This document shows positions 1 to 56,559 of a DNA stretch of 56,559 nt, one piece after another. How positions within the stretch are numbered: the stretch's first letter is position 1; every line of letters starts with the position of its first letter. Origin of the DNA: Eubacteriales bacterium (GTDB lineage: Bacteria; Bacillota; Clostridia; Oscillospirales; CAG-272). The stretch lies in assembly GCA_045655765.1 (NCBI GenBank), contig JAZOQA010000057.1:1-56559 (forward strand), read 5' to 3'. The position numbers and the translations under genes were made by a program. The notes under the pieces were generated by a model, which worked only from the letters and a program-made list of their open reading frames with translations, was not told the DNA's origin and did not search any database.

Positions 1-524
1 AAGTAGTAAGCCATCCCCAAGCGCTCGGTCAATGCGCAGATTACATCAAAGAAAAGGGATTTATACAGCACGAGTATACGAATACGGCTTTGGCGGCAAA
101 ATTCGTTTCGGAGCACAAGGATAAATCCATTGCAGCAATAGCAAGCAAGGAAGCCGCGGAAATATTCGGGCTTGAGGTGCTTGAGAGGAACATAAACGCA
201 AGCCGAAGCAATACCACACGCTTTGCAGTATTCTCCAGAGCGGAAAACGTACACCCCTCTACCGAGATGGGCGTGCACACGGTTCTTCTCTTCACAGTAC
301 GCAACGAGGCAGGTGCGCTTGCGAAGGCTATAGATATTATAGGAAAGCACGGATTCAACATGAGAAGCATACGCAGCCACCCCATGAAGGAGCTTCTGTG
401 GCAATACTATTTCTACGTTGAGGCAGAGGGAAACATTTATACGGAGCTCGGAGAAAAAATGCTGAAGGAGCTGTCTCTTTATTGCGACAGACTGAAGCCT
501 ATTGGAACTTATATTAAGGATTAA
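1..524 (+). CDS. pheA: prephenate dehydratase, C-terminal part (5' end lies outside the window)
   Basis: The frame is open from base 3 (VVSHPQALGQCADYI...) into ORF 90..524. It has the NTTRF motif of the PDT catalytic domain, then an ACT domain (LLFTVRNEAGALAKAIDIIGKHGFNMRSIRSHP). It sits at the head of the aro operon. Confidence 0.85.
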   Translation, partial: VVSHPQALGQCADYIKEKGFIQHEYTNTALAAKFVSEHKDKSIAAIASKEAAEIFGLEVLERNINASRSNTTRFAVFSRAENVHPSTEMGVHTVLLFTVRNEAGALAKAIDIIGKHGFNMRSIRSHPMKELLWQYYFYVEAEGNIYTELGEKMLKELSLYCDRLKPIGTYIKD

Positions 525-569
525 TTTAACACGGGGCGGTATTTGCCGCAAAAAACAAGGAGAAAAGTT

Positions 570-1574
570 ATGCATAAGCTAAATGTGAGCCTCGGGGAGG
601 CAAGCTACGACATATACGTCGGCAAAGGCATCCTGAAGGACGCAAAAGAGCTATTTGATTTAAATGGAAAGGTCTTCATTCTGACAGATTCGGGTGTGCC
701 GCAATCTTATGCACAAATCATTAAAGAGTCGGCGGATGATGCTATTATCTATACAGTAGAGTGTGGAGAGGGGGCAAAGTCGCTCGGAGTTCTTGAAGAG
801 GTGCTTATGGCTATGCTGAATTTCGGTATGGGACGCACTGACACGCTAGTTGCTGTCGGCGGCGGAGTTGTCGGAGACCTTGGCGGCTTTGCTGCGGCAA
901 CCTATATGCGAGGTATAGATTTTTATGACGTGCCCACCACCCTACTCTCCCAGGTGGATTCATCAATAGGCGGAAAGGTGGCGGTCAATCTTGCCGGAGT
1001 CAAAAACACCGTCGGTGCATTCCACCAGCCTAAGGGTGTGTTGATTGATACGGACACCCTTAAAACTCTCCCCGAAAGGCAAATTTCAAACGGACTTGCA
1101 GAGGTAATAAAAATGGCCGCTACCTCGGATAGAGAGCTTTTCGAAAAGCTTGAGGGGGAGGGCTTCACGGACGAAAGCTGCGAGGAAATCATTATCGCAT
1201 CACTTAAAATAAAGAAATCGGTTGTAGAGGTAGATGAAAAGGAAACGGGACTGCGTAAAATCCTCAATTTCGGACACACACTCGGACACGGAATAGAGGC
1301 AAGCCAGCTTGGCACACTTTTCCACGGTGAATGCGTGGCTCTCGGTATGCTGGCAACTGCATCTGGTGAGGCGAAGAAAAGAATTTTCGAGCTTTGTAAA
1401 AATGTCGGTCTTCCTATGGAATATAAGTACGACCTTGAAAAGTCACTTAGCTACGTTACACACGACAAAAAATGTCAAGGTGGCTGTGTAAGCACCGTAC
1501 TTGTTGACAAAATCGGAAGCTGTAAAATCGAAAAGCTGACAGTCAGTGAGTTTGAAAGCCTTGCAAGAGGGTAA
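570..1574 (+). CDS. aroB: 3-dehydroquinate synthase
   Basis: Has GGGVVGDLGGFAAATYMRGIDFYDVPTTLLSQVDSSIGGK and the metal-site HTLGHGIE/HGECVALG motifs. I moved the start to ATG 570, which follows AAGGAGA; the ORF-track start at 543 has no RBS. Confidence 0.9.
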   Translation: MHKLNVSLGEASYDIYVGKGILKDAKELFDLNGKVFILTDSGVPQSYAQIIKESADDAIIYTVECGEGAKSLGVLEEVLMAMLNFGMGRTDTLVAVGGGVVGDLGGFAAATYMRGIDFYDVPTTLLSQVDSSIGGKVAVNLAGVKNTVGAFHQPKGVLIDTDTLKTLPERQISNGLAEVIKMAATSDRELFEKLEGEGFTDESCEEIIIASLKIKKSVVEVDEKETGLRKILNFGHTLGHGIEASQLGTLFHGECVALGMLATASGEAKKRIFELCKNVGLPMEYKYDLEKSLSYVTHDKKCQGGCVSTVLVDKIGSCKIEKLTVSEFESLARG

Positions 1575-1680
1575 AACTCCTCATAGCGTGAGAGCATTAT
1601 ATGTGTTTGTTTATACTTTGATTTTTTCACGCCCAAATTTTGTGCTGTCGCCCACGCACGGCGACTGAATGGAGATTAAA

Positions 1681-2784
1681 ATGAAAAACACCTTTGGAAA
1701 TGCTATTTTGGTAACAATATTCGGTGAAAGTCACGGACCGTACATCGGTGCTGTCCTTGACGGTATTGCACCGGGTATAAAAATAGACAGAGAATATATC
1801 CAAAAGAAGCTTTCAAAAAGACGCCCGAGCGAAAGAATTTCGACGGGGCGGCACGAGTCCGATGAATTTCAAATTATAAGCGGCGAGCTTGACGGGTATA
1901 CGACGGGAACAGCACTCACTATTCTTATTCCTAACAAGGATACAAGAAGTGCGGACTACTCTTCCCTTTTGACAACACCCCGTCCGTCGCACGCAGACTA
2001 CACGGCACAGTGCAAGTATCACGGCTTTCAGGACTTTCGAGGAGGCGGACACTTTTCGGGCAGAGTTACTGCGGCACTTGTGGCAATCGGTGCTGTACTT
2101 GAGTCAGCGCTTCTTAAAAAAGGAATAAAAATAGGCACTCATATAAAGGAGCTTTTTGGCGAGCGTGACCGTGATTTTCTTGACACGGGTGCGGACATAG
2201 AGACTCTTACATCACTTAACTTTCCTGTTCTTGACACCGAAGTCGAAAAAAGAATGCGTGGCGTAATCGAGCGTGCCGCAAAGGACGGCGACAGTGTTGG
2301 CGGCGTGCTTGAAAGCGTTGTTCTCGGTGTCCCCTCCGGTGTTGGAGAGCCTTGGTTTGACAGTGTGGAGAGCGAGCTTGCACATATCCTTTTCTCCGTT
2401 CCTGCTGTAAAGGGGGTAGAATTTGGCAAGGGCTTTGGCTTCTCTGAGCTTTACGGTAGCGAGGCTAACGACCCGTTTAGAACAGACGGGGAAAAAATTT
2501 ATACAACCACGAACAACAGTGGCGGTATAAACGGCGGTATTACAAACGGAATGCCTATAATATTCCGCACTGCAATTAAGCCCACACCATCTATATATAA
2601 GACACAAAAAACCGTCAATCTTGTGACGGGTGAAAACACAGAAATAAAAGTTGAGGGTAGACACGACCCAGCTATTATTCACAGAGCTGCCGCTGTGGTT
2701 GATGCAGCTGCGGCTATTGCAATAGCCGACCTGCTCACTGTGCGTTACGGCACGGATTTCCTTGCAATGGAAAAGAAAAAATAA
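1681..2784 (+). CDS. aroC: chorismate synthase
   Basis: N-terminal FGESHGP, plus GGGHFSGR and EGRHDPAI signatures. ATG 1681 lies 6 nt after GGAG (1671-1674), so it is preferred over ATG 1669. Confidence 0.92.
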   Translation: MKNTFGNAILVTIFGESHGPYIGAVLDGIAPGIKIDREYIQKKLSKRRPSERISTGRHESDEFQIISGELDGYTTGTALTILIPNKDTRSADYSSLLTTPRPSHADYTAQCKYHGFQDFRGGGHFSGRVTAALVAIGAVLESALLKKGIKIGTHIKELFGERDRDFLDTGADIETLTSLNFPVLDTEVEKRMRGVIERAAKDGDSVGGVLESVVLGVPSGVGEPWFDSVESELAHILFSVPAVKGVEFGKGFGFSELYGSEANDPFRTDGEKIYTTTNNSGGINGGITNGMPIIFRTAIKPTPSIYKTQKTVNLVTGENTEIKVEGRHDPAIIHRAAAVVDAAAAIAIADLLTVRYGTDFLAMEKKK

Positions 2785-2804
2785 ACAAACTACGGAGGCA
2801 CACT

Positions 2805-4037
2805 TTGGAATATGGATGCATAGGAGAAAAGCTCGGACACAGCTTTTCTTCACAGATACACGGACTGCTTGCAGATTACAAATACGAGCTTTGCGAGATT
2901 GAACGTGACAAACTCGATGCTTTTATGACTGAGCGTAATTTCAAGGCTATAAACGTGACTATTCCCTACAAAGAGGCTGTAATTCGATACCTTTCAAAAA
3001 TTGATGATGCGGCAAAGAGCATAGGAGCAGTAAATACTGTAGTAAACCGAGGTGGTGAGCTTTTTGGATACAACACCGATTTTTACGGCCTAACACGGCT
3101 GATAGAGCGTTCGGGAATTTGTATAAAAGACAAAAGCGTTGCCGTGCTCGGTACGGGCGGAACCTCAAAAACAGCCGTTTGTGTAGCGAAAAGTTTCGGT
3201 GCGAAAGAGGTATTCAAGGTTTCAAGAAAAAGCTCCCCCGAAGCGGTAAGCTATGCCGAGCTTTACGAAAATCACCTTGATACGGAAATAATAATCAACA
3301 CCACGCCCGTCGGAATGTACCCAAACGTATGCGGTGCGGCAGTTGACGTTTCAAAATTTCCAAAGCTATGTGGCGTAATAGATGCGGTGTACAACCCGCA
3401 AAGAACCGACTTGGTTCTTTTTGCAAGGGAGCTTGGAATCCCTGCTGTGGGCGGTCTTTATATGCTAGTCGCACAGGCGGTGAGGGCATCGGAAATCTTC
3501 ACCGACACAAAATATCCCGAGGGCGAGTGTGATAGAATATATGAGCTTCTCTCAAGAGAAAAAGAAAATATAGTGCTGATAGGTATGCCCTCCTCGGGAA
3601 AAAGCACAGTCGGAAAAATTTTAAATGAAAAGCTGCACCGTGAGCTTATAGACACAGATAGTCTCTTTGAAGAGCGGGTCGGTATGAAGATACCCGAGTA
3701 TTTTGCACTTTTTGGCGAGGAAGCATTCCGCAAAAAAGAGAGCGAAATAATTGAGGACGTGTCAAAATACAGTGGTAAAATTATTGCCACGGGCGGCGGT
3801 GCGGTTTTAAAGTCGGAAAACGTGCGTGCACTTAAGAGAAACGGCAAGCTGTTCTTCCTTGACCGTCCGCTTGAATGCCTTATTCCAACATCCGACAGAC
3901 CTCTTGCAAGCGACAAAGATGCACTTTTTCTGCGTTACTCCGAAAGATACGGAATTTACACCTCGGCGGCAGACGTCATAATTACTGCTGAGTGTGATGC
4001 GAATTTTGTGGCAGAGAAAATAGGAGAAAATTTATGA
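2805..4037 (+). CDS. aroE/aroK: bifunctional shikimate dehydrogenase / shikimate kinase (fusion)
   Basis: Residues 1-250 are AroE-like (NVTIPYKE, GAVNTV, Rossmann GTGGTSK, NTTPVGM). Residues ~255-410 are AroK-like (Walker A GMPSSGKST, DTD, ATGGGAV). The start is TTG, 6 nt after GGAGG (2794-2798). Confidence 0.88.
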   Translation: MEYGCIGEKLGHSFSSQIHGLLADYKYELCEIERDKLDAFMTERNFKAINVTIPYKEAVIRYLSKIDDAAKSIGAVNTVVNRGGELFGYNTDFYGLTRLIERSGICIKDKSVAVLGTGGTSKTAVCVAKSFGAKEVFKVSRKSSPEAVSYAELYENHLDTEIIINTTPVGMYPNVCGAAVDVSKFPKLCGVIDAVYNPQRTDLVLFARELGIPAVGGLYMLVAQAVRASEIFTDTKYPEGECDRIYELLSREKENIVLIGMPSSGKSTVGKILNEKLHRELIDTDSLFEERVGMKIPEYFALFGEEAFRKKESEIIEDVSKYSGKIIATGGGAVLKSENVRALKRNGKLFFLDRPLECLIPTSDRPLASDKDALFLRYSERYGIYTSAADVIITAECDANFVAEKIGENL

Positions 4038-4489
4038 AGCTTTATGTAATCAACGGTCCCAACCTTAATATGCTTGGTATAAGAGAGCCTGACCAGTACG
4101 GAAAAGCAAGCTACGGTGAATTAGTCGGGACAGTAGAACGATATTGCACCGAGTGCGGTGTGGAATGCGTTATATTTCAATCAAATCACGAGGGAGCCCT
4201 TGTAGATAAAATTCAAGAGGCATACTTTAACTGTGCTGACGGTATAGTTATCAACCCCGGGGCATATACGCATACGAGCATTGCTCTCCTCGATGCACTG
4301 AAAGCGACAAGGCTTCCCACGGTTGAGGTGCATATCTCAAGGGTGGAGGAGCGTGAGGACTTCAGACAAGTGAGCTATGTACGAGCGGCTGCCGTCAAGA
4401 CTATCACAGGTCACGGCATCAATGGCTATACCGAGGCAATAAGCTTTCTCGTTGAGTTTCTTAAAAAAACGGAGACGGAAGATAAATGA
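4034..4489 (+). CDS. aroQ: type II 3-dehydroquinate dehydratase
   Basis: INGPNLNMLGIREP, NPGAYTHTS and HISRVEEREDFR motifs. Its start overlaps the aroE/K stop (ATGA). Confidence 0.93.
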   Translation: MKLYVINGPNLNMLGIREPDQYGKASYGELVGTVERYCTECGVECVIFQSNHEGALVDKIQEAYFNCADGIVINPGAYTHTSIALLDALKATRLPTVEVHISRVEEREDFRQVSYVRAAAVKTITGHGINGYTEAISFLVEFLKKTETEDK

Positions 4490-5694
4490 AAATAAGGATA
4501 GAAAAAGGAAAAGCAAAGGGCAAAATCAGAGTTCCGTCATCAAAAAGTATGGCACACAGAATGCTGATTTGTGCCGCTATGTGTGACGGTGTCAGCACGG
4601 TCAGGGGCATTTCTCCCTGCGAGGATGTCAGTGCAACGATAGACTGCCTTAGTGCTTTGGGAATTAAAATAGAGTGTCAGGGCGATGAGGTAAAGGTGCA
4701 CGGCAAGAGCTTTGCCGAGCTTCAACCAAGTGACACTCTTAGGTGCAGAGAGAGCGGAAGCACTCTACGCTTTCTTATTCCTATTGCGATGATGTCGGGC
4801 AAAACGGCAATGTTCTGCGGTGCGGAGGGGCTGTTTTCAAGACCTATGGACGTTTACGAGGCTATTTTCAGAGAAAAAGGTCACACTTTTCTTTCGGACG
4901 GAAACACTATAACAGTCAAGGGACCTCTTGAGGGTGGAGAGTTTACGGTAGTCGGAAATATCAGCAGTCAGTTCATAAGCGGTCTTCTTTTCGCACTTCC
5001 CGGAGCAAAAAAAGACAGTATAATCAGAATTGTTCCGCCGATTGAAAGCCGTTCATATATAAATTTGACGCTTGAAGCTCTGAATCTTTTTGGAATTGAG
5101 GCATACTTTCGAGATGAGTATACCATTTTCATCAAGGGAGGACAAAAACCTACTGCCTGCGACGTTACCGTTGAGGGAGATTTTTCGGGAGCAGCATTTA
5201 TTGATGCCTTGAACGCATTTGATTCAGACGTAATCATAGAGGGACTTCGCCCCGAGAGCAAGCAGGGCGACAAGATATATAAAAAATACTTTGATATGCT
5301 CGGTGCGGGAATTCCTACAGTACATATAGGAGACTGCCCCGACCTCGGTCCTGTGCTTTTTGCTGTTGCGGCGGCAAAGTCGGGCGGAATTTTCGACGGA
5401 ACAAGACGTCTTAAAATAAAGGAAAGCGACAGAGCTGCCTCAATGGCGGAGGAGTTAAAGAAATTCGGTGCTTCGGTGACGGTATACGACGACACTGTGG
5501 TGGTTTATCCTAAGGATTTTCACGCACCCACGGAGCCACTTTGCGGTCATAACGACCACAGAATCGTTATGTCCCTTGCTATTTTGCTCACTCTTACGGG
5601 CGGTGAAATAGACGGAGCGGAGGCGGTAAGCAAAAGCTACCCCGAATTCTTCGAGCATCTGTCAAAGCTTGGTATAAGGGTTACAAAAATATGA
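4486..5694 (+). CDS. aroA: 3-phosphoshikimate 1-carboxyvinyltransferase (EPSP synthase)
   Basis: VPSSKSMAHRMLICAA, RESGSTLRF and DHRIVMS motifs. Its start overlaps the aroQ stop. Confidence 0.93.
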   Translation: MKIRIEKGKAKGKIRVPSSKSMAHRMLICAAMCDGVSTVRGISPCEDVSATIDCLSALGIKIECQGDEVKVHGKSFAELQPSDTLRCRESGSTLRFLIPIAMMSGKTAMFCGAEGLFSRPMDVYEAIFREKGHTFLSDGNTITVKGPLEGGEFTVVGNISSQFISGLLFALPGAKKDSIIRIVPPIESRSYINLTLEALNLFGIEAYFRDEYTIFIKGGQKPTACDVTVEGDFSGAAFIDALNAFDSDVIIEGLRPESKQGDKIYKKYFDMLGAGIPTVHIGDCPDLGPVLFAVAAAKSGGIFDGTRRLKIKESDRAASMAEELKKFGASVTVYDDTVVVYPKDFHAPTEPLCGHNDHRIVMSLAILLTLTGGEIDGAEAVSKSYPEFFEHLSKLGIRVTKI

Positions 5695-6554
5695 AATTCG
5701 ATAAAGAAACGAACATTTTAATAATAGGTCTCGGTGTAATAGGCGGAAGCTATGCCAAAGCACTCACCGAAAAGGGCTACAAGGTTGACACCATAACAAA
5801 GGAGCAGTCGAGCATCGACTACGCAAAATCGTGCGGAATGATACGCTACGGCACAACAGAGGTTGAAGAAGAGCTTGTGTCGGCAGCTGACCTTATTATT
5901 TTCGCTATTTACCCTGCCGCATTTGTTGAGTGGGTTAAAAAATATGCTCACTTATTCAAAAAGGGTGCGTGGGTAACGGACGTTTGCGGTGTTAAAGGAC
6001 GTGTGGTATACGATGTAGAGGCAATTATGCCCGAGGGTGTTGAATTTATTTCAGCACACCCGATGGCAGGACGTGAGCAAAGCGGTGTTGAGTTCAGCGA
6101 CCCGTCGGTTTTCAAGGGAGCAAACTACATTGTCACACCGACAGAAAAAAACTCAAAAGAAGCTATAGACCTATGCAAAAGACTCGGTGAGGAGCTTGGA
6201 TTTTCAAGAATTTCGGAGCTTTCTCCCAAGGAGCACGACGTTATGATAGGCTTCCTCTCACAGCTGACGCACTGCATTGCGGTTACTCTTATGAATTGCA
6301 GCACGGCGGACGGTCTTGAAAAGTATACGGGTGACTCGTTCCGTGACCTAACGAGGATTGCAAAAATAAACGATATGATGTGGAGTGAGCTTTTCATCAG
6401 CAACAAGGATGCACTTATATATCAAATGGATACTTTTATTAAAGAATTTTCGGATTTCAGATGGCTTATAGCTAATGAAAACCGAGATGAAATGCGTCAA
6501 AAAATGCGTGCATCCACGGAAAGAAGAAAGCTCTTCGACAAGCCAAAAAAATAA
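5691..6554 (+). CDS. tyrA: prephenate dehydrogenase
   Basis: N-terminal Rossmann motif IIGLGVIGGSYAKAL, plus the SAHPMAGRE motif. Its start overlaps the aroA stop. Confidence 0.85.
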   Translation: MKFDKETNILIIGLGVIGGSYAKALTEKGYKVDTITKEQSSIDYAKSCGMIRYGTTEVEEELVSAADLIIFAIYPAAFVEWVKKYAHLFKKGAWVTDVCGVKGRVVYDVEAIMPEGVEFISAHPMAGREQSGVEFSDPSVFKGANYIVTPTEKNSKEAIDLCKRLGEELGFSRISELSPKEHDVMIGFLSQLTHCIAVTLMNCSTADGLEKYTGDSFRDLTRIAKINDMMWSELFISNKDALIYQMDTFIKEFSDFRWLIANENRDEMRQKMRASTERRKLFDKPKK

Positions 6555-6578
6555 TTTTTATTTGAGGAATTTATAAAA

Positions 6579-7616
6579 ATGAACAAAAATATGATATTTT
6601 ACAGAAAGCTACCTATCCCGCAGGAGATAAAGGAAAAATTCCCTCTTACAGCCGCTGTTGCTAAGACAAGAGAGAATAGGGTTGAGCAAATCAGCAAGAT
6701 TTTCCGTGGTGAGGACGACCGTTTGATTCTCGTAATCGGTCCCTGCTCTGCCGACAGAGAGGACGCTGTGCTCGATTATATGTACAAGCTTCGCACAGTC
6801 GAGGAAAAGGTCAAGGACAAAATTATGATAGTTCCTCGAATCTACACAAACAAGCCCCGCACAACGGGTGAGGGCTATAAAGGTATGCTCCACCAGCCCG
6901 ACCCCAACGCCGAGCCGGATATGTTAAAGGGTATAGTGGCGATAAGGAAGCTGCATATGAGAGCTATTGAAGAAACAGGCTTCGGTTGTGCTGACGAGAT
7001 GCTTTATCCCGAGAACTACAAGTACCTATCCGATCTTTTGACTTACGTTGCAGTGGGTGCCCGTTCAAGCGAGGATCAGCAGCATAGACTTACGGCAAGC
7101 GGAATTGACATTCCCGTAGGTATGAAGAATCCGACGAGCGGTGATATTTCCGTAATGATGAACTCTATTAAGGCGGCACAAAGCTCACATATTTTCTGCT
7201 ACCGTGGCTGGGAGGCAAAGACTCTCGGCAACCCTCTTGCACACGCAATATTGAGGGGGTATGTAGATAAATACGGCAAATCCTTCTCCAATTATCATTA
7301 CGAGGACCTCTATTCTCTTTGGGAGGAATATCAAAAGGCAGGGCTTGCAAACCCAGCTGTAATAGTTGACACAAATCACGCAAATTCGGGAAAGAAATAT
7401 TTTGAGCAACCGAGAATTGCAAAGGAAATTCTACACGCCTGCCGTCATTCCTCTGAAATCAAGAGTATAGTCAAGGGACTTATGATAGAAAGCTACCTCG
7501 AAGACGGCTGCCAGAAAATTTCCGCCGACGAGGTTTACGGCAAATCAATCACCGACCCTTGCCTTGGTTGGGAAAAGACAGAGCGTCTTATACTCGAGCT
7601 TGCAGACGTTCTTTAA
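6579..7616 (+). CDS. aroG: 3-deoxy-7-phosphoheptulonate (DAHP) synthase, class I-alpha (AroF/G/H-like)
   Basis: VIGPCS, KPRTT, GARSSEDQQHR and VGMKNPTSG align to E. coli AroG motifs recalled from memory. Confidence 0.88.
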   Translation: MNKNMIFYRKLPIPQEIKEKFPLTAAVAKTRENRVEQISKIFRGEDDRLILVIGPCSADREDAVLDYMYKLRTVEEKVKDKIMIVPRIYTNKPRTTGEGYKGMLHQPDPNAEPDMLKGIVAIRKLHMRAIEETGFGCADEMLYPENYKYLSDLLTYVAVGARSSEDQQHRLTASGIDIPVGMKNPTSGDISVMMNSIKAAQSSHIFCYRGWEAKTLGNPLAHAILRGYVDKYGKSFSNYHYEDLYSLWEEYQKAGLANPAVIVDTNHANSGKKYFEQPRIAKEILHACRHSSEIKSIVKGLMIESYLEDGCQKISADEVYGKSITDPCLGWEKTERLILELADVL

Positions 7617-7660
7617 AATAAAAAATCGTAGACCTTAAACCTTGGGGTCTTATAATTAAA

Positions 7661-7700
7661 ACAGGAGTACTGTGTAAATCACAGTACTCCTGTTCGTTTT
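7661..7700. terminator. bidirectional intrinsic terminator between the aro operon and the convergent transporter operon
   Basis: Perfect 14-bp stem acaggagtactgtg / cacagtactcctgt with a 5-nt loop. It is T-rich on both sides. Confidence 0.75.
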
Positions 7701-7734
7701 TATTTGGTTTTGTCTTAATGCGTAAAGCTTGTTT

Positions 7735-8820
7735 TTATCCAACAAGACCGGAACGCTCGATACCCTGAACGAGGTATTTCTGGCAGAAGAGGTAGATAAT
7801 AACAAGAGGAAAAATAATCATTATTCCCGCTGTGTTATTTATAACGCTCTTATAAACCGTCCAGCCCTTGAAGGTTGCATCCGTCAGGGACGGAGGCGTA
7901 GATTCAAGAATGTCAGGCATAAGGTACATTGCCTCACCCTTGGTAGCTGTTGCGAAGAACATTCCGTGATAGAACTGGTCAGTCCACTGCCACGAGAAGG
8001 AGAAGAGGAAGACTGTAATCATCATAGGAATGGCAAGGGGTATGATAATTCTGAAGAACGTACGGAATACGCCTGAACCGTCAACGTATGCAGACTCTTC
8101 AAGCTCGTCGGGAACGCCCTTGAAGAACTGACGAAGAAGGTAGATGTAAAGACCGTTCTTGAAAGCAAGTCCAAACACAGAGAAGATGAAATAAGGAACG
8201 GGAGTATTTTGAATAGAGACACGTCCTGAATCACTGAATATCTTTGTGAATGCACCAATCGGACCCTCATATCCCCACAGGAATTCCCAAGATTTAGGCT
8301 GCATTACATCAATGTCGGAGAGCCACATCTGAATGGAAAGGCTAAGTGTTTGGTGAGGAACAATCATCGTAAATACGACTATTGCCATTACAAGCTTGTT
8401 GCCCTTGAACTTGAACTTTGCAAGTCCATAACCAACAAGGCACGCAACGAAGGTCTGAATAAGTGCAACCGCAAGAGAAAGAAGTGCTGTGTTGAGAAGT
8501 GCGGTTAAATATTGATTTTCTGTAATCAAGAACTTATACTGCTCGAGGGTGAAGTTCTTTGCGACAAGAGTAACGGTCGGGTCAACGACGTCTGCTTTTG
8601 ACATAAATGAACCTGCAATCTTCGAGATGAATGGGAAAAGAATAACAAAGGAAACACCAAGCATCAATATGAAGCGGAAGATGTTAACAAGTACACGAAT
8701 CCAAGTATTTGATGCCTTGAGCTTTGCTTTCATTTTTTCCTTGAAGGTCATCTTGCCCTCGTAATCAACGTGGATTTTGTTCTTGGTTTCTTTTTTAATT
8801 ACTGTTTTCTGTGAATCCAT
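7735..8820 (-). CDS. carbohydrate ABC transporter permease (MalG-like, second pair), with long N-terminal and loop extensions
   Basis: Multi-TM protein with EAA loop LEESAYVDGSGVFRTFFRIIIPLAIP. AAGGAGG RBS lies 7 nt upstream. Confidence 0.85.
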   Translation of the reverse strand: MDSQKTVIKKETKNKIHVDYEGKMTFKEKMKAKLKASNTWIRVLVNIFRFILMLGVSFVILFPFISKIAGSFMSKADVVDPTVTLVAKNFTLEQYKFLITENQYLTALLNTALLSLAVALIQTFVACLVGYGLAKFKFKGNKLVMAIVVFTMIVPHQTLSLSIQMWLSDIDVMQPKSWEFLWGYEGPIGAFTKIFSDSGRVSIQNTPVPYFIFSVFGLAFKNGLYIYLLRQFFKGVPDELEESAYVDGSGVFRTFFRIIIPLAIPMMITVFLFSFSWQWTDQFYHGMFFATATKGEAMYLMPDILESTPPSLTDATFKGWTVYKSVINNTAGIMIIFPLVIIYLFCQKYLVQGIERSGLVG

Positions 8821-8833
8821 ATTGACTACCTCC

Positions 8834-9790
8834 TTAATCCCTTCTCTGATAGAATATGAACGATGACATAATTGCGGCTACGATTGCGATGATAAGGATT
8901 ACTGAAATGAAATAAATCCAATACATCGCAGATCCTTGACCAAGATTTCGGCTTGCCTCGCCTGCTATGTAAGACATCGCCACGTTCGTTTCTCGTGTAA
9001 AGGAGTCGATAACGGTATACACCGCATTAACAAGTATCATCGGTGAAATCATCGGGAATGTGACCTTCCAGAAGGTCTCCCAGCCGGTTGCACCGTCAAT
9101 ACGGCACGCCTCATAAATTTGAGGGGAGATTGACTGAAGTCCGGCAAGGAAGATAAGCATCTGTACACCAGAATAGTTGATAATGTTGTAAATATTGTTT
9201 ACAAGCTGAACTATATAGACAACAAGCTCTGCACCGACCTTCATATTTTCAAAGAGTGCCGCAACGTCAAACACAGAAATAATATCGCTCGCACCGGAGG
9301 ACCCACCGCCCTCTTGACCTGCAGACTCCATACCGTCCTGAGTTGCTTGTGTTGCAACATCGTTTGAAAGTCCCTCCATAATACCCGTTGCAATAATAAC
9401 GGGGACGAAGAAGATTGCACGGAAGATAGCTCGACCGAGCATCTTCTGGTTCAGAACAACCGCAATGAAAAGAGAGAAGATGATAATTGCGGGTACCTCA
9501 AATATGAGGTTCTGAAGACCTGAGAAAAGCTTTGTAATAAAGTCGGGCGACGTAACAAAAGCATACTTGTAATGCGAGAAGCCTACGAACTCAAGCACAC
9601 GGCGTGAACCGCCTGCGATTGTTTCGAGCTTGAGATTGGTCATACTGTACGTAACCGAGTCAATAAGAATCGGGAGGTACACGAAGAATATTCCGAGAAG
9701 GAAAGGCAGAACGAAAAGGTATCCCGCCTTCGCCTTCTTAGAGTCAAGGGACGCATTACGGTGCCTTTTTGGCAATTTTAATTTTTCCAT
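8834..9790 (-). CDS. sugar ABC transporter permease (MalF-like, second pair)
   Basis: EAA loop IYEACRIDGATGWETFWKVTFPMISP, six TM segments, and a Gly/Ser-rich external loop. Has an AAGGAGGG RBS. Confidence 0.85.
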   Translation of the reverse strand: MEKLKLPKRHRNASLDSKKAKAGYLFVLPFLLGIFFVYLPILIDSVTYSMTNLKLETIAGGSRRVLEFVGFSHYKYAFVTSPDFITKLFSGLQNLIFEVPAIIIFSLFIAVVLNQKMLGRAIFRAIFFVPVIIATGIMEGLSNDVATQATQDGMESAGQEGGGSSGASDIISVFDVAALFENMKVGAELVVYIVQLVNNIYNIINYSGVQMLIFLAGLQSISPQIYEACRIDGATGWETFWKVTFPMISPMILVNAVYTVIDSFTRETNVAMSYIAGEASRNLGQGSAMYWIYFISVILIIAIVAAIMSSFIFYQRRD

Positions 9791-9802
9791 TTTTGTCCCT
9801 CC

Positions 9803-12800
9803 TTAAATTCTCTTAAATTCATACTTACCAAGTATGAATGCTCCGTAACCGAGGTCTACGATAACGCTGTGAATGTTATAGTTAAGAACGAAGTGTACCT
9901 CGTGTCCTGTGGTTGCATTTTTGTAAGTAACCATAACTACGTTGTAATTATTTACGGTATAGTCGGTTTTTACATAATTTTTGCCATCTGTTGATTTGGA
10001 ATCCGTAAGATAATTATACTCCGAGGTATATTCCTCAAGTACATTAAACGATATTTTGTAAGGATCGCTTGAAGCTGCATACTTTTCATCAAAGGACTCC
10101 TCAAGAAGCTCAAGGCGCTTAACTATTGAAGCTCTAATCTCATTTGCATACTTTTCATCAATCTGAATATTGTTTGTGAGATTGAGAAGATTGCCCGCCT
10201 GAGAGGCAATAGCATCTACGTCGATTTCGACCTTAACGCCCTTACCGTACTCTCCCTTGGCATTCATATCTTCATAAGCTGCGATGATATCTTGCTCGAT
10301 CTGTTCCTCAGCTCTGCTTATAAGCTCGTTTACAAGTTTTGTATAAACAAGCTCCTTTTCCTCTGCACCGATTACACGCTCTACGGTCAAAATTTTATGA
10401 TCAACAATTTTATAATTTTGAAGATCTCCAATTGCACCGTTTATAACGGAATACTGCTCTACAACATTTGTAAACCAGTTTTCGTAGCTGACACCGTAAT
10501 ACTTGTTGAGATTCTCATCCTCTTTCATATGATGATGATTGTCGTAGCAAAGAATGTAGTAAAGCGACGCGCCGTTCTCAATAGAGCGGAGAATATCGTA
10601 ATCGGGGTCACCCGAGTAGTTGAGTGCACTGCCGGTATACTTAACGTAACCGTGAAGAACCATTCCAAGGAACGGAACTGCATACGAGGAGTATCTCAAG
10701 TGGTTGGAATCAATGTATGCATCGATAATATGAGATGCATATTCAAGAGAATAAGCATTACCCTTATCAAGCATAATGTCATATCCGTCTTTCTTCATAG
10801 AAGCGAGAATGTCGGATATATACTCACTTGCCTCTTCTCTGTTGATGGGATTTTCATCATCAAAGTTAGAGTTAATATCGGAACCGAGGGTGGAAACGGA
10901 AATGTTCTTTATTCCAAACTCGGAGTAATCATCGTTGAACTCAACGTAGAGTTCTGCAAGAGCATCGGGAGAAACAAGCCTCGTAAGGAATGACTCGTAA
11001 GAGTGAGTGACGGAGTTATAAAGCTGCTTTTCAGCATAACGGTTGTCTATGAGCTTAGAGGAAATACCGTTAGGATAAATTCCATCAAACATCGCCGTAT
11101 TGTTAATATAAATGAAATCGAATTCGGGATAGATACCGAGGTGTGAGCCCTGCTTTGCAGAAACGCTGTTTGCGTAGTTCATAAGTGCCAAGAAGCCATC
11201 CTCGCCACCAACAACCTTATCCCACTTAACCTTAGATGGGTAAGTATATTCCATACCACCGTTAGCAAAGCCGGTAAGACGGAAGTTGATGTTCGTTATG
11301 TTTGTAATTTGTTCTGCAAGCTGATCGTATTCCTTTGCCTTTTGCTCATAAAGAGCCTTAAGCTCAAGATCCTTTTCAGTCTTTTTTGCCTCTTGTCTGT
11401 AATATTCTGCCTTTTCACGTATCAAACGGGTTGCATCAGCAAACTCGTCGTACATAGTACGAATATTTTCAAAGGTGGTGAGGGCTGTGGAAACCTCTAC
11501 GGGGAAAGAAAGAATCTTCTCCAAAATCTCCATAGAACCGAAGACCTCAATGTAAAGAGGAAGGTCGTTGCCAAGGCTTGCAAAGGCTTCAATAGTTCCG
11601 TCTTCGATAAGGTAATCACGGTAGCACTCTGCCATTGCAGAATAGCTTGCGTTGTAATTTGCACCGTAAATCGAGTTAAGTCTTTCGTCTGTGAGCATAG
11701 TGATCTTAGTTATGAAAGATCCGCTATACTTAGTCTCGGCAACCATCGTATACTCGCCAAGTCCACTGACCGAAAGGGTTTGAGAAAGGTCGTACGTATC
11801 GGACGGATAGGGACGGTATACGGGGTATATCGTTCCAAAGCCCGAGGTGGTACATTCAAATCTAAAGTTAAGGTGTGCAAGAGCCGCACCCTCTTCTATG
11901 ATTGCAAAGAATCCGTTTTGAAGCTTGGAAGTTCCTACAAGCTCCTGCATTTCAGGAGACACACTCTCAGTATATACCGCACCATATACAGGCATAGTAA
12001 CCTGCTCACGATAGTCACCTGTAATTGCGATGATATCGGAATATGCGTGGTCTATACCGTAAACGGGTGCCTTGAATGACACAATACCACCATTGTAGAA
12101 ATCAGAAATGCTTACTATAGTTCCACTTCCATCGGGGTAGAAAATATATCCATCGAGAGGATTCTTCTGGTTTCTGTTATAAGTACCGGGTCTTTCGGGA
12201 TTTTCATCAAGGTAGAAAAGATCACTTGCACCGAAATACTTAAGCGGAGTTATAGAATAAAGAATGTAAGTGGATTCATCAAACGTGATAGAGTTTGCGG
12301 GGAGATTCACCGAAAGGGTGCCATCCTCGTTAAACGTATACTCAAGAGCACATCTGAATACGGGGCGTGCTACAAACTCGTGAACGTAACCGCATTCCCT
12401 TTCATCCCTATACATATCATTAAAGCTGTAGGTGGGAGTGTCGTTGTATACGCAATACTTTTCAATGATTTCCTGAGTTTGAGCAAGGACTCTGTAGTTT
12501 GTATTGCTGATATTACAAATTACGTTATAGCCTGTGGTTGATGCTTTATAGCTGTTTGTAAACTCGAGAATCGCACCGTAGACATCCTGCATCGGGTTCG
12601 AGTATTCGAAAATTTTAACAATGTAGTACTCAATAAGAGAGAGATACTGACCTATTGCATCAACATTAAGCTTGCCGTTATCGCTGTAAAAGAGAAGTTC
12701 TGCGTAGGTGCAAGCCTCAACAACACTTCCGCAAGTAGAGCAAACGTACTCACCGTCTGCGTTGGGTGTCTTAACCTTCTCACCTACTGCGTGCTTTCTA

Positions 12801-13759
12801 CAGTAATGAACCGTTTCGTCAAGATTAAGAAGCTGAGAGAAGTTCTCAAAGCGTCTATTGAACTCATCACGTGCACCGGAGGTTACAAACTCGGTCTTCT
12901 CCTTATCAAGCTCAATAGTTCCCTTGCCCATTACGCTGGCTGCAAATTGATAAAGCTTTCCGTCACGGTAGGGAGATTTATTGTTGTCTACGTTCATACC
13001 GTATGCAAGAAGGTTCTTAAACGCTCTGTTTGCATTTCTGCCTGTATAATAGTCAAGCTGGCTTGCAGAGGTTGCCGTTTCAGGGCTGGTTGCCTCGGCA
13101 TCGTGCTTCTGGAAGAGCTTGTCGGCCTCAGCAATATAGTTCTCGAGAAGCGGAAGAACCAAACACTCCATATAACGATCCTGATGCATTGCACCGGGAA
13201 CAAGATATCTGAGTGTTGTATCACCGATGGTATAGCTTACACGAAGACCTCCGTTGATTGCAGACACGTAAATCTGTCCGTTGGTTGCGGCACCCGTAAA
13301 GCTGTCCATAGTAATAGGTGTTTCAGACGAGTTGGAAATTGAGTTGTACTCAAGCTCGATTTGGCTCACAAGAGTCGTCGTAGGGTTGGTAAGCTCACGG
13401 TAATCGTAGGGATTACTTGTAAGCACCTGCCCTGTCAGGTTGTTCTGATAATACATAAAGCCCGTATAGACGTTTACGTAAACAGAGTACATACCGTTTT
13501 TAGAGGTTGCTGACATAAGCTGTCCTGCAGCCTTCTCTGCTTCAAGCATCTGCTCCGCAGAGTTATACTTAAGCTGTTTTGCAAAAGTAAGTACGTTAAT
13601 GAAGTCTTCTTCATTTTTAGCATACATATTCGCTGCCGTTATAGAATCAGGCTTTTCTGCACTGTTAGCAGCAAATGCTAAAGTGGGGAATGCTACTATG
13701 ACCGCAGTTGAAAGCATAATCGCCGCAAGCAGCATAGATAATATTCTTTTAAATTTCAT
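9803..13759 (-). CDS. 1318-aa exported protein of unknown function. From memory it resembles DUF5696-type, possibly glycoside-hydrolase-like, proteins.
   Basis: Sec signal peptide (AFPTLAFA/ANS). Motifs FYPDGSG, MPVYG, FFAIIEEGAALA, LPLYIEVFG and LTGFANGGM. Has an AGGAGG RBS. I cannot name a catalytic signature. Confidence 0.8.
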   Translation of the reverse strand: MKFKRILSMLLAAIMLSTAVIVAFPTLAFAANSAEKPDSITAANMYAKNEEDFINVLTFAKQLKYNSAEQMLEAEKAAGQLMSATSKNGMYSVYVNVYTGFMYYQNNLTGQVLTSNPYDYRELTNPTTTLVSQIELEYNSISNSSETPITMDSFTGAATNGQIYVSAINGGLRVSYTIGDTTLRYLVPGAMHQDRYMECLVLPLLENYIAEADKLFQKHDAEATSPETATSASQLDYYTGRNANRAFKNLLAYGMNVDNNKSPYRDGKLYQFAASVMGKGTIELDKEKTEFVTSGARDEFNRRFENFSQLLNLDETVHYCRKHAVGEKVKTPNADGEYVCSTCGSVVEACTYAELLFYSDNGKLNVDAIGQYLSLIEYYIVKIFEYSNPMQDVYGAILEFTNSYKASTTGYNVICNISNTNYRVLAQTQEIIEKYCVYNDTPTYSFNDMYRDERECGYVHEFVARPVFRCALEYTFNEDGTLSVNLPANSITFDESTYILYSITPLKYFGASDLFYLDENPERPGTYNRNQKNPLDGYIFYPDGSGTIVSISDFYNGGIVSFKAPVYGIDHAYSDIIAITGDYREQVTMPVYGAVYTESVSPEMQELVGTSKLQNGFFAIIEEGAALAHLNFRFECTTSGFGTIYPVYRPYPSDTYDLSQTLSVSGLGEYTMVAETKYSGSFITKITMLTDERLNSIYGANYNASYSAMAECYRDYLIEDGTIEAFASLGNDLPLYIEVFGSMEILEKILSFPVEVSTALTTFENIRTMYDEFADATRLIREKAEYYRQEAKKTEKDLELKALYEQKAKEYDQLAEQITNITNINFRLTGFANGGMEYTYPSKVKWDKVVGGEDGFLALMNYANSVSAKQGSHLGIYPEFDFIYINNTAMFDGIYPNGISSKLIDNRYAEKQLYNSVTHSYESFLTRLVSPDALAELYVEFNDDYSEFGIKNISVSTLGSDINSNFDDENPINREEASEYISDILASMKKDGYDIMLDKGNAYSLEYASHIIDAYIDSNHLRYSSYAVPFLGMVLHGYVKYTGSALNYSGDPDYDILRSIENGASLYYILCYDNHHHMKEDENLNKYYGVSYENWFTNVVEQYSVINGAIGDLQNYKIVDHKILTVERVIGAEEKELVYTKLVNELISRAEEQIEQDIIAAYEDMNAKGEYGKGVKVEIDVDAIASQAGNLLNLTNNIQIDEKYANEIRASIVKRLELLEESFDEKYAASSDPYKISFNVLEEYTSEYNYLTDSKSTDGKNYVKTDYTVNNYNVVMVTYKNATTGHEVHFVLNYNIHSVIVDLGYGAFILGKYEFKRI

Positions 13760-13774
13760 TTTTACCTCCTACTG

Positions 13775-15961
13775 CTACGAAAGATTATCAATAATCTCAC
13801 TACCGAGAGTTACAAGGAAGCTTGACATCTTAACAACAAGTGCCGAGAACAGGATAGCAACGAACATAATAACTACCATTGCTACAATAGTTCCGATAAT
13901 TGTTATTATATTCTTGGGAATAGAATAACCGTGAGTTACAACCATTCCAAAGAAGATGAGAAGTCCTGCCCAAATGTAACCGATGGTTACAAGAAGAGAA
14001 ACTATAGAGCCGCCTGTTACAATGTTAGTAAGTGCGGTTGATAAAATTACCATTACAGGTACGGGTGCTATTGCATAACAGGTTGCAATATAGATATCCT
14101 TGAAGCTACCCTCTCCGTCAAACAGTGTCGTAAGACACCAGTTCGAAACAATCCAAAGAAGAACGGGAACAAGCACCGCCGTCATTTGAACAAGAATAGA
14201 CGTGGATTCACCACGGGGGTTGAACGCATATCCCTGTCCAATAGACTGATAGAAGAATGCAATAACTGTAAGAGTTAAGAACGTAGTTGCTGCTCTTACA
14301 GAGCCTCGCTTCTCATGCTTAAGATCCCAGAATCCGTCGAACGGATGGAATACGAGATGGAATACGTATAACATTTCCTCGCCATAGGTCTTTTTGCCGA
14401 CCTTGAGCGCGGTTGCTTTGTTCTTTTTCTTTGCCCACCCAAGGAACTTGAAGAAAAATACAAGAACAACTATGACTAAGATAACCATAGGAATCATCCA
14501 CTTAGAGGTGAATTCCTTGCTAATTGCGTTCTGTGCCTTAGTCCAGAAATCAACCTCGTAAGCTACCTCGAGCATTTCCTTAGCCTCTTCGTAGTCACCC
14601 TTGTTATAGAGTGCCTTACCTATACCTATATATGCAAGGTCGAAGTTGTTGTTCATAGTAAGAACGTCCTGCCAATACTCAATCGACTGCGAATAGTTAT
14701 GATTATTCTCGTTTTCAAGAGCCTTGATCAGAGTTTTGCAATACTCGGTGGGAGAGAAGACAACAAGCTTGTCGCCCGTGGTTGTCTTGTCCATTACAAT
14801 AAGACGGTACTCTGTATCCCCCTCTGCCGTAACGTATTTCTGATACGTCATAGCCTGGGGGTTTTCGAAGTTTCCAAGCTGAACACCCATATCTCCAAAT
14901 GCAAAGAGAAGATCTCCGTTGGAGTTATATGTAAATGTTCTTGTTCTTTGTATTGTCGTGTTACTGTCAAGAATGGTCCAAGAGCCCTCAGGACCTATTG
15001 CAATGTCGGTAATCTTAGAAAGTTCAGCCGTAGAGAGAACTCCTACTTCTCCACCGGGATCGAAGAAGCCGTTACGCTTCATAATCTCCTTACCCATAGA
15101 GTTAAGCTTTTTTACGGGTGAGTAGGTTGGAGACTTAGATTCAATTGTTGCAAGCTGTTCCGTGAGGTCACTTTGAGTGGTAAAGTTGATAGTTGCGTAA
15201 ACAAATCCGAACTCATCAACAGTTACGTTGTTATAAGCCGTAGGAATATTAGATGCCTGTCTTTCAAGCTGCTCATCGGATTGGAATATACTCCAAATAC
15301 GGTCAAGAACGCTATAAGTAACCTTCTGTGCACCGATAAAGCCCGTAAACGAGCCGTCGCTTGCAAGAACTATGATACCCTCAAAGCAACGCTGAGAGGA
15401 GATGAAGATTCTTCCGTAAAGGTCAACGGCAATTGCCTGAGGAACGAATGCGTCATCATCAATAATTCTGTCATCAGGCTTATAAATTGTCTTTACGTAA
15501 TTATATGCTTCGTCAAAAACTACGATCTGCTTGTTTCCTGTGTCACATACGTAAATCTTTTTGCCGATTGCAGTGTCTGAAGCTGTAACGAAAAGACCCT
15601 CCGGAGCTGAAAGAGTACGAACGTCTCCGCTGTCATCGATATACTCGCTGATAGATGCAACCTGCTCGTAATCCTTGTTGAGAACTATAATGCGGTTGTT
15701 GGTCTTGTCAGCAAGATAGATGTTTCCGTCCTCGTCAGAAACGATGTCACGGGTTTCCGGAGAAATTGCCGTTGCGGGAATTCCCATTCCGGTATAGGTT
15801 CTCGAATCACTTACCCTGTATGCGTGGGGAGACTTAAGAGGTTCACCGTCAATGGAATAGGTGTAGGTCTCGTAGGGGTCAAATGCAGATACGGAGAACG
15901 TTCCGAAAAGCATTATAGCAATTACGGCAAATATTAATATTTTAGTAATTTTACTTTTCAT
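13775..15961 (-). CDS. membrane protein: signal peptide + NHL-type beta-propeller + TPR + C-terminal Yip1-like multi-TM domain
   Basis: NHL-like repeats (NNRIIVLNKDYE, GNKQIVVFDEAYNY, GRIFISS). A TPR-like segment (IGIGKALYNKGDYEEAKEML). One TM helix followed by a basic stretch (AKKKNK). Then HPFDGFWDLKHEKRGS plus five TM segments typical of bacterial Yip1 proteins. Has an AAGGAGGA RBS. Confidence 0.8.
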   Translation of the reverse strand: MKSKITKILIFAVIAIMLFGTFSVSAFDPYETYTYSIDGEPLKSPHAYRVSDSRTYTGMGIPATAISPETRDIVSDEDGNIYLADKTNNRIIVLNKDYEQVASISEYIDDSGDVRTLSAPEGLFVTASDTAIGKKIYVCDTGNKQIVVFDEAYNYVKTIYKPDDRIIDDDAFVPQAIAVDLYGRIFISSQRCFEGIIVLASDGSFTGFIGAQKVTYSVLDRIWSIFQSDEQLERQASNIPTAYNNVTVDEFGFVYATINFTTQSDLTEQLATIESKSPTYSPVKKLNSMGKEIMKRNGFFDPGGEVGVLSTAELSKITDIAIGPEGSWTILDSNTTIQRTRTFTYNSNGDLLFAFGDMGVQLGNFENPQAMTYQKYVTAEGDTEYRLIVMDKTTTGDKLVVFSPTEYCKTLIKALENENNHNYSQSIEYWQDVLTMNNNFDLAYIGIGKALYNKGDYEEAKEMLEVAYEVDFWTKAQNAISKEFTSKWMIPMVILVIVVLVFFFKFLGWAKKKNKATALKVGKKTYGEEMLYVFHLVFHPFDGFWDLKHEKRGSVRAATTFLTLTVIAFFYQSIGQGYAFNPRGESTSILVQMTAVLVPVLLWIVSNWCLTTLFDGEGSFKDIYIATCYAIAPVPVMVILSTALTNIVTGGSIVSLLVTIGYIWAGLLIFFGMVVTHGYSIPKNIITIIGTIVAMVVIMFVAILFSALVVKMSSFLVTLGSEIIDNLS

Positions 15962-15970
15962 ATATCCTCC

Positions 15971-16846
15971 TTAATCCTTCATTCCGGAAGATCCCATCGT
16001 TTCGATAATCTTACTCTGGTTGAAGACAAAGATTGCGATAGGAACAAGCATCATAATAACCGTCGCCGCTGCTGCTGCACCGGAACGTGCGATACCTCCG
16101 CTTAAAATCTGACCTATTGCATAGTTGAAGGTCTTCAATTCTTCCGAATGTACGTATACGGATGCACCTGCGTTCCAAAGAGACTTGAAGCACTCGATAG
16201 TAAGCGTGAGCCACGCAGGCTTAACCATCGGCATTGCGATAATCAGGAATGTTCTGAACTCACTTGCACCATCAAGACGTGCAGATTCAAGTACAGTATC
16301 CGGCACCGATGACTCCATAAACTGCTTCATAAGGTAAAGACCCATAGTTGTTGCCATCGAGGGAACGATGATCGAAAGATACGTGTCAATCCAGCCAAAT
16401 GCAGAAAGAATGATGAAGTGGGTGACCTGGTTAACGGTTGAATGGAACATAAGTGACATAACTATAACTTGGAAGATTGCGTTTCTTCCAGGGAATCTGA
16501 GCTTTGCGAGTGAGTATGCCGCCATAGAAGCGAAAATTAGGTTTCCAACGGTGCCGCAAAGTGTGAGAAACACGGTGTTAAATATGTATCTCGAAAAAGG
16601 TACCCACGAGTCACCCATCAATGTAAATAAATCCTTGAAGTTGTCAAAGGACGGGTCTACTACGTAAAACTTGGGAGGGAACATAAAGAGTTCGTCCAAA
16701 GGCTTTAAGGACTGAATGACAACGTAGTACATAGGCAGGAACATAAATGCTCCAAGAAGTACAAGTATGAAGGTTATACCGCCGTCTCCGCCCTTTGAAC
16801 GGTTGAGAACGACTCTATGCCCTCTTGTTCTTAATTTCTTTGACAT
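15971..16846 (-). CDS. carbohydrate ABC transporter permease (MalG-like, first pair)
   Basis: EAA loop VLESARLDGASEFRTFLIIAMPMVKP. The likely start is ATG 16846 (TAATATG junction with the upstream gene); the ORF-track start at 16855 is GTG. Confidence 0.85.
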   Translation of the reverse strand: MSKKLRTRGHRVVLNRSKGGDGGITFILVLLGAFMFLPMYYVVIQSLKPLDELFMFPPKFYVVDPSFDNFKDLFTLMGDSWVPFSRYIFNTVFLTLCGTVGNLIFASMAAYSLAKLRFPGRNAIFQVIVMSLMFHSTVNQVTHFIILSAFGWIDTYLSIIVPSMATTMGLYLMKQFMESSVPDTVLESARLDGASEFRTFLIIAMPMVKPAWLTLTIECFKSLWNAGASVYVHSEELKTFNYAIGQILSGGIARSGAAAAATVIMMLVPIAIFVFNQSKIIETMGSSGMKD

Positions 16847-16847
16847 A

Positions 16848-17798
16848 TTACTCACCTACCTTCGAGAGTGCCTTCTTTATAACGATGTTACAGCCAAACA
16901 TTATTATAAACAGAATGACTGCAATCGCCGAGGCATAACCGATTTCATAACGGCTGCCACCGTAGTCTGAAAGGTGGTGCATAATCGTATGCGCCGCATA
17001 ATCAACCGACGGGAAGCCGCAAAGTGCGTCAACGACCGCACCGAAGCCGAATGCCTGTGTAATAGAGAGAACCGCACCGAACATAAGCTGCGGACGCATT
17101 GTTGGGAGCGTGATATACCAAAGCTCCTGCCAACGGTTTTTAATTCCGTCAACCGCAGCCGCCTCATACATAGAACGGTCAATCGTCTGGAAGCCTGCGA
17201 TGAATGACAGGAACGCAGTACCGAGCGAGGTCCAAAGTGCGACGACAATACAAAGCGGCATAACGTAATCTGCATTGTCGAACCAAAGGATTGGCTGGGA
17301 AATTAGGTTCCATTTCATCAGCACTGCATTCGCCCAACCGTAAGAGTCAGAGGAGAACAGTGTCTTCCAAATCAGGTAAACCTGACCGGAAATTGAGGGT
17401 GCGTAGAAGATAAGTGTTACAACAGCACGAATCTTGGGGGGGAGCTCGTTAATAAACCAAGCTATTAAAAGTGAAAGTATGTATGATACAGGACCCGTAA
17501 CGCACGCAAATATCAGAGTGTTCTGACATGCAAGAATGAAAATTTCGTCATCAAGGAAAAGCCTTGCGAAATTCTCGTGCCAAACGAAATCGGGTATATC
17601 AAGCATATTGAAGTTAGTTAAGCTGAGTATCATCGACAGAACAACGGGAAGGACTGTAAAGATGATGAAAAGCAGAAGGAACGGTGCAAGCATAAAGTAC
17701 GCCGTCTTATTCTTTTTCATCTCTTTCCATGTCCACTGCCATTTAGACATCTCGCTGCGCTGTGTAGGACGCTTAGCCTCTGTCTTTGAACGTGACAT
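16848..17798 (-). CDS. sugar ABC transporter permease (MalF-like, first pair)
   Basis: EAA loop MYEAAAVDGIKNRWQELWYITLPTMRP, six TM segments, and an AAGGAGA RBS. Confidence 0.85.
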   Translation of the reverse strand: MSRSKTEAKRPTQRSEMSKWQWTWKEMKKNKTAYFMLAPFLLLFIIFTVLPVVLSMILSLTNFNMLDIPDFVWHENFARLFLDDEIFILACQNTLIFACVTGPVSYILSLLIAWFINELPPKIRAVVTLIFYAPSISGQVYLIWKTLFSSDSYGWANAVLMKWNLISQPILWFDNADYVMPLCIVVALWTSLGTAFLSFIAGFQTIDRSMYEAAAVDGIKNRWQELWYITLPTMRPQLMFGAVLSITQAFGFGAVVDALCGFPSVDYAAHTIMHHLSDYGGSRYEIGYASAIAVILFIIMFGCNIVIKKALSKVGE

Positions 17799-17822
17799 TT
17801 GATTATCTCCTTTTCGTTAGTC

Positions 17823-20800
17823 TCAAGCGTTAGGTGTAGGATCGATTTCTTCTTCACCTGTTGTGGGATTCTTGTAACCCACGTACCAGATACCTCTGTC
17901 CTTAAACTCCTCACGCTTTCTCGTAATTTCGGAGTTAATCGCATCAATGTAGTTCTGAAGAGCTTCGACAGCATTAGCACCGTTATTTACCGCATCGAGG
18001 AATGCGAACTTCATATATCTATTATAAATGTAAGAACCAGGATAGTTTACTATGGAGCACATATTACTCATCTGATCCTGAATTGCAAGCTTTTCACTTG
18101 CTGTCCAAGACAGATCCTGAATAGCCTGAAGGTTTGCCGTCTCGTACTTTGCAGAAGGACCGATGAGGGCAACCATTCTGTTTCCGTACTCTGCCTGAAC
18201 GCTAGCGTTGCTGTTCCACTGAGAGAACTGCCAAGCAGCAAGAAGGTTGTCGCAGCCACGAAGAATTACGGTTGCTCCAACTCCTGCAAGAGACTCGTAA
18301 TGAATCTCCTCTACTCCGTCGCCGTCAGCATCTCTGAACAAGCCGGGAAGCGAGCAGAATTCCCAAAGACCTTCAATTTCCGTTGCGTAAACTACGAGCT
18401 GGTTGTAGAGTGCGCAGTAGCTACCAACAAGGATAGGCATTTCACCAGTTCTGAAACGGTTTGCAGCATCGTATGCTACGGGGAATGAATAGTCGCTATA
18501 AAGACGACACACAAACTCGAATGCTTCAAGAGCGATATCGGAGTCGAGGTCAATTCTTGCACCTGCGTACTTAGAATCGTACTCATCGCTGTTGGTGTAT
18601 TTCCAAAGGTTACCGCCCTTTTGATAAATCATAAAGTCAAGAGCGGAAATATAGTCAACACCGATAGACATATTATTAGACTGGATTATAGGCAAGCAAG
18701 ACAGAAGGTCATCCCAAGTCTCGGGAACGCCTATGTTCAGGTTTGCAAGAACATCCATACGGTAGAACATCATTGCGAAGTTCATCGTCTGAGGAACGCC
18801 GTACGTTACGCCAAGAAGCTGAAGCGTATCCATTGCAGCCTGTGTAAATACCTGCTTCTCTTCACCGTTAAGCACTTGTGGGCTATTTTCGGTAAGAATT
18901 ACGTCAGAATAAGGCTTTGTGATGAACGAAAGCTCCGCTCCCTCCTTTACAGACTTCCAAGCGGCAATTTCCTTGGGATCTGTAACGGTGACGGTAACGG
19001 TCGTTTTGTCAGGATTAAGATGAGTATAATAAGCCTCACCCAAATTTTCATCATAAGCGTACTCAACAAGCACAGCCCCCTCTTTGAGGCTCTTTTCGGG
19101 AGAAGAGATGGTAACTGTTACGTAATCATAGTTACCGTTGGTTTCATAACGGTAAGTATAATGAGTTGTAACGAAAATTTTATTTTCATCTGCATCGAGT
19201 CGGTGAGAATCATTTCCGTTCATTCCTATTACGGCACCACGGATAGCATAGTTAATTACGTCCGCAGCAGCAAGACCGATATAAACGTCAGGACCCTTGC
19301 CCGAAAGAATGGAGGGAAGAAGAGTTCCGCCCGTAACAAGCTTAAGCGCAGCGGGCGTACCCGTGCTGTTGGAATAACCGTTTTGAGCGTCAATCATTGA
19401 ACGCCAAATCTGGGACTGGTCTCGACCGGTCGCAAGCCAAACGTCAATCTTTTGACTGTCATCGGAAATCTCGGTGGTAAGACCCATCTCATCATAATCT
19501 ACCCAGAACGATGCAAAGAACGAAAGAATCTCAAACCAAAGAGATTCCCAGAAGCCTGCATCGGACTCACGGGGTTGCTCGGATGCGTTAGCGGGAACAA
19601 AGAATATTGCGTCAACCATAATTGTGCTCTGCTTTGAGCTGTTAATCCAAGAGCCGAGCGTTCCAAGGTAGGATTTAAGAGATCCCATATTCTTCGCTAC
19701 GTTATCTCCTCTGTCAGAGCCCATTTGAAGAAGCAAAAGTGCAATGGTGTCGAGCTGTGCAATGTGCGAACCGTTAGTTCCGCAAAGAGCCTCAAGCTCC
19801 GACTTTACTGCTGCAAGCTCCTTTGCTTGAACAAGGAAATTATAGAGCACATCAGGCATAATATCGTCAAATCTGTAATCACGGTTTTCATCCGGATCAG
19901 CTCCTGTGAGCTGAAGAATCTGTAGATAGCAATCATTAATAACATTAAGGGAAGCTTCTACACGCTGAATGCTGTTTTTGAGAGAGCCAAGAGAGCACTC
20001 GAGGTAAATGGTATACTGTACGCCCTCTTCAAAATAGAATTCATAAGCGTTTCCTTTGCCGTCGCCTATAAATTCAGACTGCCATTCCTTGCTGTAATTA
20101 TACTTTATGTCATTTGCTTCCTTAAAAGGAACTGTAGGAGTTCCGTCAGCAAGACCATACTCGCCACCGGCAAGCTTAATGGTACGGCAAACATACATAC
20201 CCTGCAGAGCATTCTGCAAGAATCGCATAGAAATCTTGTACATACCGTCTTTGGTGACGTAGAAATTATACGCTGCCCACTGTCCAACCGAACTATATCC
20301 GTTTTCTCCTATTACGTTATAAAGCTGAGAAGAGTGGTTGGTGGGGAACGTAGCCGCTGAGGTATTATCATTGGATGGAGCAACCGAAGAATCGGAAACA
20401 AAATCAGGAAATTCTGCCTCAATACGAACAGTTCCGTTACCAACAGGTGCGGCGGAATGCTCCGCACGGTAGTCGGCGTAGGACTTTGTGGAGTCTGCCG
20501 TAGCATCACCCTCCTTAACCTCTGCAGGAATAAGCTCTATGGACTTAACAATCACAGGGTCACGCTCTGCAATAAGAGAGAACTCGTGATCACCCTTTGA
20601 CATATAGAACATAAAGTTATCCGTATAATATCCGCTGGAATCCTTGAAGTAATAGGTCTTCCAAGCGGGGACGGCAACTGCCTCGGGTGCCATAGAGTTG
20701 TTATTCATATCAGCTTGAATGGTATAAGTTTTCGTAACACGGAAAAGCTTATCACCCTCGTACTCATAGGAAACAACGGTCTTTACATACGCACCAGGGT

Positions 20801-21533
20801 TCTCAACAGGATCGCTATAAGAGGTGACGGGCGGCTTATATTCCTCTTTGCCCGTTACGTCAACACGATCGGTTTTTGAGTTTGAATATACCCACGACTT
20901 GTCAAGAGTAACATATGCAGCTTCCGTAAAGGTAATCTGACCGTCAAGCATAAACTTACGCTCAATGGAGCTGGTGCTGCTTTCATCGGTAACAACGGTG
21001 AAGTATTCAATTTTAATATAATACATTCCGACATTCGAAACGTCGGGAATGCTGAACTGCCAAGTCGCAGTTCCTATTGAGGGGAGATAAACCGAGTTTG
21101 CAATATCATCTTGGTCGAAATCCTCCCAATTTTTTGAATTCTTCTCCATTTCCTCAGCAAAGAAGGGCTTCAGCTTGTAAGTCCCGTCGTCGTTGAATAC
21201 GGGATTGCCCTGCGAGTCGGTCTCGTAAAGAACGCCCGCATTCTCCTTCATTGCATCGTTAGTTCCGTAATTCGAAAACTCGAAGATATCGGAATTGTTC
21301 ACGTCGATGACAATATTGCTCACCGGCTTTTGCTTCTGTTGAGAAGCCCAAGCCTTGAGGTAATCCTCATACGACTTAGTTCCGACGAGGGAGTTCATCT
21401 CGTCGAGAGTGGATGCCGTACCGTTCTCCTTGTATTCGCCGTTGGCTGCACTGACGGTAAGTCCAAGTGCACTAAGAAGCGTCGCAAGGGTAAGAACAAG
21501 ACAAATCACTCTTTGAGTCAATTTTCTTTTCAT
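17823..21533 (-). CDS. giant extracellular solute-binding protein (family-1 SBP fold, C-terminal ~540 aa) behind a ~690-aa N-terminal extension containing two CBM-like beta-sandwich regions
   Basis: Type-I signal peptide (LTVSA/ANG, no lipobox Cys). Residues ~150-340 and ~365-515 resemble CBM6/35-type modules (VRIEAEFPDF...GQWAAYNFYVTKDGMYKISMRF). From ~695 onward the sequence is SBP-like (KIDVWLATG..., GVTYGVPQTMNFAMMFYRMDVL, PETWDDL). Has a GGAGGA RBS. Confidence 0.8.
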   Translation of the reverse strand: MKRKLTQRVICLVLTLATLLSALGLTVSAANGEYKENGTASTLDEMNSLVGTKSYEDYLKAWASQQKQKPVSNIVIDVNNSDIFEFSNYGTNDAMKENAGVLYETDSQGNPVFNDDGTYKLKPFFAEEMEKNSKNWEDFDQDDIANSVYLPSIGTATWQFSIPDVSNVGMYYIKIEYFTVVTDESSTSSIERKFMLDGQITFTEAAYVTLDKSWVYSNSKTDRVDVTGKEEYKPPVTSYSDPVENPGAYVKTVVSYEYEGDKLFRVTKTYTIQADMNNNSMAPEAVAVPAWKTYYFKDSSGYYTDNFMFYMSKGDHEFSLIAERDPVIVKSIELIPAEVKEGDATADSTKSYADYRAEHSAAPVGNGTVRIEAEFPDFVSDSSVAPSNDNTSAATFPTNHSSQLYNVIGENGYSSVGQWAAYNFYVTKDGMYKISMRFLQNALQGMYVCRTIKLAGGEYGLADGTPTVPFKEANDIKYNYSKEWQSEFIGDGKGNAYEFYFEEGVQYTIYLECSLGSLKNSIQRVEASLNVINDCYLQILQLTGADPDENRDYRFDDIMPDVLYNFLVQAKELAAVKSELEALCGTNGSHIAQLDTIALLLLQMGSDRGDNVAKNMGSLKSYLGTLGSWINSSKQSTIMVDAIFFVPANASEQPRESDAGFWESLWFEILSFFASFWVDYDEMGLTTEISDDSQKIDVWLATGRDQSQIWRSMIDAQNGYSNSTGTPAALKLVTGGTLLPSILSGKGPDVYIGLAAADVINYAIRGAVIGMNGNDSHRLDADENKIFVTTHYTYRYETNGNYDYVTVTISSPEKSLKEGAVLVEYAYDENLGEAYYTHLNPDKTTVTVTVTDPKEIAAWKSVKEGAELSFITKPYSDVILTENSPQVLNGEEKQVFTQAAMDTLQLLGVTYGVPQTMNFAMMFYRMDVLANLNIGVPETWDDLLSCLPIIQSNNMSIGVDYISALDFMIYQKGGNLWKYTNSDEYDSKYAGARIDLDSDIALEAFEFVCRLYSDYSFPVAYDAANRFRTGEMPILVGSYCALYNQLVVYATEIEGLWEFCSLPGLFRDADGDGVEEIHYESLAGVGATVILRGCDNLLAAWQFSQWNSNASVQAEYGNRMVALIGPSAKYETANLQAIQDLSWTASEKLAIQDQMSNMCSIVNYPGSYIYNRYMKFAFLDAVNNGANAVEALQNYIDAINSEITRKREEFKDRGIWYVGYKNPTTGEEEIDPTPNA

Positions 21534-21596
21534 TGTTTTTCCTCCGTGTTTTTTTGTGGTGAGGCCTTTCGGTAAAGGTCGCCCTCGCCGACGATG

Positions 21597-21650
21597 TCAC
21601 CAAGCCGCCCCATTCCGTCAAAGACTTTGTAAGGTCGGGCTGCTTGGTGA
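21597..21650 (-). promoter_or_regulatory. long hairpin in the 5' leader of the transporter operon
   Basis: 14-nt arms, tcaccaagccgccc (21597-21610) and gggctgcttggtga (21637-21650), with one mismatch and a 26-nt loop. It lies between the predicted TSS (~21684) and the start codon (21533). Confidence 0.35.
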
Positions 21651-21690
21651 AACCGTCGCACATACCTACGTGCCGCATTTACACGTAAAG

Positions 21691-21719
21691 ATTATAACAT
21701 ACGGGAACTAAAAAGTCAA
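21691..21719 (-). promoter_or_regulatory. sigma-A promoter of the seven-gene transporter operon
   Basis: On the minus strand: TTGACT (21719-21714), 17-nt spacer, TATAAT (21696-21691). Confidence 0.6.
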
Positions 21720-21870
21720 TACTTGCATATCGTGCATAAAATATGTTTTTAAGGTAAAAGGAAGCAAAAAATACCCATTTTTTAGCAATGTAAACTATAG
21801 TTAACATTGAAAAAGTTCGGCAGTTACTCCCCTGTGGCAAAAAGGTAAATGAAAACGACGTTTTAGGCAC

Positions 21871-21902
21871 TAAAAAACACGCATTTCATCAAAAATGCGT
21901 GT
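21871..21902 (-). terminator. intrinsic terminator downstream of mnmA
   Basis: 10-bp stem acacgcattt / aaatgcgtgt, followed on the minus strand by TTTTTTA. It lies ~190 nt after the mnmA stop. Confidence 0.55.
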
Positions 21903-22087
21903 TGACGTAAATTGTATTTACTTATTTTTTGTTGTTTTTGAGTTTTTTTGCTTTGCACAAGGTATATACACACTTTTTGTCTATTTTGCACAATTTGTGA
22001 ACGTTTTTTTCTACACACAGATTCCTTTAAAAAACATACAAAAGTCTCGAAAATACGACGTTTAATCCTTTTTGAGATAAAAATCAA

Positions 22088-23149
22088 TTAAGAAACGGAG
22101 TCTATAAATCCTCCTGCAATAACGGTTTCTCCGTCATAAATCACAGCGGATTGACCCGCAGTAACAGATGGCTGAGGCTTCGAAAGGTGAAGCGTTGCCC
22201 TGCCCTCCGAATGGAAAACAACACGTGCCTCCGTCTGTCTTGCCTGATAGCGAAGCTTGACAAAAGCCGTGCGTTCCTTTCCAAATTCGGGTTCTTTTAT
22301 TCCCGAAAAAACCATACCGGATATGTGTACCGTTCTGCTCATTTTAGGAGACGTGGAAAGCGTCACTGTATTGCGTATTGGGTCAATATCCGTAACAAAG
22401 GCACGCTCGCCCAGTGAAACTCCAAGCCCCTTACGCTGTCCGACAGTATATCTTATTATTCCTTTATGCCGTCCAAGCACCCGACCTGACGCATCCACAA
22501 AATCGCCGCTTGGCGATACTCCTCTTTTTCGTTCAACGAAAGAGGCATAGCCGTCATCAGGGCTTATAAAGCATATCTCCTGACTGTCACCCTTGTCAGC
22601 GGCGGACAGCCCCTCGGTGCGAGCAAGAGCTCGAACGTCGTTTTTTGTGAGCTCCGAAAGCGGGAAAATTATCATTTTCAGCTGTTCTTGAGAAAGCCGC
22701 CAAAGCATATAAGTCTGATCCTTTGAAGGATCCGCCGCTCGTGCAACGGCATACCGCTCCTCACCGCAATCCTCTACTCTTACTACCCTTGCATAATGTC
22801 CTGTGGCAATCTTATCAAAGCCGTGCTCCTTTGCAAACTCACAAAGAAAGTGAAACTTCACCGCTCTGTTGCATATAATGCACGGATTTGGCGTTCTTGC
22901 CGCCGTATACTCGTCAACAAAGCTTTCAACAACCTCACGCTCAAAGGCTTCGGTACAGTCAATAATATGAATGGGAATTCCAAGCTCTCTTGCGGCAAGC
23001 TCCGCCTCGGAGGTCTCAGTGTATTTATGCATTTTTAGCACCGCACCCTCAACCTCAAAGCCCTCGTCCAAAAGCAATCTTGCGGCATAGGTGCTGTCAA
23101 TTCCGCCACTCATACCTAAAAGAACACGCATCGCTTTTCTGTCCGTCAC
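22088..23149 (-). CDS. mnmA: tRNA 2-thiouridine(34) synthase
   Basis: PP-loop LLGMSGGIDSTYAA, the catalytic Cys region PNPCIICNRAVKF, and GHYAR. Confidence 0.92.
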   Translation of the reverse strand: MTDRKAMRVLLGMSGGIDSTYAARLLLDEGFEVEGAVLKMHKYTETSEAELAARELGIPIHIIDCTEAFEREVVESFVDEYTAARTPNPCIICNRAVKFHFLCEFAKEHGFDKIATGHYARVVRVEDCGEERYAVARAADPSKDQTYMLWRLSQEQLKMIIFPLSELTKNDVRALARTEGLSAADKGDSQEICFISPDDGYASFVERKRGVSPSGDFVDASGRVLGRHKGIIRYTVGQRKGLGVSLGERAFVTDIDPIRNTVTLSTSPKMSRTVHISGMVFSGIKEPEFGKERTAFVKLRYQARQTEARVVFHSEGRATLHLSKPQPSVTAGQSAVIYDGETVIAGGFIDSVS

Positions 23150-23241
23150 ACTGTCCCCTCCTCTTTTTTAGTTCTCTTATATAAATTCAGGCTAATAAAT
23201 TCAGGCGGCAAGGAGAATATCCGTATGCCGCCCATTTATCC

Positions 23242-23661
23242 TTATTCTTCCTCACCGTGATCCTTTTCAATTTCAAAATCAACGGGACGTCCTATCTTGC
23301 TGTAATAATCGGCAACGGCACTCTTGACCGCCTCCTCTGCAAGCACGGAGCAATGCACCTTTACAGGCGGAAGCCCCTCGAGTGCCTCAACCACAACGCT
23401 GTTAGTAAGCTTCAGTGCCTCGGAAACACTCTTTCCCTTTATAAGCTCGGTTGCCATAGAGGACGTTGCAATTGCCGCACCGCAGCCAAAGGTCTTGAAC
23501 TTGCAGTCGGTTATAATATCGTTTTCATCTATTTTAAGGTAGATTTTCATTATATCGCCGCACTTGGCGTTTCCTACAGTGCCTACGCCGTCAGCGTTTT
23601 CAATCTCACCTACATTTCTCGGATTTGTGAAATGATCCATCACCTTTTCACTGTATTGCAT
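23242..23661 (-). CDS. nifU: Fe-S cluster assembly scaffold (NifU/IscU type)
   Basis: The three scaffold cysteines are present (NAKCGD, FGCGAAIATSS, VHCSVLAEE). Confidence 0.9.
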   Translation of the reverse strand: MQYSEKVMDHFTNPRNVGEIENADGVGTVGNAKCGDIMKIYLKIDENDIITDCKFKTFGCGAAIATSSMATELIKGKSVSEALKLTNSVVVEALEGLPPVKVHCSVLAEEAVKSAVADYYSKIGRPVDFEIEKDHGEEE

Positions 23662-23677
23662 TTGTTTTTTCCTTTCC

Positions 23678-24853
23678 TCAAATATTGTTCTTTACCGTCT
23701 CCCAAAGAGGACTCATATTACGAAGTCGTTCTACGATGGGCGGAAGCTGTTCTATGATATAGTCTATATCTTCATCTGTATTTTCGTGAGATATTGAAAT
23801 TCTCACAGAGCCGTGTGCCTTTTCGTGCGGAACGCCTGTCGCAAGCAAGACGTGCGAGGCTTCAAGCGATTCAGATGAGCAAGCGGAGCCTGTCGAAACG
23901 CAAATTCCCGCTATATCGAGCCACAAAAGCATACTTTCTCCCTCAATAAACTCAAAACCGACGTTGACGTTGCCCGCAAGGCGGTTTGTCGGGTGTCCGT
24001 TGAGCTTGGAATAAGGAATTTTAGTCAAGGCTTCTATTAAACGATCCCTCATTTTTCTTACACGATCAAGCTCGGGCAGTCTTGCCTTTGCTACCTCAAG
24101 TGCCTTTGCAAGTCCTACTATATAAGGAACGTTTTCGGTTCCGGGACGCTTACGGCGTTCCTGACCTCCGCCCTCAATCAGATTGTTTATAACTGTTCCC
24201 TTACGGATATAGAGCAAGCCAATACCCTTTGGTGCGTGAATTTTATGCCCAGAAATCGAGAGCATATCGACGGGGAGCTTTTTCAAATCTATGTCTACGT
24301 TTCCTACAGCTTGAACCGCATCGGTAAACATAAGTGCACCTACACTGTGAGCAATTTCACAAATCTCGGAAATCGGCTCGATGGTTCCTATTTCATTGTT
24401 TGCATACATAATTGCGACCACAGCGGTTTTTTCACTTACTGCGGCACGAAGTTCATCAAGCCTGACAGTTCCGAACTCATCAACGCCTACGTAAGTAACC
24501 TCAAAGCCCTCCTTTTCAAGAGCCTTGCAGGTATGGAGAACTGCGTGATGCTCTATTGCACTTGTAACAATTTGAGTTCTGCCCTTTGCTCGTCCTCTGT
24601 AAGCTGCACCCCGAATTGCCCAGTTGTCGGACTCGGTGCCGCAGGACGTGAAATAAATCTCGCCCGAGGAGCAGCCGAGTGTCTTGGCAATGCTTGCCCT
24701 CGCTTCATCAAGCATAGCTTTTGCCTCAGCCCCCTTCGAGTGTTGGCTTGAGGGGTTGCCCCACACCGTTTCGAAGCAAGGCTGCATAGCTTCTATAACC
24801 TCACGGCTGACGGGTGTCGTCGCCGCATTGTCAGCATATACGAATTTTGACAT
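23678..24853 (-). CDS. nifS: cysteine desulfurase (NifS/IscS type)
   Basis: PLP lysine SISGHKIHAPKG and active-site STGSACSS. I chose ATG 24853, preceded by AAGGAAA, over the ORF-track ATG 24874. Confidence 0.9.
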   Translation of the reverse strand: MSKFVYADNAATTPVSREVIEAMQPCFETVWGNPSSQHSKGAEAKAMLDEARASIAKTLGCSSGEIYFTSCGTESDNWAIRGAAYRGRAKGRTQIVTSAIEHHAVLHTCKALEKEGFEVTYVGVDEFGTVRLDELRAAVSEKTAVVAIMYANNEIGTIEPISEICEIAHSVGALMFTDAVQAVGNVDIDLKKLPVDMLSISGHKIHAPKGIGLLYIRKGTVINNLIEGGGQERRKRPGTENVPYIVGLAKALEVAKARLPELDRVRKMRDRLIEALTKIPYSKLNGHPTNRLAGNVNVGFEFIEGESMLLWLDIAGICVSTGSACSSESLEASHVLLATGVPHEKAHGSVRISISHENTDEDIDYIIEQLPPIVERLRNMSPLWETVKNNI

Positions 24854-24936
24854 TTTATTTTCCTTATTCGGCATTTTCCCGACTTATTTCATCACTTTTT
24901 TATGTCGTTTTTTGCCGCCTGTTATTTTCTCAGTTT

Positions 24937-24965
24937 ATTGTATACCAATTTTGTGGATTTTTCAA
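24937..24965 (-). promoter_or_regulatory. candidate sigma-A promoter of nifS-nifU-mnmA
   Basis: On the minus strand: TTGAAA (24965-24960), 17 nt, TACAAT (24942-24937). Confidence 0.45.
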
Positions 24966-25077
24966 TAGTTTTCTGTAATTAAATATGTTAATTTTTTGTG
25001 AACAACTCGGGCTAGAGAACGCTTTAAAAAAATGCACAGCCAATTCAAATTAATATGTATTTTTTCCTTAAAAACGC

Positions 25078-25106
25078 TTGACTTTTATGAAATAATACAA
25101 TATAAT
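25078..25106 (+). promoter_or_regulatory. sigma-A promoter of glcK
   Basis: TTGACT (25078-25083), 17 nt, TATAAT (25101-25106). Confidence 0.55.
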
Positions 25107-25159
25107 TGTAATCGTAAAAATCAAACCTTAAAAAAGGTAAAGGAAAGCGAGAAAAAACT

Positions 25160-26122
25160 ATGTATACAATAGGTATTGACCTTGGCGGAACCAATATAGC
25201 TATCGGTCTTTGTGATGAAAATCTTAAAATTGTAGACAAGGCGTCCGTCCCCACAGGTGCTGATCGGGACGGCAAGCTCATAGTAAAGGATATGGCAGAC
25301 CTTTCACGCGCACTCATCGAAAGAAACAACCTTACTCTTGATGACGTTGAGTACGTTGGCATTGCTACCCCCGGTGCTGCAAATGCAAAGACGGGCGTGG
25401 TAGAATATGCAAACAACCTCCCATTCGTTAAATTCCCTATTGCGGATGTATTTAAGGAATTTCTGCCCGTAAAGCAGGTTCTTATCGCAAACGATGCAAA
25501 TGCAGCGGCACTTGGGGAATCTCTCGTAGGCTCGGCAAAGGGCACGTCCACCTCCGTTATGATTACCCTTGGAACTGGTGTCGGCGGCGGAATAGTCATC
25601 GACGGAAAGCTTTTCGGCGGCGGAATCGACGGCTTCGGTGCAGAGCTTGGTCACTCCGTTATAGTTAAGGACGGACGTCAATGCTCTTGCGGAAGACGTG
25701 GCTGCTGGGAGACCTACTCCTCCGCTACCGGTCTTACCAATATGACAAAGGAAAAAATGGCAGAGCTTAAATTCAAGGCTCTTCCCTCTTTGCTCTTTGA
25801 GGAAGCTGAAAAGGAAGGCAAGGTCAGTGCAAGAACAGCCTTCAACGCAATGAGAAGAGGCGACAAGTACGGTGCGGAGCTTGTAAAGGAGTATATAGAA
25901 TACCTTGCTGTGGGAATCACCGATATGATCAACATTTTCCAGCCTGAGGTTCTTTCTATCGGCGGCGGAGTTTCTAACGAAAAGGAATATCTCACAGCTC
26001 CGCTCATCGAAATTGTAAACAACGAGCAGTACACAAGAGCCAACCTTGTAAAAACCAAGATTGTGACCGCAACACTCGGCAACGATGCGGGAATAATCGG
26101 TGCGGCAGGTCTTGGTAAATAA
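25160..26122 (+). CDS. glcK: ROK-family glucokinase
   Basis: GIDLGGTNIA, the ROK signature, and the zinc motif ELGH...CSCGRRGCWETY. Confidence 0.88.
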   Translation: MYTIGIDLGGTNIAIGLCDENLKIVDKASVPTGADRDGKLIVKDMADLSRALIERNNLTLDDVEYVGIATPGAANAKTGVVEYANNLPFVKFPIADVFKEFLPVKQVLIANDANAAALGESLVGSAKGTSTSVMITLGTGVGGGIVIDGKLFGGGIDGFGAELGHSVIVKDGRQCSCGRRGCWETYSSATGLTNMTKEKMAELKFKALPSLLFEEAEKEGKVSARTAFNAMRRGDKYGAELVKEYIEYLAVGITDMINIFQPEVLSIGGGVSNEKEYLTAPLIEIVNNEQYTRANLVKTKIVTATLGNDAGIIGAAGLGK

Positions 26123-26160
26123 TCCGACAATATGTTGCAAATTCTATAATAAAACAAAGA

Positions 26161-26200
26161 AAAGCACGAAGAAACACAAGGTTTCTTCGTGCTTTTTGCA
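26161..26200. terminator. bidirectional intrinsic terminator (glcK / ABC exporter)
   Basis: 15-bp perfect stem aaagcacgaagaaac / gtttcttcgtgcttt, loop acaag, followed by TTGCATTTT. Confidence 0.75.
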
Positions 26201-26223
26201 TTTTATCAATTAATTGACGAGGC

Positions 26224-28167
26224 TTAGAACGGCACGTGGTCGGTGTAATCTACGCCCGTATATCTTTGTGCCTGCGTTGAGAACAGGCGGAAATATTTGC
26301 CCCTGTTTGCCATAAGCTCCTCGTGCGTTCCGACCTCTGCCACCTCACCCCAATCAAGCACAACGATTTTGTCGGCGGTGGTAGCACTTGAGAGCCTGTG
26401 AGAGACGAAAATCGTAATTTTATCCTTTGAAAGCTCGGAGAAGCGGTCGAAAACGTCCTTTTCCGCAATGGGGTCAAGCGAAGCTGTCGGCTCGTCGAGA
26501 ATGAGGATGTCGGAATCCTTATAGAACGCTCTTGAAATAGAAAGCTTCTGCCACTGTCCTATGGAAAGCTCGATGCCGTCCTCCTCGAAAAATCGAGTCA
26601 GAGGCGTGTCAAAGCCACGTGGCAGCTTCTCTATAAACTCTGCGGAATTTCCTCGCACTGCTGCTTTTTCAACGTCTTTACGCTCGTGCGTACGCTTCAC
26701 GTCGCCGAACTCTATGTTTTCCGCTACGCTTTCGGCGTATTTTCCAAAATCTTGGAATACTATACCGAACATTTCATAAAGGGCTTTCGTATCATACTCA
26801 CGTATGTCGTGTCCGTCAAGTAAAATCACACCCTCAGTAGGGTCATAAAGGCGGGTGATGAGCTTGATAAGAGTTGTCTTGCCCGCACCGTTAAGACCGA
26901 CGAGAACAACCGATTCCGACGGTTCAAAGGTGAGGTTTACGTTTTTAAGAACGTATCTATTTGTGCCGGGATATGCAAAGGATACATTTTTAAGCTCGAT
27001 TTTATGAGGAACTCCACGCTTTGGTATAAGCGGCTCGGAGACTGTGGGAACAACGGTTGACTCCTCCTTCATAAACTCCATCATATTGTCTATGAAAAGA
27101 GTTCCCTCATAGATTGTTGCGGTAGCACTGACAAGTGTAGAAACGTGTCCCGCAATAGATGTCAAAGCTCCTGTGTAAAGAGAATAATCTCCTATTTGTC
27201 CACCCCCGAAAACTATGGTGTATGCTACGTACAAGAACAGCAAGCAGGTAGCAAGAACCGAGAGAAGACCTATCACCGTTTGCGATATTCCCTCACGGAT
27301 TATAAGGCGCTTTAAGCCTTTATAATACTTTTTAAAGACAGACTCGTATTTATCGGTAAAGGTGTCGCCAAGTCCAAGGAGCTTTACCTCCTTTGCCATA
27401 TCCTTATTAACCATAATTGCAGAATAATACTGCATTTGTCTACGCTCCTTTGAATGGAAGCGTATGTATCGGAAATTTCGGTTGCGGTAAAGGTAATTGA
27501 CAAGTGCGCCGGGAATTGATGCTAAAATTATAACGACAGGTGCAAAAGGATTCAAGGTAGCTAAAACGACTATAAACGATACAACGCTGATAGCAGAGCT
27601 TATAACCTTAAACGTCGCACTCAAAATGCCTATCGGTCGCATACTCGCTTCCCTATTGGCGTTCTCCAGCTTCTCATAAAACTCCGGACGGTCAAAGGAG
27701 CGTAAATCAACGGTCTTTGACTTGGTCAAAATCTTCAGCTTTATATGATTGGTTACAAGCTCACCGGCAATGCCCGTCACCATAGAGTGAAGCCTGCCAA
27801 CAAGCTTACTTAAGAAAAGATAGATGAAGTAAAGGAGGAAAAGGAACATAAGAGGTCTCATAGTGACAAACAGATTTTCAAGAAGACTGTCCTTTGCCAC
27901 CGAGCCGATAAGGGGAGCTATAAGGTTTAAAAGCTCACTTGTTATATACGCACCGACAACTGGTAAAAGTCCCTCAAGCAGACAGAAAAAAGCCATCAAA
28001 ATAAGGATGGCTGGAGCAGTCTGCCACACGAGACCTATTATGTAGAAAAGACGGGTAAGAAATCCGCCTATACGCTTGAAAATATATGCGGGGAGTTGCT
28101 TTATGGATTCGGGTTTCTTTACACCGTCGTTCATTTTATTCATTCGAGGAGGTCCGAAGCCGTGCAT
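26224..28167 (-). CDS. ABC exporter, fused permease + ATPase (multidrug/peptide-export type)
   Basis: N-terminal six-TM domain. Walker A GLNGAGKTT, signature LSIGQWQKLSISRA, Walker B ILILDEPTASLD. Confidence 0.88.
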   Translation of the reverse strand: MHGFGPPRMNKMNDGVKKPESIKQLPAYIFKRIGGFLTRLFYIIGLVWQTAPAILILMAFFCLLEGLLPVVGAYITSELLNLIAPLIGSVAKDSLLENLFVTMRPLMFLFLLYFIYLFLSKLVGRLHSMVTGIAGELVTNHIKLKILTKSKTVDLRSFDRPEFYEKLENANREASMRPIGILSATFKVISSAISVVSFIVVLATLNPFAPVVIILASIPGALVNYLYRNRNFRYIRFHSKERRQMQYYSAIMVNKDMAKEVKLLGLGDTFTDKYESVFKKYYKGLKRLIIREGISQTVIGLLSVLATCLLFLYVAYTIVFGGGQIGDYSLYTGALTSIAGHVSTLVSATATIYEGTLFIDNMMEFMKEESTVVPTVSEPLIPKRGVPHKIELKNVSFAYPGTNRYVLKNVNLTFEPSESVVLVGLNGAGKTTLIKLITRLYDPTEGVILLDGHDIREYDTKALYEMFGIVFQDFGKYAESVAENIEFGDVKRTHERKDVEKAAVRGNSAEFIEKLPRGFDTPLTRFFEEDGIELSIGQWQKLSISRAFYKDSDILILDEPTASLDPIAEKDVFDRFSELSKDKITIFVSHRLSSATTADKIVVLDWGEVAEVGTHEELMANRGKYFRLFSTQAQRYTGVDYTDHVPF

Positions 28168-28197
28168 TTTTTATATATCACCACTTTCGCTTTTAAA

Positions 28198-28797
28198 TCA
28201 ACCTTTATTAAACTTTATACAAGCGGAGAACAGTACGATTAGCTGTCCCGGAATACCGACAAGATAAAGCTGCCACAAATTCGCTCCGACGTAAACAATA
28301 AAAATCACGTGGAGTGCTGCAATCAGTGTCCAGATAAGCAAAGAGACTATAAGAAAATTCATTCGCCTAATGCCCCAGATGGAATTAAAGACAAGTGCCA
28401 CCACGCACGAAAGCATAGGCGCACAGACATATACCGTCCAAGGAGACTTAACTTTGCAATTTGAAAAGATGACAAACAAAAGAACAACGCCCAACCAAAC
28501 GAGCAAAACGGCAAGGGTGGAAATTATAAAATGATTTTTTCTTTTAATCTCTGAGAGTGCATTGCTCGGCACCTCGTCGGCCGAGTGCTTTTTAGTCAAA
28601 AGATAGTCCACGCTGACACCGAAATAGTCGGCAATCTGCTTCAAAACCATAACGTCGGGGACAGCCTCGCCTCTCTCCCATTTTGAGACAGCCTTATCCG
28701 AATAATTAAGGATGTCCGCAAGCTTGCTTTGCGTTATATTAGTCGCTTGACGCAATGCGGTTATATTGTATGCTATTGCTTCTCTTACTTCGGACAT
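28198..28797 (-). CDS. XRE-family HTH regulator with a C-terminal four-TM membrane domain
   Basis: HTH_3 motif (ITQSKLADILNYSDKAVSKWERGEAVPDVMVLKQIADYFGVSVDYLL), followed by hydrophobic segments. Confidence 0.8.
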   Translation of the reverse strand: MSEVREAIAYNITALRQATNITQSKLADILNYSDKAVSKWERGEAVPDVMVLKQIADYFGVSVDYLLTKKHSADEVPSNALSEIKRKNHFIISTLAVLLVWLGVVLLFVIFSNCKVKSPWTVYVCAPMLSCVVALVFNSIWGIRRMNFLIVSLLIWTLIAALHVIFIVYVGANLWQLYLVGIPGQLIVLFSACIKFNKG

Positions 28798-28861
28798 AGA
28801 GCGTCTCCTTTCTTTAATATAATAAATATTTTACCACATTTTTTTGAACTTTTCAATAGAA

Positions 28862-28898
28862 AATGTAATTTTATACTAATTTTGAATGTAATTTTATA
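28862..28898. repeat. 14-nt direct repeat AATGTAATTTTATA x2 (23-bp period) upstream of the XRE gene
   Basis: Exact copies at 28862-28875 and 28885-28898, in the XRE promoter region. Confidence 0.6.
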
Positions 28899-28934
28899 AA
28901 AGCTTTGAACGAAAATGATAAAAGAAACCCCAAC

Positions 28935-29432
28935 TTAAAGCTCTCCGTGGGAGAAAAGCATCTCTCCCTCCTCGGATATTGCGAGCACACCGAAGCTTGG
29001 CGAGGCACCGTATGAATACTCCAAGGAACCGGGGTTAAAGAGCCAAAAATCACCGTCATTATAATACTCCTCGCACCTTGTGTGAGTATGTCCGAAAAGG
29101 ACGGCATCAGCCCCCTCTTCTTTTGCAAGCGTACAAAGTCCCTCCTTGCCGTATTTTACGCCGTAAAGGTCTCCGTGTGTGAAGACGATTTTACGTCCGC
29201 AAAGCCTGACTGAATCAAGCTTTTTACATAATATATTTCCAAGATACGGATAGCTGTCACAGTTACCTCTTACGGCATACCACATAACGTCTTTTTCAGA
29301 AAGGATGCTCTCGTCTATATTGCCAAGCCCGTCACCAAGGAAGAATACAACCTCAGCATCCTTTACTCTTCCAAGGGCTTTTTTCACGTTTTCAGCAGAG
29401 GAGTGAGAATCCGAGAGAATAAGACAAACCAT
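28935..29432 (-). CDS. YfcE/MJ0936-family metallophosphoesterase
   Basis: LSDSH, GDGLG, RGNCD, FGHTH and NPGS motifs. Confidence 0.85.
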   Translation of the reverse strand: MVCLILSDSHSSAENVKKALGRVKDAEVVFFLGDGLGNIDESILSEKDVMWYAVRGNCDSYPYLGNILCKKLDSVRLCGRKIVFTHGDLYGVKYGKEGLCTLAKEEGADAVLFGHTHTRCEEYYNDGDFWLFNPGSLEYSYGASPSFGVLAISEEGEMLFSHGEL

Positions 29433-29556
29433 TTAAAAGTCTCCTTTTTGCATAATTTAGATTATTTTTTGTGGAATTCACCTTTTTCTGTGCTTTTCAT
29501 ATACTGAAAGCAGTTACAAGGCTGCAAGCAAAGCGGCAGAAAGGCGGAAAGCATAA

Positions 29557-29781
29557 ATGAAAATCAACAAGGAAAAATTACAAAAGCTGCTCGAAAAAAG
29601 TGACGAGGAGCTTTGGCGAGAGGTCGTTTTGGTAGCAAAGGAAAAGGGGCTTGCTCTGCCGCAAAATCCTCCTCCAAAATCGGAGATGGATAAAATGAGA
29701 GCGGCTGTGGCACACGGCTCAAGCTTCAGGCTCGCAGAGGCTGTACGCATAATTGACAGATATAGAAAGGAGTCTAAATAA
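29557..29781 (+). CDS. hypothetical small protein (74 aa)
   Basis: ORF with a weak RBS. First gene of a tight three-gene array. No recognisable domain. Confidence 0.5.
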   Translation: MKINKEKLQKLLEKSDEELWREVVLVAKEKGLALPQNPPPKSEMDKMRAAVAHGSSFRLAEAVRIIDRYRKESK

Positions 29782-29782
29782 T

Positions 29783-30097
29783 ATGAGTGATGAAAAGACA
29801 GAAATGCCCGAGCTTTCAAAAATCGTTGGGCTGATAATGGAAAATCCCGAGCTGGTAGAGCAAATTTCACGGCTTGGTAAAACGGATACTCCGACACCTA
29901 AGAAGGAAGAGTCAACCGTAAGTGCAGAGGCTCCGACCGAAGCGGAGCCGGCAAGTGTAAGAATTTCGTCAAAGAGTGAGAAAAGAAGCCAACTTCTTCA
30001 CGCTCTGAAGCCCTACCTTTCCGATTCGAGGGCAAAGGCCGTTGACACTATGCTGACCTTTGGTGAAATCTTTGATATGATGAAGCTCGGAAAGTAA
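29783..30097 (+). CDS. hypothetical small protein (104 aa) with an acidic/Pro-rich linker and a conserved-looking C-terminus (LLHALKPYLSDSRAKAVD)
   Basis: ATG 29783 lies 8 nt after AAAGGAG, so the ORF-track start at 29753 is rejected. Confidence 0.55.
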   Translation: MSDEKTEMPELSKIVGLIMENPELVEQISRLGKTDTPTPKKEESTVSAEAPTEAEPASVRISSKSEKRSQLLHALKPYLSDSRAKAVDTMLTFGEIFDMMKLGK

Positions 30098-30108
30098 GAG
30101 GGTTAGAT

Positions 30109-30489
30109 ATGTATTCAAGAAGCTATTTTAAGGACACACAAGCACCAAGCCCACCTGAAAATTATTCGGGTGTTGCACTGACCGACGAGGCTGAGGTCTT
30201 TGAGGAGCGTGCAAGCAGCAACCCTTGGGAAAACGAGAGTGTTTCTGCCCAGACGCCTCCAAAGGAGGAGCAGGAGGAGGAAAGCGTCGGAGTGTTCGGG
30301 CAGCTGTTTGGAAAAAGCGGCTCGCCGTTTACTTCACTCTCCCGTCTGTTTGGTAGCGGTGAAAAGGGTATTTTTCACAATATAGGAGCAGAAGAAATTC
30401 TTATAATTGCGGTTGCTGCATTTTTACTGCTCTCAAAGGAGGGCGACAACATTTGTGCAATAATGCTCCTTTGCCTTCTTATATTCTAA
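30109..30489 (+). CDS. hypothetical protein (126 aa) with a C-terminal TM anchor
   Basis: N-terminal PPENYSGVAL, an acidic middle and a hydrophobic tail (ILIIAVAAFLLL...AIMLLCLLIF). Confidence 0.5.
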   Translation: MYSRSYFKDTQAPSPPENYSGVALTDEAEVFEERASSNPWENESVSAQTPPKEEQEEESVGVFGQLFGKSGSPFTSLSRLFGSGEKGIFHNIGAEEILIIAVAAFLLLSKEGDNICAIMLLCLLIF

Positions 30490-30648
30490 CACACACCATA
30501 TTGTTTTTTACAAATACATCAACGGGTACCTATCTCTTTTAGGTTCAATTATATTTTATCACATAAAAACAGGTTTATCATCATCGAACAGACCGGTCAA
30601 GCTTGGACATTTTTTCAATTTATTGTCAAGCTTCACAAAATGATATTA

Positions 30649-30697
30649 AAAGCCAAGGGCATTCAACACGTTTTTCCCTTGGCTTTTAGTTTTTTTC
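30649..30697. terminator. intrinsic terminator after the small-protein array (convergent with polC)
   Basis: 11-bp stem aaagccaaggg / cccttggcttt, followed by TAGTTTTTTT. Confidence 0.65.
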
Positions 30698-30775
30698 ACA
30701 GCATTTTCACAATTTATTGATGCTGTGACGCAGTCCTTTGGTGTTTTGAAGCTTTTTTGTTTGCTCCTTATACAA

Positions 30776-33700
30776 TCAAAAGAACGTAATTTGATTTGTT
30801 TCGCTAAGTCCGTCGAGGACTCCGTTATTGCGGAGAATCTCTATAACAGCCTTGGAAATTCCCGTTCTTCGTCTTAACTCATCAATAGAGTCTATATCGA
30901 ACGCCTCTCTTGCCTCAACTATCTTCTCTGCGGCGGTTTCGCCAAGTCCCGGAAGAGAGTTCAGGGGCATTCTTATTCTGCCGTTTTCAGGAAGGAACGC
31001 CTTTGCGGCTGAGAGCTTAAGGTTGACTCCGAGGAAGCCTACGCCTCGTGCAAGTGCCTCACGGACGAGGTAGAGGGTCTGGCAGGTTTCGTTTTCCTTT
31101 GCCGTGGCTTCGTTGCCCTTTGCCTCTATTTCGGTTATTGCGGCATTTACACCGGGCAAGCCCTTTGCAACGATTTCACCGTCAAAGCCTCCCGGTGCAA
31201 CGGTAAGAAATGCGGCGTAAAATTCCATAGGATAATAAATCTTATACCAAGCAAGACGTATTGCCGACATAACGTATGCGGCGGCGTGTGCCTTCGGGAA
31301 CATATATTTGATTTTTTTGCACGACCAGATATACCATTCGGGAACTCCGTGGGCGGTCATCTCCGCCTCCCACTCGGGGGTCAGTCCCTTTCCCTTTCTG
31401 ACGCTCTCCATTATCTTAAATGACATAGAGTTGTCAAGCCCCTTTTGAATGAGGTAAAGCATAATTCCGTCACGTGTTCCAACCACCTCGGAAATCGTAC
31501 AGGTGCCTTGCTTTATAAGCTCTTGGGCGTTGCCGAGCCATACGTCCGTGCCGTGCGTAAGACCCGAGATCTGAAGCAGGTCGGCAAAGTTCTTGGGCTT
31601 TGCTTCAAGAAGAACCTGTTGGAGGAATCTTGTGCCAAACTCCGGAATTCCGAACGTTGCAAGCTGTGAGCCGCCGATTTGGTCGGGCGTTATGCCAAGC
31701 GGCTTTGTTGAGGCAAAAAGCTCGTAAATCGTCTTGTCGTTCATTTTAACGTCAAGAACGGAGGTGTTCGTATATCTTTCAAGCACCTTGTATTTGGTGG
31801 GAATATCGTGTCCAAGCTCATCAAGCTTCAGTATAGTGTCGTGAAGATACGAGAACTGGAAGTGCGTGGTAACCGTGTCGGCATTCGGGTCGTCTGCGGG
31901 GTGCTGAATCGGTGTGAAATCGTAAATATCGTATTCGTTTGGAACGACTATAATTCCACCGGGATGCTGACCCGTGGTTTTTTTAATGCCCATAATGCGG
32001 GTGACCATATATGCGATTTGTGCCTTGGGAATCTTTATTTTACGCTCCTCAAGGTACTTGTTTATGTATCCCCACGCCGTCTTGTCGGCAAGTCCCGAAA
32101 TAGTCCCTGCACGGAAGACGTGCCCCTGACCGAACAGCTCCTCGGTATATTTATGAACTCTTCCCTGAACGTCACCCGAGAAGTTCAGGTCTATATCGGG
32201 CGACTTGTCTCCGTAGAAGCCGAGGAACGTTTCAAACGGAATGTCGTGTCCGTCCTGATAAAGATCCTCACCGCAGACGGGACATTTCTTGTCGGGCAAA
32301 TCAAAGCCCGAGCCGACGGAGCCGTCCGTAAAGAACTCGGAATATCTGCACTTTAAGCAGCGGTAATGCGGCGGCAGAGGGTTAACCTCGGATATGCCCG
32401 ACATCGTTGCGACAAACGACGATCCAACCGAGCCTCTTGAGCCGACCTGATAGCCAAGGCTCTCTGAGTATGCAACAAGCTTTACTGCTATCATATAAAG
32501 CACGGCAAAGCCGTTTTTGATAATTGAGGTAAGCTCCTTTTCAAGACGCTTTTCCACCACCTCGGGCAGCTTGTCACCGTACCATTCGTGCGCCCTTTGC
32601 CAGCACGAGCTTTCAAGCTCCTCCTTTGCACCGGGGAGGTCAGGCTCGTATCTGCCCTCGGGTATGGGACGGATTTTTTCGCACATATCGGCGATTTTAT
32701 TCGGGTTCTTTATAACAACCTCAAAGCACGCATCTTCGCCAAGATATGCGAATTCACGAAGCATCTCTTCGGTGTTTCTTAAGTAAATCGGAGTAGGCTT
32801 GTCCGCATCGGCAAACTTCATACCTGCAAGCAGAATACGCCTGTAAATCTCGTCATCTTCATTTTTGAAGTGAGCGTCACAGGTTGCACAAACGGGCTTG
32901 CCGAGCTTTTTGCCAAGCTCGTAGATTTTTCTGTTGTTCTCACGGAGCACGTCCTCGTTTGCAACAGTACCGTCGGCTATAAGGAAACGGTTGTTGTCAA
33001 TGGGCTGAATTTCAAGATAATCGTAAAACGATGCGATTTCCTCAATTTCCTGGGTGGATCTGCCCTCAAGAATAGCCTTGTAAAGCTCGCCCGCTTCGCA
33101 AGCAGAGCCGATTATAAGTCCTTCTCTGTGCTCTTCTATTACGGATTTTGGCATTCTTGGAACCTTTTTCTGTCTTCCGTATCCACCGTAATAATTTAAA
33201 TAGCTATATGAAATAAGCTTGTAGAGATTTTTCAGACCGACGAGATTCTTTGCAAATATGATCATATGGTGACACGGAAGCTTCAAGGGGTCGGACTTCT
33301 CGCTCATTGCATCAAGCATTCGTTCAAACGTATCAATGCCGTCAGCCCTCATTCTTTCAACCATCACGGAGAAAATCTTGGAGAGCACCTCTGCATCGTC
33401 AGAGGCTCTGTGGTGATGGAAATCGTCAAGATCGTAGTATTTTGCTATCGTATCCAGCTTGTGATTTTTAAGGTCGGGGTTGACAAATTTTGAAAGACCT
33501 ACAGTGTCAAGATAGGTGTTTGAAAAATCAAAGCCCTGTCTTTCGCAGGCAATTCTTATAAATCCGACGTCGAATGCGGCGTTATGTGCTATGAGCATCG
33601 AATCGCCTATGAAATTTAAAAACTCTTCGACAGCCTCCCTCTCCTTAGGAGCACCCTTAACCATATCGTCGGTAATAGAGGTCAGCCTTGTAATCTCCTC

Positions 33701-35212
33701 TGGGATAGGGCATTCGGGGTCAACGAAAATGTCCATACGGTCGATAACCTTACCGCCCTTTACCTTTACTGCACCGATTTCTATAATTTTGCAGGTTCTG
33801 TTCGAAAGACCTGTGGTTTCTATATCGAATACCACCATCTCGTCGTCAAACTTGGGGTGGCTTGTACCGAATACGCATCTTGCAGTATCGTTTACAAAAT
33901 AGCACTCTATTCCATAGAGAATTTTGAGGTCCTTGTTGCCCGACTTTTCAAGTGCGAGCATAACCTCGGGGAATGCCTGCACGTTACCGTGGTCGGTTAC
34001 GGCTATTGCCTTGTGACCCCATCTGATTGCCGTATTTACTATTTCGGCGGGCGTGATAATGGCGTCCATTTGCGACATATTTGAGTGCAAGTGAAGCTCC
34101 ACACGCTTTTGTTCAGCATTGTCCTCACGCTCGGAGGCTTTTATTTTCTTCACTCCTCTTGGGCTTATGAACGGCTCGTTGTCGAACTTATCTCTGCCCA
34201 CCTTGCCGAAAACCGCCAAATGCGTGCCGGGCTTTAGCTTTTCGACCCATTCCTTTTCCTCGGGGAGAAGCACCTTTTTTATATAAGCCGCACACGCACC
34301 GTCGGATATACCGATTTTGCAGTTGAATTTGTCACCGGCTCGGGTTTCCTTGATTTCCGCAGCACCGAATACGGTGCCGAGGAATACGGTGTTTGCCCTG
34401 ACACGCTCAAGCTCCGAGAGAGGTGTCGGCTCTATTACGTCAAAATCCTCGCCAAAGATGATTGTAGGCTCGGAGTAATCGTAAACTGTTGCTCCCATAC
34501 GGCACTTGGTGTCGTTTATAATTTCATTCGTGCCTGCGAGCGAGGATATGCCAACCTTGGCTTCAAAATCATAGTGCGGGTCGGCAGCACGCGCCTCTTC
34601 TTCACGCTTTTGTCTGGCTTCCTCTCTTTGACGGAAAAGCTGCTCCTTGCTTTCAAGCTCTGCCTCTCGCAGCTGCTTGTCCCTATATTCCTCTACCTCA
34701 CGCTTACGCTCCTCGGCACCCGTGCCTTCTGTGATTTTTATTTCTCTTTTTACACCGTAGCGGTTAAAGAGAATTCTTGAAAGTATATCCTCCGTACCGC
34801 TACGCTTTACGAATGCGGCGCCGTACTCGTCATAAGGAATGGCAATTCTGATACACTCACCGTCGTCGGAATATTCAGCTCCCACGAAAAAGCCGTTGGT
34901 CACAGCACCGCAAAGAGATGCCTCAAGTGCAATTTCACCAAAGCAATCTACGGAGAACTCTGAGGGCGGGAAATGGGGGAAAATTTTAAAGGATTCCGCA
35001 CTGTAAAGCGTGCGGCAATCGTCCTCTATTTCGTAAATAAGCTCTGCGTCCTCTCGTCTTTCAAAATTCAATTCGACCTCTACTCTCATAGGGGCTTTGG
35101 AATATCTGAATTTTGCACCGTAGGCACGGTTCAGCAAATCACGCTTTCGCTCATCGGGAGAATATCTTTTAAAGACGTCTAAAAACTTTTTTTCCTGATT
35201 TTGGCTTTCCAT
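30776..35212 (-). CDS. polC: DNA polymerase III alpha subunit, PolC type
   Basis: 1478 aa. PHP domain (VELHLHSNMSQMDA), inserted 3'-5' exonuclease (VVFDIETTGLS ... HRASDDA), and a polymerase core. Confidence 0.95.
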   Translation of the reverse strand: MESQNQEKKFLDVFKRYSPDERKRDLLNRAYGAKFRYSKAPMRVEVELNFERREDAELIYEIEDDCRTLYSAESFKIFPHFPPSEFSVDCFGEIALEASLCGAVTNGFFVGAEYSDDGECIRIAIPYDEYGAAFVKRSGTEDILSRILFNRYGVKREIKITEGTGAEERKREVEEYRDKQLREAELESKEQLFRQREEARQKREEEARAADPHYDFEAKVGISSLAGTNEIINDTKCRMGATVYDYSEPTIIFGEDFDVIEPTPLSELERVRANTVFLGTVFGAAEIKETRAGDKFNCKIGISDGACAAYIKKVLLPEEKEWVEKLKPGTHLAVFGKVGRDKFDNEPFISPRGVKKIKASEREDNAEQKRVELHLHSNMSQMDAIITPAEIVNTAIRWGHKAIAVTDHGNVQAFPEVMLALEKSGNKDLKILYGIECYFVNDTARCVFGTSHPKFDDEMVVFDIETTGLSNRTCKIIEIGAVKVKGGKVIDRMDIFVDPECPIPEEITRLTSITDDMVKGAPKEREAVEEFLNFIGDSMLIAHNAAFDVGFIRIACERQGFDFSNTYLDTVGLSKFVNPDLKNHKLDTIAKYYDLDDFHHHRASDDAEVLSKIFSVMVERMRADGIDTFERMLDAMSEKSDPLKLPCHHMIIFAKNLVGLKNLYKLISYSYLNYYGGYGRQKKVPRMPKSVIEEHREGLIIGSACEAGELYKAILEGRSTQEIEEIASFYDYLEIQPIDNNRFLIADGTVANEDVLRENNRKIYELGKKLGKPVCATCDAHFKNEDDEIYRRILLAGMKFADADKPTPIYLRNTEEMLREFAYLGEDACFEVVIKNPNKIADMCEKIRPIPEGRYEPDLPGAKEELESSCWQRAHEWYGDKLPEVVEKRLEKELTSIIKNGFAVLYMIAVKLVAYSESLGYQVGSRGSVGSSFVATMSGISEVNPLPPHYRCLKCRYSEFFTDGSVGSGFDLPDKKCPVCGEDLYQDGHDIPFETFLGFYGDKSPDIDLNFSGDVQGRVHKYTEELFGQGHVFRAGTISGLADKTAWGYINKYLEERKIKIPKAQIAYMVTRIMGIKKTTGQHPGGIIVVPNEYDIYDFTPIQHPADDPNADTVTTHFQFSYLHDTILKLDELGHDIPTKYKVLERYTNTSVLDVKMNDKTIYELFASTKPLGITPDQIGGSQLATFGIPEFGTRFLQQVLLEAKPKNFADLLQISGLTHGTDVWLGNAQELIKQGTCTISEVVGTRDGIMLYLIQKGLDNSMSFKIMESVRKGKGLTPEWEAEMTAHGVPEWYIWSCKKIKYMFPKAHAAAYVMSAIRLAWYKIYYPMEFYAAFLTVAPGGFDGEIVAKGLPGVNAAITEIEAKGNEATAKENETCQTLYLVREALARGVGFLGVNLKLSAAKAFLPENGRIRMPLNSLPGLGETAAEKIVEAREAFDIDSIDELRRRTGISKAVIEILRNNGVLDGLSETNQITFF

Positions 35213-36297
35213 TATTTCTCCGACTTCATTTTCTTAATTTCTGTAATAAGGGTATCGATGAGGCTTTCCTCGGGAATTTTGCATACGGTTTGTCCTTTTT
35301 TGAAAAGAAGACCCTCGCCAATGCCGCCCGCTATACCTATATCTGCCTCTCTTGCCTCTCCCGGACCGTTTACGATGCATCCCATAAGTGCGACCTTAAT
35401 ATCAAGAGTGTCTATCCCCTCCGCTCTTGCTCTTTCCTCAAATTCTGCAAGCAGACGTATTAAATCAATTTTTGTACGTCCGCAGGTGGGGCAGCTTACT
35501 ATTCTCATTCCGGGGTTTTCAAGAAGACCGAGGGACTTTAAAATTTCCCTTGCGGCACCTATTTCCTTTGTTGGGTCGTCGGTGAGGGAGACACGAACGG
35601 TGTCGCCTATTCCCTCGGCAAGGAGCGTGCCTATGCCGACGGCACTTTTCACAAGTGCACTGTCCCTTGCCCCCGCCTCTGTAACACCAAGGTGTATTGG
35701 ATAAGAGGTCTTTTCTGCCAAGAGCCTGTTCGCTTTAATCATCGTTACCGTATCCGACGCCTTTACGGACACTGCGATATCGTGAAAATCAAGCTCCTCG
35801 AGCATTGCCGTGTGATAAAGTGCACTTTCTACAAGTGCCTCTGCACTCGGCATACCGTAATGCTCGAGAATGCTCTTTTCAAGCGAGCCTGAATTAACTC
35901 CTACACGAATAGGCACTCCGTGCTCACGGCACACCTCGGCTACGGCAGAAACTCGCTCACGGGAGCCGATATTCCCGGGGTTTATGCGTATTTTGTCCGC
36001 TCCTGCAAGCACCGAGGCAATAGCCGCATCGTGGCTGAAATGTATATCGGCAACGAGCGGAATTTTGATTCCTCTTTTTTTAAGCTCCTTAAAAATCGGT
36101 GCGGCATCGGCACTTGGCACGGTTATTCTTACTATATCACATCCCGCATCCTCAAGCATACGGGTCTGCAAATAGGTCGCCTCAACGTCGTAGGTGTCGG
36201 TGTTGGTCATCGACTGCACAGGTATTTTTGCTCCGCCGCCGATTTTCACACCGCCGACGTTGATTATATTTGAAATACGTCTTTTTACTGTATCCAT
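35212..36297 (-). CDS. ispG: 4-hydroxy-3-methylbut-2-en-1-yl diphosphate synthase
   Basis: GcpE motifs CPTCGRT and MGCIVNGPGE. Its stop overlaps the polC start (TAATG). Confidence 0.93.
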   Translation of the reverse strand: MDTVKRRISNIINVGGVKIGGGAKIPVQSMTNTDTYDVEATYLQTRMLEDAGCDIVRITVPSADAAPIFKELKKRGIKIPLVADIHFSHDAAIASVLAGADKIRINPGNIGSRERVSAVAEVCREHGVPIRVGVNSGSLEKSILEHYGMPSAEALVESALYHTAMLEELDFHDIAVSVKASDTVTMIKANRLLAEKTSYPIHLGVTEAGARDSALVKSAVGIGTLLAEGIGDTVRVSLTDDPTKEIGAAREILKSLGLLENPGMRIVSCPTCGRTKIDLIRLLAEFEERARAEGIDTLDIKVALMGCIVNGPGEAREADIGIAGGIGEGLLFKKGQTVCKIPEESLIDTLITEIKKMKSEK

Positions 36298-36337
36298 TTC
36301 AGTCTCCGTTTTTTAGAAAACGCAAGCGTCCTCTGTG

Positions 36338-37423
36338 TCAAATAATCAGTTGAATTACGTCCTTTACGAGAATTATAGCGGAAAGTCCGAGCAGAAAAGC
36401 AAGACCGACAAAGTTGATGATACTCTCGATTCTCGGAGGAATACGCTTTCTTGTAATCATCTCCGCCGTAACGGTTATAAGTCTTCCGCCGTCAAGTGCG
36501 GGGAACGGTATCAGATTCATAATTCCCAAATTTATGCTTATCAGGGCGACAAGCTCAAGCAAGTTCTTGCCGGGTGCCTCGGACTGTGCCGCCTCACCAA
36601 GTGCTTCGGAGATGCCGACAGGACCTGAAACCGCCGCAAAGCTGTATCTGCCCGATATAAGATCGATTATGGATTCCCAGCACATTCTTACGGTAAGCAG
36701 CGAGCGGCTCCACGTGTAATTCATCATACTGCCAAGGGTCTTTTCTTCCCTAAAGACGAAGAAATTCGGAACTCCGAGCTTTTGACCCGATGCGGTAACT
36801 GTGGGGAAGCTTACGTCCTTTAAAAGTGCCTCTTTGCCCTCTCTTAAAACAACAACGTCAACAGGCTCGACACCACGACGCATAATTTCATAGGAAAGCT
36901 CCTCTGCTGTATCCACTCTTTTCCCATCTATGGAAATTATCTCATCTCCAAGCTTTAATCCCGTTTCGGACGTAGTTATGTCAAGAGGCTTGCCGTTAGA
37001 GTCGCAAAACTGTGCTATCCTCGTGCCGCCGATATTTATAAAAAACGAAAGTATCATTACGGCAATGAAGCCCGCAAGCACGTTTACTGCCGCACCTGCC
37101 GCAGTAATGATGAATCTCTGCCACGCAGGCTTCTTGTCAAAGGTGTTGGGGTCGCTTTGCCACCGCTCGTATTCCTCTGTTCCCTCCTCTGCGACACTCT
37201 CGCCCGCCATAGCAACGAAGCCGCCGATAGGCAGGGCGGCTATGCTGTATTTTATTCCCGTCTTCTTTGACGTGTGGGAAAAGATACGGGGCCCCATTCC
37301 TATGGAAAATTCATCTATTGTAACCTTGAAAATTCTTGCAAAAATATAATGTCCGAACTCGTGAATGAAAATGAGAAAGCCGAACACCAAAATTGCCGTT
37401 ATTACGGTAACAAAAATATTCAA
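36338..37423 (-). CDS. rseP: RIP zinc metalloprotease (site-2 protease, M50)
   Basis: HEFGHY zinc motif in TM1, a central PDZ region, and the NLIPFPALDGG motif. Confidence 0.9.
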   Translation of the reverse strand: MNIFVTVITAILVFGFLIFIHEFGHYIFARIFKVTIDEFSIGMGPRIFSHTSKKTGIKYSIAALPIGGFVAMAGESVAEEGTEEYERWQSDPNTFDKKPAWQRFIITAAGAAVNVLAGFIAVMILSFFINIGGTRIAQFCDSNGKPLDITTSETGLKLGDEIISIDGKRVDTAEELSYEIMRRGVEPVDVVVLREGKEALLKDVSFPTVTASGQKLGVPNFFVFREEKTLGSMMNYTWSRSLLTVRMCWESIIDLISGRYSFAAVSGPVGISEALGEAAQSEAPGKNLLELVALISINLGIMNLIPFPALDGGRLITVTAEMITRKRIPPRIESIINFVGLAFLLGLSAIILVKDVIQLII

Positions 37424-37424
37424 A

Positions 37425-38579
37425 TCAAATTTCTCCTATAATTTTTTCAGCAAGGCGTCGAGCCTCACGGTCAAAAGCGATAATTTCCTCAAGCGTCACA
37501 GCCTCCGACATCTTCTCCATTCCCTCAAAGGTGCGTATTACCGCCTCGGATATACCCTCAAAGGAAAGGCTGCCGTCAAGAAACGCACCGACGGCAATCT
37601 CGTCTGCGGCATTTACAACCGCAGGAGCTGCACCGCCTACGCTCATCGCACGCTTTGCAAGCGAAAGAAGCGGGAACGCCTCGGTGTCGGGGGGTGCAAA
37701 CGTGAGCTTTCCTACCGAGAAGAGGTCAAGAGGCTCTGCCACCGAGGGCATCCTGTCGGGATAATCCACGGCATATTGCACGCACATACGCATATCGGGA
37801 ACGGAAAATTCTCCGATCACGGTGTTATCAATATATTCAACAGCCGAGTGGAGTATACTTTCTTTATGCACCGTTACCTGTATTTTTTCGGCATCTACAC
37901 CGAAAAGGTGGGCCGCCTCTATAATCTCAAAGCCCTTGTTCATAAGCGTGGCGCTGTCTACCGTAATTTTCTTGCCCATTTTCCACGTAGGGTGTGCGAG
38001 TGCGTCGGCGAGTGTGACCTCCCGAAGCTGCTCCTTTGTCCTGCCGAAAAAGGGTCCGCCCGAGGCAGTGAGTATTATTTTTTTGATTTCAGATTGCCGT
38101 CCTGCTTTAAGTGACTGAAAAATCGCACTGTGCTCGCTGTCAACAGGGATTATTTCAGCTCCCTTTTCCCTTGCCCGTGACATAACTATATCACCGGCTA
38201 TAACAAGGGATTCCTTGTTTGCAAGAGCAAGCCTCTTGCCCTCGTTTATAACGGCGAGCGTCGGCATAAGCCCCGCCTCGCCTATAATGGAATTTACAAC
38301 GCATTCGGCACCCGAAAGACCTATGCCCTCGGTAATGCCCTCTGCACCGCCAAGCACTCTTACGTCCGTGTCGGCAAGGCGTGCTTTTAAGTCTTTATAT
38401 GCACTCTCGTCCTTTACCGCAACGTACCTTACAGCGAACTCACGTGCGGCTCTCTCTGCAAAAGCTGCATTTTTTCCGACGGTGATATAATCTATGCTGT
38501 ATCCTCTTGTGCGGGCTACGTCAAGAGCCTGAGTGCCGACAGAGCCGCTTGCACCGAGGATTGCTATTTTCTTCTTCAT
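37425..38579 (-). CDS. dxr: 1-deoxy-D-xylulose 5-phosphate reductoisomerase
   Basis: ILGASGSVGTQ, DSEHSAIFQ and HPTWKMG motifs. I prefer ATG 38579 (MKKKIAILG) over 38597. Confidence 0.92.
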   Translation of the reverse strand: MKKKIAILGASGSVGTQALDVARTRGYSIDYITVGKNAAFAERAAREFAVRYVAVKDESAYKDLKARLADTDVRVLGGAEGITEGIGLSGAECVVNSIIGEAGLMPTLAVINEGKRLALANKESLVIAGDIVMSRAREKGAEIIPVDSEHSAIFQSLKAGRQSEIKKIILTASGGPFFGRTKEQLREVTLADALAHPTWKMGKKITVDSATLMNKGFEIIEAAHLFGVDAEKIQVTVHKESILHSAVEYIDNTVIGEFSVPDMRMCVQYAVDYPDRMPSVAEPLDLFSVGKLTFAPPDTEAFPLLSLAKRAMSVGGAAPAVVNAADEIAVGAFLDGSLSFEGISEAVIRTFEGMEKMSEAVTLEEIIAFDREARRLAEKIIGEI

Positions 38580-38727
38580 TTTGTCATTGCCTTTCACTAA
38601 AGGTTTTTGTGACTAAAACCGCCACACCGCTAAAAAAGGGGGCGTGGCGGTTAAAAGGGCTGTGCGAACGGCAACCCGCACACACACACTCTCTCTCTGT
38701 TTGTCCAAGTAAAGCCGTCTTACGTCA

Positions 38728-39573
38728 TTACAAAATAGGTGGAAATACAAGCGTAAGGATATAAAGTACAAGGGAAATCGGCAAAATAGAGTCAACTCTG
38801 TCAAGCACTCCGCCGTGACCGGGAAGAAGCTTGCCGTAATCCTTTATACCGTGCTCTCGCTTAATAAGCGAGGCAACAAGGTCTCCGAACTGTCCGACAA
38901 TGGCAAGAACGAGTCCGTACACCGAGGCAAGTATATAATTCACCTCTATGCCCGATACCGCCTTGTCAAGTATAAACACGTAAAGTAAGAGTCCGAAAAC
39001 AGCAAACAGCGTGCCGCCGACAGCTCCCTCTACGGTCTTCTTGGGGCTGATTTCGGGAATGAGCTTATGCTTGCCGAAAAGCATACCCGTGAAATAAGCG
39101 AAAATGTCGCAAACCGACGAGGAAATAAATACGATTATAAACAAATATACTCCGCTTTCGGCGTATCTCAAAAGCGTAAAAGCGGTGAAAGAAAACGTAA
39201 TGTAAAGAACGGTTGTAAAAACTCCGGAAATTTTAGCAAAGGCGATTTTACCCTTTCCTATAACCGAGATAGCGAAAAGATACAAAACGTAAAGTGCAAA
39301 CGCAAGGGTAAGTATAAGGATATAATCGCTCTGTCCGCCGTCAAGCCCCTCTGCAAAGTATGCCCCTATGGGACCCGCTCCCGCAACAAGGAAAGACGGG
39401 ATATAAACGAGGGGATTTTTTATAAGTCCCAAAACTCTGAGCATCTCAAAGACCGCCATAACGGAAAGCAAGCCCATTACGATGGGAAAAACTATATATT
39501 CAGAAAATATAAAGACGGGCAAAAGAACCGCAGTCATTGCAGCCCCGGTTAAAACTCGAACCTTCATTGTCAA
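38728..39573 (-). CDS. cdsA: phosphatidate cytidylyltransferase
   Basis: Signature SLIKREHGIKDYGKLLPGHGGVLDRVDS in a multi-TM protein. Confidence 0.9.
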   Translation of the reverse strand: MTMKVRVLTGAAMTAVLLPVFIFSEYIVFPIVMGLLSVMAVFEMLRVLGLIKNPLVYIPSFLVAGAGPIGAYFAEGLDGGQSDYILILTLAFALYVLYLFAISVIGKGKIAFAKISGVFTTVLYITFSFTAFTLLRYAESGVYLFIIVFISSSVCDIFAYFTGMLFGKHKLIPEISPKKTVEGAVGGTLFAVFGLLLYVFILDKAVSGIEVNYILASVYGLVLAIVGQFGDLVASLIKREHGIKDYGKLLPGHGGVLDRVDSILPISLVLYILTLVFPPIL

Positions 39574-40346
39574 GAGTCCTTCTTTCCCGAGTCATCATCA
39601 AGACCGCCGAAGCGACGCTTTCTTGAATAGAATTCACGAACGGCATCATTTATCGCATTTCTGTCAAAGTCGGGGAACAGAGTGTTTGTTACCACTATTT
39701 CGGAATATGCACACTGCCAAAGCAAGAAGTTTGATATACGGAAGTCCCCGCCCGTGCGAATAATAAGGTCGGGGTCGGGGGAGGCGGAGGTATACATATA
39801 TTTAGAGAGTATTTCCTCACTAAGAACGGTATGACCGTCCTTTATTGCCTCGTTGGCTGCGTGGACAATCTCCGAGCGACCGCCGTAATTGAGGGCTACG
39901 TTGCAAACGTAGTCGGAATTCAGATTCAGTGCCTCAACCTCATTGCATTTTGCCTGAAGACGCTCGGGGAGTGCGGACTTGTCACCGAGAAAATGAACTC
40001 TGAAGTTCTCCCCCGCCTCAATCTTCTTCATTACAACGTTTTGCAAATAGTCGAAGGTGAGGTTCATCAGAGCCTCGACCTCCTCCTTGGGTCTTTTCCA
40101 ATTCTCGGTGGAAAAGGCGTATATGGTTACGTGGTGGACACCCATCTCACGGAACGTCATAAGCATCTTTTCTACGTTTGCCGCACCTGCCTTGTGGCCT
40201 GCTGTACGGGGAAGAAGACGCTTCTTTGCCCATCTTCCGTTTCCGTCCATAATAACAGCGACGGATTTAAGATGCTCGTCTGCTTTTATAAGCTCGTTAT
40301 TTTTAGTTTTTTTCAAAGTAAAATCTCTCTTTCCGAGTAAAATCAA
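39570..40346 (-). CDS. uppS: isoprenyl transferase (undecaprenyl-diphosphate synthase)
   Basis: VAVIMDGNGRWAKKR and IRTGGDFRISNFLLWQ motifs. Confidence 0.92.
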   Translation of the reverse strand: MILLGKRDFTLKKTKNNELIKADEHLKSVAVIMDGNGRWAKKRLLPRTAGHKAGAANVEKMLMTFREMGVHHVTIYAFSTENWKRPKEEVEALMNLTFDYLQNVVMKKIEAGENFRVHFLGDKSALPERLQAKCNEVEALNLNSDYVCNVALNYGGRSEIVHAANEAIKDGHTVLSEEILSKYMYTSASPDPDLIIRTGGDFRISNFLLWQCAYSEIVVTNTLFPDFDRNAINDAVREFYSRKRRFGGLDDDSGKKDS

Positions 40347-40897
40347 ATTTCCATTATTTCCTTGGTCTTTGCGGAGGTAACGGTGTCTATTTCTTTAATA
40401 TACTTGTCAGTCAAGTCCTGAATATTCTTGTCAGATGCCTTTGCCTCGTCCTCGGTCATTTGAGAATCCTTTTTCATAGCCTTAATTTTGTCATTTGCAT
40501 CACGGCGAATATTTCTTATTGCAACCTTTGCGTCCTCTCCCATTTTAGAAATCTGCTTTGAAAGGTCACGTCTACGCTCCTCGGTCATAGGGGGGAACGC
40601 AAGACGAAGACAGCTTCCGTCGTTCTGTGGATTTATTCCAAGGTCCGATGTCTGAATAGCCTTTTCTATTCCACGAAGGGCGGATTTGTCCCAGGAATTG
40701 ATAACAAGAGTTCTTGCATCCTCAACCTTGATTTCAGCTATTGTGTTGATAGGTGTGGGGCTTCCGTAATAGTCTACGGTAATTTTTTTAAGAACGTCGG
40801 GAGTTGCACGTCCCGCTCTGATAGTAGAGAGGTTTTCAGAATAAGCAAAAACGCTCTTTTGCATTTTTACCTCATAATCTTTAGTGTCGAGTTTCAT
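40343..40897 (-). CDS. frr: ribosome recycling factor
   Basis: 184 aa with IRNIRRDANDKIK. It lies in the classic pyrH-frr-uppS-cdsA order. Confidence 0.93.
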   Translation of the reverse strand: MKLDTKDYEVKMQKSVFAYSENLSTIRAGRATPDVLKKITVDYYGSPTPINTIAEIKVEDARTLVINSWDKSALRGIEKAIQTSDLGINPQNDGSCLRLAFPPMTEERRRDLSKQISKMGEDAKVAIRNIRRDANDKIKAMKKDSQMTEDEAKASDKNIQDLTDKYIKEIDTVTSAKTKEIMEI

Positions 40898-40928
40898 CTG
40901 AAAATTTCTCCTTTATGTAAAATTTTAA

Positions 40929-41630
40929 TTATTCGGGAATTACGACTGTGCCTGACGACTCACCCTTTACCGCTCTTGCTATTGCTGCGGGGTCGTCCTT
41001 CATACCGAAGATATGTATAGGCATTTTTACGGAGAGGCAGAACGCTGTCGCCGTTGCATCTATTGCGGCAAGTCCACGGGAAAGCACCTCGGTTGCGGTG
41101 ATGGTTTCAAACTTTTGTGCAAGAGGATTCTTTTTCGGGTCGTCGGAATATATGTAGTCAACCGCCTTTGCCATAAACATAGCATCAGCACCTATTTCAG
41201 CGGCACGTACTGCTCCTGCTGTGTCGGTTGAAAGGAACGGAATTCCAAGTCCCGCGCCAAAAATAACAACCTCGCCAAGGCTTAGTCTTTTCTTCGCTTC
41301 ATCTGCAGAGTAGAGGTCGGCAAACGGCTCCATTGCAACGGCCGTCATAACGGATGCTTTAACACCCTTTTGAATAAGAGCGTCTTTAAAGTAAATAGAA
41401 TTTATCACAGTAGCGAGCATACCCATTCTGTCAGCAGCAGTTCTGTCCATTTCTCCGCCTGCTCTGCCACGCCAAATATTCCCTGCACCTATGACAAGGG
41501 CAATTTCATAGCCTCCGTCCCTGCATTCCTTGATAGAATCGGCAATGCGGTTCACAAAATCCGCATCGTAAAGCTCGCCGCTTTTGTTTGCAAGAGCTTC
41601 ACCCGAAAGCTTGATAAGAATTCGTTTCAT
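40929..41630 (-). CDS. pyrH: UMP kinase
   Basis: MKRILIKLSGEAL and VIGAGNIWRG motifs. The start is at ATG 41630, after GGGAGA; the 41-codon upstream extension in the ORF track is rejected. Confidence 0.92.
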   Translation of the reverse strand: MKRILIKLSGEALANKSGELYDADFVNRIADSIKECRDGGYEIALVIGAGNIWRGRAGGEMDRTAADRMGMLATVINSIYFKDALIQKGVKASVMTAVAMEPFADLYSADEAKKRLSLGEVVIFGAGLGIPFLSTDTAGAVRAAEIGADAMFMAKAVDYIYSDDPKKNPLAQKFETITATEVLSRGLAAIDATATAFCLSVKMPIHIFGMKDDPAAIARAVKGESSGTVVIPE

Positions 41631-41930
41631 AGCTGTAATCTCCCAAGTGTTATAATTTTTCCATTCTATTTTACAACATTTTGCCGCATTTGTAAACAGT
41701 TTTACGAAAATATTTTCAGTTTTTAATATAAATTTATTTTTAACTTGCGACACTCTAAAATAAAAGGCATCTTAAATTGCAGTATTTTGCAAAAAGCAAA
41801 AAAACACTTAAAAAGAACTCAAAATGCAGCCAAAAAACGCATTTTGCAAGGCTTTTTTACCCAAAAACTTTACACGGGGTGGGGGTATTTAGCTTTTTTG
41901 TGCCAAGGTGTCCGGTATTTTTACATAAAA

Positions 41931-41963
41931 CACCCCAAAGGATTTTTAGCATCCTTTGGGGTG
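41931..41963 (-). terminator. intrinsic terminator of the transketolase genes
   Basis: 13-bp stem caccccaaaggat / atcctttggggtg, followed on the minus strand by TTTTATG. Confidence 0.7.
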
Positions 41964-41967
41964 AATT

Positions 41968-42915
41968 TCATTGTTTTTTCATTGAAATTGCAAGCTTTGC
42001 TTTATTTGCGATATTCTGTGCGGTAAGTCCGTAGATTTCAAGAAGCTCAGGAACCTTGCCGCTTCTTCCGTACTTGTCTTCAACTCCCACACGAAGAACA
42101 GGAACAGGACAGCTTTGTGCAAGAGTCTCACAAACAGCGGCACCGAGACCGCCCATTACGTTATGCTCCTCAGCAGTAACTATCGCACCGCTTGTCTTTG
42201 CCGCCTTTACGAGAATTTCCGTATCAAGAGGCTTGATTGTGTGCATATTGATTACACCTGCGTCAATGCCCTCTTTTTTCAACATTTCAGCCGCCTCGAT
42301 AGCGAGGTGAACCATATATCCTGTTGCTACTATCGTCACGTCACGCCCCTCGGAATACTGAATACCCTTGCCAAGCTCAAATTTATATCCCTCAGCTTCC
42401 GCAGAGATGTCAGGCACAGGAAAGCGTCCGAATCGCATATAGACAGGACCTTCGTATTTGATGGCCGCCTCAACTGCCGCATAAGCCTCGGTTGCATCTG
42501 CGGGATTGATGATAGTCATTCCCGGAATGGTACGCATAAGTGCAATGTCCTCGTTGCACTGATGAGTAGCTCCGTCCTCTCCTACGGTGATGCCTGCGTG
42601 AGTTGCACCGATTTTTACGTTGAGGTGGGGATAACCTATGGAATTTCTAACCTGCTCAAAAGCCCTACCCGCCGCAAACATTGCAAACGAGGAGGCAAAT
42701 ACAACCTTGCCCGTTGCGGCAATGCCTGCTGCAACGCTCATCATATTTCCCTCTGCTATGCCGCAATCAAAAAAGCGCTCAGGGAATTTCTTCTTGAACA
42801 TACCGGTCTTTGTCGCTGCGGCAAGGTCTGCGTCAAGAACGAGGAAATCGTATTTTTCACCGAGAGAGGCAAGGGCTAAACCGTAGCCCTCTCTTGTTGC
42901 TTTCTTATCTGTCAT
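41968..42915 (-). CDS. transketolase, C-terminal (pyrimidine-binding) subunit
   Basis: FDCGIAEGNMMSVAAG. This is the split-transketolase arrangement typical of Clostridia. Confidence 0.9.
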   Translation of the reverse strand: MTDKKATREGYGLALASLGEKYDFLVLDADLAAATKTGMFKKKFPERFFDCGIAEGNMMSVAAGIAATGKVVFASSFAMFAAGRAFEQVRNSIGYPHLNVKIGATHAGITVGEDGATHQCNEDIALMRTIPGMTIINPADATEAYAAVEAAIKYEGPVYMRFGRFPVPDISAEAEGYKFELGKGIQYSEGRDVTIVATGYMVHLAIEAAEMLKKEGIDAGVINMHTIKPLDTEILVKAAKTSGAIVTAEEHNVMGGLGAAVCETLAQSCPVPVLRVGVEDKYGRSGKVPELLEIYGLTAQNIANKAKLAISMKKQ

Positions 42916-42934
42916 TTTCTGTATTCCGCCTTTC

Positions 42935-43774
42935 TTAACCTATGGACTCCGCAATTTTTTCAAGGTCCGCCACTGCAACCCGATAGAGATCCTCCTTGGG
43001 TGCCTGTCCGTGCCATTCACAAGCGTTTTCCATATAAGAAACGCCTTTTCCCTTTACGGATTTTGCAATTATGACCGTGGGCTTGCCCTTAACCTCTTTT
43101 GCTTCCTTAAACGCCGCCTCAATCTGATCAAAATTGTGAGCGTCGATGCTTATTACGTGCCAGCCGAAGGCTTTAAACTTTTCATCGTGAGGAGTGGGGT
43201 TCATAACCTCCGCAACAGGTCCGTCGATCTGCAAGCCGTTCCAGTCAAGCACCGCACAAAGATTGTCAAGCTTATAATGAGCGGCGAACATTGCGGCCTC
43301 CCAAACCTGGCCCTCCTCGCTCTCACCGTCTCCAAGAATGGAATAAACACGGTAGCCGTTTCCGAAAGCCTTTGCGGAAAGAGCCATTCCGCACGCTGCG
43401 GAAATGCCAAGACCGAGTGAGCCTGTGGACATATCAACACCGGGGATACCCTTCATATCGGGGTGTCCTTGGAGATAGGACTCCGTCTTGCGAAGAGTTT
43501 TTATATCATCTTCGGGAATATAACCTCTTTTGGCAAGCACCGCATAAAGTGCGGGAGCCGTATGTCCCTTTGAAAGAACAAATCTGTCACGGGCTTCCAT
43601 TTTCGGATTTTTCGGATCTACGTTCATCTCTTCAAAATAAAGATACGTGATGATGTCAGCTATAGAAAGCGATCCGCCCGGGTGACCGCACGCCGCATTG
43701 TAAACACCCTCGATAATAAGCTTTCGCACGTCATTTGCAACACGGGCAAGCTCTGTTCTTTTGGACTTATCCAT
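42935..43774 (-). CDS. transketolase, N-terminal (TPP-binding) subunit
   Basis: GHPGGSLS and GDGESEEGQVWEA motifs. Confidence 0.9.
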   Translation of the reverse strand: MDKSKRTELARVANDVRKLIIEGVYNAACGHPGGSLSIADIITYLYFEEMNVDPKNPKMEARDRFVLSKGHTAPALYAVLAKRGYIPEDDIKTLRKTESYLQGHPDMKGIPGVDMSTGSLGLGISAACGMALSAKAFGNGYRVYSILGDGESEEGQVWEAAMFAAHYKLDNLCAVLDWNGLQIDGPVAEVMNPTPHDEKFKAFGWHVISIDAHNFDQIEAAFKEAKEVKGKPTVIIAKSVKGKGVSYMENACEWHGQAPKEDLYRVAVADLEKIAESIG

Positions 43775-43926
43775 CGTTTGTCTCCTAACAAAACATTAAA
43801 AATTAATTAATATTTATATTCTACAATATTTTTTTCTTAAAGTCAATAGACTTTGTCGAAAAAAAGCCCATTCTGCTTTATCTTAACACTTATTTAGTGC
43901 CAAAAGCAGAACGGGCTTTGCCATTA

Positions 43927-44631
43927 TTAGGATTTTTTTATTTTTTTGTGCCTGTACATTAAATACTGAACAGTGAAGCCAAGCAACGCCAAGACACAAG
44001 CAATGACAGTCATCAAAATTGTGCTTGCAGCATCGGGGAACGGTATAACCCACGACAGAGATGCGGCAAAAATCCAGCCGCCGAGAAAAGCTGTGCCAAG
44101 GAACTCGAGCCATTTCAAAAGGAATATAACAAGAAGTACAACTGCGGCTACAGCACAGACGAGTGCCCAGAATTTTGAGAACGATAGCACGTTGATGAAA
44201 AGATAATAGAAGCTATACGTTCCGACAAAAGAAAACACTATAAAGTAAAGGGGTGAGCGGAAAAGTGCAAAAACTATGCCAAAGGCAATTCCTATAATCG
44301 AGTGAGCAAGCGGAACTATGCTCGTCACCTCGGGAGCTATGTAAACCGCACCGATAGCAAAGCCGACGATGAAGCCGAAGACAAATTTTTGAGCCTTGAG
44401 GAATCTTCTGCCGAAGAAAGCCTCCAAGAGAGCAAATAGCATAACGAAATAAGGAAGAGCCGCAAACCTGTGAAGCACAGTTTCAAAATCAGCTCCCTTA
44501 CCGAATATGCCCGTGGCAAATTCACTCTCAAAAAAATGAACAGCAAACTCGTTGAGCCACAAAATAAAATCATAAATTGATGCACGTGCTTCAATTATGC
44601 TTTCCCAAAGACGTGATATAATTGTCGGCAT
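43927..44631 (-). CDS. multi-pass membrane protein of unknown function
   Basis: ~7 hydrophobic segments. The start is at ATG 44631, after AAGGAGAG. Confidence 0.65.
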   Translation of the reverse strand: MPTIISRLWESIIEARASIYDFILWLNEFAVHFFESEFATGIFGKGADFETVLHRFAALPYFVMLFALLEAFFGRRFLKAQKFVFGFIVGFAIGAVYIAPEVTSIVPLAHSIIGIAFGIVFALFRSPLYFIVFSFVGTYSFYYLFINVLSFSKFWALVCAVAAVVLLVIFLLKWLEFLGTAFLGGWIFAASLSWVIPFPDAASTILMTVIACVLALLGFTVQYLMYRHKKIKKS

Positions 44632-44763
44632 TCTACTCTCCTTTATCAAAAACTCATTTTAAAGCTTTGCATTTATTTTACCACAGAAAGAAAATAAAAT
44701 CAAGCGGTAAGAATAAATTAAGGTTGACTTTTGCTCGTGATTGTTCGACAATACTCGCTTAAT

Positions 44764-45276
44764 TTAGGTGCTTGGAGCTATGTTATATACAGTTTTTCCA
44801 AGCTGATTTGCCATTCTTGTAGTCTGCGATGAGCCACTGCCCTCTCGGTAAACGTAGGCTATCACTACGTCTGCAAGCCCTGCAAGACGCTCGTTGCGTT
44901 TTTTCATACAGCCGGGTGTGTAAGCGTCGCTGACGTATTCCACCTCATCTGCCGAACGCAATATGTGATAATAGCGTTCTCTTTGCTCATCCGACCAACG
45001 CTCGTCCTGATTGATGCACGGAAGCACGAGTCTGAGTGTGACGTCTGGGTGAGTCATCCTGAATTTAATAACCTCTCTTGCCGCCATAGTGTCAAATCCG
45101 ACGGCACCTCCCGCACAAAAAACTCTGCAGCCTATCGAATATGCGTACTCCACCGCACGTGAAAGTCTGTCGGAGAGCTGTTCTTTGTGTGAAGCGAGAA
45201 CGGTTCTATGCCCCGTAAATACGCAAACGTGAGGGATCTCGTTACTGAAATCCAAGACTATTTGATTTTGTTTCAT
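44764..45276 (-). CDS. DUF1273 / SLOG-fold (YpsA-like) protein
   Basis: VFTGHR, AGGAVGFDTMAA and a C-terminal GSGSSQT pattern resemble B. subtilis YpsA-family proteins as I recall them. Confidence 0.6.
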   Translation of the reverse strand: MKQNQIVLDFSNEIPHVCVFTGHRTVLASHKEQLSDRLSRAVEYAYSIGCRVFCAGGAVGFDTMAAREVIKFRMTHPDVTLRLVLPCINQDERWSDEQRERYYHILRSADEVEYVSDAYTPGCMKKRNERLAGLADVVIAYVYREGSGSSQTTRMANQLGKTVYNIAPST

Positions 45277-45555
45277 TCTTTTGCTATTTCTCCCCCTCTT
45301 GCTGCATTTTTATTAATTTTATCATTTTGGGTTTACAATGTCAAGGATAACAAAAAAATTTAAAATCAAAAATTTATAATCAAAATCACCCGCCTTGGAC
45401 TCCTAAATGCTTATTCACACAGTATAAAAGCCTTATACAAGCGGATATGTTTAAGTGCTTTTTAAAGCTCGGTACTTGGATTGACATCCAAACGCTAAGT
45501 GAACAGTGAACCTCTCTCGCTTTGCAATTTGGAACCCCAAAGGAATTGTTATTAT

Positions 45556-46461
45556 TTAATGATGATGGTGGTGGTGATGGTGGTGGTGATGCTGCTCCGA
45601 CGAAGAAATTTCCACGTGACAATGTTCATCGTGACAGCTTTCACCCTCAGCTTCAAGCTCAAGGGTTACGTGCCCTATGCCGTGCTCCTTAAGTTCCTCG
45701 CGCACCTTAAGTTTAATATCGTGAGAATTTCCGCTGGCAACTATATGCATCGTGGCGTAATTGCTATGACCGTCCATACTCCAAACGTGGATATGATGAA
45801 CGCCAATCACACCGTCTATCTCATAAATATGCTCCTTAAGTTCGCTGATATTTACGCTGTGCGGTGTCTTTTCAAGAAAAAGGTCAAGTACCTCGCCCAG
45901 ATTCCTTGTAGCGTTTATAAAAATAAAGATAGCAACGCCTATGGACATTAACGGATCGATGATAGAAACATCCGCAATCCTCATTACTATTGCGCCAACA
46001 AGAACAACGAGCCAACCAAGAACATCCTCAAGCATATGGAGGTTAACCGCCTTTTGATTGAGAGAATTTCCCTTTCGGGTCAGAAGTGCGGCACCAAGGT
46101 TAACACAAACGCCCACGATTGCAAAAACAATCATACCGTTATAGTTGATTTCAATAGGGTTTATAATACGCAAAACGGCATTGTAAATAACCATTACAGA
46201 GCCAAGCAAGAGAATCAAGGTCGTTATTACGCTACCGATAACAGAGTATCTTGAATAACCGTAGGTGTATTTTTCATCGGGCTGCTTTTTGCTTTTCTTT
46301 TCAAGAAAGAATGCAACTCCTATACTTGTCGCATCTCCAATGTCGTGAAGTGCATCGGAAATAATTGCCACGCTACCTGTAAAAATTCCGCCTACAAACT
46401 CAAATACAGAAAATGCTAAATTGAGAATAAAGGCAAAAAGGATGTTTTTTTCTGTTTTCAT
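45556..46461 (-). CDS. cation diffusion facilitator (CzcD/ZitB-like) metal exporter with a His11 C-terminal tail
   Basis: Six TM segments, metal-site motifs SDALHDIGD and HMLEDVLGW, and a cytoplasmic CTD. The protein ends ...HDEHCHVEISSSEQHHHHHHHHHHH. Confidence 0.88.
   Translation of the reverse strand: MKTEKNILFAFILNLAFSVFEFVGGIFTGSVAIISDALHDIGDATSIGVAFFLEKKSKKQPDEKYTYGYSRYSVIGSVITTLILLLGSVMVIYNAVLRIINPIEINYNGMIVFAIVGVCVNLGAALLTRKGNSLNQKAVNLHMLEDVLGWLVVLVGAIVMRIADVSIIDPLMSIGVAIFIFINATRNLGEVLDLFLEKTPHSVNISELKEHIYEIDGVIGVHHIHVWSMDGHSNYATMHIVASGNSHDIKLKVREELKEHGIGHVTLELEAEGESCHDEHCHVEISSSEQHHHHHHHHHHH
45559..45591 (-). repeat. run of 11 CAT/CAC (His) codons
   Basis: The plus strand reads atgatgatggtggtggtgatggtggtggtgatg, immediately before the stop codon. 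Confidence 0.9.
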
Positions 46462-46473
46462 AGCTCCTCCAAG

Positions 46474-46502
46474 TTGACAACAAGTTATTTTTTTGGTACA
46501 AT
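46474..46502 (+). promoter_or_regulatory. sigma-A promoter (extended -10) of the TetR gene
   Basis: TTGACA (46474-46479), 17 nt, TGgTACAAT (46494-46502). Confidence 0.6.
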
Positions 46503-46533
46503 GTATTTGTTACCGAACACCTTGTTTAACAAC

Positions 46534-46562
46534 AGTATAATTACAAATAGAAATAAAATCAA
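46534..46562 (-). promoter_or_regulatory. candidate sigma-A promoter of the CDF gene, face-to-face with the TetR promoter
   Basis: On the minus strand: TTGATT (46562-46557), 17 nt, TATACT (46539-46534). Confidence 0.45.
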
Positions 46563-46623
46563 CATATCTTTTATATGAATTATTCAATACCGAACAAATC
46601 TGCGTTATTGTATGGAGGAACAG

Positions 46624-47184
46624 ATGGATAGACGACAAAAAAAGACAAGGGAAGCAATATTCAAATCCTTCACCAAGCTTCTCTCTAAAAAACATTATAA
46701 CAGAATTACAGTCGGAGAAATAATAGATAACGCCGATGTTGGCAGAGCTACCTTTTATGCACACTTTGAAACAAAAGATTTTTTGCTGAAGGAGCTTTGC
46801 GAGGAGCTGTTTTGCCATATCTTCGATGCAACCGAAAAAGGCGGTGAAAAGCACCAACATATTTTTGATTGTGATGCACCCTCGTCCGTGATACTCCACC
46901 TCCTGCAGCACCTGCAAAATAATGACAATAACATATTGGAGCTGTTGGCTTGCGAGAACAACGAGTTGTTTTTGCGTTATTTCAAGGAAAGCTTGAAGAA
47001 GCTGATTCAGAAGCAACCGCAAATTTTCGGCAACAAGAAGAATAGCGAGCTTCCCGACGATTATTGGATTAACCATATTTCCTCAACCTTTGTGGAAACG
47101 CTCAGATGGTGGATAGATAACGGAATGAAAGAAAATCCCGAAACACTTTCCGATTATTTTTTGACGGCTATAACTAATACGTAA
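46624..47184 (+). CDS. TetR/AcrR-family transcriptional regulator
   Basis: N-terminal HTH ITVGEIIDNADVGRATFYAHFETKD. The start is at ATG 46624, 5 nt after GGAGG (46614-46618). Confidence 0.88.
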   Translation: MDRRQKKTREAIFKSFTKLLSKKHYNRITVGEIIDNADVGRATFYAHFETKDFLLKELCEELFCHIFDATEKGGEKHQHIFDCDAPSSVILHLLQHLQNNDNNILELLACENNELFLRYFKESLKKLIQKQPQIFGNKKNSELPDDYWINHISSTFVETLRWWIDNGMKENPETLSDYFLTAITNT

Positions 47185-47308
47185 TTAGCTGATTGTAAGA
47201 CAAATTAACCGTCTGCCCTTTTATCCCTAATCAATTAAAAAATTCACAAAAATATGATATAATTAAATGAAGCTTAAATGTTATATGAGCTTTTTTGAAG
47301 AATAAACA

Positions 47309-47332
47309 AAAAAAACACCCGCTTGGGGTGTT
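47309..47332. repeat. second copy of the ssrA-terminator hairpin (24-nt exact direct repeat, 180 bp from the first)
   Basis: aaaaaaacacccgcttggggtgtt occurs at 47309-47332 and at 47489-47512. Confidence 0.85.
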
Positions 47333-47488
47333 AAATTCTGTTTCAACGAATACAGATTCAAATTTTACGACGGGAATTCAAACTATGCAAATTTCAGGCA
47401 ATTTGCATACGCAGTTTTTTCTCTTAAAAACTGCGCCGTGTGGAGCTTTGCTCCCTCGCTTTCTCGCAACTGTCAGCACCGTCAAAAC

Positions 47489-47520
47489 AAAAAAACACCC
47501 GCTTGGGGTGTTTTTTGTTT
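47489..47520. terminator. intrinsic terminator of ssrA (usable in both directions)
   Basis: Stem acaccc/gggtgt flanked by an A7 run and a T6 run, directly after the tmRNA CCA end. Confidence 0.7.
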
Positions 47521-47886
47521 TGGTGGAGCCGACGGGAATCGAACCCGTGTCCAAAAACCTCTTGATACAACCTTCTCCGCAGACAGTTTGTCTTTTGAAA
47601 TTCCCCGTCAGGCACGCCGACAAACAGGCTCACCGTCAGGGTAGCCCTTTTTTGCTTGATCGGTTCAAGGGCGAAAGACCGATGCAAGTTCACTACTGAT
47701 TTGACGCACGGCAGAGGCCGTAGTCCTCCTCTGCGGTACGGGCGGCGTTAATGCCGCATCACAGCTTACGCTGCTACAGCAACTCTATTGTTGTCGTTTA
47801 TTATTTAAGTTGAACAGTTTTACGGGATTATTCAGCCCGCTGCGCTTATCATACCTTGGGATCCCTGTCGAAACCATTGCGGCCCC
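47521..47886 (-). ncRNA. ssrA: tmRNA (transfer-messenger RNA)
   Basis: On the minus strand, the 5' end is GGGGCCGCAAUGGUUUCGACAGGGA. The 3' end is the tRNA-like GGACACGGGUUCGAUUCCCGUCGGCUCCACCA. The internal tag frame reads ...AAC GAC AAC AAU AGA GUU GCU GUA GCA GCG UAA, giving a tag ending NDNNRVAVAA. Confidence 0.93.
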
Positions 47887-47901
47887 ATAAGGGTATCTTA
47901 T

Positions 47902-47930
47902 ATTATACACGCTTTATTTTACTTTGTCAA
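47902..47930 (-). promoter_or_regulatory. consensus sigma-A promoter of ssrA
   Basis: On the minus strand: TTGACA (47930-47925), 17 nt, TATAAT (47907-47902). Confidence 0.7.
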
Positions 47931-47961
47931 GAAGAAATACCTGTAAATCGAACGCAAAATA

Positions 47962-47990
47962 TTGCAAATTTTGAAAATGTATGCTATAAT
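47962..47990 (+). promoter_or_regulatory. sigma-A promoter (extended -10) of the AEC transporter gene
   Basis: TTGCAA (47962-47967), 17 nt, TGcTATAAT (47982-47990). Confidence 0.6.
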
Positions 47991-48015
47991 CTAAAAAAGC
48001 TTTTTGGAGGGGTTT

Positions 48016-49014
48016 ATGGACTCATTTATCTTTGCTGTGAATGCGGTGACGCCTCTGGTGCTTATCGTTGCACTCGGATATATTATAAAAAGAATAGGCA
48101 TAATTACAACAGAGGCAGCAAGGAGCCTTAATAAGATGGTCTTCCGTGTGCTGTTGCCCGCAAATTTGTTTTTAAACGTATACTCAATAGAATCTATTTC
48201 TAATATCCGCCCCGGCTTTGTATTATATGCGGTTTTGGCAACTATTGCACTGTTCATTTTAGGACTTATATACATCAGATTTGCTACCAAGGCTCCAAAT
48301 CGACGTGGGGCTTTGCTTCAAGCTGTGTTTCGCTCTAATTATGCACTTATCGGAGTGTCGCTTGCCTCATCGGTTTTCGGAGCCAATGGAGAGGCTTGTG
48401 CCGCACTTCTTTCAGCTTTTTTGGTTCCGCTCTACAACATCCTTGCGGTAATTACATTAACTGTTTTTGAGCCGGTTAAAGAGGGGGGAGAAAATCATAA
48501 AATCGACGTGGTAAGAATTTTGCTTGGTATAGTCAAGAACCCTCTTGCTATCTCGGTCTTTGCGGGCATAGCGGTACTCGGAATTCGTGAAGCATTTGTA
48601 AGCTTTGGTTTACATTTTAGACTTTCAGATGTCGTTCCGGTATATAAATCCCTCGAAATGCTCTCAAAATCGGCGACCTCGCTCGCCCTTATTGCACTTG
48701 GTGCACAGTTTGAATTTTCAGCAATCGTCACGTTGAAGCGTGAAATAATTTGTGCCACCTTGACAAGAGTTGTTTTCGTACCGCTACTTGGTCTTGGAGT
48801 TGCACTTCTGTGCTTTGAATTTACGGGAGCGGAATATGCCGCCCTGCTTGCTGCGTTTGCAACACCTGTCGCTGTTTCGAGCGTGCCTATGGCACAGGAA
48901 ATGCGGGCAGACGCCGTCTTAGCGGGTCAAGCTGTTATTTGGACCACCATTACCTCTTCGGTCACTTTATTTTTATTTGTGTTCGCTCTTCGGGCACTTA
49001 GAATTTTTGTTTAA
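48016..49014 (+). CDS. AEC (auxin-efflux-carrier) family membrane transporter
   Basis: ~10 TM segments with a two-halves topology. The start is at ATG 48016, 5 nt after GGAGG (48006-48010). Confidence 0.75.
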   Translation: MDSFIFAVNAVTPLVLIVALGYIIKRIGIITTEAARSLNKMVFRVLLPANLFLNVYSIESISNIRPGFVLYAVLATIALFILGLIYIRFATKAPNRRGALLQAVFRSNYALIGVSLASSVFGANGEACAALLSAFLVPLYNILAVITLTVFEPVKEGGENHKIDVVRILLGIVKNPLAISVFAGIAVLGIREAFVSFGLHFRLSDVVPVYKSLEMLSKSATSLALIALGAQFEFSAIVTLKREIICATLTRVVFVPLLGLGVALLCFEFTGAEYAALLAAFATPVAVSSVPMAQEMRADAVLAGQAVIWTTITSSVTLFLFVFALRALRIFV

Positions 49015-49043
49015 TTTAACACGGGTAGCTACCAACTAAAAAA

Positions 49044-49085
49044 ACCGACAGAGAATCCGGCGGGTTCTTTGTCGGTTTTCGCTTT
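49044..49085. terminator. bidirectional intrinsic terminator
   Basis: 12-bp stem accgacagagaa / ttctttgtcggt (one G-U pair), flanked by A7 and TTTCGCTTTT. Confidence 0.7.
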
Positions 49086-49110
49086 TATACTTTAAAGGAG
49101 CTTGCAGATT

Positions 49111-50232
49111 TTATTCCTCAGAATTTGGAGCGTTTTTTAGACGTGATGCACGCTTTGCCTTTACAGAAAAGAAAATTTCAAGCCCGATGTAGAAAGCAAG
49201 AGATATTGCCATTACAAAATAATAGCTGATAAGACGCCAAATCAGCATTACACCGTTTGCAACAGCAACCGCCTCGCTCACAGTAACACCTGCGGTCATA
49301 TATATTATAATACACTTAAAGACCTGCCCTGCTGAGCCTTCAACACCGCCCGATGCACCGGGGGTGGGTATAAATCCGACCGCTGTTATTGCAAACGACG
49401 TGCCTGAGAGCACCAAAAACATCTCCGAGGGGTGTGCAGGAACGTTTAAAGCTAATAATATAAAGTACGTAGAGACATAGAGGAATGCAAACGAAAGAAT
49501 CTTTGTTAAGAGTGCCAAGAAAAATGCACTCTTTTTCTTCATAAGGTCATAAAACGCCTGCTGAACCTGCTCGAAATACTGTGTCAGGCTTTCCGCCTTT
49601 GGCTCAAGCCACTTAAAAATTTTGAACTTGCAAAGGAAATAGATAAAACGGACGAGTGCCGCACGTAATTTTCGGCTCGTTCCGAGAAGAACTATAACTA
49701 CAAGAACCATAAAATTGAGTGAGTAGCCAACAATAATAATGGGAATCCACCAGGAATCGATATTCGCAGTCAAAATATCAAAGAAGAACAGACCTGTAAG
49801 GGAAAAGCCCGTCGTGACCATCATATAAATCAGCAAATTGGTGAGCAGAAGTCCTGTGGATTCTGAAATCTTCACCTTTGCTCTTGAATACGAATGTGCC
49901 TGAAAGGGCTGACCGCCTGTTGCCAGGGGCGTTATACCGTTAAAAAAATGTTCCGTCATAGCAATGGTATAGGTTGTTCCAAAACTAATGTCGCACCCTC
50001 TTGCTTTTGTAAGAATGCAAAGAGACAAGGGATAAAGTGAGAGGTATACAATAACCATCAGTATAGCATAAAAAACGCACGTGACATCAACATTCTTTAG
50101 CTGTTCAATGATGCTCGGCAGGTCGTTAAGTGACAAAACGGTTATAAGAAGCAAGGCTGCTATAATTCCGTACAGAACAAACAGTGCGATTTTCTTTCCG
50201 TTTAACGGGTGCTTTTCTTTTTGTGCTTCCAA
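49111..50232 (-). CDS. flippase-like membrane protein (lysyl-phosphatidylglycerol-synthase TM-domain / UPF0104 family)
   Basis: 8 or more TM segments and a C-terminal PTPGASGGVEG motif. The start is at TTG 50232, 7 nt after AAGGAGAG. The predicted promoter lies inside the longer ORF-track version. Confidence 0.6.
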   Translation of the reverse strand: MEAQKEKHPLNGKKIALFVLYGIIAALLLITVLSLNDLPSIIEQLKNVDVTCVFYAILMVIVYLSLYPLSLCILTKARGCDISFGTTYTIAMTEHFFNGITPLATGGQPFQAHSYSRAKVKISESTGLLLTNLLIYMMVTTGFSLTGLFFFDILTANIDSWWIPIIIVGYSLNFMVLVVIVLLGTSRKLRAALVRFIYFLCKFKIFKWLEPKAESLTQYFEQVQQAFYDLMKKKSAFFLALLTKILSFAFLYVSTYFILLALNVPAHPSEMFLVLSGTSFAITAVGFIPTPGASGGVEGSAGQVFKCIIIYMTAGVTVSEAVAVANGVMLIWRLISYYFVMAISLAFYIGLEIFFSVKAKRASRLKNAPNSEE

Positions 50233-50266
50233 GTATGTTCTCTCCTTTTTTCTTGCAATTAAAATT

Positions 50267-50295
50267 ATTGTATCACAAATCAAGCATTTTTTCAA
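50267..50295 (-). promoter_or_regulatory. sigma-A promoter (extended -10) of the flippase-like gene
   Basis: On the minus strand: TTGAAA (50295-50290), 17 nt, TGaTACAAT (50275-50267). Confidence 0.55.
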
Positions 50296-50757
50296 TAGGT
50301 TTTAACATTTCTTTAACAAGTTTTTCGGTTAGCGAAAATTAAAAATTAAGTTAAAGGAAGCCCGCAAGCGACACTCAGAGACTGTATTTTCCGGCCGTCG
50401 AAAAAACGCCCCTTGGTTTTTGAGTACTCTAAATGCCCAAAGCCCATTGAAAAGGCTTGCTTTTTCGCCAGCTTTAACCGTTTTTTCTCGCAATACTATG
50501 TGTCGGGATTGTGCCCCGACAATATTGATGTTTTTTTGATGCTATAAGAAAATCTGCCGTTCTGTTGCCTGTGCTGTCATCCTGATGCTGTTCAAAATTT
50601 TTCATTGCAGCATTCAAAGAACAAGCTGCTCCGTCATAGTTGAAAAGTTAAGTAAACTGCAAGTAAGCTTAATTAGAATAGTTGAGAGTATGCAGATTGC
50701 TCGTGACACAAAAGCAACGAAAAAGAACCGATGAGGGCAGCTTTCAGCTTAACGATT

Positions 50758-50810
50758 AAAGAATTAACCGCCTTGAGTTTGCAGCAGAAGGCGGTTAATT
50801 CTTTTTATTT
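50758..50810 (+). terminator. orphan strong hairpin/terminator with no upstream gene
   Basis: 17-bp perfect stem aaagaattaaccgcctt (50758-50774) / aaggcggttaattcttt (50788-50804), 13-nt loop, then TTATTT. Confidence 0.55.
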
Positions 50811-51041
50811 CTCACGTCGGTTTTTAGAATAAATCAAACAAGTATGAACCGCTCTCTGTTCAAGTTGAATGGGGCTTTGAAGTGCTTAAGGAAGATTACG
50901 GCTTTAGTTATTTTTTGCCTCAATTTGAGGTTTTTTCTTTATATTCTATACTTTTCTTAAACCGCACAAAAAGAACTGACACAAACGCTCTAAAATTTGC
51001 ATTTGAGGCAGCCCCATTTGGTACAATATAAGCACAAAAGC

Positions 51042-51065
51042 GGAGACATCGTTTACAATGTCTCC
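51042..51065 (-). terminator. terminator at the end of the T-box operon
   Basis: 8-bp stem ggagacat / atgtctcc, with T-rich flanks on both strands. It lies 10 nt past the last ORF. Confidence 0.55.
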
Positions 51066-51074
51066 ACTCGTTTT

Positions 51075-51290
51075 TTATTCGGTTATCCCTAAATGAGAAA
51101 GCCACTTTCTAATTGCATCAGTAACGTCTATTAAAGCAAGGTCTGCGTTTTGATTGTACGCTTCGATTGAAATCTCAACCAATCCATTCCTTGCGTTTCT
51201 TTTAATCAGATTAGTTATTGTCGCCTTGCCCGAATTCAGATCATCAAAATACATAGTATTACCTACACGGGCACTTTTAGTGTCTTGCAA
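51075..51290 (-). CDS. hypothetical small protein (71 aa from TTG; 59 aa if it starts at ATG 51254)
   Basis: ORF directly after the amidohydrolase gene. It has a weak RBS and no recognisable domain. Confidence 0.3.
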   Translation of the reverse strand: MQDTKSARVGNTMYFDDLNSGKATITNLIKRNARNGLVEISIEAYNQNADLALIDVTDAIRKWLSHLGITE

Positions 51291-51300
51291 GCTTTCATAA

Positions 51301-52098
51301 TTATTTCAAAAACAACCTTACCGCATTATTGTAAAGTATATCCTCACGTTGCTCTTGCGTAAGATCTATTTGCATAAATCTTTCCAATTCGATTTCAGGC
51401 TTCCACAGTGGGTAGTCGGTTCCAAACAATACTCGCTCGGTTCCGTAAGCCAAGATAAGCTCCTTTGCTTTTGTTTTTGTCAATGCATACAGAGAGGATG
51501 AGGTGTCCACAAAAAAGCTTTTGAACTTGCTGAGCTTTTCTGTAGCCTCCTCCCAAACCGACCATCCGCCTAAATGTGCACCGACAACCGTTAAGTTAGG
51601 ATACTTTTTAAGTATAGGCATCATACGGTTGGGATTTGAAAAATCAAAACGAGAATCTCCCGTATGCATCAGAATGGGGAGGACATTTTCGCATCGCTCA
51701 TAAATTTTATACATACGAGGATCGTCTATTGCCACCTTTTGTATATCGGGGTGGAGCTTGACTCCTTTTAAGCCAAGCTCCAAAATTTCGTCAATCTCCG
51801 CATCAATATTATCACTGTCCGGATGAAGTGTTCCAAGTCCGGTAAACCGTCCGTTACTAAGTGCTACGGATTCTTTAATAAAATGATTGATGGCGGAAAC
51901 CTGCTTTGGGGTAGTTGCAACGGATTGAACGATAAAATGATTGACTCCTGCTTTCTCACCGTGTTCAAGCAGGGTGGATATTTTACCGTCAAGAAGCGAT
52001 GTCATATCGTAAAAGCTACCTGTTCCTGCGGCGGCCTTTTCTGCAATTTTATCGGGATAGATATGGCAGTGAGAATCAATTATTCTATATTTTTTCAC
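51301..52098 (-). CDS. amidohydrolase-2 family (TIM-barrel metal-dependent hydrolase/decarboxylase superfamily) protein
   Basis: N-terminal IIDSHCHIYP metal motif, plus LHPD, HTGD, AHLGG and FGTDYP. GTG start. Confidence 0.8.
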   Translation of the reverse strand: MKKYRIIDSHCHIYPDKIAEKAAAGTGSFYDMTSLLDGKISTLLEHGEKAGVNHFIVQSVATTPKQVSAINHFIKESVALSNGRFTGLGTLHPDSDNIDAEIDEILELGLKGVKLHPDIQKVAIDDPRMYKIYERCENVLPILMHTGDSRFDFSNPNRMMPILKKYPNLTVVGAHLGGWSVWEEATEKLSKFKSFFVDTSSSLYALTKTKAKELILAYGTERVLFGTDYPLWKPEIELERFMQIDLTQEQREDILYNNAVRLFLK

Positions 52099-52129
52099 TA
52101 TTTAATTCATAACCTTTCTTGTGTGTCCG

Positions 52130-54589
52130 TTATTTCTTCAGCCCCAATATATCCACAGCTTGCTCACGCATCTTGTATTTCAGAATCTTACCTGCGGCAT
52201 TCATAGGAAATTCCTTGACAAAGAGGAAGTATCTCGGAACCTTGTGTCTTGCGATAGATGCGTTTCCGAATTCTTTCATTTCGGCTTCGTCAGCGGTTTC
52301 ACCCTTGTTTAGAATTACCCAAGCACAGCATTCCTCGCCGTATCTTTCGTCAGGGACACCGACGACCTGAACATCACGAACCTTGGGATTGGTCAGATAA
52401 AATTCTTCGATTTCACGAGGATAGAGGTTTTCACCGCCTCTGATAATCATATCCTTAAGTCTACCTGTGACCTTATAATAGCCGTCCGGCGTTCTCATAC
52501 AAATATCGCCCGAATGAAGCCATCCCTCAGCATCGATTGTTTGAGCGGTTGCTTCGGGCATCTTGTAATAGCCTTACATAATGTTAAAGCCGCGTGCAAC
52601 GAACTCACCGCTTTCACCGTCGGGAAGCTCCTTGCCGGTTTCGGGATCAATAATCTTACATTCTACACCCGGGAATGCACTGCCGACCGTTTCAACTCGG
52701 TGGTCAAGGTCTTCGTTGACCTCACCCATAGTACAGCCGGGAGAAGCCTCGGTCTGCCCGTAAACCGAAATGATCTCGCGCATATTCATCTCAACCGACG
52801 CACGGCGCATCAAATCTGCCGGGCAGTTTGCACCCGCCATAATACCGGTTCTCATATATGAAAAATCAGTCTTTGCAAAATCGGGGTGGCTGAACATAGC
52901 GATAAACATCGTGGGAACACCGTTAAAGCAGGTGATGTGCTCGTCATTTATGCAGGCAAGCGAGGATTTGGGAGAGAAATACGGAATCGGACAAAGTGTA
53001 CCGCCGTGTGTCATTATAGAGGTCATAGAAAGCACCATTCCAAAGCAATGGAACATAGGCACTTGTATCATCATACGGTCTGCGGTGGACAGATCCATTC
53101 TGTCACCGATGGTCTTGCCGTTGTTTACGATATTTCGGTGGGTAAGCATAACTCCCTTGGGGAATCCCGTAGTACCCGAGGTGTACTGCATATTGCATAC
53201 GTCATCGGGCTTGACAAGAGAAGCACGTCTGCGTACTTCTTCACGGGGAACGATATTGGAACGGGAAAGCATCTGCTCCCAATTCAGGCATCCTTGCATA
53301 TCAAATCCAACGGTTACAACGTTACGGAGGAAAGGCAGATTTTTTGAATACAAAGGATTTCCCGGAGTAAGATTTTTAAGCTCGGGGCAAAGCTCTTCTA
53401 TAATTTCCCTGTAATTGATGTCCTTGCAATACTCGACCATAACGAGCGTATGGGTGTCGGATTGCTTGAGCAGGTATTCGATTTCGTGGATCTTATATGC
53501 GGTGTTAACCGTTACCAAAACCGCACCGATCTTAGTGGTTGCCCAGAAGGTGATATACCACGCCGGAACGTTGGTTGCCCAAATCGCAACGTGGTCACCC
53601 GCTTTTACACCCAAGGAAATAAGTGCGGCTGCACATTCGTCAACATCACGGCGGAACTGCTTGTAGGTTCTCGTATAATCAAGAGTAGGATATTTGAAAG
53701 CAAACTGATCGGGATACTTTTCAGCCATTGTATCAAGCACGTCAGAGAATGTTGCGTCGATAACGTCATACTTCTTCCAAACGAACGTGCCTGTTTTTGC
53801 ACGGTTGTAGTAAGCGTGCTCAAAGGTCCTTTTCTCACGGCTCAAAGCGGCAATATAATTTGTGAAGTGAGTCAGAACGATATCTGCATCGCTGATCTGC
53901 TCGTTCCAAGCGGCGCAAATGAAGCCTTCGTAGTTCAAAGATGAGAGTGCATTCAAGATCTTTTTTACTTCAAGGTCACCCTCACCGATCAACACGGTTT
54001 TTCCGTCCTTCATATCTCCAAGACGCACGTATTTGATGTAAGCTCCGAGGTTTTTAATTGTAGCTTCTGCAGTTTCACCCGCATTAAAGTACGTTCCTCT
54101 GACATTCCAGGATGCACCTACTGCGGAAGAAGCAAAATGATTGATAATCTTAATTACGTTTTCTGTATTGGAAAGATACCCAACCGTTTCAAACAAAATG
54201 TTGACATCGGAATTTTCTGCACGTTTAATAGCGGCAGACATTTTTCCGTCTAAAGTATCGAAGGAAAAATTGTTCTCGGCACGAACAATAACGTTGTCGA
54301 TTCCGGAGGTTGCTGCCATTTCAACGTATTTCTGAGTCAATTCGGCAGTCGTTTCATCACTTTCGATAGGGGCAGGCATACGCAGTGCGGAGACGGTGAG
54401 ATTTCTGTTGACAAGCTTTCTTTTGGCATCGGCAATACGCTCACGTCTTAAAATGCTGTCGTAATGAGCATTTCTCTCTCCGATAGCATCGAAGATTTCG
54501 AATCCCTCAAAGCCGTAGTCATAAGCATAACGGCAGGTATCAAGAAAGGAAGCACGGCTTACGTTCTTGGTGGAAAAAACAATTTTCAT
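52130..54589 (-). pseudogene. xylose-isomerase-like TIM barrel fused to an acyl/aryl-CoA (AMP-forming) ligase, interrupted by an in-frame TAA at 52574-52576
   Basis: Residues 1-250 look like an AP-endonuclease-2/sugar-phosphate-isomerase TIM barrel. The AMP-binding motifs follow (YTSGTTGFPKGVMLTHRN, GQTEASP). The reading frame continues [29 protein letters not shown]...GKILK into ORF 52130-52561 in the same frame. Confidence 0.8.
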
Positions 54590-54595
54590 TGTGCA

Positions 54596-55984
54596 TTACG
54601 CCTCCTCGAATACAATTTTATTGAGTGCGTTAATATATGCTCTGATGCTTGCGGCAATAATGTCGGTGGATGTTCCGTTGCCTGAATAGAGCTTACCGCC
54701 AACGCGCAGTCTGACAAGTGCAGAACCGAGAGCTTCCTTTCCTTCGGTCACAGACTGAACCTGATAATCATCAAGCTCGTAGTGATGACCGATGCACTGC
54801 TCGATAGCACGAAAAGCAGAGTCGATAGGACCGTCGCCTGCACTGACACCGCAAATTACCTCGTCATTCTTTTTCAAAACGATCTGTGTCATTGCACTGG
54901 AAATATTACTACTCGTTGTAGTATAGGCTTCAAAATGATAGGTGGAGGGAGCCTGCATTGCAGAGCTTGCGATCAGAGCCTCAAATTCCTTTGCTCCGAC
55001 AGTGCCCTTCTTTTCGCATACTTGATTAAGCGCTTTATACACGTTTCCAATATCCGAATCGGAAAGCTCATAACCGAGAATAGCAGCTGCTTCTGCAACT
55101 TGTGTCACGGTGGAATCGGTATCGAGAAGAATCTTTTTCTTTACGTTTACGGTGCTGTCCGCATCATAAGAATCGTGGCTGATGCTTGATACAATATCCT
55201 CGATGCTTGCGTGAATATTGGTATTATTCAACTTGATCTCAGCACCGATCTGTGCACCGCAGGCATTAACGGCATCAGAGAACTCGCCTGTCAAGAGGGC
55301 ATCCTTGCCGACCATAGCACATTTAATTCCGGCGGCACCTACGGCGATTACAGAAAAAGCAGAAGCAACTGCCATATTGATGCGGTCGGAAACCTGAACG
55401 TATACGGGAACGGAAACCTCCGCTTTCACCTTTGCGACGATTGCAGCAATCTGCTCGGGCGTTGATGTACCGGCATTATCGCAAAGCGTAATAATAGTTG
55501 CACCTTTGGCTTCAGCTTCTTTTGCGGAAGCAATAAGGAACTCTTCCTCTGCTCTTGTCGCATCCAATGCGGAAAATTCTACGTCAGAGCAAACCGCCTT
55601 TGCTGCCGCAACCAGCTCTCCGATTTTTTCAAGCATTGCCGATTGCTTGACGTGATAGTTATATTCCATTTGAATGGTAGATACGGGAAGCTCTACCTGA
55701 AGGCGAGGTGCCTTGGCATCTTTAATGCACTCCCAAGCAACGCTTACCCCGTCTTGAGCAAAGCCTACAGGAATTGCCAATGTGGCGTTTTGAACGTTCT
55801 TGGCGATGGTCTTGTATATAATAAAATCCTCACGGATGTTCTTTACCGAGGGAAGCTCGATAGAGTCGACGCCGAGTCGGTCTGCACAATTAGCAATAGC
55901 TGATTTTTCGCGGAACAGCAGAGATACTGCACGATCCTCCGAAAGCTTTTTGAGTGTGATATCTGAAATGTTGATTTTTCTCAT
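54596..55984 (-). CDS. 2-isopropylmalate-synthase-like protein with degenerate catalytic motifs and an intact LeuA-type C-terminal regulatory domain
   Basis: Collinear with LeuA. However, DTTLRDGEQ reads DITLKKLSED and HxH reads QVS. The C-terminal GDGPIDSAFRAIE...GKEALGSALVRLRVGGKLYSGNGTSTDIIAASIRAYINALNKI is well conserved. Has an AAGGAG RBS. Confidence 0.8.
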   Translation of the reverse strand: MRKINISDITLKKLSEDRAVSLLFREKSAIANCADRLGVDSIELPSVKNIREDFIIYKTIAKNVQNATLAIPVGFAQDGVSVAWECIKDAKAPRLQVELPVSTIQMEYNYHVKQSAMLEKIGELVAAAKAVCSDVEFSALDATRAEEEFLIASAKEAEAKGATIITLCDNAGTSTPEQIAAIVAKVKAEVSVPVYVQVSDRINMAVASAFSVIAVGAAGIKCAMVGKDALLTGEFSDAVNACGAQIGAEIKLNNTNIHASIEDIVSSISHDSYDADSTVNVKKKILLDTDSTVTQVAEAAAILGYELSDSDIGNVYKALNQVCEKKGTVGAKEFEALIASSAMQAPSTYHFEAYTTTSSNISSAMTQIVLKKNDEVICGVSAGDGPIDSAFRAIEQCIGHHYELDDYQVQSVTEGKEALGSALVRLRVGGKLYSGNGTSTDIIAASIRAYINALNKIVFEEA

Positions 55985-56032
55985 TTTTGAAAACTCCTTT
56001 TAAATTCCAAAATATAAAAACAAGCTTATAAC

Positions 56033-56310
56033 AACAAAAATACGCTTCCATCTCTTTGTTGATTGCAAAGAGACGAAAACGCTAAATATTATGTTTCCGC
56101 GGTACCACTCTTCTTCATCCAAAACAGGATGCACTTTAGATGCTATCACATCTTAACTCTGTTACGGGAGTTCCCGATTGCCACTATTCCGAGTTTTCAT
56201 AGCAACCGCTCAACGGTGAGTTCAACAAAACTCCTTCTATGCCTCGCACCAACCGGCAACTCTCTGAAAGGGGAAATTTTGCATACTATTCCGCATCATT
56301 GCGTTTTTGA
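56033..56310 (-). promoter_or_regulatory. T-box riboswitch leader, leucine (CUC) specifier
   Basis: Minus-strand elements, in order. K-turn: AAUGAUG...UUGA. Specifier loop: AGUA ... GAA-CUC-A (codon at 56220-56218). AG bulge plus distal loop: CAGAGAG-uugcc-GGUUGGUGCGA. T-box sequence: AGAGUGGUACCGCGG (56112-56098). A 16-bp terminator (56081-56043) followed by UAUUUUU. Confidence 0.88.
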
Positions 56311-56317
56311 TGCAAAC

Positions 56318-56346
56318 ATTTTATCATATGGCATACCTTTTGTCAA
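56318..56346 (-). promoter_or_regulatory. sigma-A promoter of the T-box operon
   Basis: On the minus strand: TTGACA (56346-56341), 17 nt, TAAAAT (56323-56318). Confidence 0.6.
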
Positions 56347-56371
56347 GTGCTTTTTTGAAAAAATTGCAATA

Positions 56372-56395
56372 GCCCTCCGCGACACGGCGAAGGGC
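56372..56395 (-). terminator. hairpin after the CPBP protease gene
   Basis: 9-bp stem gccctccgc / gcgaagggc (one G-U pair). The T-run begins ~10 nt further on, so this is a weak call. Confidence 0.4.
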
Positions 56396-56402
56396 TTGAT
56401 TT

Positions 56403-56559
56403 TCAGATAAATATAAACCATATAAGCTTGCTTACGATGTGGAACAACGCATGTCCTGCCATAGCGTAAACGATGCCATACTTACGATAGAGCCAACCAA
56501 ACACAAGACCAAATCCGCCGTTAAACAAAAAACAACGGAGCAGGAGCAGCGATGTCAGC
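56403..56559 (-). CDS. CPBP-family (CAAX/Abi-like) intramembrane protease, C-terminal 51 codons (gene continues beyond the window)
   Basis: The minus-strand frame reads ...FNGGFGLVFGWLYRKYGIVYAMAGHALFHIVSKLIWFIFI*, typical of the last TM helix and His motif of CPBP proteases. It is not in the ORF track because it is truncated. Confidence 0.6.
   Translation of the reverse strand, partial: LTSLLLLRCFLFNGGFGLVFGWLYRKYGIVYAMAGHALFHIVSKLIWFIFI

Follow-up and report, generated by a model that had tools for sequence, protein, structure and literature searches.

The seven minus-strand genes described here lie in a 56-kb stretch of DNA (the window) from an uncultured lineage of gut Clostridia and form a cassette that, judged from sequence comparisons, is ancient and always co-linear across the Bacillota. 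We consider it probable that the array belongs to a modular type of glycan-uptake machine of the Bacillota, organised at the cell surface and powered by a shared ATPase. Uptake of complex glycans in Gram-positive bacteria of gut and soil is usually modelled with one solute-binding protein (SBP), two permeases and a shared ATPase. The cassette departs from this model in its doubled translocon, its giant unanchored SBP, its Yip1-anchored propeller and its glycosidase-fold protein (Table 1). It is uncharacterised but not unseen: the first-pass annotation had put it forward as an undescribed system, but the cassette occurs widely, its genes are annotated piece by piece in RefSeq, and for a locus of the same layout in Caldicellulosiruptor bescii descriptions of the transcripts and regulon have been published. 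Solving its function would give functions to two large families now called unknown, shed light on competition by Firmicutes for xylan, mannan and galactan, and provide a handle on the nutrition of this uncultured gut lineage. It would also improve the annotation of transporters, including the locus of the biofuel-relevant Caldicellulosiruptor, a genus with genetic tools, which is now split in two.

Table 1. Genes and transcription signals of the seven-gene array (positions in the window)
Feature	Position	Strand	Description
g1	17823-21533	-	1236 aa, exported giant solute-binding protein
g2	16848-17798	-	316 aa, MalF/UgpA-type CUT1 permease, first pair
g3	15971-16846 (ATG) or 15971-16855 (GTG)	-	MalG/UgpE-type CUT1 permease, first pair
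g4	13775-15961	-	728 aa, NHL/TPR ectodomain and Yip1 membrane domain
g5	9803-13759	-	1318 aa, exported DUF5696 protein
g6	8834-9790	-	318 aa, MalF-type CUT1 permease, second pair
g7	7735-8820	-	361 aa, MalG-type CUT1 permease, second pair
Promoter TTGACT-17-TATAAT	21691-21719	-	sigma-70-type with TG extension, 11/12 positions
Structured 5' leader	21534-21684	-	about 150 nt, MFE -55.6 kcal/mol
Intrinsic terminator	7660-7694	.	15-bp stem and T-run, bidirectional

The open reading frame listing of the window places the seven genes exactly where the first-pass annotation had drawn them, with intergenic gaps of 24, -8 (+1 with the ATG start of g3), 9, 15, 12 and 13 nt and a GGAGG-type ribosome-binding site before every gene, the weakest being that of g3. 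Translated from its GTG codon g3 has 294 aa, and from the ATG at 16846 it has 291 aa. The ATG is the likely start, since it creates the TAATATG junction with g2 and also matches the length of the 291-aa orthologue in locus L001. The promoter is the top match within 7400-22200 and is kept in the related loci L001 and L004. Upstream, the mnmA gene ends at its own terminator (21903-21876), while the sole convincing terminator 3' of the array is common to the array and a convergent DAHP synthase gene. Altogether, these ORF and motif checks bear out the earlier picture of seven tightly packed minus-strand genes with one strong promoter, a leader of about 150 nt and one terminator.

The leader is 87% identical in nucleotide sequence to those of L001 and L004, as against a best-HSP amino-acid identity of 66% for g1, and contains one compensatory change, from C-G to T-A. 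The leader and the intergenic region matched no family in Rfam. A covariance model of the leader recovers the window, L001 and L004, with L026 marginal; as it matches the nearest relatives only, a cassette-wide riboswitch was rejected. Where nhmmer matched the entire intergenic region to other loci, the composition bias was as large as the score, and these matches were discounted.

The first gene product, g1, carries an SPase-I-type signal peptide and no lipobox. Its AF2 model (pLDDT 81.7, pTM 0.77) ends in a class-I sugar SBP domain at about residues 696-1236 (17826-19448 in the window). The roughly 650 residues before it contain two beta-sandwich domains (model residues 112-300 and 333-478) and a helical bundle. 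In Foldseek searches the C-terminal ~540 residues matched sugar SBPs best, for example 5ysf and 5ci5 (E about 1e-10, TMt 0.59-0.72), in keeping with the class-I (MalE-like) SBPs of CUT1 importers, and such SBP matches filled the fold-search list of g1. Weak sequence matches to GanS and to SBPs in the PDB were found at residues 890-1020, and g1 orthologues carry SBP_bac_1 and SBP_bac_8. As to the regions once described as CBM-like, the model shows beta-sandwich domains, but no Pfam family, CBM included, matched the N-terminal region even at E<=10.

All four permeases match BPD_transp_1 with 34-47 bits against the Pfam cut-off of 26.4 (45.8 bits for g2 and for g6, 47 bits for g7). Their best NCBIfam matches are UgpA/UgpE, MalF/MalG and GlcT/GlcU, with UgpA at 1e-15 for g2 and UgpE at 2.7e-23 for g3 and 2.6e-14 for g7. 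The four EAA-x3-G-type loops, namely MYEAAAVDG (g2), VLESARLDG (g3), IYEACRIDG (g6) and LEESAYVDG (g7), are all intact as originally quoted, and an export function was rejected because permeases with such loops are of the type I importer type. Identity is 27% between g6 and g2 and 24% between g7 and g3, so that a recent duplication of the permease pair was likewise rejected. The median identity to counterparts in other loci is 84% for g2 (68 loci), 87% for g3 (71 loci) and 61% for g6 (82 loci); no other part of the cassette is as conserved as g2/g3, with its 80-94% identity within the sampled clade. The first-pass annotation had taken both pairs to be functional and had staked its reading on neither being commonly absent or degenerate in orthologous loci; in the loci surveyed, both are always present and intact.

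The protein between the first permease pair and g5, g4, has a signal peptide without a lipobox, an extracytoplasmic NHL beta-propeller and TPR region (about residues 27-480), a transmembrane helix (489-507) and a polytopic Yip1 domain (535-702; 13856-14359 in the window). The Yip1 profile (PF04893) is covered in full at 54.9 bits (cut-off 28.6), NHL reaches 29.2 bits (cut-off 20) and TPR is weak. Matches in the PDB are to TPR and NHL proteins only, including the NHL-domain structure 6d69 and TRIM71, and hydropathy analysis gave four or five hydrophobic segments between residues 587 and 710. The NHL and Yip1 parts fused in g4 are separate genes in L088, L090, L091 and L092. There is a likeness to YknW of the Bacillus subtilis YknWXYZ system, a Yip1-family membrane protein that acts as an accessory subunit of the co-encoded ABC transporter. 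However, YknYZ is an exporter of the MacB type that works with a membrane-fusion protein, YknW is without an NHL/TPR ectodomain, and neither transport direction nor substrate is related to that of the cassette.

The exported g5, also without a lipobox, scores 365 bits for DUF5696 (PF18952; cut-off 25.6 bits, E 8e-109), and its conserved core spans residues 432-1318 (9806-12466 in the window). No GH family of Pfam matched g5 even at E<=10, and sequence and profile searches of the PDB with g5 and its family gave nothing meaningful, with no match to 5opq or 5wzp. The fold was approached through an AF2 model of the orthologue P0030 (48% identical, pLDDT 86.2), for which the best Foldseek matches were the GH129 structure 5opq (E 2.7e-20, TMt 0.63), 8rzk and 5wzp (E 4e-18). 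The GH129 matches had TMt values of 0.58-0.64 at probability 1.00 and were followed by GH31 (E 1e-9 to 1e-6) and GH36. The model shows the GH129 fold, with a beta-sandwich at the N-terminus, a (beta/alpha)8 barrel and beta domains at the C-terminus, in agreement with the earlier view of the 1318-aa protein as enzyme-like; by sequence g5 falls outside GH129, with 8-12% identity to the fold matches. Compared with GH129 and GH31 the DUF5696 core is alike in overall fold but has extra coiled-coil and helical insertions, and unlike theirs its gene always lies between the Yip1 gene and a permease pair. Members of GH129 include the alpha-N-acetylgalactosaminidase NagBb of B. bifidum and a 3,6-anhydro-D-galactosidase of Zobellia.

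Among 41 diverse members of the family, D543, D570 and E1061 of g5 are the only invariant acids, and Arg, His and Asn residues are also invariant or nearly so. The putative barrel acids (D768/D779/D792, also numbered D881/D892/D905) are conserved in the window's clade and replaced in about half of the Lachnospiraceae and Paenibacillaceae members. Placing the catalytic residues by secondary structure and spacing is ambiguous between these barrel acids and the invariant D543/D570. The latter two are 27 residues apart in g5 and 32 in P0030, a spacing that may resemble that from nucleophile to acid/base in GH101 and GH129. Family-wide only three acids are invariant and the barrel acids vary, and we regard the proposal that an exported enzyme processes the substrate as overstated. 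The DUF5696 core matches 3335 clusters at 50% identity (E<=1e-3), and 262 GTDB species representatives were matched in one scan; more distant members, of 934-2300 aa, sit in the same cassette. Our literature search found no paper mentioning DUF5696, and searches on PF18952, on YIP1 family protein with SBP and on NHL with ABC permease found nothing relevant.

The order g1 to g7 is kept in all 63 complete loci from related gut metagenome-assembled genomes (MAGs), and the 19 loci cut by contig ends hold contiguous subsets of it (82 loci in all). More than 90 loci across Clostridia and Bacilli share this strictly fixed order and close packing, and none of the loci surveyed has one half of the cassette only. 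The comparison with other Bacillota covered five loci, four from isolates and one from a Roseburia sp. MAG, and positional orthologues of all seven proteins are found in Butyrivibrio, Roseburia, two species of Paenibacillus and Cohnella. Four of these five cassettes lie in a context of glycoside hydrolases and regulators: GH43 and a histidine kinase/response regulator pair in Butyrivibrio, LacI and GH113 in P. alkalitolerans, LacI and two GH53 genes in Roseburia, and LacI and GH26 in Cohnella. Co-linearity in all related loci and orthologues in polysaccharide utilisation loci thus speak for one conserved unit for glycan capture and uptake, as had been proposed. The claim of a single binding protein holds for the window but not for several orthologous loci, since an extra ordinary SBP of 455-631 aa adjoins the cassette in L088, L090, L091 and L092.

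In L001, L002 and L083-L087 the cassette is surrounded by core genes (nifS-nifU-mnmA, shikimate or pyrimidine), as it is in the window, and neither the window nor these related MAG loci have a regulator or glycoside hydrolase nearby. PGA_cap genes lie downstream of the cassette in L086, and a ROK kinase and an aldose epimerase are found near it in some loci. In the Gram-positive polysaccharide utilisation loci (gpPULs) of Roseburia, Eubacterium and Butyrivibrio, glycoside hydrolase genes cluster with those for a regulator and an ABC importer; the gpPUL definition comprises regulator, transporter and CAZymes and does not specify a seven-gene module. In L088 and L090-L092 the cassette is the transporter core of loci of this type, whereas the copy in the window comes without regulator and CAZymes.

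Nowhere in the 56-kb window did we find an ATPase of the MsmX type, a regulator, a second SBP or a CAZyme; the lack of an importer ATPase and a regulator first noted for the array thus extends to the window as a whole, and no such gene links the cassette to a substrate. The only ABC ATPase domain there belongs to an exporter-type half-transporter (26224-28167), and scanning for Walker A and LSGGQ motifs brought up no gene of the MsmX type, either in the window or beside the related MAG cassettes. ATPase-motif matches about 20 kb away in some loci were set aside as unrelated, the genes in L002 being those of a branched-chain amino-acid-type ABC system. An ATPase of the MsmK/MsmX/UgpC type is presumably supplied to the cassette in trans. 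The suggestion of a borrowed ATPase is strengthened by the P. cellulosilyticus cassette, which begins with ugpC, a gene for an MsmX/UgpC-type ATPase, and by C. bescii, where the locus contains no ATPase and a shared MsmK was shown genetically to be essential (PMC8579813).

The cassette resembles CUT1 importers (MalEFGK2, UgpBAEC, MsmEFGK; TCDB 3.A.1.1) in its MalF/MalG-type permeases, EAA loops, class-I SBP fold and MsmX/MsmK-type ATPase in trans. It differs from them in having two permease pairs, an SBP about three times the normal size with the long N-terminal extension and no lipid anchor, and NHL/Yip1 and DUF5696 as further, obligatory partners. The xylan degradation locus of C. bescii (Caldicellulosiruptor/Anaerocellum), Athe_0174-0181, runs xloEFG, NHL protein, 'GH129' and axoFGE (PMC8579813), and its counterpart in C. 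saccharolyticus is Csac_2419-2412 (PMC8579813, PMC12285236, PMC5658599). The C. bescii locus is co-transcribed and induced by xylan and also on Avicel, and binding of XynR to its operator has been validated (PMC8579813, PMC12285236, PMC5658599). By published annotation and gene order only, it is like the cassette: genes for an SBP and two CUT1 permeases come first, then those for an NHL protein and for a putative extracellular protein of family GH129, and then two more for CUT1 permeases. Further along come a second SBP (AxoE) and xylanases, and the locus is under XynR/AraR control, none of which applies to the window; it has been read as two separate predicted transporters, Xlo and Axo (PMC8579813). 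No Caldicellulosiruptor sequence was identifiable among the 120 matches listed for a Butyrivibrio protein query, the named ones, a minority, being from Lachnospiraceae and Paenibacillaceae.

In the mechanism that we propose, g1 and g5 would be Sec-exported, unlipidated and kept at the membrane by g4, to which we assign the role of holder as the only dedicated membrane-anchored ectoprotein. g1 would take oligosaccharides released from the polymer and pass them to the highly conserved g2/g3 translocon. g5 would bind, and possibly trim, glycan chains for the g6/g7 translocon, which in other species may also be served by the adjoining ordinary SBP, and the shared MsmK/MsmX/UgpC-type ATPase, its gene lying elsewhere in the genome, would power both translocons. 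Since the same cassette occurs in xylan, mannan and galactan loci, specificity would lie in the binding and ectodomain parts and not in the architecture. The seven proteins may even form a single surface import supercomplex, in which a Yip1/NHL-TPR scaffold holds g1 and the GH129-derived subunit over two translocons; we find this conceivable but on balance doubtful. If true, the complex would capture long oligosaccharide chains, thread or trim them and import them without letting them go, and the cassette would be a substrate-agnostic chassis for xylan, mannan, galactan and other loci, a functional analogue of SusC/D of the Bacteroidota and the main carbohydrate gate of this gut lineage.

It is possible that the permease pairs serve two functionally separate importers, given their identity of 24-27% and the second ordinary SBP in several loci. 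Carried to its end, this would make the array two independent neighbouring CUT1 importers, g1-g2-g3 and g6-g7 with an SBP from elsewhere, g4 and g5 being separate accessory or unrelated surface proteins, and a supercomplex would not exist. The ancient divergence of the pairs, the extra SBPs at L088 and L090-L092, AxoE in C. bescii and the published annotation as two transporters (PMC8579813) would all fit, but the invariant order and tight spacing in more than 90 loci include lineages with no second SBP nearby, and no half-cassette locus was found. As unrelated neighbours are expected to part over such an evolutionary distance, we regard full independence as unlikely. Somewhat unlikely, too, is that DUF5696 derives from a glycosidase but has lost catalysis and serves as a glycan-binding or receptor subunit docking on g6/g7 in the place of an SBP. 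Such a subunit would account for a single SBP with two translocons, and the gene order can be read as two tandem half-modules, SBP-permease-permease followed by NHL/Yip1-DUF5696-permease-permease; neither the window nor the loci of its clade contain a second SBP. GH129, GH31 and GH36 act on alpha-linkages, whereas the enzymes adjoining the cassettes elsewhere act on beta-glycans; the company of chemically different beta-glycan loci is hard to square with one alpha-glycosidase activity, and the barrel acids are not conserved family-wide. The near-invariance of D543, D570, E1061 and the Arg, His and Asn residues in the 41 members is, however, what an active site would show, the D543/D570 spacing is presumably GH101/GH129-like, and a second SBP is available in other loci.

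That the cassette has, in this lineage, a housekeeping envelope role, for instance in letting the cell recycle or remodel polysaccharide of its own wall or capsule, appears very unlikely to us. The core-gene setting with no regulator or glycoside hydrolase nearby, the near-consensus promoter and the PGA_cap genes of L086 would suit this role. Against it, four of the five other Bacillota cassettes (those of three isolates and the Roseburia MAG) lie inside plant-polysaccharide loci with LacI or two-component regulators, the C. bescii locus of the same layout is xylan-induced, the ROK kinase and aldose epimerase lie near some cassettes, and the permeases, of the type I BPD_transp_1 kind with EAA loops, are importers.

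The seven minus-strand ORFs (g1 to g7 in transcription order) lie exactly where the first-pass annotation had placed them, as seen in an ORF listing of the window. They are separated by 24, -8, 9, 15, 12 and 13 nt, and each is preceded by a GGAGG-type ribosome-binding site; the g2/g3 spacing becomes +1 if g3 begins at the ATG at 16846, the start used by its 291-aa orthologues. The 5' leader of the operon shares 87% nucleotide identity with two related loci (L001 and L004), in which g1 shows 66% best-HSP amino-acid identity, so that, comparing nucleotide with amino-acid identities, the leader is better conserved than the neighbouring coding sequence. One compensatory base-pair change was seen in this comparison, and no Rfam family matched the leader. 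A covariance model of it was recovered in the nearest relatives only, which excludes the leader as a general feature of the cassette; it is possibly a cis-regulatory element or RNA specific to the clade.

Positions of the operon signals and of other features in the window
Feature	Position	Strand	Remark
Terminator	21903-21876		separate from operon; closes upstream mnmA gene
Promoter TTGACT-17-TATAAT	21719-21691	minus	top promoter match of the region; 11 of 12 positions plus TG extension
5' leader, ~150 nt	21534-21684	minus	strong fold, MFE -55.6 kcal/mol
g1 to g7	21533-7735	minus	
g5 insertion	12466-13150	minus	g5 residues ~205-430
g6 permease	8834-9790	minus	
Terminator after g7	7660-7694		sole convincing one downstream of the array
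ROK-family protein	25160-26122	plus	320 aa; 3.6 kb upstream of operon
tmRNA gene	47521-47886	minus	163 bits
671-aa ORF	52574-54589	minus	AP_endonuc_2 + AMP-binding
LeuA/HMGL-like gene	54596-55984		
T-box leader	56066-56308	minus	123 bits; upstream of LeuA/HMGL-like gene

The cassette is strictly conserved. The family of g5, the 1318-aa exported protein, comprises 3335 clusters (50% identity) at E<=1e-3 and 719 at E<=1e-30, and a scan of species-representative genomes gave 262 carriers. All 80 loci taken from these carriers come from MAGs of gut or rumen origin; their labels are Clostridia, Eubacteriales, 'uncultured Ruminococcus' or Oscillospiraceae, with one Coriobacteriaceae. When the seven window proteins were compared with 82 loci by tblastn, the g1-g7 order was kept in 63 of 63 complete loci, and in the 19 loci truncated at contig ends the genes present formed contiguous subsets of it. 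Median best-HSP identity was highest for the first permease pair (g3, 87%; g2, 84%), followed by the second pair (g6 and g7, 61% each), g4 (57%), g1 (51%) and g5 (44%). Neither pair was lost or degenerate in any locus, in line with the earlier view that both look functional, and the four EAA loops quoted for them were all found. The same cassette also surrounds distant DUF5696 representatives of 934, 1012, 1956 and 2300 aa. The 1956-2300-aa proteins (L085, 10001-16903; L087, 10001-15871) carry long C-terminal extensions, and in L087 two large GDSL/SGNH esterase-like genes, which may encode carbohydrate esterases, lie directly downstream. The full cassette in a bin labelled 'Coriobacteriaceae bacterium' (Actinomycetota; L043, CAVEOF010000005.1) is near-identical to L051 and L075, labelled Clostridia and Eubacteriales, and thus probably reflects a mis-binned or mislabelled contig and not transfer.

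Searching plasmids by tblastn, together with a homologue search seeded with a Butyrivibrio protein, retrieved the cassette from other Bacillota. The layouts are HK/RR-GH43-cassette-2 SBPs in Butyrivibrio fibrisolvens (L088), ugpC-type ATPase-cassette in Paenibacillus cellulosilyticus (L089), LacI-SBP-cassette-GH113 in Paenibacillus alkalitolerans (L090), LacI-GH53-cassette-SBP-GH53 in a Roseburia sp. (L091) and LacI-SBP-cassette-GH26 in Cohnella nanjingensis (L092). All five have positional orthologues of all seven window proteins (identity 41-56% for g2, 35-57% for g3 and 22-32% for g5). These orthologues and their varied neighbours show the cassette to be an ancient unit, redeployed in loci for polysaccharides of different chemistry.

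The four permeases are BPD_transp_1 proteins of the UgpA/MalF and UgpE/MalG types, and the two pairs are merely 24-27% identical, indicating that their duplication is ancient. In g6, the second MalF-type permease, hydrophobic segments flank a low-complexity loop (residues ~140-180) rich in Gly, Ser and acidic residues (…DGMESAGQEGGGSSGASD…), and g7 begins with a 40-residue Lys-rich extension; we know of neither in canonical CUT1 permeases. Both Yip1 (residues 535-702) and NHL were found above threshold in g4, with weak TPR matches at residues 420-470, and its topology comprises a signal peptide, a TM helix (489-507) and then the Yip1 helices. The NHL and Yip1 parts are separate, slightly overlapping genes in four of the five loci from other Bacillota; such fission, set against the fusion in the window, argues that they work together. 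The signal peptides of g1, g4 and g5 are all of SPase-I type, and no lipobox was found in any of the three. No Pfam domain matched g1, the 1236-aa binding protein; searches outside Pfam gave weak SBP matches at residues 890-1020, and SBP_bac_1 and SBP_bac_8 are present in its orthologues. Its model (residues 37-1236, pLDDT 81.7) consists of two beta-sandwiches, a helical bundle and a C-terminal domain that resembles sugar SBPs in a fold search (E ~1e-10, TMt up to 0.72), including a sophoro-oligosaccharide-binding protein and MalE-type proteins. The beta-sandwiches matched no CBM family by sequence, so that the CBM-like regions proposed earlier are putative.

The g5 protein belongs to DUF5696 (PF18952, E 8e-109), for which no mention was found in the literature searched. 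Its fold was inferred through an orthologue (P0030; 48% identical, same context) modelled with a 60-sequence alignment (pLDDT 86.2, pTM 0.80). A Foldseek search of the PDB placed GH129 first, with the Zobellia 3,6-anhydro-D-galactosidase (5opq/8rzk, E 2.7e-20, TMt 0.63) and B. bifidum NagBb (5wzp, E 4e-18), followed by GH31 (sulfoquinovosidase, YicI, MYORG) and then GH36. Sequence identity to these matches is 8-12%, and neither sequence nor profile searches detected the relationship to GH129/GH31. Across 41 diverse members, the only invariant acids are P0030 D425, D457 and E948 (g5 D543, D570 and E1061); P0030 N934 is also invariant, and R861, N888, Y890, H923, K966, W982 and H1008 nearly so. 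The acids after the barrel strands, D768/D779/D792 (g5 D881/D892/D905), are invariant in the window's clade; about half of the Lachnospiraceae and Paenibacillaceae members have A or T at these positions. Either set of acids may line the active-site pocket. Whereas the structural relatives cut alpha-linkages, the enzymes adjoining the cassette in other loci attack beta-glycans. Accordingly, g5 may target alpha-linked side chains, may have drifted to another specificity or may serve as a binding subunit without catalysis. A g5 that is both non-catalytic and SBP-like is a minority reading that we still take seriously. A lineage-specific insertion in g5, missing from the 1200-aa orthologues, holds clustered cysteines (…HYCRKH…YVCSTCGSVVEAC…) that match a zinc-ribbon Pfam family weakly (E 0.007), unusual for an exported protein.

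The closest described system, linked by annotation and gene order only, is the xylan degradation locus (XDL) of Caldicellulosiruptor bescii, with the layout xloEFG-X-GH129-axoFGE-xylanases (Rodionov et al. 2021, PMC8579813). Xylan and Avicel induce all of its genes, which were placed in the XynR/AraR regulons (PMC8579813); XynR binding to the operator has been validated (PMC12285236), and in C. saccharolyticus the orthologues are reported to respond to biomass rich in xylan (PMC5658599). The XDL transport genes are read in the literature as two separate predicted transporters, with no protein biochemically characterised. That the cassette is likewise two independent importers appears unlikely to us, its seven genes being co-inherited in fixed order. 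An envelope-recycling role in the window's lineage is highly improbable, as the cassettes in four of the five loci from other Bacillota adjoin glycoside hydrolase genes.

In the mechanism we favour, g4 would hold and organise g1 and g5, which lack an anchor of their own, at the membrane, g1 would supply the highly conserved g2/g3 translocon, and g5 would bind or trim chains for g6/g7, a translocon that an adjacent ordinary SBP could also serve in other species. A shared MsmK/MsmX-type ATPase would power both translocons. This architecture departs from canonical CUT1 importers. The parts list, folds, strict co-inheritance and glycan-locus context in other bacteria are established, and the glycan-uptake interpretation of the first-pass annotation stands in large part. 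Its claim of an undescribed system does not, as the cassette is widespread, already annotated and transcriptionally described in one genus. The novelty is narrower than claimed.

As noted earlier for the operon, no importer ATPase or regulator is present, here across the 56-kb window, where the sole ABC ATPase domain is part of an exporter half-transporter; the window likewise holds no second SBP or CAZyme. The importer ATPase is presumably encoded in trans. The remaining genes are housekeeping (shikimate pathway, nifS-nifU-mnmA, polC, isoprenoid genes, tmRNA and T-box). The ROK-family protein is too short for an N-terminal HTH and is thus probably a sugar kinase. In L083 and L085, too, the cassette has ROK, RpiR and aldose-epimerase genes in its vicinity, and such neighbours point, if only faintly, to a substrate that contains hexose. 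The 671-aa ORF joins a xylose-isomerase-like TIM barrel to an adenylate-forming domain, an uncommon fusion.

Follow-up and report, generated by a model that had tools for sequence, protein, structure and literature searches.

A leucine T-box operon of Clostridia pairing a predicted LeuA-like pseudoenzyme with a TIM-barrel acyl-CoA ligase, possibly for leucine salvage from branched acids

Among described systems, the operon analyzed here comes closest to two that are T-box-controlled in Bacillus subtilis and other Firmicutes, the ilv-leu operon and leuS. With these it has in common the riboswitch class, the CUC specifier logic and a terminator/antiterminator choice that uncharged tRNA-Leu is predicted to set. 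It departs from them in its cargo, an ANL ligase fusion and a seemingly dead LeuA, with no synthetase, ilv-leu enzyme or transporter. The LeuA-like protein has the architecture of 2-isopropylmalate synthase (LeuA), an HMGL-like barrel followed by a LeuA_dimer domain, but has lost the catalytic set. Two further systems bear comparison. In HisZ-HisG, ATP phosphoribosyltransferase works with a dead HisRS paralogue as its histidine-sensing subunit. In rumen anaerobes, acids are activated to acyl-CoA, carboxylated to 2-oxoacids by VOR or IOR and converted to amino acids, both branched-chain and aromatic, with a PaaK-type phenylacetate-CoA ligase among the enzymes. A requirement of rumen and hindgut bacteria for branched-chain volatile fatty acids, which they convert to amino acids, has been recognized for a long time; to our knowledge, the genes and control of this conversion are still poorly mapped.

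The operon lies near one end of the window (the whole 56,559-nt stretch of DNA that was analyzed) and has the following features:

56318..56346, minus strand: sigma-70-type promoter, TTGACA-17-TAAAAT with an extended -10 TG (11/12 matches, the best site of the region)
56066..56308, minus strand: T-box leader, RF00230 (Rfam covariance model)
56042..56082, minus strand: leader terminator, a 17-bp stem with a 7-nt loop, then AUUUUUGUUG
54596..55984, minus strand: predicted LeuA-like pseudoenzyme, 462 aa, with HMGL-like and LeuA_dimer domains
52130..54589, minus strand: TIM barrel (AP_endonuc_2-like, ~aa 1-270) fused to an AMP-forming acyl-CoA ligase (aa ~277-819)
51301..52098, minus strand: Amidohydro_2 metal-dependent hydrolase or decarboxylase, 265 aa, GTG start (PF04909, 8e-35)
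51075..51254, minus strand: MaoC-like dehydratase remnant of 59 codons, counted from the ATG at 51254 (recognized by alignment to intact genes of 146 aa)
51038..51069, minus strand: operon-closing terminator-like hairpin, 14 pairs with a weak U tail

Four reading frames follow the leader at the intergenic spacings originally predicted (6, 31 and 10 nt), and, as also foreseen, canonical leu, ilv and leuS genes are absent from them. The original prediction took the operon to be intact; instead, a nonsense codon interrupts the ligase gene, and only a fragment of a gene is left in the fourth ORF. The closing hairpin, first placed at 51042-51065, was found again at 51069-51038, and it also reads as a terminator on the plus strand. 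On balance, we favor the view that the operon encodes a starvation-induced step in which a branched acid, probably isovalerate, is activated so that it can be reductively carboxylated on the way to leucine, with the dead LeuA as a leucine-sensing partner, and that the cassette is damaged in this genome.

The proposed TTGACA-17-TAAAAT promoter was located at 56346-56318, and it ends about 10 nt upstream of the first base of the T-box model. The leader matches RF00230 at full length (model positions 1-219) with 123 bits against a gathering score of 93 (E = 8e-27), a check against Rfam that upholds the leucine T-box with a CUC specifier originally proposed. Within Stem I, the specifier loop GAA-CUC-A occupies 56223-56217, with the Leu codon CUC at 56220-56218, directly behind the GAA of the S-turn, and a purine after the codon. 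The T-box core reads AGAGUGGUACCGCG; its UGGU bulge lies at 56107-56104, where N = U matches a discriminator A. The 5’ arm of the terminator shares bases with the 3’ half of the antiterminator, as defined by the Rfam antiterminator pairing, which makes the two structures mutually exclusive, and the minimum-free-energy fold of the leader is the terminator helix (-32.6 kcal/mol, z = -3.3). By default, the leader would form the 56082-56042 terminator. An uncharged tRNA-Leu would make two contacts, between its GAG anticodon and the CUC specifier and between its NCCA end and the UGGU bulge, and would thereby stabilize the antiterminator and allow RNA polymerase to enter the genes. Read from the sequence in this way, the operon would be inducible by leucine starvation through transcription attenuation.

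This arrangement is widely conserved. In a genome scan, 301 species-representative genomes proved to encode relatives of the LeuA-like protein, and the carriers of the LeuA-like and TIM::ligase pair are ruminant-gut Clostridia, about 300 species (80 loci examined). A T-box sits immediately upstream of the cassette in 84 of 85 loci examined. The comparative genomics that the original prediction called for showed that orthologous leaders keep the Leu T-box, the specifier column being CUC in 79/80 homologous leaders at leader identities as low as 45%. The two genes are neighbors in every one of the 73 loci that extend far enough to judge, with a gap of 1 nt in 51 and of 8 nt or less in 69.

The LeuA-like protein carries a LeuA regulatory domain (PF08502 at 3e-30) and falls below the NCBIfam equivalog cut-offs, its best score being 240 bits against 532. 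It had been described as a degenerate LeuA, and its degeneration goes beyond the earlier account: the DRE-TIM catalytic set (the Arg and Glu of DTTLRDGEQ, the HxH metal ligands, the catalytic Glu and HSSGIHQDG) has been replaced or deleted in its entirety. Relative to LeuA, the changes include R13K, E16S, E141L, H202Q and H204S, GERAGN has become GEFSDA, and about 60 residues of subdomain I, HSSGIHQDG among them, are deleted. The replacements at catalytic sites are conserved across the family. Invariant positions make up 73% of the regulatory domain versus 36% of the barrel, the regulatory motifs GxGPxD, GK-ALG and GxGxxTDI align with those of E. coli LeuA, and the gene has a dN/dS of 0.06-0.07. 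The protein is, as judged by its residues, a catalytically dead DRE-TIM barrel that has kept the LeuA regulatory domain; an active divergent synthase was rejected on the catalytic-residue evidence. A PDB sequence search with the regulatory domain gave no match, and an AlphaFold2 model of the protein, built with 26 close homologues, had a mean pLDDT of 51 and was judged unusable.

For the adjacent fusion, the predicted joining of a TIM barrel to a ligase held as a domain architecture but not as a single intact gene. An in-frame TAA at 52576-52574, codon 672, splits it into two same-frame ORFs (54589-52574 and 52561-52130). At this codon 71/71 relatives have Lys (AAG or AAA), and the fusion of relatives is unbroken, at 819 aa. 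Recoding of TAA was rejected, as this codon also ends two other frames of the operon, those of the amidohydrolase and of the MaoC remnant. The ligase has AMP-binding and AMP-binding_C domains and the motifs YTSGTTGFPKG, YGQTE, GRLKDMIIRGGENLYP and AAGK; its dN/dS is 0.04. It scores under the cut-off of every curated NCBIfam model (best PRK12583, ~640 summed bits versus 832), and its good matches among solved structures include malonyl-CoA and oxalate-CoA ligases. The TIM domain matches AP_endonuc_2 in Pfam with 49.6 bits against a cut-off of 31.1; alone, it found only MJ1311 in a PDB sequence search (E = 0.003), and a profile of the family extended the matches to Art22, AsbF and sugar epimerases, none of which suggested a substrate. 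Its metal ligands Glu-Asp-His-Glu read E-N-R-A in the family of the window, a loss of three of the four.

With a nonsense codon in the ligase gene and a deleted MaoC, the cassette may be non-functional in this genome, and we regard it as a serious possibility, if somewhat short of an even one, that the locus is decaying here, with a T-box that still switches and a product set that is inactive. The stop falls at a position that is Lys in every relative compared, TAA serves as an ordinary stop in other genes of the operon, and the MaoC gene has suffered an internal deletion. Moreover, the stop precedes the A8 hinge and the A10 lysine, so that the 671-aa product would be without the C-terminal domain needed by both half-reactions. 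Set against decay, the LeuA-like and Amidohydro_2 ORFs are unbroken, and an ATG five codons past the stop might permit a split enzyme. Constraint is not relaxed in the ligase sequence after the stop (dN/dS 0.044), which implies either a TAA that arose very recently or a mistake of sequencing or assembly. A search for reads at the site yielded 22 runs with related strains only, in which the contig pieces covering the site lay at contig ends, and wider searches, RNA runs included, were empty.

Distant relatives help to define the core of the cassette. A family of 843-aa TIM::ligase fusions in other Clostridia is 55% identical to that of the window and monocistronic. (The representative-library search returned mostly gene fragments and served only for finding these distant fusions.) A T-box lies upstream in 66 of the 78 loci with enough upstream sequence, and the specifier column is CUC in ~55/59, with one CUU and one CUG in addition, all of them Leu codons; the cultured Petroclostridium sp. 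X23 is among the carriers. No LeuA-like gene was found near the 843-aa fusions at any locus examined. The TIM metal ligands are intact in the 840-843-aa fusions and have been lost only in the lineage with a LeuA-like partner. By these comparisons, the TIM::ligase is the core of the cassette.

The remaining genes appear to be accessory. The amidohydrolase-2 family ORF was correctly recognized at 52098-51301 (PF04909); the nearest solved structure to its product is the uncharacterised BB4693, and its counterparts occur in 34/58 related cassettes. The 71-codon ORF, on the other hand, had been taken for a small gene of its own, and alignment identifies it as the remnant of a 146-aa MaoC dehydratase. 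It retains the N-terminal MYFDDL and the last ~50 residues, is 66% identical to the C-terminal third of the MaoC of a related locus (L001), and has lost in frame ~87 residues of the hydratase region, including PLHTDEEYA. Genes for MaoC, for a protein joining ACT and metallo-beta-lactamase (MBL) domains, and for Amidohydro_2 recur in the cassettes; a PDB sequence search with the ACT-MBL protein gave no match. Because such genes are missing from 19/58 cassettes, have decayed in the window and at one other locus (L079), and are absent from the 843-aa family, we class all three as accessory and none as core.

The strongest pointers to function come from sister ligases. The same genomes encode HTH-cupin-ligase fusions under AUC (Ile) and GUA (Val) T-boxes and a PaaK-like phenylacetate-CoA ligase under a UUC (Phe) T-box. 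The Val operon continues with Fer4, POR_N, TPP_enzyme_C and POR-gamma subunits and then a class IV aminotransferase; two loci (L170 and L172) have a VOR-type four-subunit 2-oxoacid:ferredoxin oxidoreductase and a branched-chain aminotransferase (BCAT) beside the sister Val ligase; at L170 these genes lie less than 9 kb from the Leu cassette. At a third locus (L007), the genes after the Phe-controlled PaaK appear, as read from their translations only, to encode a DAHP synthase and a chorismate mutase/prephenate dehydratase. With ligase, four-subunit oxidoreductase and aminotransferase, the sister operons encode exactly the reductive-carboxylation chain of the rumen. The Leu ligase itself belongs to another lineage than the rumen salvage ligases, being a TIM fusion (best model PRK12583) rather than an HTH-cupin-ANL protein or a PaaK, and it has a dead LeuA alongside. 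Together with the CUC leaders of relatives, the Ile, Val and Phe T-boxes on sister ligases give strong, if indirect, backing to the original idea of a leucine-starvation salvage route. In such a route, the ligase, the sole catalytically competent core component, would activate an acid with the leucine skeleton, probably isovalerate, to its CoA ester. Reductive carboxylation of this ester by a ferredoxin-dependent 2-oxoacid oxidoreductase would yield 2-oxoisocaproate, from which a branched-chain aminotransferase would form leucine. More broadly, the locus and its relatives point to a set of T-box-governed acid-CoA ligases, one per amino acid, that feed a shared ferredoxin oxidoreductase and aminotransferase, and this set would give gene markers for tracing the use of branched acids in metagenomes.

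Several observations weigh against salvage. The specificity of ANL enzymes is not readable from sequence, and plain isovalerate activation needs no TIM domain, amidohydrolase, MaoC or ACT-MBL protein. Furthermore, VOR and BCAT are controlled in relatives by the Val T-box, not the Leu T-box, and no oxidoreductase or aminotransferase gene occurs within the window. The recurrence of accessory genes superfluous to simple salvage would fit a CoA-dependent branch of leucine biosynthesis, in which the ligase activates a dicarboxylic hydroxy acid such as 2-isopropylmalate, MaoC dehydrates and rehydrates the CoA ester, and the MBL protein or amidohydrolase frees the product; alternatively, isovaleryl-CoA and glyoxylate could be condensed to 3-isopropylmalate. 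Mesaconyl-CoA and itaconyl-CoA hydratases set a precedent for MaoC-type dehydration and rehydration of CoA esters, the structural matches to malonyl-CoA and oxalate-CoA ligases agree with a dicarboxylic substrate, and a LeuA-derived partner could still bind isopropylmalate-like ligands. We nevertheless consider this branch improbable: the accessory genes are as dispensable as described above, the LeuA-like protein is without any Claisen-condensation residue or the HSSGIHQDG segment, and a reductase or dehydrogenase is absent.

An equally small chance attaches to the proposal that the ligase mainly makes isovaleryl-CoA to prime the synthesis of iso-branched fatty acids and plasmalogens whenever leucine, from which the primer usually derives, is short, with leucine synthesis not the primary outcome. 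The T-box and ligase evidence is identical for this proposal and for salvage, rumen bacteria direct exogenous isovalerate into leucine and branched lipids alike, and the position of VOR and BCAT outside Leu T-box control would suit it. Yet the sister Val operon has the oxidoreductase and aminotransferase that an amino acid requires, the Phe-controlled PaaK adjoins putative genes of aromatic amino acid synthesis, and a predicted leucine-binding regulatory domain suits end-product control of leucine supply.

Under the favored reading of salvage to leucine, the LeuA-like protein, which is translationally coupled, would bind the ligase and confer sensitivity to leucine; both leucine binding and contact with the ligase are what we infer for a regulatory partner of this kind. 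Like HisZ in the HisZ-HisG arrangement, it is the paralogue of an enzyme that acts in the metabolism of the amino acid concerned, has lost catalysis, has kept the ligand-binding part and is encoded beside its putative target; unlike that of HisZ, its partner would be a salvage ligase and not the first de novo step. A more tentative extension, which we put forward as a possibility rather than an expectation, is that the pseudo-LeuA was recruited as a leucine-sensing allosteric subunit that docks on the degenerate TIM domain of the ligase. Two gates would then control how much leucine is drawn from branched acids of the gut: the T-box, which would respond to tRNA-Leu charging, and the pseudo-LeuA, which would respond to free leucine. 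This doubly gated system would form part of a broader, undescribed T-box regulon in anaerobic Clostridia, made up of acid-activating ligases for Leu, Ile, Val and Phe. Neither T-box-controlled CoA ligases nor the LeuA-like/TIM::ligase cassette turned up in a full-text literature search, and CoA ligases go unmentioned in the T-box regulon surveys it reached, the main T-box reviews lying beyond its coverage. The cassette is a candidate new case of a biosynthetic enzyme turned regulatory pseudoenzyme. It also provides a functional lead for the widespread TIM::ligase family, which databases label merely ‘AMP-binding protein’, and the 843-aa form is carried by a cultured organism, Petroclostridium sp. 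X23, in which the ligase part is open to direct testing.

The operon is preceded by a leader that we read, from its model score, its CUC specifier, its core and a terminator sharing bases with the antiterminator, as a canonical leucine T-box acting by transcription attenuation.

Features of the operon and its leader in the window
56346-56318, minus: promoter-like TTGACA-17-TAAAAT (extended -10, TG), ~10 bases ahead of the T-box model match
56308-56066, minus: T-box leader, full-length Rfam model match (123 bits, gathering score 93, E = 8e-27)
56220-56218, minus: specifier CUC in the loop GAA-CUC-A (Rfam alignment and raw sequence)
56082-56042, minus: leader terminator, a 17-bp stem and 7-nt loop followed by AUUUUUGUUG
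55984-54596, minus: gene 1, LeuA-like (HMGL-like and LeuA_dimer domains)
52576-52574, minus: in-frame TAA splitting gene 2, the ligase gene, into 671-aa and 143-aa parts
52098-51301, minus: gene 3, Amidohydro_2 protein (domain match)
51075-51254, minus: MaoC-like dehydratase remnant (alignment to 146-aa MaoC genes)

The Rfam alignment and the sequence itself both give AGAGUGGUACCGCG as the T-box core, with U as the variable bulge base, matching an A at the discriminator position. Folding the 3' part of the leader yields the terminator stem as the minimum-free-energy structure (-32.6 kcal/mol, z = -3.3), and some of its bases also belong to the antiterminator pairing of the Rfam alignment. The original prediction of a T-box with a leucine specifier, for which scoring against Rfam had been proposed, is borne out by the model match and the specifier loop, and the promoter it described is present. 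The genes lie 6, 31 and 10 nt apart and the operon ends at a hairpin, which we place at 51069-51038, likewise as described.

The degenerate active-site motifs claimed for the LeuA-like protein were confirmed by alignment to solved IPMS barrels and E. coli LeuA. DTTLRDGEQ of the E. coli enzyme has become DITLKKLSE, SCED (with the catalytic Glu) SALD, HTHDD (with both metal His) QVSDR, and GERAGN GEFSDA, while subdomain I, about 60 residues including HSSGIHQDG, is deleted. The lost catalytic and metal residues and this deletion rule out a role as a Claisen-condensing synthase. The protein scores well under all LeuA, citramalate and homocitrate synthase cut-offs (240 bits vs 532). Its C-terminal regulatory domain retains the motifs GxGPxD, GK-ALG, GxGxxTDI and LN-I in the alignment to E. 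coli LeuA, and across 69 family members 73% of this domain is invariant, compared with 36% of the barrel. Purifying selection acts on the gene (dN/dS 0.06-0.07).

Database matches to the LeuA-like protein number in the thousands; the 120 closest share 78-88% identity with it, nearly all have a length of 462 aa, and they come from uncultured ruminant-gut Clostridia. A scan of species-representative genomes gave 301 relatives, from which 80 loci were kept. The TIM::ligase gene directly follows the LeuA-like gene in all 73 loci long enough to tell, with a gap of 1 nt in 51 and at most 8 nt in 69 of them. The dead LeuA and the ligase form a pair that is conserved, under selection and coupled in translation. 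In the comparison of cassettes and leaders that the original prediction had called for, a T-box stood immediately 5' of the cassette in 84/85 loci, the exception being cut off by a contig end, and CUC occupied the specifier column of 79 of 80 aligned leaders, down to 45% identity to the window leader; the following base varies (A, G or C). Accessory genes are variable: among 58 informative loci, 30 have the pair with Amidohydro_2, 19 the pair only, and nine cassettes with MaoC and/or ACT plus metallo-beta-lactamase. In 14 Acutalibacteraceae loci a cysteine-synthase-like PALP gene follows the cassette Amidohydro_2 after a gap of ~120 nt (12879-13808 in L021 and 736-1665 in L170, each a locus from another genome with its own coordinates).

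Gene 2 encodes, in order, an AP_endonuc_2 TIM barrel, AMP-binding and AMP-binding_C domains. The fusion is thus as originally described in its domains, but it is two ORFs rather than a single intact gene. Relatives have an uninterrupted 819-aa protein, with Lys at the TAA codon in all 71 that cover it (AAG in 51, AAA in 20). TAA is an ordinary stop elsewhere in the same operon, and an ATG lies five codons 3' of the interruption. Constraint is not relaxed past the TAA (dN/dS 0.044 after, 0.041 before), so it is either a recent change or an error. The AMP-forming (ANL) domain retains all its core motifs, and its best NCBIfam match, under the model cut-off, is to fatty-acid CoA ligases of the PRK12583 group. 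Gene 3 has the metal-ligand positions HxH, His, His and Asp on reading the sequence. The "71-codon ORF" exists as a reading frame, but is not a separate small gene: it is what is left of a 146-aa MaoC-like dehydratase, retaining MYFDDL and the final ~50 residues after an in-frame deletion of ~87 residues that includes the PLHTDEEYA region. With the nonsense codon and this deletion, it is a serious possibility that the cassette is non-functional in this window. In another locus (L079, 8685-9059) the MaoC gene is likewise disrupted, with both a stop codon and a deletion in it.

Petroclostridium, Dehalobacter, Saccharofermentanales and Acetivibrionales have a wider, 55%-identical family of 843-aa TIM::ligases, encoded by monocistronic genes without conserved neighbours. 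Of the 78 metagenome loci with enough upstream sequence, 66 have a T-box and 12 lack one. The specifier column reads CUC in ~55/59 aligned leaders, the rest being CUU, CUG and UUC (one each) and one leader with a deletion, and cultured Petroclostridium sp. X23 has GAA-CUC-C. The leaders of L108 (~3592, UUC) and L110 (~3592, CUC) are identical except at the first specifier base; this is either a codon switch from Leu to Phe or a sequencing variant. No T-box reached the Rfam threshold for the Dehalobacter and Saccharofermentanales copies (L087 7460-8000; L088 7818-8000), despite a 540-nt upstream gap in the former. Since these ligases mostly have leucine T-boxes and no LeuA-like gene was found near them in the loci examined, the T-box and ligase are the older unit. 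The 840-843-aa fusions keep all four metal ligands of the xylose isomerase type (Glu, Asp, His, Glu), which read Glu, Asn, Arg, Ala in the window family; in the gut lineage, loss of this TIM metal site thus goes together with the presence of the dead LeuA partner.

In the same gut genomes the cassette has other T-box-controlled ANL ligases around it.

Other T-box-controlled ligases
AUC (Ile): HTH_XRE-Cupin_2-AMP-binding fusions, ~757-766 aa
GUA (Val): second HTH_XRE-Cupin_2-AMP-binding fusion, ~762-768 aa; T-box full length, 85.5 bits, E = 3e-19, under the Rfam threshold
UUC (Phe): PaaK-like phenylacetate-CoA ligase, 435 aa
Ile/Val regions: L170 7020-16870; L172 6978-16694; L021 87-7530
Phe regions: L030 14682-16328; L044 15615-17268; L007 3170-7534 (minus)

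Behind the Val ligase of L170, L171, L172 and L173 come a gene for a 220-aa protein (weak P-loop match in the L021 orthologue), those for a four-subunit 2-oxoacid:ferredoxin oxidoreductase (ferredoxin-like, POR_N, TPP_enzyme_C and POR-gamma subunits) and one for a class IV aminotransferase. By gene content, this operon has the full chain from acid through acyl-CoA and 2-oxoacid to amino acid. In L170 the leucine cassette neighbours the Ile and Val units in divergent orientation. The translations of the two L007 genes after the Phe-controlled PaaK were read, without a domain search, as a DAHP synthase and a chorismate mutase/prephenate dehydratase. An Ile-type T-box that covers only model positions 55-227 lies 5' of a GH77 amylomaltase gene (L001 7894-8077; also L002, L003 and L028) and looks like the leftover of a lost HTH-cupin-ligase gene.

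Rumen bacteria convert isovalerate, 2-methylbutyrate, isobutyrate and phenylacetate to Leu, Ile, Val and Phe, respectively, and 2-oxoacid:ferredoxin oxidoreductases (VOR) of this type take all three branched 2-oxoacids. We propose that isovalerate, or a different acid with the leucine skeleton, is the substrate that the ligase activates, and that its CoA ester would be reductively carboxylated on the way to leucine, and that the LeuA-like protein may sense leucine and modulate the ligase, much as HisZ acts on HisG. Such salvage gives no role to the intact TIM domain of the 843-aa family or to Amidohydro_2, MaoC and ACT-MBL, and does not account for VOR supply when leucine alone is short; these gaps leave room for two rivals, in which the cassette is a CoA-dependent route of the isopropylmalate type or the ligase supplies a lipid primer. 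The T-box mechanism is textbook, but its cargo is not: the literature searched, with the main T-box regulon reviews outside its scope, held no description of T-box-controlled CoA ligases, this TIM::ligase family or any LeuA pseudoenzyme, and an earlier mention is possible.

Elsewhere in the window, a tmRNA gene (47521-47886, minus; Rfam 163.5 bits) has the tag peptide DNNRVAVAA; a second, permuted call by ARAGORN (47292-47614) overlaps it without Rfam support. Genes for aromatic amino acid biosynthesis form a compact cluster (543-7616, plus), with no T-box found ahead of it, and encode dehydroquinate synthase, chorismate synthase, a shikimate dehydrogenase-kinase fusion, EPSP synthase, prephenate dehydrogenase and DAHP synthase. 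Two very large ORFs (9803-13759 and 17823-21533, minus) lie beside sugar ABC permease genes, one of 1318 aa with DUF5696 and the other of 1236 aa without a Pfam match.

Follow-up and report, generated by a model that had tools for sequence, protein, structure and literature searches.

What does a protein do that has kept the regulatory half of 2-isopropylmalate synthase (LeuA) and lost the residues with which that enzyme works? The question is raised by an open reading frame at 54596..55984 of the window, by which we mean the whole 56,559-nt stretch of DNA analysed here; all features given below lie on its minus strand. The frame is intact, begins with ATG and encodes 462 aa, and an AAAGGAG 7 nt upstream of the ATG bears out the strong ribosome-binding site ascribed to it in the original prediction. 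Pfam recognizes an HMGL-like domain (PF00682, residues 4-226, 103 bits) and a LeuA_dimer domain (PF08502, residues 331-457, 105 bits), and the NCBIfam equivalog models for LeuA all score far under their cut-offs (240 bits versus 532 at best; 216 versus 599 for TIGR00973). Identity to E. coli LeuA is ~25%.

Three regions can be delimited. Residues 1-230 (55295..55984) form an HMGL-like TIM barrel that, by alignment, lacks the metal ligands, the substrate Arg and the catalytic Glu. Residues 231-330 (54995..55294) align as a shortened linker from which subdomain I (HxSGIHxDG) is gone and in which subdomain II is retained. Residues 331-462 and the stop codon (54596..54994) make up the LeuA allosteric/dimerisation domain, with its motifs GDGPID, HYELDD, GKEALG, STDII and NALNKI. 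The AF2 model has a pLDDT of 89, falling below 50 at residues 270-283. Its top Foldseek matches are full-length M. tuberculosis LeuA (3hpz and 3fig, E 3e-22), and its barrel matches the LeuA barrel 3ewb with an rmsd of 1.7 Å and a TM score of 0.91. As modeled, the protein is of the LeuA fold, and the metal-ligand positions within that fold are replaced in the alignments.

The loss of catalytic motifs had been claimed for this gene on inspection of its translation, and it survives formal alignment. Motifs were placed with HMMER alignments to the solved LeuA barrels 3ewb and 3rmj and with a MAFFT alignment including E. coli LeuA. Every string quoted in the original prediction is present: DITLKKLSED at residue 8, EFSALDATR at 136, CDNAGT at 168, QVSDRIN at 197, VGKDALLTG at 225 and GDGPIDSAFR at 383. 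All but the last align opposite the motifs that they were said to replace, namely DTTLRDGEQ, EFSxEDAxR, PDTVGY, HxHDDLG and NGIGERAGN. Mapped residue by residue, the substrate Arg, the three metal ligands and the catalytic Glu have all been exchanged. From E. coli numbering to that of the LeuA-like protein, the changes are R13 to K12, D14 to K13, E16 to S15, Q17 to E16, H106 to Q105, E141 to L140, T171 to N170, H202 to Q197 and H204 to S199. Two further losses had escaped notice: a 4-residue deletion within the NGxGERAGN loop, and the complete deletion of the HxSGIHxDG block of subdomain I, which is missing from all 106 cluster representatives of the family. Across the same representatives D14 is retained in 8%, H202 in 2%, H204 in 1% and H106 in none, and GERAGN is deleted in most. 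The positions at which metal ligands were replaced are variable, that of H202 being filled by E, Q, S, C or R. Those barrel residues that are conserved are a subset of the ones conserved in true LeuA, and the family alignment revealed no new invariant polar constellation in the barrel. Five of them, D8, S102, E136, D141 and D169, sit at the C-terminal ends of β-strands, on the old active-site face.

The regulatory domain has fared differently from the barrel. As originally claimed, the C-terminal LeuA-dimer/allosteric domain is retained, its motifs being 92-100% conserved in the family. Among 120 close homologues, 57% of its columns are invariant versus 19% of those in the barrel. G420 of the LeuA-like protein matches E. 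coli G462 and is retained in 99% of the family; the residues matching E. coli G425, G427 and D483 are retained in 100%. Sequence searches gave no alignment to the regulatory domains of M. tuberculosis LeuA 1sr9 or 3fig, and the E. coli G462 position was used as a proxy for the leucine pocket. In E. coli leuA, the G462D substitution disrupts allosteric feedback (PMC6345581). The dN/dS analysis yielded ω values of 0.10 for the barrel (residues 1-230), 0.10 for the linker (231-330) and 0.017 for the regulatory domain, which is thus ~6-fold more constrained than the barrel; overall, ω is 0.077 (76 pairs). These estimates strongly support purifying selection on every domain of the protein. Since the barrel ω is 0.10 and conserved residues line the old active-site face, a ligand-binding or catalytic role for the barrel is not excluded.

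The protein belongs to a sizeable family that shares the catalytic losses. It comprises more than 100 clusters at 50% identity, of constant length, and 277 matches with E <1e-30 were retrieved among 50% cluster representatives. Its carriers are Clostridia of the gut and rumen, joined by a few Spirochaetales. Existing annotation labels members "hypothetical protein" or, in error, "2-isopropylmalate synthase", and our literature search found no paper describing the family, nor one joining isopropylmalate synthase with the term pseudoenzyme. Short LeuA_dimer matches joined to unrelated domains (P0238, MFS; P0244, TGT; P0246, receiver; P0248, 7TMR) were considered as instances of modular sensor reuse and rejected; they look like chimeric or partial gene calls, because their N-terminal parts are domain fragments.

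With all catalytic motifs gone, the gene could be imagined to be a functionless leuA relic in decay. Two features of the window lend themselves to that idea: the adjacent MaoC gene is truncated, and an in-frame TAA (52574..52576) interrupts the partner ligase gene at the conserved Lys of NIMKGYYKMPEAT, owing to which the window's ligase fusion is read as 671 + 143 aa. The stop, however, has no public support. Every contig of four public runs has Lys (AAA) at this position, although no run demonstrably holds the strain, and operon decay inferred from the TAA was accordingly rejected. In-frame stops are also absent from all 85 LeuA-like orthologues; the low overall ω, the size and constant length of the family, and the intact promoter, T-box and ribosome-binding site likewise speak against a relic. 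Contradicted as it is by the selection data, the relic reading is barely tenable, and the early judgment that the gene is not decayed is upheld. Homology to an enzyme, loss of its catalytic residues, purifying selection and wide conservation together identify the protein, at the level of sequence, as a LeuA-derived pseudoenzyme; the absence of the ancestral activity is inferred.

The control region points to leucine. A promoter-like site at 56318..56346 (TTGACA, 17 nt, TG-extended TAAAAT; 11 of 12 consensus positions, and a consensus match only) lies directly upstream of a T-box leader at 56066..56308, whose T-box sequence is UGGUACCGCG. The Leu T-box of the original prediction is real: RF00230 matches at 123 bits, over its gathering score of 93 (E 9e-28), CUC within GAA-CUC-A is the specifier, and a UGGU is available for pairing with the NCCA end of the tRNA. 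The terminator hairpin of the leader, a 17-pair stem followed by the T-run ATTTTTGTTG (56042..56082), reaches into the 3′ end of the Rfam match, and a second, intrinsic terminator-like hairpin with a 14-pair stem and then TTGTGCTTAT (51038..51069) lies at the operon end. Specifiers were read from the T-box core motif in MAFFT alignments made per gene class, with Rfam spot checks; a Stem I covariance model of our own was dropped because its 3′ part aligned poorly. A T-box precedes the LeuA-like/ligase pair in 67 loci, and the specifier column reads CTC in 65 of these. It is absent at eight divergent members (L051, L060, L061, L072, L074, L079, L080 and L084). The description of the LeuA-like gene as the first behind the Leu T-box is right for the window and most relatives and fails in some (L001-L003), where MaoC and ACT-MBL genes come first.

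The link to a downstream ligase that had been suggested is borne out at the gene level, with a ligase fusion gene following the LeuA-like gene in 82 of 82 loci, the strongest single finding of the analysis. The gap between the two has a median of +2 nt and is mostly ≤2 nt or an overlap, and the two genes are still paired at an identity as low as 34% (L085 and L086). In the window the LeuA-like stop codon, TAA, occupies 54596-54598 and the ligase ATG 54587-54589. GAGGAGGCG at 54599..54607 closes the LeuA-like coding sequence with three sense codons (E-E-A) and, read from the sequence, doubles as the ligase Shine-Dalgarno, an overlap that makes the two genes probably translationally coupled. The fusion spans 819 codons (52130..54589) and joins a sugar-epimerase-like TIM barrel (~residues 1-250) to an AMP-forming acyl-CoA ligase (287-819); despite the TAA, tblastn returns it as a single HSP over residues 1-819 with 88.9% identity to the intact orthologue of L001. 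The core motifs of the ligase are invariant in 67 orthologues. Its group is that of FadD13/MatB/PRK12583 and not Acs/MbcS, so homology is silent on isovalerate as the substrate.

Such constancy would also be expected of an obligatory structural or activating partner, comparable to MbtH proteins, that stabilizes or shapes the ligase or tethers it to a VOR-type oxidoreductase, with the C-terminal domain kept for dimerisation and no leucine sensing involved. The pairing is invariable and the genes apparently translationally coupled, LeuA_dimer is by its Pfam name also a dimerisation domain, and control by leucine is already provided by the T-box. Dimerisation alone, however, accounts neither for a GDGPID loop and a G462 equivalent that are almost completely conserved nor for the ω of 0.017. 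We regard this possibility as unlikely, though one to be kept in mind.

The remaining genes of the operon, and the N-terminal barrel of the fusion, bear on whether the LeuA-like protein might be an enzyme after all. The AF2 model of the ligase's barrel is closest to UlaE and to ketose 3-epimerases; three of its four presumed metal ligands are lost in the window's clade, and the E/D/H/E positions are kept in the deep-branching L085 and L086. The ligase gene is followed in 25 loci by a gene of the Amidohydro_2 family, which in the window (51301..52098; PF04909, 121 bits) encodes a 265-aa protein that has its N-terminal HxH motif. Beyond it, tblastn detects a MaoC-like dehydratase remnant at 51105..51254, inside the ORF at 51075-51290, that covers residues 90-139 of ~146 and is 64-66% identical to MaoC from L001 and L006; the N-terminal half of the gene was not found in any frame. 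One could combine both barrels, the Amidohydro_2 protein and MaoC into an unrecognized route to a leucine precursor in which the LeuA-like protein performs new, metal-independent chemistry and is feedback-inhibited through its regulatory domain. The presence of accessory enzymes within a Leu T-box operon, the barrel ω, the five conserved strand-end residues and the metal positions kept in L085 and L086 are all compatible with such a route. Its weakness lies in the barrels themselves: what is conserved in the LeuA-like barrel is only what LeuA already had, with no new polar constellation, the replaced metal positions drift, the subdomain on the acetyl-CoA side has been deleted, and the epimerase-like barrel of the window's clade has lost most of its own presumed ligands. 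We consider new chemistry doubtful. The original prediction had left open a sensor or scaffold on the one hand and an enzyme of different chemistry on the other; repurposing stands, and barrel conservation and the ~6-fold difference in constraint lean toward a sensor, with the choice still unsettled.

Other ligases in the same loci follow a similar layout. In 39 cases a T-box stands in front of a gene of HTH-cupin-ligase type, for which MbcS is the best match in NCBIfam; the specifier is AUC (Ile) in 23 of them and GUA (Val) in 16. In the ligase tree, the ligases with Val T-boxes group as a single clade. A PaaK-like ligase has Phe (UUC) T-boxes ahead of it and, behind it, a small ACT-like protein of 143 aa. 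Also recurrent near the pair, and next to these other ligases, are VorBAC, its VorB scoring 553 bits (above cut-off), and IlvE, at 512 bits (above cut-off). In L085 and L086 both lie with the pair in a same-strand, closely spaced gene run. Their recurrence, together with the fact that the Ile and Val ligases have HTH-cupin modules of their own, would suit a leucine sensor that acts on a target other than the adjacent ligase, for instance VOR, IlvE or transcription. Against this, adjacency without exception is seen for the ligase alone; Vor and IlvE accompany the pair in just 13-17 of 81 loci, and a Pfam domain search found no DNA-binding domain in the LeuA-like protein. We think a target of this kind improbable.

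The reading we prefer, with a probability of about 0.5, is that the pseudoenzyme senses leucine on behalf of an isovalerate-activating ligase in a reductive-carboxylation route to leucine. A leucine sensor of this route is made probable by the retained leucine-binding domain and the constant pairing with a ligase behind a leucine-starvation switch; leucine binding, complex formation, inhibition and the isovalerate substrate are all inferred. Uncharged tRNA-Leu would open the operon through the Leu (CUC) T-box, and the LeuA-like gene and the ligase fusion would be co-transcribed. The ligase would convert isovalerate to isovaleryl-CoA, the ATP-consuming entry step, after which a VOR-type 2-oxoacid:ferredoxin oxidoreductase would form 2-oxoisocaproate by reductive carboxylation and IlvE would transaminate it to leucine. 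The LeuA-like protein, unable on this model to bind a catalytic metal or to carry out Claisen condensation and keeping its fold and leucine-binding/dimerisation domain, would bind the ligase, perhaps barrel to barrel. Occupancy of the regulatory domain by leucine would then inhibit the ligase as fast feedback, mirroring the domain's role in true LeuA. That leucine is formed in the rumen by carboxylation of isovalerate is established (Allison 1962, 1966, as cited in PMC7356843). The physiology of this pathway in rumen bacteria dates from the 1960s, and we found no paper assigning a gene to its isovalerate entry step or reporting a T-box with an isovalerate ligase. Several points count against the proposal. 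Besides the grouping of the ligase and the constraint on the LeuA-like barrel, a simple isovalerate route has no need of the Amidohydro_2, MaoC and ACT-MBL enzymes that some operons contain, and their presence hints at further chemistry; the ligase frame in the window carries a stop codon; and the divergent members have no T-box. More tentatively, and with somewhat less confidence than an even chance, the pair may be the leucine-feedback-regulated entry enzyme of the isovalerate route and one arm of a modular salvage system in which each amino acid has its own ligase, T-box and sensor. The sensors would be the dead LeuA for Leu, HTH-cupin proteins for Ile and Val, and the ACT protein for Phe.

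Set beside known systems, the family resembles the LeuA short form (TIGR00973/PRK00915; E. coli b0074; 3ewb and 3rmj; full-length M. tuberculosis 1sr9/3fig) in domain order and predicted fold. It differs in lacking the metal ligands, substrate Arg, catalytic Glu/His and HxSGIHxDG subdomain, in being ~45 residues shorter, and in genomic context. In 1.36 Mb of neighborhoods the LeuA-like gene is never by leuBCD and a CoA ligase is always adjacent; when the window and all loci were searched by tblastn with E. coli LeuA, LeuB, LeuC and LeuD, neither a true LeuA nor any of the other three turned up, in a search that did not cover the rest of the genomes. HisZ is a catalytically dead paralogue of HisRS that serves as the histidine-sensing regulatory subunit of the short-form ATP phosphoribosyltransferase HisG. 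Like HisZ, the LeuA-like protein is a paralogue of an enzyme for the same amino acid that has lost catalysis and, by inference, has kept amino-acid binding and become an allosteric subunit of another enzyme. Fold and partner differ, and the HisZ complex and its inhibition have been demonstrated experimentally, whereas both are inferred here. IlvN/IlvH, the ACT-containing small subunit of acetohydroxyacid synthase, is likewise a separate amino-acid-binding subunit encoded beside the catalytic subunit of a committed step, but it uses an ACT fold in place of the LeuA regulatory domain and, in the case of IlvN, is not enzyme-derived. The small ACT-like protein after the Phe-T-box ligase parallels the LeuA-like/ligase arrangement. 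The plant methylthioalkylmalate synthase 6e1j, a Foldseek match, is also an IPMS derivative minus one half, and forms the mirror case: it kept catalysis and has no regulatory domain, the reverse of the LeuA-like family. MbcS, the branched-chain acyl-CoA synthetase of S. aureus, uses ATP and CoA to activate short branched carboxylic acids and feeds fatty-acid rather than amino-acid synthesis (PMC10026030, PMC11167679). It is akin to the Ile/Val T-box ligases near the pair, whereas the partner of the LeuA-like protein falls in another ANL subgroup (PRK12583, FadD13/MatB-like) and has the N-terminal TIM barrel.

Branched-chain volatile fatty acids are classic growth factors of fiber-degrading Clostridia in the rumen and gut and serve as feed additives, and the genes and control logic by which they are converted to amino acids are poorly defined. 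The T-box-to-ligase pattern for Leu, Ile, Val and Phe supplies candidate genes for the entry steps of isovalerate, 2-methylbutyrate, isobutyrate and phenylacetate, and recognition of the dead-LeuA/ligase pair offers a marker of amino-acid salvage capacity in gut metagenomes. As long as the "2-isopropylmalate synthase" label persists, metabolic reconstructions would credit MAGs with the start of de novo leucine synthesis. The family adds a new example of a pseudoenzyme arising through a retained allosteric domain. If the more tentative reading of a modular salvage system is true, it would be the first case of a biosynthetic enzyme's allosteric half, carried on a dead catalytic body, being reused in trans, where it controls a salvage route standing in for the pathway to which that enzyme itself belongs.

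The LeuA-like gene (54596..55984, minus strand) is an intact, ATG-initiated open reading frame of 462 aa with an AAAGGAG site 7 nt upstream, in keeping with the original prediction of an undamaged gene with a ribosome-binding site. Pfam models recognize an HMGL-like barrel at residues 4-226 (103 bits) and a LeuA allosteric/dimerisation domain at residues 331-457 (105 bits); in descent and fold, this is a LeuA paralogue. The NCBIfam equivalogs for LeuA, citramalate synthase, and homocitrate synthase all scored far under cut-off, with a top score of 240 versus 532 bits. Motifs were mapped with HMMER against solved LeuA barrels and with MAFFT alongside E. coli LeuA and other intact LeuAs, which confirmed every substitution previously read by eye. 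In E. coli numbering, R13, D14, E16, and Q17 of the N-terminal motif are replaced by Lys, Lys, Ser, and Glu, the catalytic Glu of "ED" by Leu, the Thr of PDT by Asn, and H202/H204 by Gln/Ser; the NGxGERAGN loop is 4 residues shorter. Two losses extend that list: the active-site His of S-P-x-H is Gln, and the HxSGIHxDG block of subdomain I is wholly deleted. The regulatory domain is retained, as had been proposed, with GDGPID, HYELDD, GKEALG, STDII, and NALNKI all present. We consider it almost certain that this protein cannot perform the LeuA reaction. Because it lacks the catalytic features that define a 2-isopropylmalate synthase and scores below the curated cut-offs, it should not be annotated as one.

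Homologues sharing these losses form a sizable family. A word-indexed search returned, among the matches listed, at least 120 homologues (78-100% identity), nearly all with a length of exactly 462 aa; these derive from MAGs of gut and rumen Clostridia and bear the name "hypothetical protein" or "2-isopropylmalate synthase". An exhaustive phmmer run over 1.84 billion cluster representatives yielded 277 matches with E < 1e-30, more than 100 of them full-length representatives (453-489 aa, 31-50% identity), with intact LeuAs (500-516 aa) appearing only from ~205 bits downward. Across 106 family representatives (E. coli numbering), the metal residues D14, H202, and H204 are kept in 8%, 2%, and 1%, respectively, H106 is kept in 0%, and HxSGIHxDG is deleted in 100%. 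The regulatory-domain residues G425, G427, and D483 are kept in 100%; G462 is kept in 99%, and G462D has been used in E. coli LeuA as a mutation disrupting allosteric feedback (PMC6345581). In a maximum-likelihood tree, intact and near-intact LeuAs (~500-523 aa) form one clade (SH-aLRT 100), with the dead-LeuA family on the opposite side of the branch. This arrangement fits a single origin of the family, with the reservation that the tree is unrooted and was inferred by a quick method.

Three phmmer matches of normal length (P0243, P0257, and P0266; 500-516 aa) are LeuA paralogues with partial motif loss, displaying among them DSTLCEGE with HSQNDLG, RAYNDLG with TGIGKRAGC, and the absence of HxSGIH with HxH kept. 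In the tree, they cluster with true LeuA, and they may represent intermediates or forms degenerating independently. Five others (P0238, P0244, P0246, P0247, and P0248) carry a LeuA_dimer domain with 55-59% identity to the query plus pieces of domains unrelated to it (MFS, TGT, response-regulator receiver, 7TMR-HDED). These are probably chimeric or partial assemblies, owing to the highly conserved regulatory-domain DNA.

The initial inference that the gene is not decayed is upheld by its full-length cluster representatives and by the selection acting on it. Nei-Gojobori dN/dS over 76 orthologue pairs with dS 0.05-1.2 is purifying in every region (barrel 0.10, linker 0.10) and lowest in the regulatory domain (0.017). 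Among the 120 listed close homologues, invariant columns make up 19% of the barrel and 57% of the regulatory domain, and none of 85 orthologue records contains an in-frame stop. The gene is therefore functional, and the sensor domain is its most constrained part; drift is restrained in the barrel as well.

An AlphaFold2 model built from a 45-sequence family alignment (mean pLDDT 89) displays the LeuA fold, with disorder only at residues 270-283, the former place of subdomain I. Its top Foldseek PDB matches are full-length M. tuberculosis LeuA structures, including leucine-bound 3fig (E ~1e-22), and its barrel can be superposed on that of Listeria LeuA (3ewb) with a deviation of 1.7 Å. The positions of the former metal ligands are replaced, and they vary within the family. 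Family-invariant barrel residues (D8, S102, E107, Y108, K113, E136, D141, and D169) are approximately a subset of those also conserved in intact LeuAs; D8, S102, E136, D141, and D169 lie at or just past the C-terminal ends of β-strands. An enzyme with different chemistry had been raised as an alternative to a sensor or scaffold. No new catalytic constellation is apparent among the conserved barrel residues of the family; ligand binding by the barrel stays possible, given its omega of 0.10 and where these residues lie. The family is probably a pseudoenzyme serving as a regulatory subunit.

The candidate partner is an 819-codon ligase fusion (52130..54589, minus strand) directly downstream across a 6-nt gap, the Shine-Dalgarno sequence of which (GAGGAGG) coincides with the last codons of the LeuA-like gene. 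It comprises an N-terminal xylose-isomerase-like TIM barrel and a complete AMP-forming acyl-CoA ligase. Across 67 orthologues, the ligase half has 57% invariant columns, with the P-loop, GWLHSGD, GRLKD, and catalytic-Lys motifs intact. We surveyed 80 loci from species-representative genomes together with loci fetched by identity, giving 82 distinct loci. The ligase gene directly follows the LeuA-like gene in 82/82 (median +2 nt, often overlapping), and the pairing holds at only 34-40% identity to the query (loci L085 and L086). The suggested link to the ligase thus gains support from gene pairing, and it is very likely that the two proteins work together, with complex formation being inferred. 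The ligase is a member of the FadD13/MatB-like group, and homology therefore gives no pointer to isovalerate.

The ligase-fused TIM barrel (53840-54589, minus strand; residues 1-250) is predicted with confidence (pLDDT 90), and the model resembles UlaE and ketose 3-epimerases. In alignment A5, four positions, which we take to be the metal ligands of those enzymes, read E/D/H/E in the deep-branching L085 and L086 members and E/N/R/A in the window's clade. In this clade, then, each of the two barrels appears to have degenerated catalytically, and the epimerase-like barrel may be a second degenerate barrel of the same system. Two such barrels are compatible with a docking role, without proving one.

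The window's ligase frame contains a single TAA (52574-52576, minus strand) at the Lys of NIMKGYYK; apart from this codon, it aligns end to end with intact orthologues at 89% identity. In-frame ligase stops occur in only 2 of 87 records, the other being locus L043 (13416-13418 and 13479-13481, codons 676 and 697), so that all three lie within 26 codons. In four public runs, all depth at the window's site reads Lys; at the L043 sites, all depth reads Lys or Cys, even in contigs otherwise identical to L043. No public-run contig contains these stops, the discrepant bases are all A↔T changes, and the stretch is common to many co-resident species at high depth. We interpret the stops either as artefacts of assembly or sequencing or as private mutations that arose very recently, rather than as old decay, bearing in mind that no public run holds the window's strain.

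Expression of the pair is tied to leucine by a T-box, as first predicted. On the minus strand of the window, a near-consensus promoter (56346-56318) precedes a T-box leader with specifier CUC (56308-56066) and its terminator (56082-42), followed by the ribosome-binding site and the LeuA-like gene; a hairpin (51069-51038) ends the operon. A census of T-box cores over all loci, with Rfam checks, yielded 120 leaders. The LeuA-like gene follows 67 (CTC in 65, CTG in one, CCC in one), a 760-aa HTH + cupin + AMP-ligase fusion follows 23 with AUC (Ile) and 16 with GUA (Val), and a PaaK-like phenylacetate-CoA ligase follows 4 with UUC (Phe). The other 10 comprise nine without an assigned downstream gene and one (L001) before a MaoC gene heading the operon. 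Several divergent family members lack the T-box. Rfam also identified a Gut-1 RNA (79 bits, L072 13517-13593) and a glycine riboswitch (60 bits, L042 3921-4012), both unconnected with the LeuA-like finding.

Some of the LeuA-like/ligase operons include Amidohydro_2 (25 loci), MaoC, or ACT-metallo-beta-lactamase genes, which have no role in a simple isovalerate scheme. In the window, ORF 51075-51290 contains, at 51105-51254 (minus strand) right after Amidohydro_2, all that is left of a MaoC-like dehydratase, 50 residues from its C-terminal part; intact MaoC genes lie within the same operon in L001-L003 and L006, and the remnant is a real structural relic of a deletion. The 478-aa ACT + metallo-beta-lactamase protein (e.g., L001 1638-3074 and L053 13653-15089), without any NCBIfam match, is encoded within the Leu T-box operon of L001-L003 and, in L053, downstream of the Ile T-box ligase.

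The HTH-cupin fusions (~760 aa), for which the top NCBIfam match is the branched-chain acyl-CoA synthetase MbcS, each lie behind their own T-box (e.g., L042 12858-15480; L053 3200-5830 and 10997-13620; L007, L010, L012, and L021), and in the ligase tree the Val-T-box ligases group together as one clade. Downstream of the PaaK-like ligase comes a 143-aa ACT-like protein, weakly similar to the acetolactate synthase ACT small subunit. This ligase, found with its Phe (UUC) T-box at L042 6404-8479 and in L015, L029, and L047, scores 534 bits against TIGR02155, under the cut-off of 646. For Phe, these two proteins may be the equivalent of the Leu pair.

VorB and other subunits of a VOR-type 2-oxoacid:ferredoxin oxidoreductase, a ferredoxin, and the branched-chain aminotransferase IlvE recur in loci with the LeuA-like/ligase pair, VorB (553 bits) and IlvE (512 bits) both scoring over cut-off. 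In L085 and L086, the Vor/IlvE genes and the pair form a closely spaced, same-strand run. A ~222-aa protein with only weak similarity to CbiA/ParA is found in 21 loci, placed between the Vor genes and the ligase or IlvE genes (L068 20188-20856; L085 10664-11335; L086 4480-5142) and may be a VOR maturation or accessory factor.

Overall, each amino acid has an acid-activating ligase of its own, with a cognate T-box, beside an oxidoreductase and a transaminase for converting acyl-CoA to amino acid. PMC7356843 cites work of Allison and co-workers for the conversion, by reductive carboxylation in the rumen, of isovalerate into Leu, of isobutyrate into Val, and of phenylacetate into Phe. The observed gene pattern matches these routes. 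A parallel route, outside that citation, leads from 2-methylbutyrate to Ile. It is likely that the role of the pair is to supply leucine from a branched acid, the substrate being inferred.

The closest functional likeness to the LeuA-like protein is HisZ, a dead HisRS paralogue that makes HisG histidine-sensitive, alongside the small ACT subunits of acetohydroxyacid synthase. Plant methylthioalkylmalate synthase is the mirror image, with LeuA catalysis kept and no regulatory domain. We found no paper describing the dead-LeuA family. The original proposal of a repurposed leucine sensor or scaffold, or a new enzyme, is supported overall; for a leucine sensor acting on the ligase, we put the probability at about 0.5, with leucine binding and complex formation both inferred. 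Under leucine limitation, uncharged tRNA-Leu would open the T-box, and the LeuA-like protein and ligase would be made in coupled fashion. The ligase would spend ATP to form, probably, isovaleryl-CoA, which VOR would carboxylate to 2-oxoisocaproate for conversion to leucine by IlvE. The LeuA-like protein, dimerized via its C-terminal domain, would bind leucine there and damp the ligase. If true, this salvage route would have two-tier control like that of the de novo route, at the RNA level and by allosteric feedback at the committed step, with its sensor borrowed from the enzyme whose place the salvage route takes.
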